A stretch of DNA of 64,000 bases from Botryllus schlosseri (lineage: Eukaryota). Both the position numbers and the translations under genes were made by a program. Below the pieces are notes generated by a model. That model saw nothing but the letters and a program-made list of their open reading frames with translations, did no database searches and was not told where the DNA came from. How positions within the stretch are numbered: position 1 is the first letter of the stretch; each line of letters opens with the position of its first letter. The stretch lies in contig CM119382.1 of the NCBI GenBank assembly GCA_051294905.1, positions 10,602,001 through 10,666,000 on the forward strand, read 5' to 3'. Positions 1 to 64,000 of the stretch are shown one piece after another.

Positions 1-373
1 ACTTCAACAACCGAGCTAATCTATCGCCAATTTCATCAATCAATAAGAGATTCCGCATTCAACATTATCATTTGTGAAATCTGTTATGATACCCGACTCG
101 AGGTCGCGTTGTTATGTGAGCGCGAAACGGCAATATTTCTGGCTGTATTGTAACTTGATCACACTGCTCACTTTTGGTAATTAAGGGCAAGTTATGTCTG
201 TTTCTGCTGTTATCTCAGCTTACCAGTTGTGGGCTATATCGTAATAATACAACTGGGTTATGTGGAGGAGTTACGGGCCGAAATGAAAAAGATCGGAACG
301 TCGGACGGGCGTTACATCGAACTGAATCATGTCACAAGTTATCACGATATATCCGATTCCGACTGCATATATT

Positions 374-525
374 TGTGGTATTGTGATGTGCATCATGTGA
401 ACCATTGCACAAAGTAGTGTATGGCGGCGGCCTTTGGTCGGGGGAGAGCTGTGGGGGAGTGTGCGCGTGCTATGTCAGTTGTCGTCGTTGTTTTCTGCTT
501 TTGAATGAATACATCTTCAATTACA
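374..525 (+). repeat. 5' LTR of element 1 (152 bp)
   Basis: Direct repeat of 3542-3702 with TG...CA ends. Confidence 0.93.
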
Positions 526-868
526 AGCTATCGCGGCCAAGATGGCAAACGTAAAGTTGACGGACATCGTTAAGAATTATGTGGATTGGGAGACGTCAGG
601 CGACTTTGCTAAATGGATAGAGAAATTGGAATTGGTTGCCGAACTGAAAAAGATGGAGTCTCTTGTGACTACATTACCGTTATTGCTCGAAGGCCCGGCA
701 TTTGCGGTGTATAAACAATTGTCCGAGGATATCAGAAAAGACTACGAACTGCTTAAAGGAGAAATGTTGGCAGCTTTTTGAGTGGATTGCTATGTGGCAT
801 ATGAACAGTTCCGTAACAGGGTACTTCAAGCGGGGGAATCAGTTGATGTATTCTTGTCTGATTTGAAG

Positions 869-1132
869 AGAGAGAGAGAGAGAGATATGATATTCTTTCT
901 CGCCTGCACCATCGAGATGCTTTGGCGACGGAGTTGCGATACGGCCCCATGAGGTCATCTAGTCTGCGCCCCCGTTTTTTTTTCTCCTCCATGCTATCCG
1001 TGATTGCTGAGCGCCTAGCAGGATAGCCGCGGATACCATTTTTCGAGTCTTTGGTATGACCCGGCCGGGGATCGAACCCACGACCTACCGCTCGAGAAGC
1101 CGGACGCATAACCATTACACTATCTCGCTCGG
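869..1132 (-). mobile_element. tRNA-derived SINE, copy 1, inserted in gag
   Basis: Minus strand shows A box TAGTGTAATGG, B box GGTTCGATCCC, body GGGTCATACCAAAGACTCGAAAAATGGTA (recalled as MetaSINE-like, not verified) and a (TC)n tail. It interrupts gag at DLKR|LETL. Confidence 0.88.
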
Positions 1133-1571
1133 AGGCTGGAAACGTTGATAGGGTTGAGCGGGGCTGCGGCAGAGCCAATAATCAAGTGTGCATTCGTTGC
1201 TGGTCTGCATGCGGATGTCAAGATACAGCTTAAGTCTGTCGCCGAGGCGGAGAAATTGGAGTTAAGTGCTATTGCAAAAAGGGCACGTATATTATTATCC
1301 ACAAGAGATGGTGAAAGTGTGTTCTGTGCGGCTGGGGCTCGACGTAGATTGGACGGCCCCTGTTTCAGGTGTCATAATGTGGGTCACATCGCCAGAGACT
1401 GCCCGAATGGAAATAATACTGGTGCTGTACGAACCCAAGGATTTTAGGACAGTGTCCAGCGGCAGTGCTTTGCATGGGGACGTATGGCCTGGCAATGTAG
1501 AGGATTGCCGGCTGCAGGAAAAGACCTAGGAGGGACGTTGGCACCGGACGTCCCCTCCGCATCGCACTAGG

Positions 1572-1831
1572 GGGAAGAGAGAGAGATATGATATTCTTTT
1601 TCGCCTGCACCATCGAGATGCTTTGACGACGGAGTTGCGATACGGCCCCATGAGGTCATCTAGTCTGCGCCCCCGTTTTTTTCTCCTCCATACTATCCGT
1701 GATTGCTGAGCGCCTAGCAGGATAGCTGCGGATACCAATTTTCGAGTCTTTGGTATGACCCGGCCGGGGATCGAACCCACGACCTACCGCTCGAGAAGCC
1801 GGACGCATAACCATTACACTATCTCGCTCGG
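1572..1831 (-). mobile_element. tRNA-derived SINE, copy 2, inserted at the gag/protease junction
   Basis: About 98% identical to 869-1132 (5 substitutions and a poly-T length change). TAGG is duplicated at 1568-1571 and 1832-1835. Confidence 0.88.
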
Positions 1832-3541
1832 TAGGTGCTACCATTTGTGCCTGTGGAGATTTGTGGCATTGTGACAAATGGTCTTGTTGACACTGGTTGT
1901 GAACAGTCAGTCATTCGTGAAGACTTGTGTAAGCAATTGGGTTTTACACTTAAAGGACCGTATAGAGTTGTAGAAATTTTAAATGGGGCACTCACTAATT
2001 ACCCAGGGAAGGTTCGGGCCAAGGTGACGATTGATGGTGTTGTAGAGACTGAGTTTTTAGTGGCTTCAGATTTAGTGTATGATGCAAAAATAGTTCTGGG
2101 GGACGATATGGTGAAAGCGCTTGGTGGCGTTGCAGTTGATGCTGAGCTCAACACGAAGTTTGGGCTTCAAGCGATCAAGACTGCATGTGCTTCGACGAAG
2201 GTGGTTTCAGAAAGTCAGCCAGTGGAAATAGTTGACTGCGACTACCAAGCTATGTTTGAAGGGGTGAAGTGGACTGAGAACGATGGCGAGGTGTGGAAAT
2301 GAAAGAGAGATGGAGAACTGCCTGTGGTGGCAGAAACCCTAACCAAAAGAGAGTTATTTTCAGTCTTTGGGAAGTTAATTGGACACTACCCAGTGGCTGG
2401 ATGGTTGAGAGGGGCATGCAGTTATGTGGAAAGACTGACCGACGAAGTTGAATGGGATGCAGTTGTTTCAGGACAAGTGAAGACTCTGGCCGAAGAGATT
2501 ATGGCCAAGGTGCGGAGACAAGATCCAGTCAGTGGGAGTTGGCGAATGTCTCCTGGTGGTCAGGTGGAAGTGTGGTGTGACGCGAGCAATCTGGCGGTAG
2601 GATGCTGCGTGAGAGTAAATGGTGCCGTTGTAGAAGACGCGGCGTGGATGCGGAAGCAGGATGATTTTATGCATATCAATGCTGCGGAGTTGGAAGCTGT
2701 AGTGAAAGGTCTAAGCATGGTGCTGAAGTGGAACATGAAGAACATTGAAGTGGTTACGGACTCGGCTAGTGTGTACAATTGGGTAAAGTCGATACTGGAA
2801 AACAGCCACAGACCAAAAGTGGGTGGGCTAAGCGAGATGATCACAAAACGTCGGTTGGGAACAATCTCGCAGCTCATTGAAGAGAATAGTCTCAAAGTGA
2901 CGATCCGTTTGGTTCCATCAGCCAAAAACATTGCTAACTACTTGACAAGGGTCCCGAAGACCTGGCTGCAGCAGGTGGCAGCATGTAAAGAGAGGATTTC
3001 TCTGAAATCGGGGAATGCGAGGCGTTTCACCCCATGGAGAGAGGGAACCGTGACAGAAATAGTTGCAGACGCTGCGGTAGAAGTGGATGGAAGGAACGAG
3101 CATGTTGCTGATGTCAAGCACATGGTGGGGAAGCGACGGAAGGTTGCTGGTAGTAGTAATGTTCCTTCAAGAACTGTGGAACTGGTGTTCGATGAGGAAA
3201 ATTTGGAGGATAACTGGAGGTATGACGAATTTGAACTGCTGGATGAACCTGAACCGCCTGATGACATCAGTCAAAGAGAAATGGTCTTCAACGAGGGGGG
3301 CAGGGAGTATTACAACCTTGAACCTCCTGATGAGAGTAATCAAACGTAGGATGCCGATCAAGAAGCTGAATGCTCTATTCGAGATCGGGCCCCGCCTAGA
3401 TGGTTGGCCGACTACTGTGTTGATTTATGATTGTCTGTTTTACCTTAGCTGGGGGGGTTCTATGTTTGCTTGCTTGGTTATGTTGCTGTCGTTGGGTCAC
3501 CATTGTAACTGTACGCTTATGATCTTTAGATCAGGGGGGAA

Positions 3542-3702
3542 TGTGGTATTGTGATGTGCATCATGTGAACCATTGCACAAAGTAGTGTATGGCGGCGGCC
3601 TTTGGTCGGGGGAGAAGCGGGAGAGCTGTGGGGGAGTGTGCACGTGCTATGTCAGTTATCGTCGTTGTTTTCTGCTTCTGAATGAATACATCTTCAATTA
3701 CA
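3542..3702 (+). repeat. 3' LTR of element 1 (161 bp)
   Basis: Direct repeat of 374-525 plus a 9-nt insertion; preceded by the PPT and followed by TSD ATATT. Confidence 0.93.
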
Positions 3703-4101
3703 ATATTAACTTATAGAATCTGGTTATGGTACCATATTAAGTCAAGGCCGCTACTTATCTGAATGCGAAATTATAAGATCTCCCGCTGCTGCGTTGACTG
3801 AAATATGATCTGCGTGCACATGATCCGTGTTGCCAATGTCGGAACTTGCTCTCAGTATTTAGAGGCGCGCCTACGAAGAGACGTACTCGGGCTGCTATCG
3901 ATCGCACCGTACGACATTGGTGGTATATTTTAATATAACAGGACTATGTATATGCGTATAGAGTTGTTAACACGAGCGAGATTATCTAATTCTTGTAGTA
4001 GAAGCATTTGTGCATACAATTAGCAAGATAAATAGGGTTTAAATCAGAACATCCTTTGTTGACGTAACACCCCCCTTTATTCTCGTCTGGCTACGCCCCT
4101 G

Positions 4102-4456
4102 ATTCCAACCCGTAGAAGCGAAGTTAATTGAATTTTCCATTAATAATTCTGGGTTTACCCACCATCAATGCTATTTTTGCAAATTTTTTGCCTTCAACTG
4201 CAATAACTTCACTTCTACCAGTTGGAATTGTTATGCATTGTTCTTTTAGGCAACTTAACAATTTTATGGGGTTGACAGTAAAATTTGAAAATTATATTTT
4301 TCATAGTAAATTCAAAAATTTCAATTGGCTCTGCCTCGACTTTACCTGTTTGGAATCGAGCCAAATTTGGTGTGCAGCGTTTTTTAGGCAACCTAACAAT
4401 ATAATCGGTGAATCCCCGGAATCCGAAAAAAAAGTTATTTTTGAACAACCCTAGTG
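4102..4456. mobile_element. Partial MITE related to the foldback element at 58508-59130
   Basis: Shares ATTCCAA...GTAGAAGCG, AAATTTGGTGTGC and the terminal TTATTTTTTGAACAACCCTAGTG|TA with that family. Confidence 0.55.
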
Positions 4457-6084
4457 TACGTACATGCCTTCTCTTTACATCACCTATGCCCGGGTGTGTG
4501 TCTGATTTCAAAGATTACTCTGAGTCGTTTCGTCACCTTCCCATCTGTTCATGGTATCGCAATCTTGTGGTGCATTGATCTGATAAAATGGTTTATAATA
4601 AACTGAACTGAATTGTGAATTTTCGGCAGTTTCCCAAGTCAACCGACTCCCTGATGAGATCGAAATCCCTGAGCTCGTTAGCGAAAGGAACCAGTGGATC
4701 GGTAAGTTTCCACGGAAGTGATTTGATGTTAATACTGCAGGCCGTGTAGAAGTAGGGTCCGGTAAGAAATATACAAACCCCGCAAATTCAATGAAATATT
4801 TCTGCAAAAATGCATGGTCCGTGTAGTGCACTGATGGTAGGTTGGCTCTCAAACAAGAGTGGTGACTACAAAATCTCAGAGTGCATTGTGATAAAGATAC
4901 AATCAGTGCCTGTCATGGTCTTTTAATGGGTATGAGTAGCAATGCTTCCAGTATTTATTTGAGTTATAGAGCGAGACAATATTGTTCACATTACATAGGT
5001 GATTCGGCTTCTCATCATGTCGCAATCTTGTTATATTTCAAATGATAAGATGAATTGCACATGGAATGAGCTATAAACCCAACCAATTGTGATTTATGGC
5101 AGCCGATGTCCTGGTAGCCTATGTTGTTTCACATGTTAAATTTTTCTTGTGTTGTATTTCTGAAGCAAGTGAAGCAAACTGTTCCGAAATCGTTGCAAAG
5201 TTGGCTGTCCACCGGAAACGCACAGGTTACGATCACTGTTGCTGCATGCATCGATTGAATGTTCTACTTTAAAATGGAATTTTATTCCAGAAGAGCAATG
5301 TCGTCTCTAAAAGCTTTGTAATTCCAAAGCCTAACATTCCTACAACATCGTCACCGTGGAAAGGTAGAACGGAAAACTGCGGTGGAAATAACGAAAGGGC
5401 TTCAAAGGTGTGTGAATAGATTTGTGAATTGACCTGAGCTAGGGTTTGGTATAGATATCTATTTAAGAAGAGCAGTTTGAAGTAGCCATTTGAAGGCATA
5501 CCATCACTATTTCAAGTAAGCTGGGACGAGACGTTGTTGACTAGTAGTAGTAGACTAATTGCAGTTGTCAAAACGTCGCGACTAACACAGAATGACCAAT
5601 GACAACGAAAATAAATGCATTATATATTATCTGAAATCTTCATTCAGGATTTGCATCACCCAGTTGCGATGGAAATTGAATTCATGACAGTGATGCGAAT
5701 CGTTACCACACCTACTAATTTCTACTTGACAAAATGGTGACTTGAAAACTGGAAGTGGAAGTAGTTTACAAATGAATCCACTTGAGTAAGTGCTGGAAGT
5801 GGACGACAGTCATCGTGTAGTTTGAAAAATTGAGGTACTTCGTTACTGACCAGCCATAGTTTTGAAAAAAAGGGTTCTGGTTCATTTTATTATTTTATAT
5901 TAAGCAAGACTGTGATACAATGAAAAGATAGGAAGGTGTCGAAACACCTTTGTCGATTCAAAGTGCCAAGAATTTTGTCATATTCTTCAACCGTAATTCG
6001 ATATATTTGTGCAACTGGGTATTGCAACTAAAATATCCGATGTATTCAACTGAATATCTGGATTTCTTTTCCTCGCCGGTGCAG

Positions 6085-7159
6085 ATCCACCTTTCCGAGA
6101 CGCCCTCACCCTGTCCTAAGCTAGCGTCTCCTGCAAAACCGACGGAACTGCTCCATTTCAATGATGTGTACATGTCTCCCGACGATGGTTACCAATACTC
6201 GCCGTATGTAATGCCGGGCACACCTACCGGTGCAGAAGTAGGGAGCTTCCCGAGTTCGTCGGTGAGTGCATTATTTCACATTTGACATTCTCGCTGGTTT
6301 ACTTACAACTTGCATATGCTGTTAACGTTGTTCCTATGTCCGGTACCTCCTGTCCGGAACAAAATCAATGTCTGACAAAATTCTATCAATCTGTAGAAAG
6401 TCGCTAATAGTACAAAATTGTCTGAACTGAAATATGTAGTGAACTTAGTAGCCCACCGATGGTAGGTCGTGGGCTCGATCCCGGCCGGGTCAGACCAAAG
6501 ACTCGAAAACTGGTATCCGCAGCTGTCCTGCTAGGCGCTCATCATCCACGGTTAGCATGGAGGAGAAAAAAACGGGGGTGCAATGCAGACTAGGTGACCT
6601 TACAGTCGTATCGCATCTCTGTTGTCAAAGCATCTCGATGGTGCAGGCAAAGAACAATATCATACCTCTCTCAGACCATCACCCTGACTTTCAATTCGAA
6701 TTGCTGAAATTCAAAATATATCAACTTTACTCGGGACTTATCTGTGTAACCTGTTGAATATAAATCTAATCTTGTCTGCAGCATGCGGCCGATTTTCATA
6801 TGTCCGCCAGTCGTGAGTTTCAATTCGCTGTGCCATCTGCTCCGGCCCCTGGGAAGTCGGCCCGAAAAACTCAAGGAGAGGCCGAAGAGAAACGGTCCGC
6901 CACGCCGTCCAGCTACAAGGAATTATTTCCGTCTCTGTTTTCCGCGGCTGCCGAAAGCGATAACTGTGACGCCGGGCCGAGTGGCTTTCAGTACAGCGGA
7001 GAAGACTCGTCGGCGGGAGGATTTTCATTTTTTGGTCGTGACATGGAAGATAGTGCTTCGGTGGACCAGCCCGGACAGGATGGTTTTGTGTTGTCTATCG
7101 AGGATCACGAGAAAACGCAATACGAAAGTCTTTTCAGTTTCGGCGGGGCTAACAACTAA
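6085..7159 (+). CDS. Last two coding exons (6085-6261, 6782-7159) of an unidentified gene; Ser/Pro-rich then acidic/Phe-Gly C-terminus
   Basis: GC-rich open exons with canonical sites (TGCAG|ATC...TCG|GTGAGT; CTGCAG|CAT) that join in phase 0 and end at TAA 7157-7159. Possible upstream exons at 4630-4701 and 5166-5225 are unconfirmed. Confidence 0.7.
6461..6672 (+). mobile_element. 5'-truncated, older copy of the same SINE family, in the intron of the unidentified gene
   Basis: GGTAGGTCGTGGGCTCGATCCCGGCCGGGTCAGACCAAAGACTCG...GCATCTCGATGGTGCAGGC...CTCTCTC aligns with the copies at 869 and 1572. Confidence 0.85.
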
Positions 7160-7235
7160 TAGCCCAAAGTACATCCCTCACTGATGGAAAGGTCTCTGTT
7201 TGAGCTTGCAATCACAGCTCACAACCATGGCACAT

Positions 7236-7820
7236 ATATATGACTCGAAATTCTCACAATGATAATTTGCTGAATGACAGCAATTATGTACGTGACAGTT
7301 TCTACTGTCAAAGCGGTTTTTGTTATTTCAGAACTAGTACCATAGTTATTTTTTTATTTAATAACAGTTTTTACCTCACAGTTATTGTTTAATAAAAGTT
7401 CTTACTGCTAATTTGTGTGTTAAGGATAGCGGTGATATAATATAGCTGGACGTAACGAATCCACCCAAAATAGTTTTATATGACTCGCAATTCTCACGGT
7501 GAAAATTTGTCTGCTTAATGACAGCAATTATGTGTGTGATAGTGCCCTTCAGTTTTGATATAGAAGTTATATTTGTCACTGCCTAAACGTACTGCGAAAA
7601 GGAGCCCGCTTGATTGACCCAAGCGGCATTGGTCACTTGGTCGGTGATTTTTCTTGGACATCGTATGTTTTCAGTTTTACTGTCAAAGCGGTTTTTGTTA
7701 TTTCAGAAGTGTAGTACCATAGTTATTATTTAATAAAAGTGTTCTTACTGCTGACTTGTGTGTTGAGGATAGCGTTGATATAATATAGCTCGACGTAACG
7801 AATCCACCCGAAATAGTTTT
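7236..7820. repeat. Diverged tandem duplication of a ~240-bp unit (second copy has a ~140-bp insertion)
   Basis: TATATGACTCG..ATTCTCAC, CTGTCAAAGCGGTTTTTGTTATTTCAGAA and GACGTAACGAATCCACCC each occur twice in the same order. Confidence 0.75.
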
Positions 7821-7823
7821 AAG

Positions 7824-8164
7824 TAGGGTTACCAGGCGTCCTCGGATTTGTCCTCTTTTTTGAGAATTCTGGTTAAATATAGGGCAAAATTCGACTGAGA
7901 TGCAGTAATTCAATAGCCTACTGAAGTAACGCTCCGGCGGCTATTACGGGAGCTGAGCAGGAAAGCTGACCTCTTTTTAGTCAATCAACGGATTATATGA
8001 AAGAAAAACTATTTCGGGAGTTGAGCCGGAATGTTGACCTTTTTTAGTCAACCGACCACGAAGTGGGAAAAATTTACCATTTTTTCAGGATTTTCCTCTG
8101 GTATTGTAAGTCCCAAAATGTTCAAAAACTGTCCTCTTCAGATTTCCCAAATATGGTAACCCTA
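7824..8164. mobile_element. MITE with TAGGGTTACCA terminal inverted repeats
   Basis: TAGGGTTACCA...TGGTAACCCTA; internal TTTTTAGTCAA repeats are shared with 16567-16798. No clean TSD. Confidence 0.7.
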
Positions 8165-8327
8165 TTTTAAATGACTAAAATATTGTTGCCGGAAGTACAA
8201 GTATCTTTGGCCATGCGGCATAAGAAAGATGTTGAATGTTTGCTGGCCCACGAGAGGATGAAATTTGAGTTGTAGTGGTAGCGCATAAACCTGTCGGTTG
8301 TTATTATGTTACTCATAGTGATTCGAC

Positions 8328-8481
8328 TGTCAAGATATCTGCTTATTTACAGCGGCGTTTATTATCAAAAGCACAAGCTCAGCTTTATTCAACGAATCCA
8401 CAATAACAATAATAAGCATCCGCCTCCAGCATGTGCCATCGCTGTAGCGAGTAGTCTCTCAGTATGGCTCATATCACTACA
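8328..8481 (-). repeat. 3' LTR of element 2
   Basis: Identical to 12017-12170 by eye. Confidence 0.96.
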
Positions 8482-8491
8482 TCCTCCTCTT

Positions 8492-11400
8492 TCAGTTTTC
8501 GTCATCGTCGATGTAGCGTTTCGGTTTGCGTACAGCTCGGCCGGATCTGGTAGTCTGTATGCTTGTGTTCAAGGCGCTTGAGGATGGTGTGCTGTCTTCT
8601 TGTTCTATCGGTATGGATGTGCTTGACGTGTCCACAACGTTTGTCAAGGTTTGCTCCGTGGCACATGTTTCCACATTTCTCAAGTAGGCCCGATTTCTGA
8701 CAAGCTGTCGTCCTGTTGCCATTTGTACCGTGTATCTTCGGTCACTTTCACGCGATAATATGGTCGCGAGCTTCCAAACTTTATCTTGTTTGTCCAGCAC
8801 CCGTACATTTTGTCCATGGTGCAGTAGTGGAAGTTCTTTAGTGTGCTGATCGGCGTATTTCTTCTGGTTTTCCACTATCCGGTCAACCTTGTCTCTGTAT
8901 ACCTGAGGTGTTGAGATGATATCATGAGTAGGCAGCTTCGTTGTGATGCGGCGGCCAAATAGCAGTTCAGCAGGGCTGGGCAGCACATTGTCGAGAGGTG
9001 TTGCCCGGACATTGAGTAACGCTGCCTGGATATCTCCTCCAGTCTTGATACATTTCTTGATGATAGGTTTGAGATATCCTATCTGTCTTTCGATGAAGCC
9101 ATTGGATCTGCTGTGTCGGGGTGAGCTGGTTGTGTGCGTGATGCCCCATTCATCACAGAATTTGTCGTATTGGCTGAGGTAACAAGGTCCACCGTCACTG
9201 ACTATTTCTTTGACGCTTCCAAATAAGCTCAGGATCCTTTTCGTTTTGTTGACGACGGATTTCGATGTGATCGATCATAATTCTTGCACGATGGGGTATC
9301 TGGAAAAGTAGTCTGAAATGATCAGAAAGTTCCTACCTTTGATCTCGAAAATGTCAGTTCCGAGTTTCACCCAAGGTCTTGGTGGGCGTTCATGCATCTT
9401 CATCGGTTGTTTTGTTTGTTCTGGTAGGAGCTCCTGGCATGATTCGCATGACTTGCAGAGTGTTGAAATGTCGTTGTTGATTCCAGGCCAATATACATAT
9501 TCCCTGGCAAGTCTTCTTGTCTTTTCGATGCCCTGGTGACTCTCATGCAGTTGTTGTAATATATCTGATCGCAGACATGTTGGAACGACTGTCTGATTTC
9601 CTTTGAATATTATGCCGTTTTCAAGGGCTAGCTCATCCCTGTAGTTCCAGTACTCTCGTATGTCCGAAGGTACCTCTTGAATCGTGTCGGGCCAACCAAT
9701 GTGTATGGTTTCGGCAACGGTTTTCAAGATCGGATCTGTGGCAGTTTGCTGTTGTATCTGCGATTGCTTCACACTTGAAAAACACAAGAAGTCAATGGGC
9801 ATATCACTTATGCAGCTGATAGGTACTGTGTTTGCACTGTGGTCGAGAGTTGCAGTCTCGTCTTTTTGGTTTGGTAGACGCGAGAGTGCATCAGCGAGCA
9901 CCATGCCGGGTCCAGGTCTATAGGATACCACAAAGTCGTAGCCTAGTGTTTGCGATATTATTCTCTGTAAGCGAGGGGGTGCACAGTATATCGGTTTTTT
10001 GAATATCATTTCAAGCGGTTTGTGGTCGGTAATGACCTTGAAGTGGCGGCCAAACAGATAATGGTGAAATCTTTTTATGCCATACAGAATTGCTAGGCAC
10101 TCTCGCTCAATATTACTGTAATTTGACTCACTTGGCGTCACAGCTTTGCTTGCGAAAGCGACCACTCGCTCACCTTGAACCAGCGAGCTTCCCAATCCTT
10201 TTAGCGATGCATCCACTTCCAGAGTGACCGGTGAAGTAGGATCGTAGTATTGCAGGATGTGGCTGTCAGTGATTGCTTTCTTGATCTGCTCAAAGGCGTG
10301 CTGGTGATCTTCATTCCAGAGATATGTTATATCCTTTTTGCAGAGGTCTCTCAATGACGCACTTGTTTTCGAAAAGTTTGGAATGTGACAGGCTAGGAAT
10401 TGTGCCATGCCTAAGAATGTTTGTAGGTCCTGCTTGTTTCGTGGTGTCGGCATGCCGGTTATGTCACTGACTTTTGTCGGGTCAGGTTTTACACCATGAT
10501 CAGTCAGGAGTCTTCCGAAGAACGAGATGCAGTTGGTCTTGATGCAACATTTCTTGGAATTGAGCATGAGACCCTCTTTTTTCGCAGTGTACAAGAAGTG
10601 TCTCAGTCGCCTGTCATGTTCGTCATTGTCTTTTCCGTGTATCACAATATCATCAGATATGCCAACACAACCTTCGCATTGGGCAATGATAGCATCCATT
10701 TTGGCTTGGAATATATCCTGTGATACATTGAGCCCGAATGGTAGGCGCAAGAAACAGTATTTGTCGCCAAGGGGGCTTCGAAATGTCGTCAGTTCTTGTG
10801 AGGCTGGTGATAACTTCACACTCCAGTATCCAGATTTAGCATCAAGCTTAGAAAATACTTTTGACTTGCTGAATTCTGGTAGGAGTTCTTCGACTGTAGG
10901 GATCTTGTGTGGATTTCTCTTCAGCGCTTCGTTAAGGCGTCTTGGATCAAGGCAGACTCGCAGTGTCTTATCTGCCTTCATTGCCACAGTGAGCGAAGAG
11001 CACCAGTCAGTATGTTTGGTGACTTTCCGTATAATCCCCAGGGTCTCCATCTTATCGAGATCTTGCTTGATTTGATCCTTAATATGGATTGGGCATTTCC
11101 GCGGAGCATCTTGGAACGGTTCTGCGTTCGTGTGTATGTGCAGAGTTTCTTCACCCTTAAAGTTGCCAATGCCATCAAAGCAGTCTGGAAAACATTTTTT
11201 CAGGTCCTCAATGGTATCCACTCTAGGCGGCGTCTGCTCTGTATGAGGAGCTTTGTCCATGACACTGCATGTGTCCAGATTCAGTGTAACAAGATTGAGT
11301 GCCTCGCAGGTGGGCAGGCCCAGGATGCCGGGACCGTCAGTGTCGACCACATAGAATTTATCCTTACGATACTTCTTGCCATGTGGCCGTTTGATGCGGA

Positions 11401-11905
11401 GACTTATCGATCCAAAGCACTCAATACACGAACCGGAGTAGTTCTTTAGCAAAACATTGGGTTCTGGTTGTAACGGGGTCGGATTGAATTTCCCGAATAT
11501 TTCCTTGAAAAGTCGTCTTGGAAGAGTGTTTGCTCCAGCTCCAGTGTCGACCTTGATCTTCCAGCTCCCAGTCAACTTTGGGTTCATATGCTTGAATTTA
11601 ATCCTGGTGTATGCTTCCTTACCCTGTTTGTTCTTGCAGTCGTTTACAGCTCCAATGGTGATCGATGAAATTGTGTTCGTTTGGTCATCATCACTATCGG
11701 GGTTTTGACAGTCGGTACTGCTGCTATCTGTGTCATACACTTTTACTTCTGATTGTCGAGTATGTCGACTCTTTTGATGTTTCGCTACAGCGATGGCACA
11801 TGCTGGAGGCGGATGCTTATTATTGTTATTGTGGATTCGTTGAATAAAGCTGAGCTTGTGCTTTTGATAATAAACGCCGCTGTAAATAAGCAGATATCTT
11901 GACAT
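8492..11905 (-). pseudogene. pol: pol (protease-RT-RNase H-integrase) with one premature TGA in the integrase core
   Basis: Protease KVDTGAGAN; RT LPFGLNVSQDIFQ and GISDDIVIHG; RNase H EVDASLKGLG, YSNIERECLA, TDHKPL; integrase HESH...CKSC and GTDIF. After TGA at 9277-9275 the same frame continues (VSDGGP, SNGFIER, SPAELLFGR) to the stop at 8492. Confidence 0.92.
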
Positions 11906-12139
11906 GGTGGCAGCAGTGGGATTCGAACCCACGCCATCGAAATGACTGGTCATTTCGATGGCGTCATTTCGATGGTCATTTCGATGGCGTGGGTTCGAAT
12001 CCCACTGCTGCCACCATGTCAAGATATCTGCTTATTTACAGCGGCGTTTATTATCAAAAGCACAAGCTCAGCTTTATTCAACGAATCCACAATAACAATA
12101 ATAAGCATCCGCCTCCAGCATGTGCCATCGCTGTAGCGA
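11782..12139. repeat. Perfect inverted repeat: 165-bp arms (123 bp LTR + 42 bp tRNA-Leu-derived) with a 28-bp spacer
   Basis: 11782-11946 is the exact reverse complement of 11975-12139. The ORF track gives identical peptides on both strands across it. Confidence 0.96.
11905..12016. other. Reverse-transcribed tRNA-Leu 3' part (variable arm, T arm, acceptor strand, CCA) in both orientations; not a tRNA gene
   Basis: CCAGTCATTTCGATGGCGTGGGTTCGAATCCCACTGCTGCCACCA contains a GTCAT-TTCG-ATGGC variable arm, a GTGGG/CCCAC T stem with TTCGAAT loop, discriminator A and CCA. D arm and anticodon are absent. Confidence 0.9.
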
Positions 12140-12170
12140 GTAGTCTCTCAGTATGGCTCATATCACTACA
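12017..12170 (-). repeat. 5' LTR of element 2
   Basis: Identical to 8328-8481; followed on the minus strand by the PBS. Confidence 0.96.
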
Positions 12171-15100
12171 TCGACTACTATGGTCAATTTGTTATATTTA
12201 CTCCAGGCCGATATTTCTATCATGATCCCTGATCTGCCAACACGGTTCATCTCCCTAGGCTACTGATTTGCATGACAGCGCTTACGCGGATCACCTGGCG
12301 AGGACGAGCCTAGATAAACCCGAATCACGAATTCTGGAGTCGGACTCGCAGCTTGTTGGTCGTTGCGGCTGTGGAGTATACCACGGCGCTATTTCGCAAC
12401 TACGTAAAGTCATCGGCATTAGTACAATACAATGTTCTATATATTTGCAGTCAAGGTCAAGGGTAGCCAGAAAAAATGAGGGGGGCAGAAAATTGATGAG
12501 GTCAAAGACGCCCTCCTTTTGTTGAGGTAAAAAAAAAATTACAAATGGCTCATGACAAAAACTTCGAGGGTAGCCGCAACTCAATTGCGGTAATCGTTTT
12601 AAGCAGTGTTTGGCAACACAATCATACTAACAGAATAGGAAGCTCCCCCTATCTAAAACTATATCAACGACGAAATCCATATTCCCAGTTTCCCACAGCC
12701 TGACAACATATATTCGGGTCGAATTAGGAATATCTTGATTCTATGGGATATCCCTGAGGTCGAACGATCGAACAATATTCATGATTATTACAACAGGCTG
12801 CCAACGAAAACAACTGCTGTGCTGTGTCTAATGTCTAATATAAGTTTACCATTGTAGCCTGTGTCGTGTATTGCAAGTTCACGCAATATATATGAAGAGG
12901 TCAGCACATAAAACTGTTGAACTATTGGATCAAGGATGTTGTAATCGAGGCTCGCGTCATAGCTTGGTAGGAACTAATTGCATCATTAGTGTATTTATAA
13001 TTTGGTTGATGACAACGATAGCTACGAAACTTATGTGTCGTGTCATAAACTTCGGGTAATTGTCAGCACTGTCTATCTGTATCTGATAGCTGTCAATGTT
13101 ACCAGCGTAACCTATTGCCATCGTATATAATATTCAATGATATCAATATTGACAATAGACAATCTAACAAATTTTCTAACTCGTGTTACATAACTCGCTA
13201 CTACTTGGGCCTAATATGTAGTAGCTAGCCTACTTGGGTGCGAAAACAAACACGTAACATGCGCTGGTGTAGTTCCTCAACTATTCAAGTAGTAAGCGAA
13301 TTGTCACAGCCAAATCTAGCCTGTAAAGCACACTGTAAAAAATCTGGTAGATTTACTGGGAAATCTCTGTAAATTTTACCACAAATTACCGGTCGCAGCC
13401 AATTACTGTGCGTAGCTTGTCATTTTACATTTTGATATGTAATATTACCTTAATATAGCTGTAAAGTAAGTTACCAGAATTTCTTCGCAAAATTACTGAC
13501 AGTTACTCGTTACTGCAGTTTACAGGGCTATTGGCAAAATTGATTAGCTTCAAAATCGCTGCAGCCAATGTATACGTAAAACTGAATGTTACTGATATAT
13601 CATTCTATAGAGGTGATTTGACCTGATTGAACCTCGTTTGCGAGACTGGGGTCTGTCATACCGAAATTGTTGGCCCTAGTATCAATTTAAGCTTAGTAGG
13701 GTACAAGAAATAACTGACGATCGTAGCTAATGTGGTACACCGTAGCCATATTATATTATAAGGCTATGGCTGTACGGCCAGTCTCGCTGGTTACATTCGT
13801 TGTCACGGATAAGGCTGATAAGTTAGAAAATTAGTTCAGGATGTATAATATTGCTCGGGGAAACTAGAAATATCAGCACCGCATGCTCAGCTAACCATTT
13901 GTTAATGGCGGACAAGGCGACCTGTAATAGGTTACATTAGGTGACTGCTTTTTCTGAGATTCGTAGTAAACAACCAACGCACAACTGTGACATCACAAGC
14001 AGCGTCTGGTTAGGTAAGTACAGTAAGTAGTGAACAATACATGGAATATACATCAATTTATACGAAATTAGATGAAAAAAGGGACTATATGCAATGATAA
14101 ATGTTTCTGTATGGAAAAAACGACCCAGATCAAACATTATACGTGGCCAGTAAATATTATTGGTGTCATGTGTCAGCGGATGAATACCATTTATTTCGAA
14201 ATCGTTCGAGTGTCGTCTGGCCAGTGGCCATTAGTGAGGTTTGAGCAAAGGGTGGAGCGAAGCTTGTGCTTGAAGAAAGTGAACACGATCGTTGAAGATT
14301 CCTAGGAATGCTGAATGGCATACGCATCTTAAAAGGTAATACAGTACTACATAGTATTTGTTACCGTGAATATCTGACTCTGCACACCAGCCCTCGATGA
14401 CTTAGATTTCATGATTGATATATTTCATTCGCCGCATTCTCTGTTCTATTTTTGGATATTTGTCGACTTATATAGTGACCACATACTCCGCTGCGGAGGA
14501 GTTGAAACTGTTGGCTTGGTAATGTCATTTTCGGGCCATAGCATAGATTTGTTTTCATCCACTGCTGGATTTGTTTGCCACACATGCCACCTTAAATTAG
14601 GAACCTTTTGCTTCAATACAGAGATAAAGTCATGAATCTCTGCTATGTCATGTAAAAGGCGGAGCCGTCATCACACAATGTGCCAGTACCGGTACTTCAA
14701 AACATGTTATATTTTTGTTAGCCTATTTGTCTTAGTCTTTATAATGTCATGTCCACTGTCCAGGTTAGGAACTTTGCTTTATATAGCTACTTACGCACGA
14801 ATTCTTTTTAGTGGAACTGCAAGATACTACTTAAACAGAAGGAATGAGAACGAGAAAAAGAAACAATTGGAAGTTTGGCCGGTGGTGGAATTAATTCACG
14901 TTTTCTTGAGACCACTCGTGTTACTGCATGTCTCCTAAAGAAGAATTAGACCTCCAGCAGCAATATTTTTCCATCGATAACCACTTCATCGTGATATCAT
15001 GAATGAATATACAGTTTATTCCAATGTCGTTTTGTGGATGTGAAGAAAATGTTGCGATATTTTTGCATCGGGTTGCTTTGCGATAGGTATAGATGTACGT

Positions 15101-16566
15101 GAATTTACAAGCTGGTATGTAATCCTGATTTACAGGAACAGCATGTAGGTAGGTAGGCGGTAAAATGACAGTCTCGATCGCAAATGTACAGGAGAACATG
15201 TAGATTAGATATACCGGAGGTGACTGTAACATTACAGTCTGGCGTGTAAAGTGCGATTACCGGACGAGTGTAAGTTAAATTTACATTGACTAACGGTAAT
15301 GTTAGATTACCACGAAATGTCTGGCTACCGTGCTTCCAAACATTTCGCGGTAAATCGAGGTTTTTATTTTTTACAGTGCAGTGGTTCTCAACAGAGGTGC
15401 TCAGTAACGAAGTACTTCTACTTTTTCAAAGTACTCAAGTAGTTTTCCGCTACTTGGGTACTTGCTCAAGTAGATCTAATTTCCCGCTACTTTTACTTCG
15501 TAATATTTTGTGATCCACTTACTTACTTTTCACTATTTTTGGTTTGTCAAGTAGAAGTAGTTTAATCCTCAAATCAGGAAGATATAGCCTGAGGAATTTT
15601 GGGGCTGCTTTCACGGAGCATCAACATTTGATTTTCATATGTATTGAGTAAAGCCCAGAATTTTCGTCGCGCTTTGCGCACAGTGGATATGGAGTGACCA
15701 ATATAATTTCACGAAAGTATCGGTGAATGTAAAGATAGCGGGTTGCGTAGTTCCGTTCACACCGCATTGACGCCCATATGAAATATTTCTTCACAGTATA
15801 TATGGCCCATCATAGCGTTTGAAACTGATGTTTCGCAACAGCCTTTACAAGTCCATGGCATTTCCTAATCTGGAAAATGGGACTCTGACTTTTTTAGCTT
15901 TCGACCTAATTTAGCATAGGCCTACCACCTTTGAAAATTTCTGGACTACGTTTTCCGCTTTTAGAAGTAGTATTTATATTTCTCTTTTAATTTCCAGTAT
16001 CATATACTTTGAGTTTTAATAAGTTTCAGCAGTTGTTTTGTCTGGAGAATATTCATGTTGGAGTGTAGTAAATGGCTTTAATTTCCGGAAATAAAACTAC
16101 ACATGCCATTTTTACGATCTACCATATTTTCATTAACGTTTACTAATCGCGCAACATGTTTACACCGTATCCAATACAACTTCTCCGTATTGCTTTTCGA
16201 CTAAACTATGGATCTTATAATATTGGGGAGGGCGCCATACCATGATATTTTCTTTCGAGTAAACAGAGGATAGTATCGCATTTCTATATCAATACTATCA
16301 TTTTCATCCCATGATGCGACGAATGCTTATATGCTATCGAAAATTGGATACCTCCTGGCATGCATCAATATGAATCAAGCTCGGCACCTTTCGCATAGCT
16401 CAATTTGCAGCCTTTGACAGTCCACGCGAACGAATTACGATCGTTTTCACAACTACTTACTTACTTGAGTAGATTTAAAGTCAGTCAAGTCTACTTTACT
16501 TCAAGTAGTTTTAGGTTGCTTATGAAAGAAGTATATAGGAAGTAGCCGATTATCTTGTATGAAACC

Positions 16567-16798
16567 TAGGGTTACCATACGCCCTCTAAAAGTGACGACT
16601 TTTTTTTCAGTCAACCAACGCAGAATGTGAAAGAAAAACTGTATTTCTGGAGTTGAGCCGGAAAGTAGACATTTTTTTAGTCAACCAACCACAAAGTCGG
16701 GAAAATTACCATTTTCCGAATTTTTTAGTCCACAATTCTAAGTCTGAAAATTTTGAAAAAGTGTCCTCCTTTCCCGATTCCAAAATATGGTAATCCTA
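16567..16798. mobile_element. hAT-type MITE (TAGGGTTACCA family)
   Basis: TIRs TAGGGTTACCA/TGGTAATCCTA; 8-bp flanks ATGAAACC/ATGTAACC (7/8 match). Confidence 0.72.
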
Positions 16799-19700
16799 AT
16801 GTAACCGCCACGGTGTGAAGCATACTAATCATCTCGCTTGATGGAATCACAGATCATAGCAATTGTAAATTGTACATTGTAAATTGCTATGCGGCATAGA
16901 TCAAGTCAAGTATAAAGCTACATTCGGTAGTTCCATATTACCATGCGATTAATAGGCCTATGTACCATTGTACGGCGAATGATTCATTTTATCAACATAT
17001 TTGCCCGACAGAGGGGTTTGACTGTTCGTGGTAATTTTTTGACGTCTGAAAGTTAAACGTCTCGTGATTGATTTAATGCATGAGTGGATATTAATACTAG
17101 CATCGTTTGCCCACTGATCTTGGCGTTTTGTTATGATGGCATTTTTCAAAAGTCGGGGTAGTAAACTGCTCACACTCGGATATTATATAGATACATGAAG
17201 TTGTACCTGTCGGAAGGCAGGCTGATGGTGTTTGGATGATCATAAGATGTTCATCACAAGCCCGCGTTCCTATTTTAGCGATATCATGAAGATATGATGG
17301 ATTGCGTTCCATTGTAGATAATACGCCAACGATTGTGCATTGAAGCGTGGAATTCCTTGCGCTGTCACACCCAAAGTGGTTGCCCAGTCAGAACCATCTT
17401 GAAATACGACAACTTTTGTCCGTAGATTTAAAAAATCGCAGTCAGTCGGTCGTATTCGAAAGTTCTATCTTGTACGAATTATTCAATTATAAATATTAGT
17501 TACTCTATATTGTAAATCAACTCTCACGGTTGCTGTAATAGAATGATTGCACTTCTGACGTATTGTCATCGCGCTCGCGGTGGAATCGCGACAGTGCAAA
17601 TTTCCTGGAAATATGCAATTGCGCTGTGCAGTGCCATGGCCAAATGTATCTATCTACCTCATGCGCGCCTGACCTATCGCATCTTCAGATATAATCAGTT
17701 TGTACGCTAATATTTTCAACGATTGTTTCGTCACGTATGGTTGTATTGGTATAATTACGAACCGGGACCGTAGTAATGAATGAGCTGTATGTTAGTAAAA
17801 CGTTTTGCGCGGCTTTACGTCACTCTCGTCCGCAGTTTTTGTATTTTAGACGAGAATGGAATAGATACAAAGTAGTATTTAACAGATGCAGGAGGTGATA
17901 CATGATTTTTGTCAACTGCGGCGTGACTGTAATTGCTTGATAAAATTTGAATAGGCGGCTTCTGACATGGTTAACCTAACACTGGCAGGGATGTTGGAAT
18001 TTTCTAGTGAATTATTTCGAAAGTAAAATACTGTTGCACGACACCAGACACTGCAGTAGTATAAGCCTATAGTGGGCGATGGACTGGTTATAGTATCAGT
18101 GTGTTATCCTTCTATGTTCTATATAGATGTCAGTATGATCTTTATACTTGAACTGTGGCTGTGGTCGAGCCATAAGTCATGATACTATATCTGCATTGCC
18201 GGATAAAAGTCTTCCTCTTCATTACTTTTACGTTTTGGTAGCTGTCTCTAAAATTGGCGCTAATTGAAATCTTGTCGGCATTCTATAACGAACCATGAAC
18301 CATGTCTTGCATATCTGGATTTATAGCAGTGTCATAAGCAATTATCAATTGTTTGTTTGAGAAATTTTCCTTATTGTGATCATTCGTAGTTACATGAAAT
18401 TAATTCTAGACTACTATTGAATTCAACTTGTAGGATAACGGTTGAATGTCCCATTTTCTTACATATTATATTTGAAATGCAGCACTAACATACTGTTATG
18501 CAGAATAATGTATATATGAGCTTTATTTAAATGTATAATGTAGCAATCTCACATTGATCATTGAGATCGAGATTCCAGATTATTTGGCTAATTCCGGTTC
18601 CGGGTATGATTACATGAGTTGTCTTTGTCTATACCAGGTAGCGTAACCGCTGGTACGATGTGTAGTTCAGTTTGTATGTGACATAATAATGTAGAATACG
18701 GATTAGCTTTATATTTTTTTTAATTTTGCCGTTTTATCGTATGCCCGATTACCAGTGAATTCGTCGCTTGGCGAATTGGACCTGATGAATTTGGTTCTGT
18801 CGATCAGTTGAACACCAGCCATGTGCTGGATTTTAAATTGGGGGGACAATGTGCCCACATGATCCACACTTGCCTGCCTAGTTTTCACTGTAGCATTCTT
18901 GAGTTTACTACACAATATTAATGCGTCACTTTCATACTGATGATAGTTGTTAGTTTTTCGATGCTGAATTGCAATTGCCAAATTCACCAAGTGCCATATA
19001 TGACAATTCCTGCTCAGAGTAGGTGAAACATTCATTTTCATATTTTTAACACAATATTGATGTAATGATGCATCACTTTAGTAATAATAGTAGTTATTAG
19101 TACTTTTTACGTTTCTAATGACGAATTAATCAAGTGTCGAATTCAATATGACAAATTCACTGGCAACCAATAGACCTATTTCAAAGTAGGCTAGAGAGTA
19201 CAATAATTGGATTACCAATCAATCTCATTTGCGATTGATTGCTTCCTTTTTCATACAATTCCGGAAGTAATACCATTATTATACGATTCCTAATCGCTTG
19301 CGTGGTTTATGTTAGGAGATTCGAGGTACAAAGATTTTCCTGTTGATTCACGATGAATCCATCTGAAATATGTTGTCTTAAAAATTATTGCACATGAAGC
19401 ATAAGGCGACCATATTTTATGGTAAATGCATCAGTTGATGTCTTTGTAATTTGATGGTGCGATAAAGTGACTTTGAATATGATGGTATAATTATTTTGCG
19501 AATCATGGGTAGTTATAAATTATGATGTCAACAACACTATAAGCATCTATTTTTTCTAGAATTTAATTGGATAAATTTGGTTAAAACGCAATGAGCGATC
19601 TTCACAGCGCAACTTGCAAATGTGGTCAATAGGAGATCCCCTGCCACAATGGAAATTGAAATAGCAATATCTTGGTTAGGGGCTTTTCGCTATATTGATT

Positions 19701-20779
19701 AATATTAAGTTGGAGGTGATCGATAATGAAATCGATAACATAATCAAAGACTCCGACACACTCACACTTCAAGACTGGTTGATGTTGTTAAAAATTGCGA
19801 GAAATCAATGAAATTATTAAGACGTACGAATATTGTGAATTTGATATCAAGTGAAGAGGATTGCAGTGCAATTGTGTTGTCTGATGCTCAGAAGCAATGA
19901 ACGCGTGGTTCTGAATTTTTTGAAAAAAGTGGTATGTTTTTGCCTTGGGCTATATTTTGAATTTGATACATTTGCAAAGCTATCATTTAATCTGAACAGA
20001 ACTTTCAAGACCACTGTTGTTATATATATGATTGAGTGATTCTAACAGAATGGGCGTTTAAAAATATTGAACAATCCTTTGAGTTGAAAACATTGGGGCA
20101 CTCTGTCACTTCTGTCGATAGGATTGCAGTATAGTGGGCCTGTACATAAGTACATTCGTCTTCTAAAAGTAGGTAGCGACAGCAGTCAGCAGCTAGACCT
20201 ATGCTGTATATCGGTAATCTTGGCTTGTAACGTATGTTGCCTTCAGTTGAGATCTAATCGACAGTCAACAAGTTTTCAATTTTCCAGTGAACTTTGTTGA
20301 CATTCAATCCAGCAGATACTTAGGCCAATCTTTCAAAAGCAAGAGAGTTATGTTCAGTAGTTCATGTATGCCCTTAAAATTGACAGAACAGGATAGCCTA
20401 GAACCAGGATTGCGTCAGATACTAAGTTTAATTTAGATTACGTTGTTAGTCACATTGCATAGAATGAGTGTTGTCGACTGGTTGGTTTCTGTGTCCAATG
20501 TGTCATCACTTGTCGCACATATGGTGTAGGCTTATACCTAGCACACTGCAACAAAACAACATAAATTTATAGTGCCAAGGGAAAGTAAAAATTAATTAAA
20601 ACATGCCCACATTTTAGGCTCAGCATTGAAATGATTGGTAAGCTACTTTACTTTCACATTTTCAGCTCAGTGGCTAGGGTGAAGTGTCTCAATGGATTGT
20701 TTTTTTCACCTCATTACTGGTTGTGAAATTCTTTGAAAATGATTTAGCGATGACTCGATATACTGTCAATTTCACATTT

Positions 20780-20798
20780 CTTTGGTTCTGTATTTCAG
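20780..20798 (+). promoter_or_regulatory. Splice acceptor 31 nt upstream of the ZO-1 ATG (5'-UTR intron or trans-splice site)
   Basis: Pyrimidine tract ending TATTTCAG at 20798; no upstream donor could be assigned. Confidence 0.35.
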
Positions 20799-20829
20799 TT
20801 TTGTATAATATTTATCACAAATACTCGTC

Positions 20830-23800
20830 ATGGGGGAGCAGGTGATTTTTCAGGAGCACACGTACCAAATTGTAAAATCGGGTCAAGGTTTTGGGATTGC
20901 TATCAGTGGCGGAAGAGACAACCCGGCAGTGCAATCTGGCGACCCAGCAATCATCATTTCCGACGTGGTCTTGAATGGACCGGCGTTCAATAGGCTACAG
21001 TATGTAGCCGGATTATGTTGAGGTTTGGTGTAGTACTTGAACAAAATCTGTATTTTCAGAATTGATGATGTCGTTGTCCGTGTAAACAACCAGCCCACGG
21101 ATGGCTGGACACACCAACATGCCGTAAAAGCATTGAAGAATTCAGGAAATTCCGTGCTTTTGGTAAGTTAGATCGTTGTCCATATGTCCAACTTTATAGT
21201 TGAAAATGAAACTACACGTTGGTTTGCCTGAAATATTTCTAGTCCAGTTATATGGTTAAAAGTTCGAGTACATTGCATACACTAGTTGATATGCGCTCCA
21301 AAGATTGATGATAGGGATGTAGTAAGAAAGCCAAATAATTCTATGTAACACTGGCCTTTGTTAAGGAGCTGAATGTTTACATTGTTTGATAAGTAGAGCG
21401 GCTATTGTTGTACTGCTCGTGTTACTATAAACTAATCAGTTAATGGTCTGCGTCTGAATCGCTGTTTTGTAGTATTAAAGAAATCTGTCCATGTTGTGCT
21501 AGTTTCAAGTTTTATTCGGTCTTAAACTTCCTTGACTTATGGATGTCAGGTTTTCAAGATCTTCATTGATTATTGTGTTCTCCATTGGCACATATTCGAT
21601 TTTAATGCATGATAAATCAATGGCAATACATTTTTCATGATCTGTTGACCTGATAGGTGATAGCCTTTTGGTTCAATATAGAATATAGTGGTGGGGACCT
21701 TCGAACCTATTGTATGTTATGACTGATACATCTATGTCGGTATATTTATCATGATCTGTTGACCTGTAAATTGGAAAGTGCTTAAAATTAGTGGGAAGTG
21801 AAGCCATATTATGTTTTACAAGCCGTTTACTCCGGAGTCGTAGGCCTATAATGACATCTGGGCTCGGTAAAATATTTCGGGTTGAATCTGGCTTCATGAC
21901 CACTCGCTAATAAACCTCTCGGTTTCTGGGTAGATGTAGAAGGCTCGTTTCTACCTCTGGTTCGCACAGGTTGAATTAGATTATCTACGGTAACCCTTTG
22001 TGTTCATGCTAACTGCTGCTGTTATAGTGTAATAACTAATCACCACCATACCTAAAATAAATATACATTTCACATGTAGGCTATCCTGCAACATTAGCAA
22101 AATCTGACCCCACCTACTGTAAATTCGTAGACGACACATTTTCATTTCCCATTATATTTTCAGAGAACTTAGCCAATATTTCATGAATTTGATTGTTTTT
22201 GTGTTTGACATATATTAGAATATTTATTGAGTTTTATATATTCCAAGATTCATTGCAAAGTTCTGTTTCAAGACCTAGTTTCGTATTATACACGCGAGTC
22301 TTTTGATCGCTACTTATGGTACATTAAATTGAATAGTTCATTGCATCAACTCTGTAATCTTTAGGTTGTTCTATGTTTGTGGGCCTCTTTCACAAATGAA
22401 ATGCGTGTTTGATTGTGGTAGGTCGCCGCTCTATACGAATTTTGTAATCACGTGATACTTTTTCGATTTACCAGGCCGTAAAACGAAAGACAATCGTCAG
22501 CGTGGACCCCAGAAGGAGAACCCCGTCTCCGGGGACAATGCGCAGGACGAGAAGCCGAGATTTTGACGACGACAGATACGCGCGCAGAAGCGGACGCAGA
22601 AGCTATTCGCCGAGACGGGACCGGTCCAGGAGTCGCGAGCGACGGGGCGGACGATACAGATCGCGGTCCCGAGGCAGGGGCACGAGTCGGAGTAGGTCGA
22701 GGTAAAATTGTTGCGCTATGGTTTGTGGCATTTTTGTGACGGATTCGCACTTTCCTCCTATGCAGGAGTAGGAGACGGAGTTACAGCAGATCGCATTCGA
22801 GGTCTAGTCGCCGAAGTCGGGGCAGCCGATACAGGTCCGCTTCGAGGTTGGTGATTTTAAGTGTTGATGTGTGCTTAACGTACATCGGACACTCGACAAG
22901 TCACTGATCTTTAAACAAAACTCTGCAAGCCTAGTCTTGCAGAAATTTGAATAGGGCCCCGTATAAATATCTCTTATCAAGAAGGCAGCAAAATGAAGCT
23001 TCCATAATTACATTTGAGCTGCATACAATTGGCATGGTTAATATTAGGGTTAATATTGGTTTTTGAAGGGTTCACCTGTCCGCAACATTGTTTTGAAGTT
23101 TTACGGGTCCGCAAGATCAAAAAGGTTGAGAACCACTGGTTTAAACAGTAACCGTTAGTTAGAATGATAAAATGGTAAAAATCGTGCAATGATGTTGCAT
23201 TAGTTAGATATTATGTATTCAGTATAGTGTGATAGTTGAGCTTGTTTTTCCTCTGACAATGCGGGTTTGGTGATGGAAAGAGCTAGTCGCATGTCGTATT
23301 GAATATCCAAGACGTTGTGCTGCTTTCTTTTCGGTACTAACTCAATGGAGTAGCATGACAATTGACAATTCATTAACCGTTACAATATGGCCAACTATCG
23401 TCCTCAAGCTCAACCGGGTTGCTGCCTCTTGTAGCTTAAATTTCAATTTATTTCTATTTTTATAATAAATTAGACCTACTGAGTACTGATGGTAATTTCT
23501 TAGAACATTTTCATGGCCTGCAGGTTAGGAACCCCTGCTTTATTACGATGTATGTTGATTTCAGCAGGACTACATTCTATGCAGTATAATATATTTAGCT
23601 CGATGACCTTTCGTGTGCCTGTTATCAAGAGTTAATGCACAAATAACATGCATATGAGCAGATATTGAAATTAAATCCAATATGGCGGAAGTATGACGTA
23701 TTGGCGTAACAATGTGTGTTTTGAAGTTGGTTTTTGATTGAATACTTGTCGGGTCATAAAGAAACTTGTGCAACTCCCCCAGCACTGCACGTTGACCAGG

Positions 23801-26800
23801 CATAGCCGCGATATCACTTGGTTAGCGCTGTAGTTATTTACCTTTACGACTTGGCGAATCGCGAACCCTGGTTGAGAACCACTGTGCAATTCATTGTTAG
23901 GATTTTAATGGTTGCGTGTTATTTGCCAGCTCAAGAAGTCGATCGCCGTCGCCGCGGCGAAGCCGCAGTCAGGGCAGAGGGTCTAGACCACGCTCCAGAA
24001 CCCCGGACAGTGCCAGGTATGCGGCCGAGATGAAATTTTATTAGGGTAAACGTTGGTTTCAAGCGTCGCCCTTGTGATGGCAGCCGACGGAGGTCGCCTA
24101 GCGAGCGTTCGATTTCGAGCGAGAGGAGTTTGAGTCCAGTGCCGCGTCTGACAAAGCAGAAGTCGCTCGGGGAGCTGGTGAGTCTTGGTTATTCAAATTA
24201 ATTGCCCGCGCGCATTTAAATAATATGATTAGAAATAATCGGCCTACTTGCAGAGCAGAAGTGGTTAGTACCAAGGTACTTCAACTGCTAAGTACTCAAG
24301 TAGGCTATGTCTGCTTGCTCTGCTTACTCAAGTGGTTATGAATTGAAATTACTTCCACTTCTCTGTGACAGATTCAAGTTTTTTAGGCAAAACTAGGCCT
24401 AACATACTTACTCTGCAATTCCCACTCGTACTCGAGTAGAAGTTCACCACGTCACTTTCACGGGTGATATTGTCGTAGCAATCGGGTTGAATATCTCCCG
24501 TCACAATAACCGAATGTGTTTTCGAAAAATGCTCCTCCTTTTCCTAGTTTTTAGGATCACAAGTCGTTTTGTGGTAGTCGCATGAGCTTACTCTGATTAA
24601 CTACTAGAAGCACTCGACTAGCTGTGACTGAATCTACTTTTGATAAGTATCTTTCAATCCTTCATTTCCCGCTCCCGCTTGAAGTATATTTGGCGTAGTT
24701 GGAAATTGACACTTGTACTTGAAATTAACTACAAATTTACGGTGTTAATTCTACTTTGGTAGCAACATTACTTTGACCACCTCTGTTGTGTGCGGTCACT
24801 AGGGTTGCGTCGATTGCGTTGACGTTGCCTGTAGCTTTTCTCGCGTCGCACGTGATAGTATTACCGTATCGACTCTTTTTAGCGTCCATTATCGCCGCTG
24901 TCTCCTGACGGGCCGGACACGGTGCACGATCCAGAAGCGGTTGTGTTTGCCGTAAGGCCGCCCGAGGCGAAGCCGGTCATCTTGAAGAAGACAAGATGGA
25001 ACAGTAAGTCTTGTTGTGTCTTTGCATCATTTACATTACCCTGTTCGGAACTGGTCAAGTGAAGACCCTGATGGATCGACATGGATGTATTATATTCGCC
25101 TTGAATTCATTTTTTAGGGGTATGGCGTAAATGGGGCTAGATAAAATTTTCTCAAAATGTTTACAATAGACACAAGCTACTTTGAATCCACAGGGAAGAC
25201 ATACGTTTTATATTGTTTGGTAATATTATGATATGACACATTATGTCTAGAAAGCCACTGCGTCTGTATTCGATAACTTCTCAACTACTTTTCAGATGCT
25301 TGTTTTTGTGTGTACAATGTAGGCTACATGTACAGCTCTGTAATCAAGAATATTATGTGATGATATCAATATTTGTGCTATTGATTATAGTAATACCTAC
25401 TCTGGTGAGCTGTTGATCCCTTCCCTGTTTCAGATGCGTACGGTTTGAAGTTCGGCACGAGAATTTTTATACAGGACATCCAGCCAGGCAGTCTCGCCGA
25501 GAAGAATCCCGAGCTTAAGAAAGGCGACAGTATTATGATGGTAGGTGGTGTAGGCTTTTTGTTCTGCATCGTTGAAATGAGTCTTCGCTCTTGCATAACG
25601 GTCGCCTTTGTTTTGTCATCAAGTTTGTCTTGTTGTCAAGTTGAGTGTAAAATAGTTTGCATGTTGTGACTGGCGGTGTTCTTTTTCCTGTGGGGCTTGA
25701 AGGTGTTTCGCTGTAATTCTGTATTTTGAAAAGGAAGTAGTCTCATCGGTACTCACCATAATGGAGATTTGTACTAGTGTCATGTCATCAAACTGTGTTA
25801 TTGTGCATCACGGTTTGTTAAATATGGAGGTATTGTTAGATATGTATTGCTACTGGCCTCCACGCTATATTCAGTATTTAAGTCTGTTTCCTTACCTGAT
25901 ACCTTTTTACTGTATTGCCCGACATATCACGCACCATATGTAGAATTTGTGTATGGACTGCACCAGCGCTTGAGGCATTCGATTGGAGCCCACTGTGTGT
26001 TATGTATGTCTCAAGCTAAATTCTTTGTCTTGTGTAAATATTTGCGTACACTGCATTTCGGTACCGGTATCTTTTTATAGCTGTGGTTTATTGTGCTGCG
26101 CTGGCAAACATGGACTCAAGGTGAAATTACATGTCCCAGATTATGTTCCCGGATTACTACCATTTGCTCATGATAGTTGGTAGGTCTTTTCATCTCAAGA
26201 ACCCATATAGCTATTCCATGTCCTTGCTTATACCGTAAACTATTACTATTACCCAATTTATATGGATTGCGTTTTACACAAGCTATTAAATTATAGAGCC
26301 TCAGCGGGTGTTGTTGGGAATTATTGCGTCCTGTTTCTGACTTACCTGTACTCAATTAATATTTGCCTTTGTTTGGGAGTAATGGAATGAAAGTTTACAG
26401 TACGGAATATGGTTTCCGTACTTTAGCTATGATGGACTTGATAATCATGTCATATCATATCAGACCTTTGCAATCACAACTAAAAGTGAAAATTAGCGAT
26501 TTTTTACGGGGTAATGTTTGAGAATATACATACGATTCTTCCGAATTATGTTTTGCCTGTTACGAGTTGTATAGTCCAATTTTCATCGAAAGCGTCACAC
26601 ATTACCAGACATCAACTCAATCTGAATCTATTGCCCGCTTCTTCTCAGATCAACGGAAGAAATGTAGATAATAAGACAGTCGATGAAGCTATCCAGATCA
26701 TCGGTCTGTCCAAAGACAAGCTCACGATGCTGGTGAAAAGCGAGTCGGGCGGTACCGTTTCGATACCAGCGTCGCACTTCGCTCAGCCGAGCCCGTCGAA

Positions 26801-29800
26801 AAGCAAGCACGGCGACAAGAAAGACAAGCATGCCGGTACGATAATTTCTGTTAACGATCCCGGATTTTTTTATTGAATTTTTATTTCTATTTTTATCCGG
26901 GAATAATCCAGATGACGAAAGCACCTATTCTCGCTCGTCTCGTTCGTCGTCTCGATCCGAAGAATCCAGAAAATCCGAACGCCGCAGTAAAAAATCAGAG
27001 TAAGCCCAAAAGCAATTGTTCTTATCCTTAACATATGGGGTCCATGGGCCCATTGGTGGACCGCAGACTAGTTTTAAGGGCTCCAGGAAACGCCAATGTT
27101 GAAACTACAACTGCAGACTAGGCAACTAACTGCATTATCCTTGTTTGACAAGATCTGTCCTTATTTATGACGTATATCCATATTTTGTCTTATTCTCAGT
27201 GCTGGCCGCAATAACCACACCGACAATATAAATCATGCGATCACTAATAATTGCACTCCAAACGGTATTCAGGCCACGACGAGGGCTGTAATGAGATTTC
27301 CTAAAAGATATTTAGTCGTCAGTTGGTTTTTTGTTTGGATGGCAATAAAGCTGGGATTAGGATTGGGACTTGGCGACATTGATGACATTTTTTATTTAGT
27401 TATCAGCTGTTCAAATTTTGCGGTTAGGCCACTCAAACTTTCAGATGGGAAGATTAGGCTATCTTGGACTAGTAGGCGTGGTCGAAATTCAAATAGAGAT
27501 AGACGGAACGTCGTAAATGTCGACTTGGATTACAGATAGAAGTAACAATTTCATGGCAATTTCCAAATGAGAAAGTAAGTATTGTAATCTTAGTAAATAG
27601 AAGTAAAGTAAGTACAAAAGTGTGTGTTCTATTTAACACTGAAACTGACCCGATTATTTGAAATTTCAAGCCGGTGACGTAATATTTTGTGATACGATTG
27701 TTGATGTACAATGTTCTTTCCAATTCTCTACTAGTTGCTAACAATTAACCCTGACGAGTGTCAGCCGAAAATATTTGGCTTTATTTCAATACCAATTCTA
27801 ATTGTAAGAAGTGGTTGTCTAAAATCATAGTCACTTTAGCAAGTAGGAAAAACCTACCTGGAGTAGCCTACTTCGTTACTGACAACCTCCTGGCCCAAAA
27901 AATTAGAGGCCCGGCTAGGAACCCCCATCCTAAAGTACGATGGTTGAATATGCGATGACGTTGAATATGCACGTCTGTTTCAGAAAACCAGTTCAGAAAG
28001 AGCCGGAGCCAGAGAAAAAAGACAGGAAAGCAGTCGGCGGCATACGCGTGATGCCGGCCGAGCTGGAGGCGGCCACCAAAGCGAAAAAGGCGGCGGACAC
28101 GCCGTCCGGTTCCAGTCGCACCAGCTCTCGGGTCAGCCACACCCCGGAACCGGCGCCGCGCGCCAAATCCTCGCAGCCCCTCTACGACGAGCCCCCCGAA
28201 GACGAGGTGGAGGAGGACGGACAAGTTCTACCGTACGTTTTTCTAAATGATTTTTGAAACAAATATGACGTTCTTTAGAACAAATTGAACGTTCTTACCA
28301 ATTCTCTACTACTTGCTGACGTTTACCCCCTCGGTTTCATTTCAATATGAGAACAAAGTAATGTAGTGTACGATTATAAGTGCCACTGTGATTGTGGCTA
28401 CGTGGGAAGAACGTCAAAGCGTCTGCAGGAACGCGTAAACCAGCATGTCCCCAGATGTATCAGAACACGTGCATCAGGCTCGGTGAAAAGCTCCACCTTA
28501 AAACTCATCCGCTTAAGCTTGATGCTGACCGATCAAAGGCCATTAATTCTGTGCCATCGGCAAACATCTGTTCGATGATCCAATTTGTGCGAATAATTAT
28601 CGAGATGACAGATTTCACGTTGTTGGGAGGGGCCGTTCGCGCTTCCATTTGTGTGCCTTGGAGTCGACTTTTATCAAAATACACCAACCCAAACTCTGTC
28701 AACAAAAGGAGTTCGTGTCCCACCTAAAAATAGTACATTGAACGCTCCCTCTTTCATGCTGGTGACGTCATATTTTGTGATGCAATTGTTGATATACAAT
28801 GTTCTTTCCAATTCTCTAATAGTTGCTGACGATTTCTCCTGACGAGTGTCAGCCGAAAATATTCGGGTTGATTTCAATACGAATGTACTATCCCATTGTA
28901 TATTGAAGTTCTGTACCTCCAAGAAGCTCTTCAAGTATTTCAATATAAATATACTTTTCAATAATTTTTGTAACAAACATTAGTTCTGCCATGTTGTTTT
29001 GTGAAAAATTTTTTTTCGAAATTTGCTTTTGACGGTGGCCATATTATTTCCAGCGCAAACGCTCACACCATCAAATTCATCAAGAAGCGCAGCGTTGGGA
29101 TAAGATTGGCCGGCGGTAACGATGTCGGGATATTTGTAGCGTCGGTTTTGGATACGAGCGCCGCTGCCCTTCAGGGATTGAAAGCCGGCGATCAAATCTT
29201 GAGCGTAAGTGGACTGGGTTACGTTTCATCGGCGATGTAACGGTTTGTTTTGATGCGCATAGGTCAACAATAAAAATTTCCGGAATATTATACGGGAAGA
29301 AGCGGTTTTGGCGCTGATGGGATTACCGGAAGGGCAGGAGGTGACGATTGTGGCGCAGCCCAGATTCGCAGGTACGAATTTCTGATTCCGCATTATTGAA
29401 GAGGTACTGTGCACTAAATAATATGTTGTGTTCTCAAATTAATGTTGAATTTGTGACAATCGTTTTGGCATCAGCCGTTATCCTCAGAAAGTCGCCGTAA
29501 TTCAACTGTAGCTAAAAGATTTTCACAGAATGTATCATTCCAATCTAACTATCTCTGTGATGTCACTCGTTATCAATTTTTAATTCTTTGCAAAATTTCT
29601 GGCACGCATTTTCTCGACGTGATCAAGGCAGAAAATGTATTTTTGATAGTTGTCGGCCGATATTATGGAACAACTGTGTCGTATGAACCACGGGGGTTTG
29701 GGTACGGTACTGAGGCGTTCAGCCAGGTATATTTGTGTTTGAAGCTTGTTATCGGTACAGGTACCTACCATTTTTCAGTTTCTCTGCCTTGAACTGCATC

Positions 29801-32800
29801 AGACTGTAAATCCTTTGAATTAACACATTGCTGGCTGAACTTTTACTTGGTTGTATTTGAAATGTAGATTGGTACATCTAGAAACTGTGATGGTATGCCA
29901 GCGATTGCTTTAATAATATTATTGCTCCTTTACGTGATAGTTTCTTTCGATATGATTTGCTCAAGTTAATATGAAACAGCGTCTGTATGCTACGATTTTG
30001 TTTAGTTATCTGGGTTAGGGTCAACTTGCTTATCGGCAAGTGCAAACTATGTATTTTGATGACTTGTGTTTCGCTATGTAGTAAGTTTCGAGTGGGCAGA
30101 GGCGCGTTTGTTTAATTTGCTCTCTCGCGATAGCGTCGTAAACAGACTCGACTTTCTGACGTCTGTAGCGCTGTTTGAGGAGAAAATATGTTCCAGCGAT
30201 AGATTCACTTCCTTATTTGTCATTCTTTCTGTACCTGCCTAAATTGAAACTAGATTCGCCGTTGATCATGTGATTGAGTTGTGAGTCATGGCGCTGTCAT
30301 CTTTACACTCCTACAAATGATTGATTTTTTCAGTGTAGTGTCACAATGATGGCAATGTCATGTTTCTTAAAATCTGTATTTCTCTTTTGTGGCAACATGT
30401 ATTAAAATTCCCTGGTGCCTGTGCGGTGGGTGGGGCCCACATTGTCAAATACCATTATATTATTTTCGTAGGCCAGTTCATATTAAGCGCATTCTTCCAA
30501 TATGACATATGAGGAAGTGGTGTAAGTAATGTTATAATATTCTTATGCAATATTGTTATAATATTCCTACACAATTCTGTTGGTTTGGTATGGTACATCA
30601 CTTCTGTGTTCCTTAGCTCCTCTTGATGATCGCTCATGCCTGAATGCTTTCAAAGGCCGCACTTCCATTTATGCTCAATTCATCTTTTGATATCAATCAA
30701 TCACGTTCACTCTACATTATTTCGGGTGGCGCGAGCAATTTGTTTTATCTTGACTTCAAGATTGACTTTACATCGTAAATCTATCTCTGCCTTGGAATTT
30801 TTTCTTTCCATATTTGGAAGTACCTTGACTATTCGTCTGTGAAGAAATGGGGAATCTAGCAATGTATGAGACACAGCGTCACAGTCTAATATTTATGATT
30901 TCAGGGATATCGAGAACTCCTACAACTTATATATATCCCTGTTGTGATCAATGACGTAACTACCAATATCGGTAATTGGGATTTTTCCATCCCATGTTAG
31001 AAGACGACTCTCATCCACTGAACTGATGTCTATTTTGTACTCAATTAGATGCTCATAATGCTTTGTTGTGTATATCTTTTCTGGGTCATTTGGCATAATA
31101 ATCAATTGATTGATTGATTGATTGATTACCGTTACTTGATTAGTTTACATTCTACTTACACAAATGAACGAAATAACATTAAGGAAATGCCGAAAAAGTC
31201 TGACTTGATACTTGTAATAAGCATTTTTTGCACTCAATTTGTATTTTGCATGCCATATACTTCTTGTCCCCGTAAATATCACACCGTTTATATGTGCAGC
31301 GCACAGTATGAGAATGAGAAAGCGTGCTTGTTATCTGGTGCTTACATTCATAATGCAAGGTGTACTTAATTTGAGCGTGCTCCGTTACTTTTTAGAGTTT
31401 CAAAAGACTCTAGATCACGGCACCGGCGACTCCTTCTACATCCGTACTCATTTCAAATACGAACGGGCCAACGAGCACGAAATGAGTTTCAAACAGGGAT
31501 CCGTCTTCCGCATATCCGACACTCTCTATCAAGGGATGGTCGGTTATTGGCTCGCTGTGCGCATCGGCAGAAGCAATATGGAAGTTGAACGCGGGGTTAT
31601 TCCCAACGGCAGTCGGTAAGATTACGAATCTTTCTTTCTGCAAGCAGTTTATCGAAGCTGATGTTAAAGGCACACTTTGCATGGGTTCGCGGAAGAAAAA
31701 ATCAATGTTTTCCTTCAATATATAAATTAAACTTTTGTTGCGGTCGGAGATTCCTGCCGAAATGGATTCGAAATACACTTTAATGGACCGTTGCTCCCCC
31801 GCCGTTGCGTAGAATGTTATGGTTCGATTCCGCGGACGAGCTATAAATTGCATTTTGTAATTGAAATTCTGTGAGGCAACTTGCGGATATGGTGATTTGA
31901 GTGCTGTATTATTAATGAGGATGGCTGTGTCTTTATTATGATTCACTTTAATACCTTGACGGGATGGAATTTGCTGAAATTTTGGTCAGCGGTGCGTATT
32001 TTTTCCCACTGGAGCCTTGAGAGTACATATGGTTCTACCGTATGATTTAAAATATGTAGCAACATATTGTGACATTTGACCACTAGAACTTTCTGGTTTT
32101 TGAATAATATATCCTATTCAGCTTTAAGTATTTACAATCAAACTCTAACTGAGTAAGAAACAAGGTGTATATTGTAGTCGAGAAAATGCAACTAAGAATG
32201 TGAAGTCGTGTGGTTCTCATAAATCAATACATACGACAGTATTCGAGACCCTCTCACATTTGTAGCAGTGATGATGCAGTTGGACAGGTCAATAAATATC
32301 GACTGGAGTTGACTGATATTGATATATTGCCACTGGCACTTTCGGCTAGCTTACACATCGGTCATTCTCGCGGTCTCTACTTGAATGGTTAATCATGAGA
32401 TTAAAACTCTGAAATCGAATCACCCTGGTCCTTGATTTTGCCCAGCCCTCGTCGGTATCGAAATGAGACACGGTGAAACACGATACGGTATGTTTTCGTC
32501 TGCAGCGCGCAGCAGTTGAAAGAAGTGCAGGACAAGAAAATGCAGCAGTCTAAAGAGAAGGCGACGCAACGTGGCGGAATCAAGAGGCGACTGAAGGGAA
32601 ACGCGGGGAAAGGCAAGCCGGAAAAGAGCTTCCAAGCTCCGGCAAACTCTCCCCACTTCCCCGCCTATGAGAGAGTGGTGTTACGTGAAGGTATGTGGAT
32701 TACGTTGTGGAATTGGTAACCTTGAAGCTAGAACCGATAACATTTTCGATCGCTCTACTCCTTGAATAAGCCGCTGTCCATAATCTAGAGATTATTTTGG

Positions 32801-35800
32801 CTACCCATTTGGCAATGGTTATTCGGTGTTTCTTTCTCACAATTGTCTCTGTCCGTCACCTAACTTTATCCACAAACCTTACAACTGATGGTTCTGGAAG
32901 ATTTCGAGTGGCCTTCTTCATATTGATCATGACGTTTGTTAGTATATTCTTTGGTCACTTTATCATGATATCATGTACTAGCCAATCCACTACTCAAATC
33001 TGCGCCTGAGTATCAACGAATATACTCCCTTTCCCGGTAATGATTTATTTTATCAACGTGGAGACATAGTATTGTTACCGAGAGCCTTGAAACATGGATT
33101 GTTCATCCAAAACCTGCTGCATTTCTGTCTTAGTGATTAACCCTCGGGATTGTCACAACTCGCTGTATGAAATAGTCATGTTCGAAGGAAGATAAATAAC
33201 GCGTGTGTGATATTAGATTCTATGCGGTACATATTTCAACCTTTGAATTGTTCTTACCGTCATGACGTCATATTATGCATACCTACGACTTGCTAGAGCA
33301 CTCTACAGTGGTGCCTCCTGGTGCGATGCCGGGCCCGATTAACTCAATAATAATGGAATTGTTGTTTATTCGCAGCTGGCTTCAAGCGACCTGTCACGAT
33401 ATTCGGACCGCTTGCCGATATCGCTCGACAAAGGTTAGCCTCGGATTACAACTCAAATTACGAAATTGCAAGTAAGTATACGTGGTGATTGGTTTTGACG
33501 TCTCTTTAAATGTATGTGAGATGCATCCGATAAAGCATGACAAACTGCCCATTACGTATCAATTAGAGAAACTGTTTGATACTGTCCGACATGTAAGCAG
33601 CATCACGCCTGGTAGTTTGCTGAAATCTGGAACTTCATTGCAAATAGCAGCTTCCACGTCCTTACGAAGATATGTCAATGGGATTCTCTCGACTACATGA
33701 TTTCAGAATTTTCATAACGCCGTCGATTTGAAATCCTCCATTGTGTGTCGGTAACATGATATGTTCCCACCCTTCCTACTAGTGTTGTGTTATTGATGAA
33801 ACACGCGTCGTGTTGTGTGATAAGTTGCGCCACCTATCGAGCTTAAATTCTTGGGATGATTAGATTGTAAGTGGGGTGGGTGCCATGATCGTATGCATTC
33901 TACTCAAAAGTACACATAGATAGCAAAGCAACATACCCTTTTCCCAAAAGTTCGTATTCTAAACCCCAGATCTGGCTCGCCTCCAGGAATTAGCTTAGCA
34001 GTTTTACTATTCACAAAACTACGCCTAAATGCAATTCCTGAATTCATTTCCTATCTTGTCAACTTCCAAGTTCATATACGGCAATGTTTGAGATTATTTT
34101 CAAAATTCGTATGAAATTTCTTGTCGACAGCCAATTCCAGCATAAAAAATCGTATATTCTAGTACAAGTACAAGTATTTTCATTGCTTAACGCTTATTAG
34201 ACAACGACGGCATCGTCAGCGGACAGAAATCCAACCGAAAAGGCATCATACGTCTCAACACGATCAAGAACATCATCGAAAAGGATAAACACGCGATACT
34301 GGACATCACGCCGGCCGCCGTCGAGAAGCTCAACTACGCCCAGCTCTATCCGATTGTCGTGTTCCTGAAGCCGGAAAGCAAAGCGGCCGTCAAGGAGCTC
34401 CGTTCGAAACTGGCCGTGACCGAAGAGGAGCGGAAGAAAAAGCACGGCAAGCTGTACGATCGCGCCGTTAAACTGCAGAAGGGTTACGGTCACGTGTTCA
34501 CGGACACTATACCGCTCGGCGCGGTGTCGGACGATTGGTACAGGAAGCTGCATTCCACCATCAAGGACCAGCAGAACATGCCGGTGTGGGTGTCTGAGGA
34601 TAAGGTGTGTTGTTTTTTTTGCATTTGCGGTTGTTCTGTGGAATATTCTTCCAGCTTTTATCGGATTATCTGTTTTCAAGCGTAAAATCAAAATCATATT
34701 ATTTACGCGTGCATTCAGACTGTGCAGTAGGTCTAGTGTTCATTCTTTCCCTACAATTATGCACTGTCTTTTATGCATATTGTTATGCTTTTTACATTTT
34801 ATTAGCACAGTGTACAGCATCCTAGGGATGATATACAGCATTGCTATATTTGGCACTTTATAAAGTTACACAGCGGTGTGGAACCCGCTCTTTTAAAAAT
34901 CAGAACCCCTTCTTTTGTATTGCCGATTCCGCCTCCGAAGTTTTTCGGCTTATTTGTACTTCAGCGATTCATAGCACGCCTCTGCGTATCAACCAAATAA
35001 CGCGATGGCCTTTTTCTCGTAAATTTCACCCATCGATGTTGCACGTTCAATGATACTGCTCGTTTGTAAGAGAAATGGTTGTCGTTGATATCTCGTGCTG
35101 TGTTGTAATATGATGCACTCTGTAATAAAAATCATCCGAAGTGGAAATGATATCGCATAAGTTACTCTTACTTTCTCTTGCGAAAGCTGGGCTCGTACCG
35201 CCTTCTATGTATCATACACATAACACGAAGGTGATAACTAGAGCTGACATTTTTTTGCCCTAAAAACGGAAGATTTTCCATGATTTTCCGTCAAAAAACT
35301 TAATTTCACAATGAGTAGAGGATGGGTCATTTACGACGGTAGGTCTATAAGTAGGTAACAAGGTGTAAAATGTCAAATGATAAGCTCACTGACAACGCAG
35401 CAACGAAATGCAGTTAACGGAATAATTTTAGCTTTCTAAATAATTTTGACAATTTTTTAGACAACATTTCCCCAAACGGGCCGTAATTACGTCTGGGTGA
35501 TAGTGATGACCTCGGCAAGGTTACTCGAAATTTGTCTTTCCTTGATTTTTGATGCATTTTTTGGCGGCACAGTTTGTAATTGGGAATAAATTTGAAGACT
35601 GTCCTACTTTCGCCGAGATCGACCGCCATAATTTCTATCATTTCCAGCTCGGTGGATCTGCCGAGGACGACGATGAACCGGGTATGGTTAGTCCGGGCGA
35701 CGACGACGGACTGTCCTACGTGTCGGCGCCGGGCAGCGAGTACAGCGTCACCACAGTCGGGTCTGAGTTCCAGCATTCGGCCACCGACTTTGACGATGAG

Positions 35801-38800
35801 GACCTTGAAGAAGTGGCCGCGTCGCCGGCTAGAAAGCCGCCTGCGGGCGGGGTAGCTTTAGTACCGCCCCCGAAGGTAAGCGTTTTAAAATCTTAATTCT
35901 GAACGAATCTTGGAAATCCCATAACCCAGTCAGTCAGATCAACAACGAGCATGGATTTGATTTTAAATCAAACTTATTTGATGATTTTAACCTCATCTGG
36001 ATTGCTTATGGATATATAATTGATATCGAGTTCGATTGTACTAGTTGCTGACGATTACCCCTGACGAGTGTCAGCCAGAAATATTGTGATTTATTTCAAT
36101 TTTATGAATATACTATTCAATTATATATTGAAGTTCTGTACCTCCGGATTATGATTTGAACGTGAAATTTCTAATCATTTTCAATTTTCAAGCAAATTTT
36201 AAGCAAAGTTCACGTATTGCCCCAATTCGGACATAATTTGATAGTAATCCAGTATTTTGCCTGGGATTTAATCTCGATCTGATACAGGATTTGTAATTGG
36301 AAATATTGGTATCTCAATCTAAAACAGGCGTCTCAAACTCTTGTTTGTCTGCAGGCTAGTTTCCTAGTTTGTGATGACGCCGCGGCATCAATAATAAGGG
36401 TATTCAATGTCTTTCCGAGCAGGCCTTATTTGATGGGACCTTGCGGAATGAAATTCCACACCCATCGATAAAATGTGGTTTGCTATGTAGCGATTCACGC
36501 ATGGTATGAAACATATCACATTTTTAAAAATAGAAATAAAATGTTCTTTGCGCACTTGCTTTCGACGCGGGCTGTACAAAATATTCTAGTTTGCGAACCC
36601 TGATCTAAAACAAGACGGTCCTTTGGAGTCGCAATTTATTTCTATTCGCTGCAATATCTGTTTGAATGTAGCGTCCGCCGAGCAGCTCCAGCTCTGAAGA
36701 GGAAGAGGCCGGGAATAAATTTGGTGATGACGATCTGGACGATGCCCTGAATAACGAGGAGGAGGAAGAACCGCCTCACGTGAAGCCCGTACTCCCTCCG
36801 ACCAAACAAGATTGTAAGTTTTCGAAGCCATTGACAGCTTTCAGTGGTATCTTGAGATGATTTTCAAATCAATTCAGATCCGTCGTCTGCTTCATCTCCA
36901 CGCGGCATGGACAGATCAGCGCGCCCGCAGGTAGGCCTGTTTTTACGTCGTAACGTGTCCGAGTAGCTCACCAGCGGTGCGTTTCAGCATGACGACACGT
37001 CCAGCACCAGCTCGGAAGAGCCTCGTCAGCCGGCCCCCAAAGTCACCCCGTCCTACACGCCGACAAAGAGCTCGGAAGCTTTGGCGCGGGCCGTACAGCC
37101 CGTGCCGGACGGTCGGTTCGACCCGGATTCGTTTTTAAAGTGAGTTCCGTGCCGGGCTGTCAATTCGGTTCATGTTACATTTTTAGTTCCCATATTGTTA
37201 TTATCTAAAAATAATACTTTGAACGGTCTCGTATTCGAAATTTCATGCTGGTGACGTCACATTTTGTGATACGATCGTTGATACACGATGTTCTTTTCCG
37301 TTCTCTTCTAGTTGCTGACGATTACCCCTGACGAGTGTCAGCCGAAAAAGCCGAGTTCATTTCAATATGAATATACTATTCAATTGTATTTAGAAGTTCT
37401 GTACCTTCAAGAGGCTCTTCAAATATTATTACCAAATGAATCATTATCAAAACGAATTGCTTTTGCGCAGGTTGGCCTACGTGACGAGACAGTAACGGCA
37501 GCTTTTAGTAACATTTGAGAACATTCGGTTTAATTTTAATGTAGTCGTAGACTCGTAGTAGAGCATTTTAAGTAATATTTATAATAACTTAAATGTAATA
37601 TAAAAGCATATTATTGTCCAAGTAGATACACAGGAATGTTATTATTATTACCAAGTGAATCAAACCTATTTTTAACTACAAAAAAAAGAAATTATACTCG
37701 CAGTAAGAAGCAAGTTTGTGAAGGTGCTCACTGCTACCACATGAAAAACTTAAATTGTTAACAAACTCCTTGTATCTCCAACTCTTGAATTCAAAGAATG
37801 TTACAAAACTTCCCGTGTCTCCCGAGGCCATCCAGAGAAGATGCAATGATACACCGACTCCGCAGCCCTGGTTTCGTATCGCTATAGCCCAGTTTTTAAC
37901 GACTTTCTTCTTTCTTTTGTGCCAGGAATCATATCAAGCGTTTGAACAAAGTCCGAACCGACCCGGGCCCGCCTCCAGAGGCTGCAGAACCACCCTCACC
38001 TCAGCCGGTCCCGCAGCCTGCGATAACGCCGCAGCGGGCCCCGGAAACGGAAAGCGCAAATCGCTATCAACCTGAGTATCGGCCTGATGCCAGGTAATTG
38101 AACCGTATCTTGCCAGAGGATGGGGAGTACTCATCGTTGGTACTCGTAGAAGTGACTTCGTAAATTATTATCAAGAATAGATAGAAATAGCCATCAGGCC
38201 GGTCATAAGGAATATAGTTTGACACAGACGAAGCAGCCACTTTCCAGAGCTCTAAATATCACATTTTTCACTGTCCAAAGTTACCCCGTTCTGATAAAAT
38301 TTGACGGGGTAACTTCGGACATCACATTTTCTTGTATTGATCTAAGGGTGAGCCCACTGAGATTTTTGCCATGGATTTTAAGACTACTTAGAGATATCTG
38401 CTGCCAAGTTTTGAATCTATGAATCACATACTATCTATGTTTGGTTGTAAGAATTTTCATGGCCATCAATTTTGATGAAATAGATCGGCGCCATAAATTT
38501 ATCATGTCAGGTCAAGTTTATCTGGTAGTGAAATGAATCCGCCTTTTATTGAGACTACTTGTGGTACTGTTGCATCATGAAAAAGAATTGGACATCCAGC
38601 AGCAACCCTTTTCCATCAATAACCATTTAAATCTTTTACTGCTTAGTGTCCAAAGTTACCCCGGTTTACGGTATTTTTCGTTTCCAGACGTGACCCGCGA
38701 CCTTCAGAACCATTATACGCTCAAGTAGATAAAAACAGGTAATTATATTCAATCGTAAATATTCCGTCGGTCGGGTTTTGAATCTGTCGCATTTCCCTGT

Positions 38801-41800
38801 TCAGGCAGCCTCCCAAGAACACTGCCGGTCCTTACTCGCCGTCTCACACAAAACCCTACGAGGACAGGTAGGGAGGCGATTGGCTTTAACGCAGTTCCTT
38901 TTTAACATAATCTGCATACAGTTACAGAAAACAGACTCCCACGAACTCCTACAACAGATTCGCCGGGTCTGCCGGTTCCAGTCTGCCAAAAAGCAACCCC
39001 CAAGCCCCACGCAAGTAAGTCATAAATTGTGTTGTCTAACCTAGTCTATAGGTCTATACGTGTACAAGAAATTTGGCTCAATTCCAACCAGTAGAAGCGA
39101 AGGTATTGATGTTCAAAATTTAAGATTTCAAGTCTTAGTATTCACGGTGGGTGGATCTATAAATAATAACTAAAATAATTTGCCACTATATTTTCCAAGC
39201 ACAAAATTTTGTACTCAAATTACTTCACTTCTGGTTGGAATAGAGCTAAATTTGTTGTGCATCGTCTTATTCAGACAGCCTAACAATTTCATGGGGTATT
39301 CATTGAGATTTAAAAAATGTTGTATTTATTTTGATTCAAAAATTTTCTACCACAAGAACTTTGCATCCGCTGGTTGGAATTGAGCCAAAATTGGCGTGCA
39401 GTGTTTTTGTGGGAGGGCAAAGTATCAATTTTATCAGGTAGACAGTAAAATTTGAAAAAAAATGATGTTTTTTTTACGGCCCTACCTTATTTTTCTCATT
39501 CTCGACTTGTTTATTCAAACAAATGAAATAGGGTTTATGCACAGATTCATGATACACGAGAATTGAATGAAGTCGAGTCAATACGCAAATTGACTAAAAT
39601 GTAGTCAATTTTTATTTTATTGAAAATGACTCAAGTTATGTCGACGAAATATTACAACTCTGCAGTGGGTCTCACTGTTTTCTCGGGGTTCCCAAGTTGA
39701 TCTCAGGACTTTTGGTGTTGTCATTGTTTGTAGCCTGACACCAACCAGGATTATGCTGGTGCCACGTCTCGCAATGTGCGTATTTTCAGCAACGCTTACA
39801 AAGGCTACAACCCGCGCCCGTACAGTAAGTTCAACGCCCCGGCGACCGTGGGGCACGTTCAAGAAAACCGACCGCCAAAGGACTCGATGTACGACAGCGG
39901 TGTGGAAACGCACGACAAACCAAAGCTTAATCGCCCTGTGGAATCTCCGCCTGTGAGGTATGTGATAGCTTTGCGTTAGTGGCGCAAACTCGTTAAGGAA
40001 TTTCCTGCTTAGGGTTTTCATAATCGCCCCCAAATTGGAACTATGGAACGGGGTGTGAAAGTTTAGCAGTGTTTTTTCTTCAACTCTTCCATTACCTATT
40101 TTGCAACACTTTTGGCGACAAATTCATCGTTTTTCCGGCAGATAGCTGACATAGTCTGTGGCGTAGTCTCAAATAGCAGAGTAATAAGGTCAAGGCGCTA
40201 AACATTTCAACACGTTGACCTCCGGGACCTCGCGGACTAATTGAAATTGAGAATCGTACTATTCACATTTACTGTTTCCTATCATAAATATATCTGTCGA
40301 TCTTTGTGGCCAGTACTATACTACTATTTCGTTGTGACAATTTCACATAATGCTAATATGTGTTACCTTCCGCTGTCCAAAAGTTTGATGTTTTGATGTC
40401 TTTAACCATACGCATAAATATGAAGAGATGTTTTAACGATGCGATTGTAGATCCAATATGTCAAATATTTGGCAGTGATCATATATTTGGATTTGAAAGT
40501 AAGCGAATTTGAAAATTTTTGTCAGATTATGGTTAGATGTAGATTTACTATTTTTGAAGCTGAATTTGGGATTGCTTGCACTTGAACATGGAATTCCTAA
40601 TAATTTACATGCTGCTTCTGAGAAAGCTATTTTCATTACCGCCTATGGGCTTGGATTTGGACAGGAAGCAAAATATATTCTCTATTTGGATTTGATTTGT
40701 AGCTATTTTTTCACTATGTCTCGTTACATTGCAGCAGTAACCCCGATACCGACGAGCCCCAAGTGGTGGCCACGGCCCGCGGCACATTTGACAGCGATGG
40801 CGGCGTGCTAAGCTCGGTAGAGACAGGCGTGTCAATCATGATCCCGAAAGGGGCCATCCCCCCCGGAGTCCGGCAAAATATCTATTTCAAAGTTTGCAAA
40901 GATAACACTGTCCTACCGCCGCTCAACACTGATAGAGGTACGGTTGCCTTGGGTCACCTAGGACCATTGGTTGAAAATGAATCTGCAGTCTTCCCTAAAT
41001 AGATGTGTATCTTCTATTTTTATGTTTGTGAGCAGTGCTGAGCGCCCAATTTGAGGATGTGCAATATATTATGACTAGGGCAAGTTTTTGCAGCTTTTAC
41101 AGCTTCCGGCAGCTTCCTAAATACTCGTAAGATATGTAGAATGCTGTTTTAAGCTGTTAGAAGGAATCTTATAGTGCAACAGTTTTGCAACTTTTTCGAT
41201 TTTTCATGAAAGTATTTTTGATTTTGGTGAAATACACGGCTGGGAAGTTGACCTTTTTTAGTCAACCGAGCAAATTGTGGTCTTTTATTGCAACTTTTGT
41301 GAAAAAATAAATGCAGCTTTTTACTGCTACTTTTGTCGAAAAGAAATGCAACTTTCCACGGATTTAACTGTAACAAAAACTTGCCCTAATTATGACTGTT
41401 CGGCTTTGAAAAATTTGAATTTGAAAATTTTACCCGAATTTGTGTGATTTAGGATATTTTCCACAATTGATTTAGAGCGAGACCTACAATTTCCGTAAAC
41501 CGTTGAAAAATTTTGCCACCTTCTGAAAAATTGAGCCATTTGGGGGTTCACACTCAGATTTGGATATGACACAAACTCGTACGTCGCTGGCATGTGTGAC
41601 GTATCTTTTGGTTGATCAAATCTGGCAAGAGGTTTCGGCGTAGCCACTTTCAGCATATCTTTTGTGTGTGTGTGTTGTTAGTATTTGAATACCTAAATAC
41701 CTTGATAAGTTTGAAGTCTCTTGCTGGTAATGTTAACCACAATATTTTGAACCAAAGCTGTTACACTGCTAGGTAGTCGGTACTGGATTTTGCTCATTGC

Positions 41801-42569
41801 TTTTCTCTCTTTTTCTGCAGGAGAGACACTCTTATCGCCTCTCGTGATGTGCGGCCCGCACGGACTTCAGTTTAATCACCCGGTGGAGCTGCGACTGCCA
41901 CATTGTGCGTCCTTGACACCTGACGGCTGGTCTTTTTCGCTCAAATCCTCTGATACTAGCTACCCAGGTGTGGCAATTCACACCTGTGAAAAGCCCAGTC
42001 TGATTAACGCTGATTTTGAGATTTGTGATTTTGTTGTCGAGAGCTGGTCGATACTAATGAATTTCGAGAGGCCGCTTGTAATTTGATTGGCCGGTGTCCC
42101 GTTACAAAATTAACATATGTTGGCATGCTAGTTGATAGCGGCATTTTCTATGTATCGTATCCAATGATAAGATTTGCATGGAAGACTTGAATCAATGCTT
42201 TGTACCATTAGTTGGTGCCACAAATCGGTCAATAAGAATATCACTTGTGAAGACTTGAGTATTGGATTGACTCTCGTGCCATATAAATAGGGCATACACC
42301 TTTTGTGATGCCAGTTATAAAATTATGTGATTTATTCTCCATGAGAATGTGTTTGATGAGCAATTCCTGACTACATCATGGATAAACTGCACTTTACCAT
42401 AATGTATTGTAGACGCTAACTAATTGCGGATTTAGCTTGAGCGTTAGTTGATTAGCTCATCTTTTTCCATTCAGGTGAACCTTCTCAGTGGCAGAATATG
42501 AATTTGCCTCAAGACGGCGGGTACCAAGTCAACAGCAATAGCGTGTCAGTTTTGATCGACCATTTTTGA
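20830..42569 (+). CDS. TJP1: Tight junction protein ZO-1-like MAGUK (PDZ1-RS region-PDZ2-PDZ3-SH3-GUK-Pro-rich-ZU5), 29 coding exons
   Basis: Exons read by eye, all GT-AG and phase-consistent: 20830-20999, 21060-21162, 22475-22701, 22766-22846, 23930-24016, 24084-24177, 24883-25003, 25434-25540, 26649-26835, 26912-26999, 27984-28232, 29054-29204, 29263-29371, 31396-31615, 32506-32690, 33376-33471, 34201-34604, 35648-35875, 36672-36813, 36878-36930, 36988-37139, 37926-38093, 38688-38738, 38805-38867, 38922-39014, 39790-39957, 40735-40937, 41821-41967, 42475-42569. Diagnostic peptides: [87 protein letters not shown]. Confidence 0.96.
24256..24785. mobile_element. Non-autonomous DNA element rich in AAGTA/TACTT motifs (related pieces at ~15380-15550, ~16450-16550, ~53040-53406)
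   Basis: Ends CAGAAGTGGTTA.../TTTGACCACCTCTG; AAGTACTCAAGTAG is shared among the copies. Confidence 0.55.
27660..27815 (+). mobile_element. Penelope-like tail copy with hammerhead core (cleavage-site C changed to T)
   Basis: AACC CTGACGA GTGTCAGCC GAAA ATATT T GGCT at 27747-27780, in the same context as 28742-28900. Confidence 0.75.
28290..28960 (+). mobile_element. Penelope-like element 3' fragment: frameshifted GIY-YIG endonuclease plus hammerhead-bearing tail
   Basis: [27 protein letters not shown], then in another frame [17 protein letters not shown]...[23 protein letters not shown] (stop 28739-28741). Flanked by two copies of the tail repeat. Confidence 0.88.
28825..28868 (+). ncRNA. 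Minimal type I hammerhead ribozyme motif (near intact, sense to ZO-1)
   Basis: CTGACGA 28839-45, G-(TGTCAGC)-C, GAA, palindromic stem III AATATT, C17 at 28864, stem I CTC/GGG; upstream GCTGAC is complementary to loop GTCAGC. Confidence 0.75.
30455..31090 (-). mobile_element. Possible highly degenerate LINE apurinic-endonuclease fragment
   Basis: [14 protein letters not shown] resembles the APE motif (I)DI-x-x-L-x-E-x-RL. The remaining motifs are not recognisable. Confidence 0.25.
36040..36150 (+). mobile_element. Penelope-like tail copy, hammerhead core damaged
   Basis: GCTGACGATTACCCCTGACGAGTGTCAGCCAGAAATATTG; the CGAAA motif is altered. Confidence 0.7.
37215..37440 (+). mobile_element. 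Penelope-like tail copy, hammerhead stem III damaged
   Basis: GCTGACGATTACCCCTGACGAGTGTCAGCCGAAAAAGCCGAGTT at 37314-37357. Confidence 0.72.
39079..39486. mobile_element. Degenerate member of the foldback MITE family
   Basis: TTGGCTCAATTCCAACCAGTAGAAGCG...GCTGGTTGGAATTGAGCCAAAA internal inverted repeat. Confidence 0.55.
41076..41388. mobile_element. hAT-type MITE, 313 bp
   Basis: TIRs TAGGGCAAGTTTTTG/CAAAAACTTGCCCTA; exact 8-bp TSD ATTATGAC. Confidence 0.88.
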
Positions 42570-43619
42570 AGCGAGCAGGTAAGATTCTTGCTCACGAGTC
42601 GTTTGAAATCCTACTTAATTAGTTACCATCTCATTGCAATTCTGGCCCTTGTACTGTCATCATATTCAAAGCCGTTTATTTGTTTCACGGTCAATGTAAA
42701 AGATAACAGTTTTGGCTCCCGGCGAAAAGTCTGTGTAGGCATTGTGCTGGACTATGATGCTCGCAAAGAGAAATTTAAATATCCATCGACGTACTAAATC
42801 ATTACAGCTTAAGATATTCTGTTATTCAAAAGCTAAGAAGCAGCTGTAGTTGCCTGTCTGGTTTCGTCCTTGAAATTAAATTTGAATTTGAATTTTGCAT
42901 TCTTACGGCGATCTTCAGACAGAGAACTTTAAAACGCTTTACTTCAATATTGCAATGTTCATCTCTCTTGCTTGTGATACTTTATCATATCGGACTGATA
43001 CATTTTTGTTCCCGTGCAGAGAAAGGACAAAGTGGAAATATGGAATCTGCCCTTGCATGCTGAGCCGATTGTCTCTCTTTTTCCGACATTACATGTTTAC
43101 CGAGGTTGTGAGCGTTTGCTGGCGTTCGGGGATAAGACTGACGCAATTGGTGCCACACAATCGTGAAATTTGCCCCTTGGCTTTCTGTTAGAACTCTGTA
43201 CGGTTATGTGGGCGATGCAACGGACAGTCAACTGTAATCGAAGTTATTTTCTGTGTATCGCGTGTTTCTATCAAATGTTTCCTGTACCGCGGCACTATCT
43301 AATTGATCATGTTTTCGTGGTGATTTTTATTTTGTACGGCCATTCGACCAACTGTATGTGTTTACACTTGTATAGTACATGGTTTACTTTTGTTTTATGT
43401 AATGTTAGTACAACTCTTTCTGTGATATTGGCGTGTGTTGAAAAGTTTTCGCATCTTTTCCGAGCTCTTCGGGAAGCTGTGGTGTTTGCCGGTACATTGT
43501 ACTCGGGTGCGTGCGTTTGACAATGGTACGAATTTTGCATATATATCGCGTCTGACAATGGTACCAGTCTGCTGTTTGCATTGTAATCGAATCTCGCAAT
43601 TGTGAAAGTGTTGCACAGA

Positions 43620-43812
43620 CCTCGCGTGTATGTCGTGGTTGAAATTCCTTTATTATTAGTGATTTTCGTAGTCGACTGCTTATTCCTATCTTGGCTGTAC
43701 GTAATACATATATTTTTGATCGAAATGGGATATTCGTCCGATAACTTTTGTAGCTCGAATCTTTTTTGAGGCTGCGTTGGTTTGTGATTAACTTGCTACG
43801 ATTTTGACCCAT
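43620..43812 (-). mobile_element. Possible degenerate GIY-YIG C-terminal fragment
   Basis: YVLRTAK...LRKSLIIKEFQP resembles the L-x-I-x-ESL-x-I...P end of Penelope-type endonucleases. Confidence 0.3.
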
Positions 43813-45627
43813 GTATATATACCTTGCACAATAAACTCAGATAATGATATGCGACTTGTTGAATTTCTTTGTTGTCGTTTGGTGTGTTCAATATAAAAAA
43901 AAACGCTGATGAGTTTAGTTGAGTACCAAGTAATTTATCACTACAATTGAAACGACCCAATGGTTGAAGTTGCCGCTTTCATTGGCACTGTCGATAATTT
44001 CTATATTATGTAGAATGTAGATGTATGTCGAGAATTAGAATGCAGTTGCGCTTGACGTATCCAGAAGCCGCCCTCCCGGGAAGTATGGTACCAGGAAGGG
44101 GAGATTGTTGGCGTTAGTAGGCCTATGTGGGGAGAGGGAAACAAGTCATTGTGTTGGTACTGCAGAGGTGGCCAAAGCTATCGCTGATGAAGTACAGGCA
44201 GGGGTCTAGCCGTTAATTTCATTTTGAAGTAGCTGTTTTCATAGCTAAAAACATAGAAAGCGAACGGGATGAAAATTGCTTAAATAACGAGTTTGAAGAA
44301 GTGGACTGATACGGGGCGTCGCAAACTTTTGTCAGATTGGCAAATCCCATGTCATTTTTTCGTGGTTGACACTTGTAGTGACAACCGCTACCATATGCAC
44401 GATTTTCGAAATCACCAACGTTAATCAGGGGCTCACACCCGGCTCTTATGGCGAGGCATTTCACTCTATCAGGTAATGAGGTAGAGGTGTAAGTATAGTC
44501 TAAAAACATAACCACTCAAGTATAGACAAAACCTACTTGAGTGCTCCAAAAATCGAAGACCAGCCTACTTCGACCATATTGGTACATCGGGAACTAGGTC
44601 GAGGTGGATGCCAATTCAAGAGACTGGTTGGTAGTTCCCCCAATCCATCTGTTCATTAGATCGCATTGTGTGTCTTGTATATCGCATTGTGTGGCTTGGG
44701 CAGATGAAAATGTAATCTGACGAATGATTAAATGACCTCCTTCGACGGGAAATGGATGACATTTGTTCAGTAGGGTTCAAAAGGGTTTTTGCTTTCGGTT
44801 TAGTCATTTTTCATTTGCGTATTTACTTCTACTCCCAACGAAAGTTATCAATAACAATGGGCCCGCTCGAAGTTATAATATACGAGAAACTCTTCTCCGT
44901 GTGGCCAGAGCATTGAACATAGCTGACCTATAATCGGGGGGGGGGGGGGGGGTATTGACGTAGTGGTGACAACTGACGATAAGAGCCTACCGCCCAGCTG
45001 GTCCGAGTTCGATTCCGAGTTGCAGGTTATCCTGGGCTCCTCTTCCCCGCGTCGCTGTTCTTACGCCGATAAAAAAAAGCTCAGTAAAGACCCGATGAAA
45101 GAGCGCACTCATAAAGAATGGAAAAGAGCTAGAAAAAGTCGCGGAAAAAGAGACTATAACATCTAAAAAGGGTGACATCGGGTACTAGGCCGAGGTGGAT
45201 GCCAGTTAGAGACCGCAACTGCAACCGCAACTGGTCGTTCGGCATCCTCCTTGCATGGCATTGAGTCTTGTCGCACTGTACATTGTGTGTGACTTGTTTA
45301 ACAACAATAAACTGACCTGATCCTATTTGCCGCCACGATCACGGCACCACTTCTACTCGACTTTCACTAGCTTCCAATATGATTCTGACTCTGTTTTGTA
45401 CGTGAATAAATAAATATCATATTTCATGATCCTTTTCTAGTTGATATTCTATATCGCAGGATTTTTATTAACATAGCAATTGACGTTTTAACACAGGCAC
45501 ATTTTATACGATTGGAAACTTTGAAAAGCGCAGGGCTCTCGCCTGATCTGAGGCTATCGACGGTTCTCAATCGCAATAGTCTCTGCTAGTGAGTGGATGG
45601 CGTGGGATATGCTGCCTCAATGCAGCT

Positions 45628-48600
45628 ATGAATCTTGATTCTTTGTCACTGGCATTATCACAGATCAGTTATCTCGTGTCAAACTTGAACAAAAAAAATT
45701 ACAAGTCAAGTGTACAAGAAGTACAGCAGGTAATTCCCATGCGATGGCACTGCGTAGTTATGCCTCGTCAACCCGTTTGCTAACGCGACATTGGTTTTGC
45801 AGCTTGTAGAAAGACACGGACCAGAGGCTGATCGCCACCTGTTCCGCTGTCTTTTCTCTTTGATTGATTTTTCTGGGGATGTTAAGAGTAGTGGAAAGGA
45901 TTATCATCAGGTAGGATTTTGCTTTGTGGACGTAGACAAACACATCTCCCGTGTCCTGTGCTCACACTATACGTTTTATTTTTAATATTATTTTTTATTA
46001 AATAACTTAAACTTGGAGAATCATCGCTGCTCAACTGATACACCGATTACTGATTACCGATCGAGATAGCGTAATGGTGAAGCATCCGGCTTACTGATCG
46101 GCCAGGTTGGAATCCCGGTACGCTTAGCGCAATATCTTTGGTGTGCCAAGGCCAAGGCGGTTCTCGGCGTCACACCTGTGTGCAGTCAGTAGAATCTTTG
46201 GTGTGCACGAGACACCGATTCCATATTGGCTGATCGGTAGGTCGTGGCTTCGATCCCTGGCCGGGTCAGACCAAAAACCTGATTAGTAACAGTGGTATCC
46301 ATGTCTTAGCGCTCATGCATTACTGGGATAGCATGGAGGGGTGGTGCAAGACTTGAAGAGCCCTACAAGGCTACATCCGCACCTTCCTTGTCCAGCGTCA
46401 TATGCACTTTAATGGTATGGATATGCACATATCGTGTGTAATGTGTATGTATATCATGAGTCGGTGTATATGCCGCTAAAAGATCAAGGACAGAAATGAA
46501 CTACGTCATTTCCTTATATCAGGCAAAACGTACCGAGATTCCAGTAGCCAGGGGCGTCCGCGACATCTGTGAAGTGACATTCACGCATTTCTATGTGACC
46601 CTTTGTTTTCTCATCTCCGTTTTCATGTTGCTACGTACCAGGACACAACGATCCTCGATCAATACACACATAAACGCAATTCTTTGGTACACACACAACC
46701 TTGGAAAATGCTGCCCATCATCAGTCAATATTGAGCAGTGGCCCCCATGACCCAGACTGGAAACCGTTGTTGTTTTTGGCAGTAAGTTGCGCATGTCAAG
46801 GGTTTATACAGTAATTAAGTAATTGAAAGCAAAGTTGCGTGTAGCCTTGCCACCAATTCCACTCTAATATCCAGCCGCATTGCTCACTATGAGTCACCTG
46901 TAGTGCCTTTCGATACCCCTAAGGCCCTAAGACGCACATCTATCCGGTAATGGTACATGAGTGTAGATTGTGACGACATGTTCCAAACCCAAAACAAACC
47001 TCGTTCCCTAAGAAAAAAATGTGTCTAGCAATGACTGTAGGTGGTCGTGAGGAAGACTGCTCTCTGTAGTGCTGTTAATGAACCATTTTCTACGTATTGT
47101 CGCGGTGGAATCAAATAAGCTCAAGATATCCATTTTTCAAATTGGTGGAAAATCAAGTATTTATAAAATTTTCATGTATTTTTGACCATTTTTATGATTG
47201 TCACATTGTATCGAAGTTAACCATGCCCAAAATATGGCCGAAAGAAAATGGAAGGTTTGAATGTTTGAAATGACATAAGCGACGTTTTGGCACGATGGCT
47301 ATGATGTAGTACTCCGTCTCGTAAGTCGGTTTCTATAGTTTTGGCAAAAAATTCTTAGAGTATGTTTCGCAAATGATGCTTCATCTCAATCTGACCATTG
47401 TTCCTGACATGGATGCCATGCCGTGTACCGATGACGTCACAACATTTGTATCCTTCTAGTGCCCTATATAGAATAACATATAGGCTATCTGGAATCAGTG
47501 TCAATGTTGCTTTTGAATTCAACTATTTTAAAGAAAATCTGTTGTGACTGTATTATTGCGTTCATTATTCATTTGTAGTAGCGTGGTCAAGTTTTAATAA
47601 TTTAATATATGTGATAAAATATTATGCTCCTGCCTGAAACCCAGTTTGTGTGTTCCATTTCAGACCATATTTATAGATTTTGAGTATCTTGGTCCAAACT
47701 GTACAAAGATTGAAACATTTCATGACTATAATGTACTGTACTGATCATGTCCTACCCGCTGTTAAACCTTTGCAACTTGTCTTGAGCGATGCCAATTAAT
47801 AACTTCTCTGTTCAGACACAGCTGTTGATTCTCGAGTGTGGCACGCTCGCTACAAAACCGAATTTCATCTCTACTCTCTGTCACGCGATAGACAGTCCCT
47901 TGTCGCACCAAAAATCTCTGCAACCGTCGTCGAACCTCCTCCAGAACATCAGTCGTAACCTTCGTTTCGATAAAGTACAGGAAGTCGTGTTCGGAATCGC
48001 CCTGCAACATTCCAGCATACAAGAAATTCGAAAGCACGGTATGCTGACAACTGCAGTCGGTAAAATATTCCTGTGACACTTTTTTGCTTTGTTTTGCAGC
48101 GACCGAGGTTGTGAAAACACAACTGCCTGAAGTTATCCGATTACATCTTGAAAGCATCAAAGTCAGTGGGAGAGGAGCTAATACACAGGTGATTTCTCGC
48201 TGTCAATTAGTGTCACATTTCTTACTCGCCACAATGAGGAGCTTAAGCGTTCTGCCGCCTCATATTTGGTGATACGATTGTTGATATACAATGTTCTTTC
48301 CAATTCTCTACTAGTTGCCGACGATTACACATATCAGCTGAGAATATTCGGGTTCATTTCGATATTTATATACTTTTCAATTGTATATTGAAGTTCTGTA
48401 TCTTGTAGAAGCTCTTCAAATACTATCATTACATTAGTGTGCCTTCGGCAATATTCAGGAATAGGATGGGATGTCGATATTGTTCAGTGTTAGTTTGTTG
48501 CGAAGCGATGATGCTGTGATTTTCCTTCCTGTGTACGTGAAATACAGCTGTAACACCACATTTTAGCTACCGGTACTCGATTCAATATGCAGTTGTTGTA

Positions 48601-51600
48601 CGTCATTCAATGCTAGTTATATGGAAATCTGTTTGTTTGCTAAACGCAATTTACTGCGATCTCTTAGATTGACAGTAGTGCACTATGTAAATTATTTCTG
48701 TGATATGAAGCAATAGTATTGTCACCACCTCCTCGATGAGCACTGTTATTAGCACCCATGTAGTGGGAGTGCTGACTGCGTACATCTGCCCAACTCCCAT
48801 TAGGATAAATATAATCACCTCGGCACCTTTGTCATTTCTATTGAATTATATTTGGCCGGTGACCACACCTTGGCTTGAAAAGACTCTATCCCCCTCAAAA
48901 CCAACCCTAATACTGGCAGAATTAATTCTGCACAGTAATTGTTATTGATGTGTCCTGGGTCAATGCAGATCAGTATGTAAAGCAGCTTTTGAATCGTACC
49001 GCTTTCCAGAATCCAAATGTCACACGCCACATGATTGCTATTATATATATGAGAGTGTCAATATTACACCAATTGCGTTGGCTGTCGATAGAAGTCCTAT
49101 TAGCGTACAAGCGTTTATGGTGTCATTTTGTCGTCTGTTACCGATGCATTTCATGAAAATTCATGCCTTTTACTACCATTGTATTGGCTCATTTAGGATA
49201 TTGGCTTGCAAGACACCGCTGTCGAGGTCCTGCACGCGCTTTTGAGTTACCTTGCAAAGCACTCTGAAGAGGATTCCATCTCTCCAGAGACGAAAGAGGC
49301 TTTTCTACTAACCCTGCGTTCAAGTGAGATTTCTCTCTGAATTTTGTAAACTCGTCAATACGTAACACGGTCTGTTGCAGATTTTCCTATCGAACGCTGC
49401 CCCGTGGTCTTGTTACCGTTGTTGTATCGCGAAAAAGGGGATTTACACATGGATAGATTGCTGCAAGAGCCGAATGGCAGCTCGTCCCTGAAGGGAAGGG
49501 TCAGCATGGCCGATATCTTACGCGAAATCGGATACTCGGCGTGCTCCAGGTGAGATATCTCTTGTGTTGCGTGTTCTGTGTTTTTCTCTGGAATTGCCGG
49601 TAACGTTTCGCAGCGCGGAGGAGTGCCGAAAAATTTTGATGCAGTACGGCGTGACTGTGAACGCCTCCCAGGTCGCCCAGGCGTTGGGCATGATGTCCAG
49701 CACGATCTCGGAACCTTTGGACAGTATAGCGTCGCTGCAGGTATGAATTTGTTTCGAGATATGCTCTCGAGTTCTATGTGCTAAAAGTGAGGTATTCTGG
49801 ACTGTTGGTGCTAATGGTTAGAACGATTTTCAGCTTTACTTTGAAGGTGGCAGGTTGCTTTATTGGTGCAGAGCTGCAGCTTGTCCCAACTTAATTTTGA
49901 AATAACTTGGTAATTTCAGGAAATGTAGTGTTGGGCAGTGCTGTTGTGAGGCTTGGTCTAGGAGCAGTCAATATATCTTGGATTTCAAACAGGCTCATGA
50001 TGTCAGCTCTCTACGCATTGATATGGCCAAGAAATGCTTTGAACCTAGTTCCAACAGCGAATGCCCTTGGCTTTTACCCAATGTACTATCGATTTACTGG
50101 ACAGTCCCATGTCATCCCACTTGATTATCAAGTGGAGGCTGGAAATTGATTTGATGTGTGTTGCTGTGCATTTATCGTGATTCAAAAGTATTTACTTGGT
50201 CCCTTGTGCCTGGGTATTTTGGCTTATAATGCGTTGTGTATTTGACGAGTCTTTTCAACACTGTTCTTAAGAATCGTCAGCCCGAGGAAGGACCCGGTTT
50301 GTTGAAGATGAAAGGATCATCCAGTGTGACGTACTGCAGTACAAGGTTTTATCAGGTCCACAGCTAACGAGTGACTATTTCGTTGTGTCAGATACGCGGG
50401 ACGTGAGCTATGCGCGAGAGAGCACTTTGTTACAGTTTTTGGCTTGCTTTTGAGTTTTGTAGTAGGCAGTGAGAGCACCGGTTTGAATTTTTCTGCGCAC
50501 GAATACGCTATGCTTGTCACGGCACTGTTTTGAGACGGGGATTCTTGCTTTGCAGTCTCTCTCCAGTTCTGGCAACTGGCTGGACAATAAAGAGAAAGGC
50601 GACCAGTACAACTCGTGGAATGTGGAAAATTTTGTGCACGCCTTGAAGGAATTGGTGTGTACTTGTTGTTATTTTGTACTGACCGTCTTTGATGATTCTA
50701 GTTGACTGAAATGAGACGTGATGATTTTTTTCATCTACAGAAATTGTACGCCCCGTCGCCCCATTCCACACTAAATTTTAGATTATCAGCTAGGTCTATT
50801 TATTCCCAATTTCGGAATCCCTGCAACCTCCATTGATCATATTACTGCAAAAGAACATGTAGTGCAAAGCTACACACATTCGGGGTGTCGTGATGAACCG
50901 ACAACATTGTCACAAGTGCTGTGAGTTAGGGTATGGTCAAAAAATGCCGAATCATCTCGAATGGGGTGGAGAATGGTAATATTTTATGGGGTCAATCAGT
51001 TGAATGGTGCTGGACTTGAAGCTTGATTCAGAATCGAATCACTCCCGAAGATCCTCGACCCTGTCCAGTCGTAGTGTATCAACGGATTATGTTGCGCAAG
51101 GTATCGATCAATAGGTATATGTTTGGTTTGGTGGGCTCGCAGTTTGACTGTCACTCAATGCCCAACGTGAACTCAACTCCATATACCCTGCTATATGCTC
51201 TTTGTGCTCGATTTAGAACCCGAATCTCAGTTTCCAAACGGTGATGAGGGAACTCGACTATCCGCATTTCGGAGTAGGAAACGCGGCCGCCTTCCAACTC
51301 ATCATTCAAGCGGTGAAATGCGGCGTGCCTGCGCAAGAGAGATTTCCCGTCGACGTGTTCTACAAACAGTGGAAGAACACGAACGGACAGGTAAAAGCAT
51401 TTCCGTCATTTGAAATCTCGTTTCAAAAAAACGCGTTTCTTCCGTTCGCTAGCTGTCGTTCATTCAACAAGCGCTCCTGAATTCGACCATTTTCTGTTTC
51501 GCCGATTACCCTTGCCGGCTGTGCGCGACTGACGTACTGAAACAGCCGCTGGACGAGGAGAATAAGGAGATTGGAAACTGGTGCGTGTCGATCGGTGATT

Positions 51601-54600
51601 ATTGATTCCCATGCTGTTGCGCAAGGTTGATGATATCTTGGTAATTACGCGTATCGGCCGTGAGTTGATCTGGCATTGATTTGATATTGGAAATCGTTTC
51701 AACGACTCGATGATTATGACTGTGCGAGTTTGATTGTGTGTAATGACAATATCTTCAAGGTCCTATCTTGCGGCAATCGCTAATTCAGTATTGTGATGAG
51801 TTTTTAAATTTCAGCACGTCTCTAAACCGACCGGTATATAGGCGCCCACAACTGCCTTTGCAGTAATATATAAATTGGCCGACTCTGGATGATATTTGTC
51901 AACCCCTCCAATGACATCATCACTTGGTTCACTGCGTTCTTTACTCATTAAGATTGACGTATGGTCACAAGGAACTGCCATATCATGTTTATTCTAACTA
52001 TGAATGAAGTTGATATCGGATTATTTCAAATTACTGTTACTTATTGTAAGTTCCACCTCGGATATGTCACATCATGACATCGGCGCGGTCCAAAATGCTT
52101 ATATCATTCGGGCCCTAGTTTTAACATACGGAGAATGCCCTTGTTTCTATGACTTTGCCGTACGGTCTGACGAGATCATTCTGCAATGGCGTGCAGTTGT
52201 TGGAATTGAAAGTAAAAATAGGTCCCCTGCCCTTGTATCGTCTGTCTCGCATCACCCACACGATTAATGTATCGGCAAAACATTGTTATATTGTCGCTTT
52301 GTGTGTTTGACAGGAAATCACTGGATTTGATTGAATGTCTCCTGCACCTATCTCAGAACGGCCATTACGAGCCTGTGAAGATGCTGTTCATGTGGCCAGC
52401 CAAGCATTGCCCCGATCTTCTGATGCTGTCGTTGCTACAGGTACGTGCCGGGTTCTCTAACAGACGCCGATTTCGCTTGATATTCGTTGTTTGCCTTTTA
52501 CAGATAACGTCGCCGTTCCATAAATTGCGGCAGGAGCTGATCTCGAGCTTGTTGCCCACTTTTTTGAATCTTCATCCAAACTCTGGTATTATTCTTCATT
52601 ATGCATGGCACGGACAGGTACAGCAGCGGGGATGCTCGACAATGTCGACGCGGCGTTATCCGTGTTGCTGTTTTCCAGGGACAGTCGCCCGCGATACGGC
52701 AGATAGTGATGCACAGCATGGCGGAGTGGTATTTGCGGGACCAACACGAACAGCAGAGGTTGTCCAGGATTTTGGATGTCGCTCAAGACTTGAAGGTGGG
52801 GTGTTTGCAGTGTTGGCTGTTTGTGGAAGTTCCGGAATTGGAGTTTCTAGTTTGTGTCGTCGCAGTTCGTGAATAGCAAGGGAGAGCTGTTGGTATAACC
52901 TTGTGAAATATATTTATATTATAACATTTGTGGCGTCTGTGACTAATCTCGTTCTAAATTTCTAATGTAAAATTGGCGGATAATGTCAATCTGAACGAGC
53001 TATTCAAAATTACAGAGCTGTAACATAGATGATCAGATGTAGTCTGTGGCAAAGTGCTTCTACTTTTATGAAGTACTCAAGTAGGTTCGGCCCACTTGTG
53101 GTACCGTACTTCATTACGTGACCGTGTCTCTTGATTACTTGTACTGTCTACTGGACAGTTTATAAGCTTAACCACTTCGATTTTAGATGAGGATTTTATA
53201 AAGTAGAAAGTTGTTGTGGGATGCGTTTTCGTCGCGTTTATGATAGAAATGGCCCCTGTTTTGCTGTAATTGTGTAGTTTGCTGTAATGGTGTAGTTTTT
53301 ACATGTCTTTGAAATTTCTACTTGTATTGTAGTTAGTAGAAATTGACATTTCGACATTTCTACTTCTACTGGAGTACCAACGGGGTCGTTATTTTTACCA
53401 CCTCTGAACATGGTTGGGTCTGTGACACAGTCTTGCCTTTTCCGCAGGCGCTTTCCCATCTCCTGAATTCGTCTCCGTTCATGTTTGTGATCGACCTGGC
53501 CGTGTTGGCGTCGCGCCGGGAGTACCTAAAACTGGACAAGTGGCTGACGGATAAAATCCGGGAACACGGCGAACCGTTCATTGTGGGTTGCGTAGACTTC
53601 CTAAAAAAGCGGGCCCCGTCCGCGATAGGTAATTTCCCTGTCTGAATCGTGCGTGCGTGATTTTACGGCTCCGTCTCTTTACAGCCGCTAGCGACGACGG
53701 CCAGTCGAAGGGTGCGCAGCTGTCTGCGGAGACGGTCGCTACTATTCTCGTTTGCCTGCAATCTTGTGCTGCGTGAGTGGATTTTGCATAGTTTCCGATT
53801 CTTGTACTCTCCGGTAGGGGCTTGGTGAATCTGAGTGTCCCTGGAAATTAAGCTGAAAGCTGAACTAAACTAATTTTTGCCACAGTGTGTATTAACTGTC
53901 GATTCATACCTTGTCTGTACGCCGGTCATGTCTTGGTGCAGTAAACTAATCTGCCTGCGCATCAAAAGCAAATATTTTGTCGTCATTTTCCTCGATCTTC
54001 AAGTGTGTTTTATTCATGATCGAAGATGTGCTTGGAAATGTGTAGAATTGAAAGAAGATCAACTGTTCATGTTGAATTTACAGAAATGTTTGCATTACTA
54101 GCTAGTATTTTAGGGAGTAGCAACTGGTTTCAGCTTGGTGTGTAATCTACGCTGAACATTGTTTGAAATGCAAATCCACGGTGATAAGACTGGTCTCTGA
54201 CCTCTTGAGAACGTTTCATCGGCAAGCTAGCTGCCATTTCTCGTAACTTACTTACTTTGATATACGCAATGTTGATACGAGTTCATTTTCCTATTCTGAC
54301 AGGAACGTGTCTCAGCCCCTGGCCGACAACATTCACTCTATGGTGGCGAATTGCGGCTCCATGCCAAAGCCGAGACAAGCGCCACCCGGGATCTTGCCGA
54401 AGACCCGAAGTAACCCCAGCGTGCTATCGTCTACCGGGATTCTACCCGAGAACATTGGCTCGAAATTGGTACGTTGGGAGTTTTGAATGTATTAGTTTGT
54501 ACATGAGAATATTGGAAAGTAGGTCGTCTTGCTAGTAGCCACATATTTATCATGTTAGACAATGTATTTTGATGTCTTTCAAACACACTAACATATTTTT

Positions 54601-57600
54601 TTGTTTATCCTGCTGCCGGCTGCATCCATTATGGGCAATGGCTGTCCTGTCTCCAATATTTCTTGGCTTGCTTGTAATTCTTAGCGCAGCACGCCGAAAA
54701 ATACAATGTTTATTTTCTCCTGCTTTCTCATGTGTACAAATACGAGTACCTTAGCTATCTAGTTATTCTTCTGATCGTACTCAATCTGCGTTGCTGTGAA
54801 TTTATCTCACTTGCGATGCGTATCAGTAATGCCAGCACAGCAGGACGCAATCACCCGCTGAGGTTGCGTATTTATTCATCTGTGCCGAAATGGACTAATT
54901 TATATTCACGCTGTGTTGTAATATAATGTGCTCTTGTCACATCTCACCAGACTCGCTGGTAATCTGACTCGCTGGTAATCTCCTTCATTTTATATACATC
55001 ACACGTGTACGTTCGTTAACACATTGAAGATTGTCTGATACTTGTTTTCTATGTATTTGCACATCTATACCCCGATTAAATTGACGCTACCTTGATAAAT
55101 TTTGAGAATCTCAAACCCCGCCATTTTTCTCGGCTGGGTGCACATCCGATTATGGCATGTAGGATACAATACACCTGTCGCTGATGATGGATACAAATTT
55201 GGACTCACTGAAGTAGACGTCCCAGTGTTTGGGAATCTTTCGTGATAGCAGTGCTAGATAGCAACTGAAGCGACATATTTTTGTTATTTTCGATATTTGT
55301 ATGATTAAGAGATATCGTTTGATAGAAAAAATGATATGTGGTGTGTTGATTCCGAGTACTCTCTTTCAGACCGATCACGGATTTTCCAACGTCTCGTCAC
55401 AGCCACCGGCGCCCCCAGCTCCGCAACCAGAGCCGCCGAAAGAATCTAACCCCCTCCAAAATTTCGGGCCTCTCCACGGGTTGGGGTCCAACTCTCATTT
55501 CGGATCTAACGGCGGCGCCAGGATGCCCTTTGCGAGTGGCGTGGTGCCCAGGTCCATGCCTGGGAGTATCGGCGCGGTCGGGATGCAGCCGCCGGGACAC
55601 GGCGACAAGCCCCAGGCCATGCCGGGCAGTTCCGGTTTGGGCATGGGGCTGATGGGTCTTGGTTCGGGATCGGTGGGTCAGCTTGGAGGTCATGCGACAT
55701 CGGGGTTTTCATCGTCGTTTGGGGCCGTTAGTAGCAACTCGGGGCCTTCGGCGTTGAACGGTGCCCCTTTTGGGTCTCAATTGGGGTTCGCGAATCAATC
55801 CACGCAAGGTATGTTGATCAGATTGTGTGAGATACTCGCAGGGTTGTAATGACTCAAGTCGCGATTTCTTGGTGACTCGACTCGAGTCAATTTTTGTGTC
55901 GACTCGACTTGTACTTGAGTCATTGCGCACGACTCGAACCAAGTCATATGACTCGAGACTAGGACACAAGACGTACATTTCATTGTAACTTCGAAGAATA
56001 GCGAAGTCACCGCTTTATTGATATTTCGTCTATCAGTCCTGATACATGGAAAATAGGGCCAGAAACTATTAAGATTGAGGAAAATTACGTTATTATGAAT
56101 GCGAGCCATTCTATATCACTCGAGCAGAGTTGAAAAAGTGGGTTGAATGGGATTGAACTGGAAACTGAATTGTGAACAGAATGACTTGGACTCAGGCTCG
56201 AGTCGAAACACTATGACTCAAACTTGACCTCCTACTCACTGACCTGGACCTCCTACTCACTGACCTGAACTCGGACTTGACTCGGTGGTGAAATGAAAAT
56301 GACTCGACTTGACTCGAGTCGAAACTATAAAAGTGAGATTGACTTGAGACTTGGTCACAACCGTGGATACTCGTGCTCGAATAAACCCGAATATTTTCGG
56401 CTGATGCTCGTCAGGGGTAATCGGCAGCAACTGGTAGTGATTTCAAAAGAAATTTTGTATATCAACAGTCTTATCAACAACTGTGATGTCACTGATGCGG
56501 ACGCCGTCTAGTAGAGCTGTTTTTTCCTGAATCTTGCTGGCTACGTGATTAAATCGTTAGGTTGCCTTAAAAAACGACGCACACCAAGTTTGAATTCATC
56601 CCAACCAATAATCGCGGATTTCGTACAGTTTGAAAATTTTGAATTTACCCAAAAATGTAAAAAAAAATTTTTCAAATTTTCTTGTCATCGCCATGAAATT
56701 GCTGCTTTGTCTTCAAAAACGATGCAAAACAAATTTGACTCAATTCCAAACCAAAGAAGCGGAGTTATTTGAGTTTTTCAATGATAATTCTTGGATTATC
56801 CACCGATCAAGGATAATCTCCGAATTATCAAAAAAAACTCAAATAACGCCGGTTCTTCGGCATCTAGTGAGGCATATAGGCCACAAAACGGTGTCGCTAG
56901 TGATGTATACAAATATGTACTTGCTGAAGTAGATGTCCCAGTGTTTGGGACTCTTTTGTGATAGCAGTGCTAGATAGCAACTGAAGCGACAGTAATAACC
57001 GAAGCGATCGATTGATTTCACCCATCCCGACAATACAACTTTTGCATATATGTATTTTCCTTACATTCACCCCCTTCTTCGCAGGGTTCGGACACACCAA
57101 TCTGCTCGGCGACCTGAGCTCGGTGAACTTTGGCGACACCTCCACAGACCCTTTCGGCCAGTCGAAACTCGAGCAAGGCTTTGGTGCTCAAAAGGCCGAC
57201 CTCCTCAACAAAAAAGTGCTGGACCTGTTCGGTCAATCGAAAATTGGCGGCGCATTCAACCCTGGCACAGGTGACCGACTCAAATGTCGAGTGTTGAGTC
57301 GGGACTAATTGTTACCGTTACTTTTCAGGACTGGGCTCGTTGTCGCCGGGTATCGGGTCTGCGCTAGGTATGGGCGGTCAGGACCCTTTCGCGCAGAAGA
57401 AAGCGACGGGCGTCCCGCTGGGACAGGCGGCGCAGCAGGCGTTTCAGCAGGCTGGCGGCGTTGGACGGGGTGCCAGGACTGCAAGTAATGCGGTTTTGTT
57501 TGGTAACTAGGTGTATTTGATAGGGCATGCTATATCCGAGGGTCCTGATCAATGTTCTCTCTAATTTTTCATGAGGCTGCGCGCACTCACCAATTTACTG

Positions 57601-60600
57601 CGCGGTGCCTTGGAGAACAGTGAGTAGCAACTAAAAAAAAGTTCTTAACTTTGGATTTTTCGTGCGCAACTTAGATTTTCTGTGCGCAGAGACCGTGTCA
57701 GCACTGCGCAATTGCGCACGTGCGCAGCTAGAGGGAACATTGGTCCTAATTGTAGATTCCGGTTCTGATAATTTGTGGCTTTGCTTCTAACTGTACCTTG
57801 TTCGGAGATGTGAATTTTGGGCTGAATATCCCAAAAAAGTTCCTAGAAGAGAAATCCGACAATGTATGGTTAACCTGTGCTAGTGCTAGTGACGGTTTAT
57901 GTATGTAGTTCGGAGTTTGTGGCACTATTTAAATGGTGCTTCAGTAAATTTGTCGTTATTCCTGCTCGTTTTTGTGGTGATTTCGATTATGAACAGCAAT
58001 GAATTCAATCGGCTCATTTATCAAAGTCCGTCGCCAAAAATCGTTGGTAACTCTCCGGTATACTAAGAAAAACAGTATCGTTAGCCATGTACAACTAGAT
58101 CACTGTGTGTCCCTTGCCGTAAGAGTAGCCTTGTTTAGTGTGCGAGGTTTTAATACCTTGACACCTTTCTGAAGGCGGCGATTTGTCGCAAGTCTGGCCG
58201 GACATGAACCAGAAATTCAACAAGGAGATCGAGGACGAGGCCAACGGTTATTTCCAGCAAATCTACAACCAACCGCCGGACCCGGTGTTGAGTGTTGACC
58301 AGGCGAGTTACGCTGTTTGGAGATTTTGCGAATGTTGTCCGTGTCGTGGTGGGGATTTCGAGATCTTGAAAATGGCGTCGGTAACTGTGAATTCTTGCTT
58401 TGAGCGTTTTATTCCTTATGGCGCCAAGTCTCGGCGTACAATTTTTCAATTTTTTCTAAAACTACTGTTGACAAGAAGCCTGGTGGTAGGAAGGAATGCA
58501 AACTGTATAGTAGGGCTGTTCAAAAATAACCTTTTTTCCTAAATCTTGTTGGCTACGTGATTAAATTGTTAGTTTGCCTTAAAAAACGACGCACACCGAA
58601 TTTGAATTCATTCCAACCAATATTCGCGGTTTTCGTAGAGTTCGAAAATTTTGAATTTGCCCAAAAACGCAAAAAAAAATCTTTCCAAATTTTTCTGCCA
58701 ACCCCATGAAATTGTTGGGCTGTCTTCAAAGACTATGCAAACCAAATTTGACTCAATTCCAAGCCGTAGAAGCGGAGTTATTCCAGTTTTTCGATGGTAA
58801 TTCTTGGATTATCAACCGATCAAGAATAATCGCAGAATTATCGAATAAAAACTGAAATAACTCCGCTTCTACTGCTTGGAATTGAGTCAAATTTGTTTTG
58901 CATAGTCTTTGAAGACAGCCCAACCATTTCATGGGGTCGGCAGAAAAATTAAAAAAAAAAATTTTTTGCGTTTTTGGGCAAATTCAAAATTTTCAAACTC
59001 CACGAAAACCGCGAATATTGGTTGGAATGAATTCAAATTTGGTGTGCGTCATTTTTTAAGGCAACCTAACAGTTTAATCACGTAACCAACAAGATTCAGG
59101 AAAAAATGTTATTTTTGAACAGCCCTACTGTATAGTTTTCGATTAGCTTACTGTCAATGTGATAATCCCCACGACTGTGATTGTATGTTTTTGCTTCTAG
59201 ATTCTGGATATCTTGAGGAAGTTCAAGGATTCCAACGACAAAAAGGAGAAAGACGTTTTCAATTGTATGCTGCGAAACCTGTTTGAAGAATACAGGTTCT
59301 TCCCGCAGGTGCGCTATTTTGTCATCTCGCTAGCTACACGCTTTCCGGCCACCTTTTTTTTCTGTGAGAATTCAAGCTCCAGCTGAGATCGGTCAAAAAT
59401 CTATTTCCGAAGGTTGTGAAATTTGTGGTGTCACTACCTACCATCAGTCATTTTCCATCTTGTATCACGTCTTGGAAATCGCTACTGGTGATTTGACTAA
59501 AAATCGACAACATTTTTACTCGAGTATATACGTCGACTGCTTTTGACTACCTCTGTTCTTTGCAAAAGTGCTCGAAAACTTGTATATCACAGTACCCGGA
59601 CAAGGAGCTCTACGTGACGGCATGCTTGTTCGGCGGCATCATCGAACGAAACCTGGTGCCGACCTATCTCGGTGAGTGCGGCTCTGCGTGTTTGCCTTCC
59701 GGCCTGGCTCGACAGCGGTACGGTTTGTTCGCAGCTTTGGGCATAGCTCTGCGGTACATACTGGAGGCGCTGCGGAAGCCCAGGCCGAACAAGATGTACT
59801 ACTTTGGCATCGCCGCGCTGGACCGTTTCAAAAACAAGCTGAAGGAGTATCCGAAATACTGCTCGCACATTCTCGGCATCCCGCACGTCAAAGACTTTCC
59901 GGCGCATATCATCGAGGTGCGAATATGCAAACATACTTGATATTGGATGGATTTGGATTTGGACATCAAATTTTGAATAATTTCCCTATTTTATGCGATT
60001 TTGTACAAATTTGAGGCATTACCGGATTTGGATGTGGCTTCTAATCAAATCCGTGACATTATTTTTATGTAGAGATGCATCTATATATCTAAATCTGTTC
60101 GCATTTTGTAAAAATTCCGGCTTTAAAAATTTAGTTTGTGGAATACGGGAAGCACAAGATCGACCCGCCCAGTCAGAGAGGCTCCAGGACGCCGACGGCT
60201 GGGATTAATCCGGGGCAGCAGACGACACAGTCTCCGGCCGCGGGTTCGGTGACGCCGACGAGCGCGACGCCGGCGTCCAACGCGGCGACGTCTAGGGCGT
60301 CGTCCACTGGCCCCAAGACAGGCGCCGGAGGGAAAGAGGTACGTCCGCGATCGTATTGGTATTTCGTAGAAAAAGTTCAGTCCAGTACAGGTAACTTCTA
60401 CTACCGAAGGTGGTCAGTAAGAAAGAATTTCGGGCAACTCGAGTCCGTTTTAAACATTAATTGGAACAAGATTGCGTTGCTTTTATGCCTAAATTGGGAT
60501 AAAAAGGGGAGTGATTGCCCCTATATGACGGTGACTCGATATCTATTCAAGTTTTCCACTATTTGTAGTGTCATAAGTCTTTTTCTCAGATGGATCAATG

Positions 60601-62840
60601 CTATTTTGAAAGTGGCCATCTCTTATTACTTGCTAAAAGTATGTGATCCCTCTAACAGGTCTACTTTTTTGAAACTACAAGCATTTCGTTTCCTGCCTCA
60701 CTAGTCATAGTTTTGTCTTGTCCTTCAAACCGCTTCCAGGGTTGAGACGGCTCGACTCGGCTTTTTCAGATGACTTGAATTGGAAATGTTGAATGACTCG
60801 AATTGACTTTTCCATCCAAACACTAACCACTACTCTGAATGTGTTTTTGTGCTTGTGTTATCCAAATGTTTGATATGGCGATGTTTGTCACGGATAGGAG
60901 GCGCTTGTGGGTTAGAATGAATCAGACGATCAAATTACCGATTGAAAATGCCATAAAGAATAGTAACTAATGTGACATGAACGCTAAATTTCTTTAAAAA
61001 CTTGATTGTGTAAACTTATGTGCAGTTATTCTGCCCAGATTAAATTCTACATGGCATCGCAAAAACCGTTATGCCTGTTTCAGCAACCGTCGATCGCAAA
61101 GGCAACCAACATCGACACACTGCTGGGGGCGCAAGCACCCGAAGAGAACATACCGGAACCCCCCGAAGCCATGCAGGATAAGATCGCTTTCATCTTCAAT
61201 AATTTATCGCTCTCCAACATCCAGACAAAGGTTGGTATTGCGTTCGAAGACCTGAGAAGCACATAGACTATTTTTCTCGTGATAAAAGGAAGCGTGTTGC
61301 GATTTAAAGCTTTATCAATGCCCGGTGTATGTTCGGCAGAGCAAGGAAATGAAAGAGGTCGTGAAGGACGAATACATCTCTTGGCTGTCGCAGTATTTCG
61401 TCATGAAACGCGTCAGCATCGAGCCGAATTTTCATCAGCTCTATTCCAATTTCTTGGACGGACTCAAAATACCGAAGCTCAGCAAGTTCGTGCAGCGGGA
61501 GGTCTTCAGAAACATCACGGTTAGTGAGGAGGGAGTGTTGAATAGATTTCCATTGAATTCGTTTACGGAACTTTATAGGTCATGGAATTCATTGATAGTA
61601 GTAGCCAAAGATGTAAATGATTTACGGGTGAAATAGTTTTCCCGTGTTGCTAATATTTCGAGTTTCCTTTCAGGTGTTGTTGCAGTCCGACAAGATCGAC
61701 GCAAACTTCTCCGATCGGTCTCTGTTGAAGAATCTCGGCCATTTCCTGGGGATGATCACGCTGCCGAAAAACAAACCCATTCTATTCGAAGTGAGTTATC
61801 GTCGAATGGTCTTGGCTCTGTTCATGCACTCTGCTATGAACCTATGTCTATGACGTTGGATGGGAACAACTGGAGACCACTGCATATGCAGGGTTGCCAG
61901 ATCATACCGAGCCTACATGGTCATTAATCAAACACACCAATTTATATAACCACAGTCAAATTCTAGTTCACCGGTGATGTCATGAAATTGTAATGTTGTA
62001 TTGCTGTTGCTTGATTAACCGTTGGTAATTTTGCAAGTTATTACTGTTGGTAGGTAGCTATGATATGATGTAAAATTGACTGAACGTATGCACATCATAC
62101 ATTACAGTAAGTCGCAACTGCCCTAGAATTGCCTTAAAAAGTTGTTTATTATCATCAGGTGTATAATCTGTGTATTAGATTGTCAGTCAATTTGGCCGCA
62201 TGGTCTATTGATTTTCACTGCAAGATACAGCTTGGCCTTAATTAACTTTTAGCGATGGAAAATACTGCTAGATTTTAACAATTTGGCTATATAAACGGCC
62301 CTGTGCATATGGGCGAAAGTGCCTTTCTACACGCCAAGTTGGCATGTTTTTAGGCGACTTTCGCTTCTACATAACAATTTATCAATCAAAGCTGTGTGTT
62401 TTACTCCTCGAACGTTGTCAAATAAAAAGTAGATTTCAAGTAGGATTCATCACTTTTACGAGTGAAATTATCGTAATGATCGTGTGAAGTGGTGCCTGCA
62501 TGAAGGTAACTGTATTTATTTGTGGCGTTGGTCGCCACGACGCGGTGAATTTCAATATTGTACTGTTGAAAGCCAGTTGTAGTCCGTCGGCAACCGACCG
62601 TAGACGCTGATCCCGCGGAGCAGTTGTGATTTACGGGGTCGCAATTTTCAGGACATTGATTTGAAGTCGTTGCTGTACGAAGCGAACATGAAAGGGGCGC
62701 AGGAACTCCTTTACGTCGTGCCGTTTGTGACCAAAATTCTGGAGTCTGTCGGCAAGAGCAAAGTGTTCAAGTTGCCGAACCCCTGGACGGAGTCCATCAT
62801 TTCGACCCTCGTCGAACTGCACAACGTACCCGACTTGAAG
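45628..62840 (+). CDS. CNOT1: CCR4-NOT transcription complex subunit 1, 5' part (28 coding exons; gene continues beyond the window)
   Basis: Starts [16 protein letters not shown]; also [70 protein letters not shown]. Exons: 45628-45729, 45803-45910, 47816-48038, 48100-48188, 49197-49323, 49381-49549, 49614-49740, 50556-50654, 51217-51390, 51453-51580, 52314-52440, 52504-52617, 52679-52795, 53448-53628, 53685-53772, 54303-54468, 55370-55808, 57085-57270, 57329-57484, 58175-58302, 59201-59308, 59593-59671, 59735-59916, 60135-60338, 61084-61230, 61340-61519, 61674-61790, 62652-62840. Confidence 0.96.
46057..46400 (+). mobile_element. Older tRNA-derived SINE (same head and body, different 3' tail), split by a MITE
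   Basis: Head CCGATCGAGATAGCGTAATGG at 46057 resumes at 46230 as CTGATCGGTAGGTCGTGGCTTCGATCCC...GGGTCAGACCAAA; diverges from the other copies after GCATGGAGG. Confidence 0.75.
46102..46229. mobile_element. hAT-type MITE, 128 bp, nested in the SINE head
   Basis: Exact 8-bp TSD CTGATCGG (46094-46101, 46230-46237); imperfect TIRs CCAGGTTGGAATC/GATTCCATATTGG. Confidence 0.8.
48258..48430 (+). mobile_element. Penelope-like tail copy, hammerhead core deleted
   Basis: GTTCTTTCCAATTCTCTACTAGTTGCCGACGATTAC...GAATATTCGGGTTCATTTC with CTGACGA missing. Confidence 0.7.
55176..55275 (+). ncRNA. Intronic C/D-box snoRNA candidate, copy A
   Basis: 7-bp terminal stem TGTCGCT/AGCGACA; C-like ATGATGG, D' CTGA, internal hairpin, C'-like GTGATAG, D CTGA at 55265-68; 94 nt upstream of the 3' splice site; paralog at 56892-56991. 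Confidence 0.82.
55839..56365. mobile_element. hAT-type MITE, 527 bp, GACTCGA-rich (fragment also at ~60736-60810)
   Basis: TIRs CAGGGTTGTAA/TCACAACCGTG; exact 8-bp TSD GATACTCG. Confidence 0.88.
56385..56428 (-). ncRNA. Minimal type I hammerhead ribozyme motif (core and stems I/III intact, antisense to CNOT1) in a Penelope-like tail (~56380-56490)
   Basis: Minus strand reads GCTGCCGATT ACCC CTGACGA G CATCAGC C GAA AATATT C GGGT. Confidence 0.75.
56508..56850. mobile_element. One arm of the foldback MITE family
   Basis: Aligns with the left half of 58508-59130. Confidence 0.75.
56892..56991 (+). ncRNA. Intronic C/D-box snoRNA candidate, copy B
   Basis: Same 7-bp terminal stem, C-like GTGATGT, D' and D CTGA, identical D guide GCAGTGCTAGATAGCAA; 93 nt upstream of the 3' splice site. 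Confidence 0.82.
57550..57742. mobile_element. hAT-type MITE, 193 bp
   Basis: TIRs CAATGTTCTCTCTA/TAGAGGGAACATTG; 8-bp flanks GTCCTGAT/GTCCTAAT. Confidence 0.82.
58303..59200 (+). other. GC-AG intron of CNOT1
   Basis: Protein continuity SVDQ|[11 protein letters not shown] requires donor CAG|GCGAGT at 58303 and acceptor CTTCTAG| at 59200. Confidence 0.85.
58508..59130. mobile_element. Foldback MITE, 623 bp, TA-flanked (Tc1/mariner-type ends)
   Basis: Near-perfect palindrome over its whole length (AGTAGGGCTGTTCAAAAATAAC.../...GTTATTTTTGAACAGCCCTACTG), centre ~58820, TA on both sides. Confidence 0.9.
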
Positions 62841-63264
62841 GTGGGTGAAACGTCTGCGGTGTTCTGTATTTTAGATTCCGCTCCAATTTGACGAATATTT
62901 TGTCCCACAGCTACTGCGACTCGGGCTGGGCCCAATGGCTTGAGTACTGTAATTCGGATTGAGTGTTAATTGTAACTAGTCGAGAAGTGATAGACGTTTT
63001 TTTTTCAAGTACTCCTGTCTTCACAGTCCCCGAGTCATATTGTGACCGAGAATAATGGTTAAACGATCCCAGCATCAAAATCAGCATGTGACACAAGGCT
63101 TGCGCGACGCTCACTTTGGCGCAAGTGATGTTCTTGTGAAATATTGATCATCATAAAAGAAAAAAAATATGAAATTATTTTCTTCAATGTTGTGTGACTG
63201 GTATCAATTGATTTGTGGTCGCCGTTAAGTAGCCTGTTTAAACTTCTCAAGTCATCCATACTGT

Positions 63265-63560
63265 TATAACGTTATAATAATAATATAATAATTGGTAGAG
63301 CTTATTGGAGGTACAGAACTCTTTAATATACAATTGAATAGTTTTATCATATTGAAATAAACCTGAATATGTTCGGCCGACACTTGTTAGTGGTAATCGT
63401 CAGCAAGTAGAGATGTCACAGTTATACCGACGACATCATATTTGGTGATACAATTGTTGACACCATGTTCTTCCCAATTCTTTGCTAGTCGGTGACGATT
63501 ACCTCTGACGAGTGTCGGCCGAAAAATTCTGGTTTATTTCAACACGAATATACTATTCGA
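63265..63560. mobile_element. Two Penelope-like tails in divergent (head-to-head) orientation, both with damaged hammerheads
   Basis: Minus copy ~63265-63415 (core CTAACAA); plus copy ~63432-63560 (CTGACGA at 63505-11, stem I mismatch, shortened stem III). Confidence 0.7.
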
Positions 63561-64000
63561 TAATAATTTTTAGAGCACTGAATACAACAATGTATCAACC
63601 CCGCAATTAGGTGCTGTACACATGGCAATGAAATAGAAAGAGTAACTATATCTATATTGAATGGCGTGCATAGTTGTAAGGAAAGGATGAACACTGCTGT
63701 AGTTAGAATTCACATGTAAATGAAATCAGTTTTTCGAATACTACCCTTGAAGCATAACACTAGTCAACACATATTTTCAGGCAGACAAAGTAAGAGTGGT
63801 TTTCAAGGTTCTGAAGGGCACTGATTCCAAATATGACCTTGATTTTTTCAAATTGGCTCTTGTGGAGATACCTATGGGGCTATTTTGACCAAAATCTCCC
63901 ATTTTCACGGTACTGACTAGATATAACATCGACTCGGTCGTACTATAAAGTTTAGAAATTCAATCAACTTGTTAATTTTACACACAGAAGACTTTTAAAT

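Follow-up and report, generated by a model that had tools for sequence, protein, structure and literature searches.

How does a young LTR retrotransposon come to carry, at the place of its short primer-binding site (PBS), a perfect palindrome assembled from its own LTR and the 3' end of a tRNA? The question is raised by a locus in a window of 64,000 nucleotides from Botryllus schlosseri (GenBank assembly GCA_051294905.1, contig CM119382.1, positions 10,602,001 to 10,666,000 of the forward strand), and the coordinates given below are positions in this window unless a genome location is stated. Our answer, which we consider likely, is that the palindrome was made within one faulty round of reverse transcription, by overrun of the reverse transcriptase (RT) into its tRNA-Leu primer, two slips on the variable arm of this tRNA, and a fold-back.

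The segment 8328-12170, read on the minus strand, is a young copy of a Ty3/gypsy element with both LTRs (Table 1), possibly of the Mag clade, a name that we use as a candidate label only. The Pfam domains RVT_1, RT_RNaseH, Integrase_H2C2 and rve follow one another in the gypsy order; a D-T-G motif is seen in the translation before the RT, and Pfam gave no match to protease. A PBS after the 5' LTR and a polypurine tract (PPT) before the 3' LTR are both present. The copy integrated with a 5-bp target-site duplication (TSD) and integrase-type ends. Its interior differs from that of the full-length family copy L031 by 13 mismatches in 3456 nt (99.6% identity). The copy is dead, with no function shown. 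A single premature stop is found at 9275-9277, in the integrase region, and the interior from +14 to +881 is missing (868 nt, which held the leader and some 260 residues from the start of gag). The preliminary description had proposed a jump into late gag at 11782, and at that place a microhomology with gag was indeed found; the junction falls 3' of the zinc knuckles and 5' of the protease-like motif.

Table 1. Features of the focal element and of its palindromic centre
Feature	Position	Strand	Remarks
TSD, 5' side	12171..12175	.	5 bp, same as 8323-8327
5' LTR	12017..12170	-	154 bp, TG...CA; 100% identity with both the 3' LTR and the LTR of L031, a copy of the family
42-nt complement of mature tRNA-Leu, A76 to G43	11975..12016	-	begins at the first base past the LTR
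Three tandem variable-arm units, segment G43-C48	11949..11988	+	14, 12 and 14 nt
46-nt inverted arm, tRNA-Leu complement, A76 to A39	11905..11950	+	ends two bases before G37
Inverted piece of LTR nt 32-154	11782..11904	+	100% identical to both LTRs
Junction of gag and inverted LTR	11782..11783	.	2-nt microhomology; late gag, +882/883 from the PBS of L031
Remnant gag-pol	8492..11783	-	starts at about residue 260; protease-like D-T-G, RT, RNase H, integrase
PPT	8482..8495	-	
3' LTR	8328..8481	-	154 bp
TSD, 3' side	8323..8327	.	5 bp

The arms of the inverted repeat, 11782-11946 and 11975-12139, are 165 nt in length and identical at every position (100%), with 28 nt between them; the probability of such a repeat by chance is about 1e-90 by a crude estimate. 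Both are composed of LTR nt 32-154 and the complement of the 3' end of tRNA-Leu. The palindrome had been recognized from the first, within limits (11905..12016) that were too small, as it includes the LTR segment. When scored against a genomic tRNA-Leu gene plus CCA, the short tRNA arm measures 42 nt as originally reported, and the long arm 46 nt (76 to A39) instead of 45. The extra bases on the long arm likewise are real and number four, not three, the last two being common to the first stutter unit. The 42-nt arm stands where the family has a PBS of 13 nt, and it has T66 where the family has C66. Both arms cross the T loop and the entire variable arm, and the tRNA text of the locus is confined to positions 39-76. 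The two bases at 11947-11948 are those of the would-be snap-back loop. The stutter was correctly described as three tandem copies of the variable arm; the first unit occupies 11949-11962 (14 nt), the second 11963-11974 (12 nt), and the third, at 11975-11988 (14 nt), is also the start of the 42-nt arm. The slips fall at microhomologies of 2 nt and 1 nt. The variable arm folds into a stem of five pairs with a UUCG loop, as had been noted, but the closing pair is U-A, whereas the extra-stable form of the UUCG tetraloop is closed by C-G. Whichever way it is read, the centre of the locus resolves into four runs that match the tRNA exactly. In the whole window ARAGORN reported no tRNA gene; the Rfam match to tRNA at the locus (28.9 bits) lies under the gathering score of 29. 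Further Rfam matches to the OppA thermometer, MIR5998 and tmRNA were rejected, as they are far under their gathering scores and are driven by the palindrome.

We searched the genome for the source of the tRNA text with a 26-nt pattern, which has 54 sites; we read all of them but the two at the focal locus. They are either whole tRNA-Leu genes without CCA or 3' fragments with CCA. Nearly all of the CCA-bearing fragments adjoin an LTR end (L064 is without a recognized LTR), and the single 3' fragment that lacks CCA sits within a tRNA cluster. None of the matching tRNA-Leu genes that were read encodes CCA, which both focal arms carry. By an anticodon pattern we counted 30 tRNA-Leu genes, 20 with AAG, 10 with TAG and none with GAG. 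The 46-nt arm corresponds to gene L057 (anticodon AAG, pair A7:U66) with a non-encoded CCA added. The preliminary description had named two findings that would count against it, namely a tRNA-like leader of 40 nt or more in intact relatives, or the lack of a host tRNA-Leu with this variable arm. Neither is the case. The PBS of all five near-full-length family copies is 13 nt long, with C66 (5/5), and tRNA-Leu(AAG/TAG) genes with the variable arm exist, without CCA. As both focal arms have T66, in contrast to the C66 of the native PBS, their text comes from the primer and not from the RNA of the element. T66 recurs in 20 of the 39 tail arms described below (A66 in one), and a gene with it is found once among 19 CCA-less matches, as the A7:U66 pair. 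Decay of a CpG as the origin of T66 was rejected, given that the corresponding change of G67 to A was seen in 0 of 37 cases and that other CpGs are without such change. Tails L040 and L054 combine the TAG anticodon with T66, and no gene found has both.

The locus had been treated as a one-off, a treatment that the genome does not bear out. CA followed by the 13-nt Leu PBS occurs at 55 sites, two of them the focal arms, and at 35 of the 55 the complementarity to the tRNA is overextended, reaching at least 17 nt. Such Leu-PBS tails are spread over five or more LTR families, whose pol sequences are 64-67% alike, and the join of LTR and tail was found in at least seven LTR families overall; the focal locus is the most elaborate member of this large class. 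We scored 39 arms of at least 16 nt, which come from 38 loci, and left out the duplicated second copy at L051 and L062; L144-L147, four further loci, stand outside this scoring. One tail ends at 16-20 nt, three at 21-38, 14 at 39-45, eight at 46-48, five at 49-55 and eight at 56-59, and none among the 39 arms passes 59 nt. The span of 39-45 nt is the 5' side of the variable arm, G37 is nt 48 and G26 is nt 59. According to PMC8062790, m2,2G26 is near-stoichiometric, and m1G37 is partial and blocks AMV RT. From where the tails end, we infer that modifications at 58, 37 and 26 may be present on tRNA-Leu of this organism.

The base at position 34 is informative in the tails that span it (n = 12), where it is G in seven, T in five and A in none. 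Since GAG genes are lacking (the count of 20 AAG and 10 TAG given above), the G34 of these tails is a mark of inosine; I34 is encoded as A and gives G in cDNA (PMC8062790). The primers from which the tails were copied were CCA-tailed and I34-edited. The mark belongs to the sister loci only, as the focal arms end before position 34. Position 58 reads A in all but one of 38 tails (37), as would be expected both of the hypomodified primer suggested in the preliminary description and of an accurate or processive RT. Products that stopped at 18 nt were probably trimmed back to a normal PBS and so became invisible. The missing ends at 18-19 nt are therefore not proof that the enzyme reads past m1A58, since DNA halted there may have transferred normally.

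A second primer with tails, in two further families, is tRNA-Leu(CAA), whose genes contain an intron. Its sample of 38 fetched loci (30 of 66 matches, and eight from a generic pattern) gave 24 tails, 14 of which end at 40-42 nt; the longest measure 49-50 nt and end at the G37 boundary. Among the first 100 of 285 entries, tails of at least 28 nt made up 10 of 94 junctions in one of the Leu-CAA families and four of five in the other. The generic pattern for other tRNA primers has 55 matches, 45 of Leu type and 10 others; eight of these 10 were inspected and rejected as SINE-like, repeat or chance text, with no read-through.

A typical tailed copy consists of LTR, tail, a jump to the interior and the 3' LTR. 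At 14 clean forward junctions (22 were tried, and eight were excluded for filler, inversion or divergence) the microhomology between tail and interior has a mean of 2.8 nt, compared to 0.68 +/- 0.26 nt in simulation (0/20,000). A 5-bp TSD was detected by script in 12 of 15 tailed copies with two LTRs, and L055 became the thirteenth after its LTR start was corrected. L044 and L080 (G000:C3:37.436 and 37.473 Mb) are tailed copies of the same family in opposite orientation, with their TSDs swapped; the swap implies an inversion of about 35-38 kb between them. Nine cases of a solo LTR with its tail running into host DNA were examined. A 5-bp repeat is present in L104 and L070, four of five TSD bases match in L040 and L088, and the remaining solo cases have none. 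L104 (G000:C5:20994202), a solo LTR of the focal family with a 53-nt tail and G34, is an integrated strong-stop DNA; its flanks hold an 8-nt direct repeat that overlaps the end of the tail.

Several other loci depart from the typical arrangement at or just beyond the tail. In L068 the tail end repeats a unit of 7 nt, taken from the variable arm at its base, before the jump to the interior, and L050 and L052 have strand inversions directly past their tails. L115 (region of G000:C2:38164721) consists of an LTR, a 38-nt Leu-CAA tail and an inverted LTR, both LTRs being of full length. Its arms are 86% alike, each of them is nearer to different copies of the family (90% and 95%), a TSD match is absent, and it looks like the join of two different strong-stop products. 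L105:6288-8669 (G000:C12:21.459-21.461 Mb) is a focal-family copy in which two facing units of LTR and 9-nt PBS surround a 70-nt inversion and 1.5 kb of pol; a PPT precedes its first LTR.

Two copies, L060 and L083, kept their entire interior, because their tails annealed anew to the end of the LTR, immediately ahead of the native PBS. In these, as in L109 and L124, the re-annealing duplicates the U5 end and creates, upstream of the native PBS, another that is perfect. The native leader of L060 and L083 matches the tRNA complement at 11 of 12 positions and then, still in register, at all seven positions across the T loop, where the other three families checked have no match; it may descend from a tail that became fixed, or serve as a second site of pairing. 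Variants of the native PBS are constant within families (C66 in 5/5, T66 in 3/3), and one family has a mismatch to the tRNA at position 70 that recurs at eight sites. This constancy fits, indirectly, the non-inheritance of the primer known from Ty1 and Ty3; purifying selection or recent descent could also account for it.

For the focal locus, the CCA, the two arms and the slips support the original proposal of an RT that ran deep into a mature tRNA-Leu primer, slipped on the variable arm and switched strands. In the order of events that we favor, with a confidence that falls a little short of an even chance for this particular route, a single strand snaps back on itself. The RT would run past the usual PBS and 46 nt into the mature primer (in the window-plus direction), whereupon two paired bases would let the strand turn back around a loop of 2 nt. 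Two slips would follow, the first of 14 nt at a 2-nt microhomology and the second of 12 nt at a 1-nt microhomology, and synthesis would then continue in the tRNA sense out to the CCA and through the whole LTR. The inverted LTR would finally join late gag by the microhomology jump. The preliminary description had held that a simple self-foldback does not explain the extra bases of the long arm. Read in the window-plus direction, these bases are the loop of the one-strand snap-back, so that one strand suffices and two molecules are not required; a single primer would likewise put T66 on both arms. The microhomologies at the locus are of 1-2 nt, lengths that chance often yields.

A second route, which we regard as possible though well below an even chance, involves two plus-strand strong-stop DNAs, one with a stuttered tail of 42 nt and the other with a tail of 46 nt, joined 3'-to-3' by two bases. 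The first would take the second as its template as far back as LTR nt 32, from where it would jump to the minus strand, in late gag. Parsed in the sense of the element, the locus needs an equal number of switches, at microhomologies of 1, 2 and 2 nt, and both 42 and 46-47 nt are frequent tail end points. The plus-strand tails of the sister loci mostly jump to the interior through microhomology, as this route supposes, and L115 shows that head-to-head joins of different LTRs occur. The route requires, however, two tailed molecules that both carry T66, as 20 of the 39 arms do, and it leaves flaps for host repair, whereas the one-strand snap-back yields the extra bases as a loop at no added cost.

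Host enzymes could also have produced the structure. Fold-back and polymerase-theta-like templated insertions are mechanisms of host repair, and a tailed, deleted copy may have integrated first, the inversion and the stutter being made later by a template switch during host replication or repair. Tailed deleted copies are frequent in this genome, and short fillers with microhomology also mark host end joining, as at the solo LTR-tail ends of L061 and L070. We nonetheless judge this sequence of events unlikely. The copy is very young (three LTR copies are identical, and it is 99.6% identical to L031), and the turn occurs exactly at the tail end beside G37, just as the stutter of L068 and the inversions of L050 and L052 occur at tails. 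The read-through step is common to the one-strand, two-molecule and host-repair readings.

That the palindromic center is a fold-back artefact of assembly or library at a tailed copy appears very improbable. Perfect palindromes can be chimeric, and read-level support for the junctions was not found; no piece spans the 11781/11782 junction among 11 of 128 contig pieces listed (four runs, 11300-11900). These pieces show normal LTR and normal gag continuations, and contigs drop rare forms. Against an artefact, the TSD and the LTRs match on both sides, the arms are unequal, the stutter is templated and the junction is clean, with microhomology. Four runs of one sample moreover hold 0.64-0.75 of the words, compared to at most 0.53 in others, the sample possibly being the source of the assembly and so not independent; no RNA run is among the holders listed. 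Capture as DNA of a tRNA gene or tRNA-derived SINE beside the LTR, to which the weak Rfam match might point, is hardly conceivable, as the CCA is present, the text abuts the LTR end exactly, the 5' half and flank of a gene are absent, the locus has neither a full cloverleaf nor A and B boxes with a 3' tail, sister loci carry G34, and an equal join recurs in at least seven LTR families.

We also considered LTR nt 32 as a transcript start, by which the inverted piece would be a whole minus strong-stop DNA. In two RNA runs, of which about 3-4% each was read, no pile-up of read starts was seen there, and this candidate gained no support; reads continuing upstream of nt 32 numbered 40 of 48 and 14 of 40, possibly from 3' LTRs. 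In these families the initial plus strand probably extends deep into the primer as a rule and normally leads nowhere, as is described for Ty1/Ty3, where the overrun measures 12 nt.

Retroviruses offer the closest parallel for this step. Plus-strand strong-stop synthesis in HIV-1 halts at m1A58, with a second stop at m5Um54 (PMC8599865 and PMC11251516), and cDNA that passes both stops is said to be non-integrable (PMC8599865). In the retroviruses, as here, the plus strand proceeds from U5 into the primer, and loss of the stop gives cDNA that exceeds the PBS. Unlike the HIV-1 products, the overrun products here were integrated, with 5-bp TSDs, as dozens of germline copies with ends at 39-59 nt. 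For Ty1 and Ty3, PMC5371799 describes the first plus-strand strong-stop DNA as a dead end and the primer as not inherited in the PBS. The likeness to the present families lies in a short PBS, a first plus strand that enters the tRNA, and a family-specific PBS that is not overwritten by the primer. The Ty1/Ty3 product, in this source, stops after 12 nt of tRNA-iMet, whereas the tails from an elongator tRNA-Leu here are three to five times longer and, unlike that dead end, were rescued by microhomology jumps. Copies of tRNA-Gly in a circle of MMLV (Colicelli and Goff) and beside an HIV provirus, and of tRNA-Asp/Glu in HIV nef (PMC12220202), are similar in that a CCA-bearing tRNA copy adjoins U5, with deletions associated. 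They are isolated clones from cell culture with non-cognate, nearly whole tRNAs. The present copies, in contrast, are of a cognate, partial primer and form a germline-fixed series, of which the focal one is palindromic with a stutter.

Ohshima and Okada reportedly proposed a strong-stop-plus-primer model for the origin of tRNA SINEs. The inserts of solo LTR with tRNA tail (L104, L040 and L070) are physically such chimeras, although their tails contain the 3' half only (the B box side) and amplification of one chimera gave two local duplicates at most. Mu killer is an inverted duplication that silences its transposon family. In its sequence the focal locus resembles it, in that a perfect 165-bp hairpin made of family sequence follows the LTR of the element itself. 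A literature search, confined largely to open papers, brought up no account of LTR retrotransposons with lengthened primer copies as a series in the germline; the accessible portion of PMC7197481 contains nothing on tails.

The chemistry of overrun into the tRNA is thus known, and what the search did not bring up is an integrated, frequent, multi-family germline series with a ladder of modifications. So far, only retroviruses and two yeast elements have shown how plus-strand synthesis stops on the primer, and products of overrun were taken for dead ends that do not integrate. Here they are integrated and frequent, and they can be read, their ends and altered bases being a record of how the primer was modified in the germline. 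To this the focal locus adds slippage and fold-back in vivo on a tRNA structure, the variable arm. We put forward, as a tentative generalization, that in Leu-primed gypsy elements of animals m1A58 may not be the stop, and that the plus strand may routinely enter 40-60 nt into the primer, halt at the variable arm, m1G37 or m2,2G26, and often be rescued. If so, the genome would be a fossil tRNA-seq of germline primers (I34 as G, and C-to-T at 66). Overrun would be a main killer of some families, with about 22 tailed and 3 native junctions in one, and it could rewrite the PBS, as one family's leader keeps the T-loop match in register. The spread in tail frequency between families offers a natural measure of how well RT and RNase H complete the second-strand transfer, and palindromes like the focal one might yield hairpin RNA against the family. 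In annotation, such tails will be mistaken for pseudogenes of a tRNA whose anticodon, GAG, is impossible.

The window contains several other repeats. At 58500-59138 lies a MITE-like inverted repeat of 313 nt, 90% complementary, with 13 nt between its arms, and relatives of it repeat at 56520-56837. An LTR-like pair (374-526 and 3542-3703) encloses ORFs, with protease- and RNase H-like text at 1835-3349, and is a separate, decayed retroelement. A dispersed SINE-like repeat with a tRNA-like B-box segment occurs at 875-1132, 1576-1831, 6480-6672 and 46232-46278.

What the first reader, a model, noticed from the sequence alone, without database searches (positions are those of the whole stretch)
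11782..12139. Built-in 165-bp perfect hairpin at the 5' end of a retrotransposon: candidate 'killer' allele against its own family
Seen: read on the element strand, the 5' LTR, extended PBS, 28-nt spacer, tRNA-Leu 3' end and antisense copy of 123 nt of LTR form a flawless inverted repeat. A transcript from the 5' LTR would fold into long dsRNA. One arm sequesters the PBS and U5; the other is identical to the tRNA primer plus minus-strand strong-stop sequence. Established: an inverted-duplication derivative (maize Mu killer) silences its family through hairpin small RNAs, and 3' tRNA fragments inhibit LTR elements at the PBS. Inference: this locus could yield siRNAs against every family LTR plus CCA-ending tRF-like RNAs against tRNA-Leu PBSs, combining both defences. 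I know of no described LTR element with this architecture.
Basis: partly seen in the sequence, partly recalled or inferred. Interest (0 to 1): 0.88.

Follow-up and report, generated by a model that had tools for sequence, protein, structure and literature searches.

The report
Retrotransposon with reverse-transcription scar hairpin
The perfect 165-bp hairpin is real, but it is best read as a scar of faulty reverse transcription in a young, gag-less, dead retrotransposon copy (its tRNA primer and first DNA product were copied in backwards), not as an evolved anti-transposon device; it could yield silencing RNAs if transcribed, which is untested.

Summary
Arms 11782-11946 and 11975-12139 are 165 nt, 100% complementary, with a 28-nt spacer.

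The host element lies on the minus strand at 8328-12170 (3843 bp). It has identical 154-nt TG..CA LTRs, a 5-bp target duplication (GTCGA), a polypurine tract and a Ty3/gypsy pol (PR-RT-RNaseH-IN).

It is defective. The leader and about 270 codons of gag are missing, because the inverted arm abuts the pre-protease sequence at 11781/11782. Integrase carries one in-frame stop at 9275-9277.

The inverted arm is 46 nt of mature tRNA-Leu (positions 39-76 including CCA) joined to antisense LTR nt 32-154. That is the structure of minus-strand strong-stop DNA still attached to its primer. The spacer consists of stuttered extra copies of the tRNA variable arm. Three relatives have ordinary 10-12-nt tRNA-Leu primer binding sites followed by leader and gag.

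Best reading: an aberrant cDNA made in a single retrotransposition event, then integrated normally. It is related to the tRNA-insert/deletion proviruses described for HIV-1, but with an inverted strong-stop segment.

The "killer allele" idea is physically possible (RNA fold -342 kcal/mol) but has no evidence here. No other family copy, transcript or small RNA could be examined.

Novelty: new variant of a known kind. Interest is moderate.

The parts
12171..12175 (-). Target-site duplication, 5' side (GTCGA on the element strand)
   Evidence: Identical to 8323-8327 (alignment)
12017..12170 (-). 5' LTR, 154 nt, TG..CA, complete
   Evidence: 100% identical to 8328-8481
12140..12170 (-). LTR nt 1-31, the only part of the LTR not in the palindrome; inferred U3
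   Evidence: The arm ends at 12139. Calling it U3 is an inference from the strong-stop model.
11975..12139 (-). Right arm on the element strand: LTR nt 32-154 (inferred R-U5, 12139->12017) plus a 42-nt complement of the tRNA-Leu 3' end (PBS and read-through, 12016->11975)
11947..11974 (.). 28-nt spacer. Plus-strand copies of the 13-nt variable-arm motif GTCATTTCGATGG start inside it at 11949 and 11963, and a third starts at 11975. The 2-nt true centre TG is at 11947-11948.
   Evidence: the DNA search finds 4 copies against 0.16 expected; sequence
11905..11950 (-). 46 nt in tRNA-Leu sense (positions 39-76 with CCA): end of anticodon stem, variable arm, T arm, acceptor 3' strand, discriminator, CCA
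   Evidence: tRNA-Leu genes read ...ACCAGTC[variable arm]GGCGTGGGTTCGAATCCCACTGCTGCCA. BLAST of those genes reaches 11950 on this arm. Exact 46-mer check.
11782..11904 (-). Antisense copy of LTR nt 32-154 on the element strand, joined to the tRNA CCA. With the tRNA piece it has the structure of minus-strand strong-stop DNA.
   Evidence: 100% identical to LTR nt 32-154 ([I5], 54)
11781..11782 (-). Deletion junction: the inverted LTR copy abuts pre-protease coding sequence; leader and about 270 codons of gag are absent
   Evidence: Window pol aligns from residue 270 of the 1384-aa relative P0001. tblastn of six full-length relatives finds nothing for their first 127 (N-truncated P0002) to 293 residues. 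N-termini of relatives are gag-like, with weak Pfam hits.
9278..11781 (-). pol: aspartic protease (DTGAGA), RT, RNase H, integrase zinc finger and the start of the integrase core
   Evidence: Pfam RVT_1, RT_RNaseH_2, RT_RNaseH, Integrase_H2C2; 57% identity to P0001
9275..9277 (-). In-frame stop codon inside the integrase core
   Evidence: Frame-0 translation; the ORF ends here
8495..9274 (-). Rest of integrase in the same frame, running to its natural stop at 8492-8494 next to the PPT
   Evidence: tblastn alignment continues to 8507
8482..8492 (-). Polypurine tract AAAGAGGAGGA
8328..8481 (-). 3' LTR, 154 nt
8323..8327 (-). Target-site duplication, 3' side (GTCGA)

Best explanation
This is a young, dead-on-arrival insertion of a Ty3/gypsy retrotransposon. 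It belongs to the "K02A2.6-like" lineage, which has a single gag-pol ORF, LTRs of about 150 nt and a tRNA-Leu primer. Its 5' end carries a scar of aberrant reverse transcription.

Shown:
- The element integrated normally, with complete identical LTRs and a 5-bp target duplication.
- Between the 5' LTR/PBS and protease, the leader and gag are replaced by an inverted block. On the element strand that block reads as 46 nt of mature tRNA-Leu (with CCA, back to anticodon-stem position 39) joined to antisense U5-R. This is the structure of minus-strand strong-stop DNA (-sssDNA) still carrying its primer.

Inferred order of events:
1. A growing minus strand stopped in the gag/protease region, for example at a break in the RNA. 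It jumped to the 3' end of a free -sssDNA from the co-packaged genome.
2. It copied that DNA (R-U5) and ran on into the tRNA primer, past the usual stop at position 58. It halted within 1-3 nt of where a block at modified G37 would stop it.
3. It turned round inside the self-complementary variable arm, stuttering twice, and copied back along PBS-U5-R.
4. The 5' LTR was completed on plus-strand strong-stop DNA, the plus strand copied the whole product, and integrase inserted it.

The hairpin is therefore a by-product and not an adaptation.

Consequences (inferred): the copy cannot make gag or full integrase. Its PBS would be locked in a 165-bp stem in any transcript. If the intact 5' LTR fires, the first 358 nt of the RNA would be a perfect long dsRNA, which is a plausible Dicer substrate. 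A 165-bp near-perfect DNA palindrome is also expected to be fragile.
For: - The palindrome is exact.
- The element has identical 154-nt LTRs, TSD GTCGA, a PPT and a length of 3843 bp.
- Pol is Ty3/gypsy.
- Gag and leader are absent. Relatives align only from residues 128 (N-truncated P0002) to 294 onward, and no gag match exists anywhere in the window. N-termini of relatives are gag-like.
- The tRNA is tRNA-Leu(TAG/AAG). All those genes read ACCAGTC before the variable arm. The window matches this on the left arm only, to 11950. So the left arm holds 46 tRNA nt and the right arm 42, and the 2-nt centre (TG on the plus strand) continues the tRNA copy. This means the plus strand was synthesised first through the centre, primed from antisense protease.
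- An unrelated contig, L020, carries LTR-end + 44 nt of the same tRNA-Leu complement with the same variable arm. This confirms the host tRNA sequence and shows that read-through to the anticodon stem recurs.
- Relatives L002, L025 and L026 have PBSs of only 10-12 nt, followed by leader and gag.
- The variable-arm motif is present 4 times at the centre.
- Precedent: HIV-1 defective proviruses with 7-54 nt tRNA(Lys3) inserts at deletion junctions, and junctions at the 5' end of R (PMC12657518). m1A58 and m5Um54 act as RT stops whose loss allows read-through (PMC8599865).
Against: - No intact copy of this family was available (best protein relatives 57-62% identical). The deleted sequence, the microhomology at 11781/11782 and the family's normal PBS length are therefore unknown.
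- The transcription start is not mapped. The model requires it at or within about 2 nt of LTR nt 32 (window 12139), which leaves a U3 of only 31 nt. The base there (T after C) is not a typical initiator purine.
- The preference for "minus strand first" rests on only 2 unambiguous nucleotides (TG at 11947-11948), plus support from L020.
- The exact stutter steps cannot be reconstructed.
- Assembly correctness cannot be checked from the window.
Confidence: 0.7

Rival explanations
1. Same general origin, different strand. Plus-strand strong-stop DNA read through the tRNA primer (deferred second-strand transfer). It snapped back in the variable arm, copied itself for 165 nt, then switched at an arbitrary point (LTR nt 32) to minus-strand DNA at protease, deleting leader and gag.
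For: tRNA read-through followed by a jump to a downstream site on the minus strand is the mechanism proposed for HIV-1 proviruses with tRNA inserts (PMC12657518). It needs only one cDNA molecule. The right arm is contiguous with the complete 5' LTR.
Against: On the element strand the PBS-sense copy stops at 42 nt and is followed by stutter units. The central dinucleotide then reads CA, in tRNA sense, and not TG as a continued plus-strand copy of the tRNA would give. A snap-back strand cannot contain tRNA bases that its own template arm lacks. The arm end at LTR nt 32 would be a coincidence. The product would be a heteroduplex with a normal minus strand.
Confidence: 0.18
2. The hairpin is a functional, selected feature: a "killer" locus. 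Its LTR-driven transcript is diced into siRNAs against every family LTR, and into tRF-like RNAs against tRNA-Leu PBSs.
For: The 5' LTR is complete and identical to the 3' LTR. The predicted RNA stem is perfect and very stable. Inverted TE duplications can silence a family (Mu killer), and LTR hairpins are discussed as silencing triggers (PMC11624286). This function is compatible with an accidental origin.
Against: There are no transcript, small-RNA or population data. No other family copy is in the window or in the databases searched, so a target population is not shown. The arms and LTRs are 100% identical, so the insertion is too young to show any sign of selection. Nothing in a continuous stem positions a cut after CCA. 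Regulatory sequence in the deleted leader may be needed for expression.
Confidence: 0.1
3. Post-integration DNA rearrangement. A normal insertion later suffered a replication fold-back/template switch (FoSTeS/MMBIR type) at its PBS region, duplicating 165 bp in inverse orientation and deleting about 1.2 kb.
For: Hairpin-prone sequence (the T-arm and variable-arm complements) could stall a fork. Two template switches would suffice.
Against: It requires the original insertion to have already carried at least 46 nt of tRNA sequence, whereas relatives carry 10-12 nt. The longer tRNA copy sits on the inverted arm, not on the arm attached to the intact LTR. That is the opposite of what copying from the original 5' end predicts. 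The tRNA stretch includes CCA contiguous with the T and variable arms, which indicates a mature tRNA template.
Confidence: 0.05
4. Assembly or sequencing artefact (fold-back chimeric reads, missed adapter, polymerase template switch).
For: Perfect palindromes are a known artefact class. No read-level evidence is available here.
Against: - Artefactual fold-backs have arbitrary centres, and their arms continue into inverted flanks. Here the arms stop after 165 nt, with different, meaningful sequence on each side (U3 plus target duplication on one side, protease on the other).
- The centre lies in tRNA sequence that relatives' elements do not encode.
- The spacer is asymmetric, with stutter copies.
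- The whole element is bounded by a clean target duplication.
Confidence: 0.05

Closest known systems
Defective HIV-1 proviruses from "deferred second-strand transfer" (tRNA(Lys3) insert at a deletion junction; Hardy et al. 2025, PMC12657518)
   Same: Intact LTR and PBS, followed by tRNA primer sequence beyond the normal 18 nt (7-54 nt there, 42-46 nt here). A large 5' internal deletion follows. Origin lies in reverse-transcriptase read-through of the usual tRNA stop sites.
   Different: Here the tRNA stretch is present in both orientations, and an inverted U5-R (strong-stop) segment lies between the tRNA and the deletion junction, making a 165-bp perfect palindrome. This one is a germline insertion of an invertebrate-type Ty3/gypsy element with a tRNA-Leu primer. 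That paper's text contains no occurrence of "inverted" or "inversion".
Maize Mu killer (inverted partial duplication of MuDR that silences the Mutator family through hairpin-derived siRNAs)
   Same: A rearranged, non-autonomous derivative of a transposon that contains an inverted duplication of the element's terminal or promoter-proximal region and could be transcribed into a long hairpin.
   Different: Mu killer derives from a DNA transposon by a DNA-level rearrangement, is transcribed from a flanking gene, forms a hairpin of about 4 kb, and has demonstrated genetics and siRNAs (PMC3440606 abstract). Here the element is an LTR retrotransposon, the inverted repeat was made by reverse transcriptase, the stem is 165 bp, and no activity has been shown.
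LTR hairpins from nested or tandem antisense insertions (e.g. EVD in Arabidopsis, PMC11624286)
   Same: Two LTR copies in opposite orientation within one transcription unit, proposed as a source of LTR siRNAs.
   Different: Those arise from two integration events kilobases apart. Here a single cDNA carries the inverted LTR part 28 nt from its partner.
Self-priming of minus-strand strong-stop DNA (HIV-1 TAR fold-back) and Tf1 self-priming
   Same: Fold-back of a retroelement's own 5'-terminal sequences during reverse transcription.
   Different: -sssDNA self-priming would give a palindrome centred on the 5' end of R. Tf1 uses 11 nt of its RNA 5' end as primer. Here the centre is in the tRNA variable arm. 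(Comparison from established knowledge, not tested here.)

Membership tests
Ty3/gypsy (Metaviridae) LTR retrotransposon | Direct LTRs ending TG..CA, flanked by a target-site duplication | tested here: met
   154-nt LTRs, 100% identical, with 5-bp GTCGA on both sides
Ty3/gypsy (Metaviridae) LTR retrotransposon | tRNA primer binding site next to the 5' LTR and a polypurine tract next to the 3' LTR | tested here: met
   TGGTGGCAGCAG... begins immediately after the LTR, and AAAGAGGAGGA precedes the 3' LTR. Relatives share the tRNA-Leu PBS.
Ty3/gypsy (Metaviridae) LTR retrotransposon | pol domain order PR-RT-RNaseH-IN | tested here: met
   DTGAGA motif, RVT_1, RT_RNaseH_2 and Integrase_H2C2 in that order. 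Integrase is interrupted by one stop.
Ty3/gypsy (Metaviridae) LTR retrotransposon | gag (autonomous member) | tested here: not met
   No match in the window to the first 127 (N-truncated P0002) to 293 residues of six relatives. This is a defective derivative, not an autonomous member.
Mu killer-type hairpin silencer locus | Inverted duplication of element sequence within one potential transcription unit | tested here: met
   165-nt perfect inverted repeat downstream of LTR nt 31
Mu killer-type hairpin silencer locus | Transcription through both arms and production of siRNAs | not testable with these tools
   No RNA or small-RNA data are available for this genome
Mu killer-type hairpin silencer locus | Heritable trans-silencing of active family members | not testable with these tools
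   No other family copy in the window and none in the protein databases. No genetics available.
tRNA-insert/deletion defective provirus (deferred plus-strand transfer) | tRNA primer sequence beyond the 18-nt PBS contiguous with U5-PBS | tested here: met
   42 nt on the LTR-proximal arm and 46 nt on the inverted arm
tRNA-insert/deletion defective provirus (deferred plus-strand transfer) | Deletion junction directly at the end of the tRNA insert | tested here: not met
   Stutter units, an inverted tRNA copy and inverted U5-R lie between the tRNA insert and the junction at 11781/11782
tRNA gene | Complete cloverleaf with D arm and anticodon arm | tested here: not met
   ARAGORN finds no tRNA in the window. 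The single Rfam tRNA hit (30.5 bits against a 29-bit threshold, 11908-12012) pairs the two palindrome arms as a false acceptor stem. Only positions 39-76 are present.
Source of 3' tRNA fragments (CCA-ending tRFs that target PBSs) | Release of 18-22-nt RNAs ending exactly at CCA | not testable with these tools
   In the predicted RNA the CCA is internal to a continuous stem, 123 nt from its base. No feature that would position a cut there was seen.

The most novel reading that the evidence does not exclude
A single reverse-transcription accident created, in one step, an LTR-driven perfect 165-bp hairpin covering R-U5 and the PBS. The locus is transcribed and diced and silences its own family in trans. 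That would make it an animal LTR-retrotransposon counterpart of maize Mu killer, and a concrete route by which de novo silencing of a newly active family can start.
Probability: 0.1. Interest if true: 0.85.

Novelty: new variant of a known kind. Interest (0 to 1): 0.5.

Why it matters
The locus is a rare molecular fossil of a reverse-transcription intermediate. It preserves minus-strand strong-stop DNA together with 46 nt of its tRNA primer.

From sequence alone it gives:
- the primer identity (tRNA-Leu, TAG/AAG type);
- a predicted R-U5 length (123 nt) and transcription start (LTR nt 32);
- the point where the element's reverse transcriptase stopped on the tRNA (the anticodon stem, near position 37).

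It extends the recently described class of tRNA-insert/deletion proviruses to a palindromic form in a germline retrotransposon. It also shows one way in which an LTR hairpin can arise in a single event. If small-RNA data exist for this species, it offers a clean test of whether such accidents seed family-wide silencing. Independently of that, a 165-bp perfect palindrome is a candidate fragile site.

Tried and rejected
1. Other copies of the family.
- An LTR probe in the window found only the two LTRs and the arm.
- Protein searches with pol and with the protease region alone, which allows short fragments, gave nothing above 62% identity.
- So the intact 5' region, the deletion junction partner and the copy number could not be obtained.
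- Two of six contig look-ups returned no DNA, and L001 showed no LTR pair.

2. Organism. The contig accession prefix JAAUXV gave no paper. The host was not identified; relatives are from tunicates, echinoderms and other marine invertebrates.

3. Rfam at a permissive threshold gave only generic long-hairpin hits (thermometer, miRNA precursors, tmRNA T-arm). These were dismissed as consequences of the palindrome.

4. DNA fold of the nascent strand end showed only the T-arm-complement hairpin and no convincing snap-back stem. The exact turn-round step stays unresolved.

5. Considered and rejected:
- Autointegration. The joins are at U5-PBS continuity, not at LTR tips.
- A 2-LTR circle junction. 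The arrangement is tail-to-tail with tRNA in between, not U5|U3.
- Classical -sssDNA self-priming. Its palindrome would centre on R, not on the tRNA.
- A DIRS-like inverted-LTR element. Integrase and a target duplication are present.

6. Literature searches for an already described inverted strong-stop/tRNA palindrome in an LTR element found none. The library lacks most subscription-journal papers, so this is not proof of absence.

Full report
**1. The observation**

The inverted repeat exists exactly as described. Its arms are 11782-11946 and 11975-12139, 165 nt long and 100% complementary, with 28 nt between them. It is far beyond chance. A 45-nt probe from the arm occurs three times in the window against 0 expected. 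RNA from 12139 down to 11700 folds at -342 kcal/mol, z = -38.7 against dinucleotide shuffles.

**2. The element around it**

The element lies on the minus strand.
- A 156-nt direct repeat (8328-8483 and 12017-12172) is 100% identical.
- Trimmed to TG..CA, the LTRs are 154 nt (8328-8481 and 12017-12170).
- A polypurine tract (AAAGAGGAGGA) precedes the 3' LTR.
- The same 5 bp (GTCGA) flank both ends.
- The whole insertion is only 3843 bp.

Its long minus-strand frame carries an aspartic protease motif, RVT_1, RT_RNaseH_2/RT_RNaseH and the integrase H2C2 zinc finger. The frame continues to 8495, next to the polypurine tract, with a single in-frame stop at 9275-9277 inside the integrase core.

The nearest proteins are 57-62% identical "K02A2.6-like" gag-pol polyproteins of about 1350 aa. 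They come from tunicate, echinoderm and other invertebrate assemblies.

The window's protein aligns to the best of these only from its residue 270. tblastn of six full-length relatives finds no match anywhere in the window for their first 127 (N-truncated P0002) to 293 residues. Those N-termini give weak Retrotrans_gag hits. So leader and gag are missing, and the inverted arm ends at 11782 directly against pre-protease coding sequence at 11781.

**3. What the arms are made of**

On the element strand the order is:
1. LTR (12170->12017).
2. A 42-nt complement of a tRNA 3' end (12016->11975).
3. The spacer.
4. The same tRNA stretch in tRNA sense.
5. LTR nt 154->32 in antisense (11904->11782).

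*tRNA identity.* A scan of metagenome contigs with the T-arm/acceptor motif returned 22 loci. ARAGORN calls a gene in 16 of them, and at each such match it is tRNA-Leu(TAG) or tRNA-Leu(AAG). All these genes read ...GGCACCAGTC, then the variable arm, then GGCGTGGGTTCGAATCCCACTGCTGCCA.

*Extent of the tRNA copy.* The window's minus strand from 11950 to 11905 reads ACCAG, TCATTTCGATGG, C, T arm, acceptor strand, A, CCA. This is 46 nt, equal to tRNA positions 39-76 of a long-variable-arm tRNA with the post-transcriptional CCA.

*Asymmetry between the arms.* BLAST of the tRNA genes against the window reaches 11950 on the left arm but only about 11980-11986 on the right arm. The left arm therefore carries more tRNA (46 nt) than the right arm (42 nt). 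The 2-nt centre (TG on the plus strand) is the continuation of a copy of the tRNA.

*The spacer.* It is not random. The 13-nt variable-arm motif occurs four times at the centre, once inverted and three times direct (0.16 expected). This indicates stuttering in a self-complementary template.

**4. Independent support and normal relatives**

Locus L020 is a 1067-bp contig of a different element. It shows an LTR end, one G, and then 44 nt identical to window 11905-11948, followed by unrelated sequence and no palindrome. This confirms that a tRNA-Leu with this variable arm, preceded by CAG, exists in nature. It also shows that read-through of this tRNA to the anticodon stem has happened more than once.

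Three relatives of the window's element (L002, L025, L026) have LTRs of 145-212 nt, TG..CA ends and PBSs of only 10-12 nt (TGGTGGCAGC(GG)), followed by leader and gag. The long tRNA stretch and the palindrome are therefore not lineage features.

**5. Origin**

A tRNA 3' segment that includes CCA, joined through that CCA to antisense U5-R, is by definition the structure of minus-strand strong-stop DNA with its primer. This is established retroviral and LTR-element replication.

Three points place the rearrangement in the cDNA, before integration:
- The product has complete LTRs and a clean target duplication.
- The three LTR copies are identical over 123 nt.
- tRNA sequence beyond the PBS cannot come from the element.

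My preferred sequence of events is inferred, not shown:
1. A growing minus strand stopped in the gag/protease region.
2. It jumped to the 3' end of a free strong-stop DNA from the co-packaged genome.
3. It copied R-U5 and 46 nt of the attached tRNA. It halted within 1-3 nt of where a block at G37 would stop it (1-methyl-G37 in tRNA-Leu is from general knowledge).
4. It turned round in the variable-arm hairpin with two stutters, and copied back.
5. The LTR was completed on plus-strand strong-stop DNA.

This explains four things: why the arm ends at LTR nt 32 (the predicted RNA 5' end), why the longer tRNA copy is on the protease-proximal arm, why the LTR-proximal arm continues into a full LTR, and why the product is a perfect duplex.

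The main rival is plus-strand read-through followed by snap-back. It fits the mechanism proposed for HIV-1 proviruses with tRNA(Lys3) inserts of 7-54 nt at deletion junctions (PMC12657518; stop sites in PMC8599865). It does not explain the orientation of the central dinucleotide or the arm end. I put about 0.85 on "reverse-transcription scar" in general and about 0.5 on the specific order of events.

**6. Artefact and DNA-level rivals**

A fold-back read artefact would have an arbitrary centre, and its arms would continue into inverted flanks. Here the arms stop after 165 nt with different, meaningful sequence on each side, and the centre lies in tRNA sequence. A misassembly is therefore unlikely (about 0.05), but only reads can settle it.

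A post-integration fold-back would need a pre-existing 46-nt tRNA stretch. It also predicts the longer copy on the wrong arm (about 0.05).

**7. Function**

The copy is non-autonomous (no gag, stop in integrase). Its PBS would be buried in the stem, so it is unlikely to propagate.

It has precedents in principle (Mu killer; LTR hairpins discussed for EVD, PMC11624286). Here, however, nothing shows transcription, small RNAs or even the existence of other family copies. With 100% identical arms and LTRs, the insertion is too young for selection to be visible.

The added claim of CCA-ending tRF-like products lacks a structural basis, because the CCA is internal to a continuous stem.

I rate the silencing function at about 0.1.

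**8. Novelty**

tRNA read-through inserts with deletions are described, and hairpin-forming TE rearrangements are described. I found no description of an integrated LTR element carrying an inverted strong-stop/tRNA block as a perfect palindrome. The library searched is incomplete.

I class it as a new variant of a known kind, of moderate interest. It is a neat fossil of a replication intermediate and a testable candidate hairpin locus, not a demonstrated defence device.

Noticed in passing
L020:1-69 (contig JAAUXV010293136.1): An unrelated contig starts with an LTR-like end (..CCTTGTTACA), one G, and then 44 nt perfectly complementary to the same tRNA-Leu 3' end with the same variable arm. Unrelated sequence follows, with no palindrome. 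This is a second, independent case of tRNA primer read-through fixed in a genome, possibly from a taxon close to the window's host.
   Followed up: partly
window 11897-11905 (minus strand): The join of the tRNA CCA to the antisense LTR end creates GCCACCATG, a consensus-like start context. The ATG at 11905 is in frame with protease-RT-RNaseH-integrase: 876 codons up to the stop at 9275-9277, of which the first ~41 residues are encoded by antisense LTR. This is probably fortuitous, and the ATG would be buried in the stem.
   Followed up: partly
window 11908-12012 (minus strand): This is the only Rfam hit above the gathering threshold in the whole window, a tRNA match (30.5 bits against 29). It arises because the two palindrome arms mimic an acceptor stem around a real T arm. 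ARAGORN finds no tRNA gene in the window.
   Followed up: yes
window ~442-3703 (plus strand): A second, degenerate LTR-type element. It has 85-nt terminal repeats 96% identical (442-526 and 3619-3703), an aspartic-protease ORF (1835-2299) and an ORF with DUF7047 plus RNase H-like domains (2324-3346). No RT domain was detected in the two ORFs scanned. It looks internally deleted.
   Followed up: partly
window 58500-59138, with related copies at 56520-56837: A larger but imperfect palindrome: 313-nt arms, 90% complementary, 13-nt spacer. Its arms are also repeated about 2 kb upstream in direct and inverted orientation. It may be a fold-back or MITE-like repeat, unrelated to the LTR element.
   Followed up: no
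window 31239-31616 (plus strand): An ORF with a variant SH3 domain (SH3_2, E = 1e-5), possibly a host exon. It was the only non-transposon protein signal among the ORFs scanned.
   Followed up: no
window 27664-27796, 28752-28937, 37241-37425, 48334-48422: A dispersed repeat family of about 90-130 nt at 74-88% identity. One inverted copy lies near 56371-56451. It was not characterised.
   Followed up: no
window 12131-12141 (LTR nt 30-40); L002 ~3653-3663; L026 ~2179-2184: Relatives' LTRs share a loosely conserved motif at the same distance from the LTR start: ACTCGCTACAGC in the window, ACTGCTGTAGC in L002 and ATCGCT in L026. It coincides with the end of the palindrome arm and is compatible with a start-site element there. 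This was judged by eye only.
   Followed up: partly
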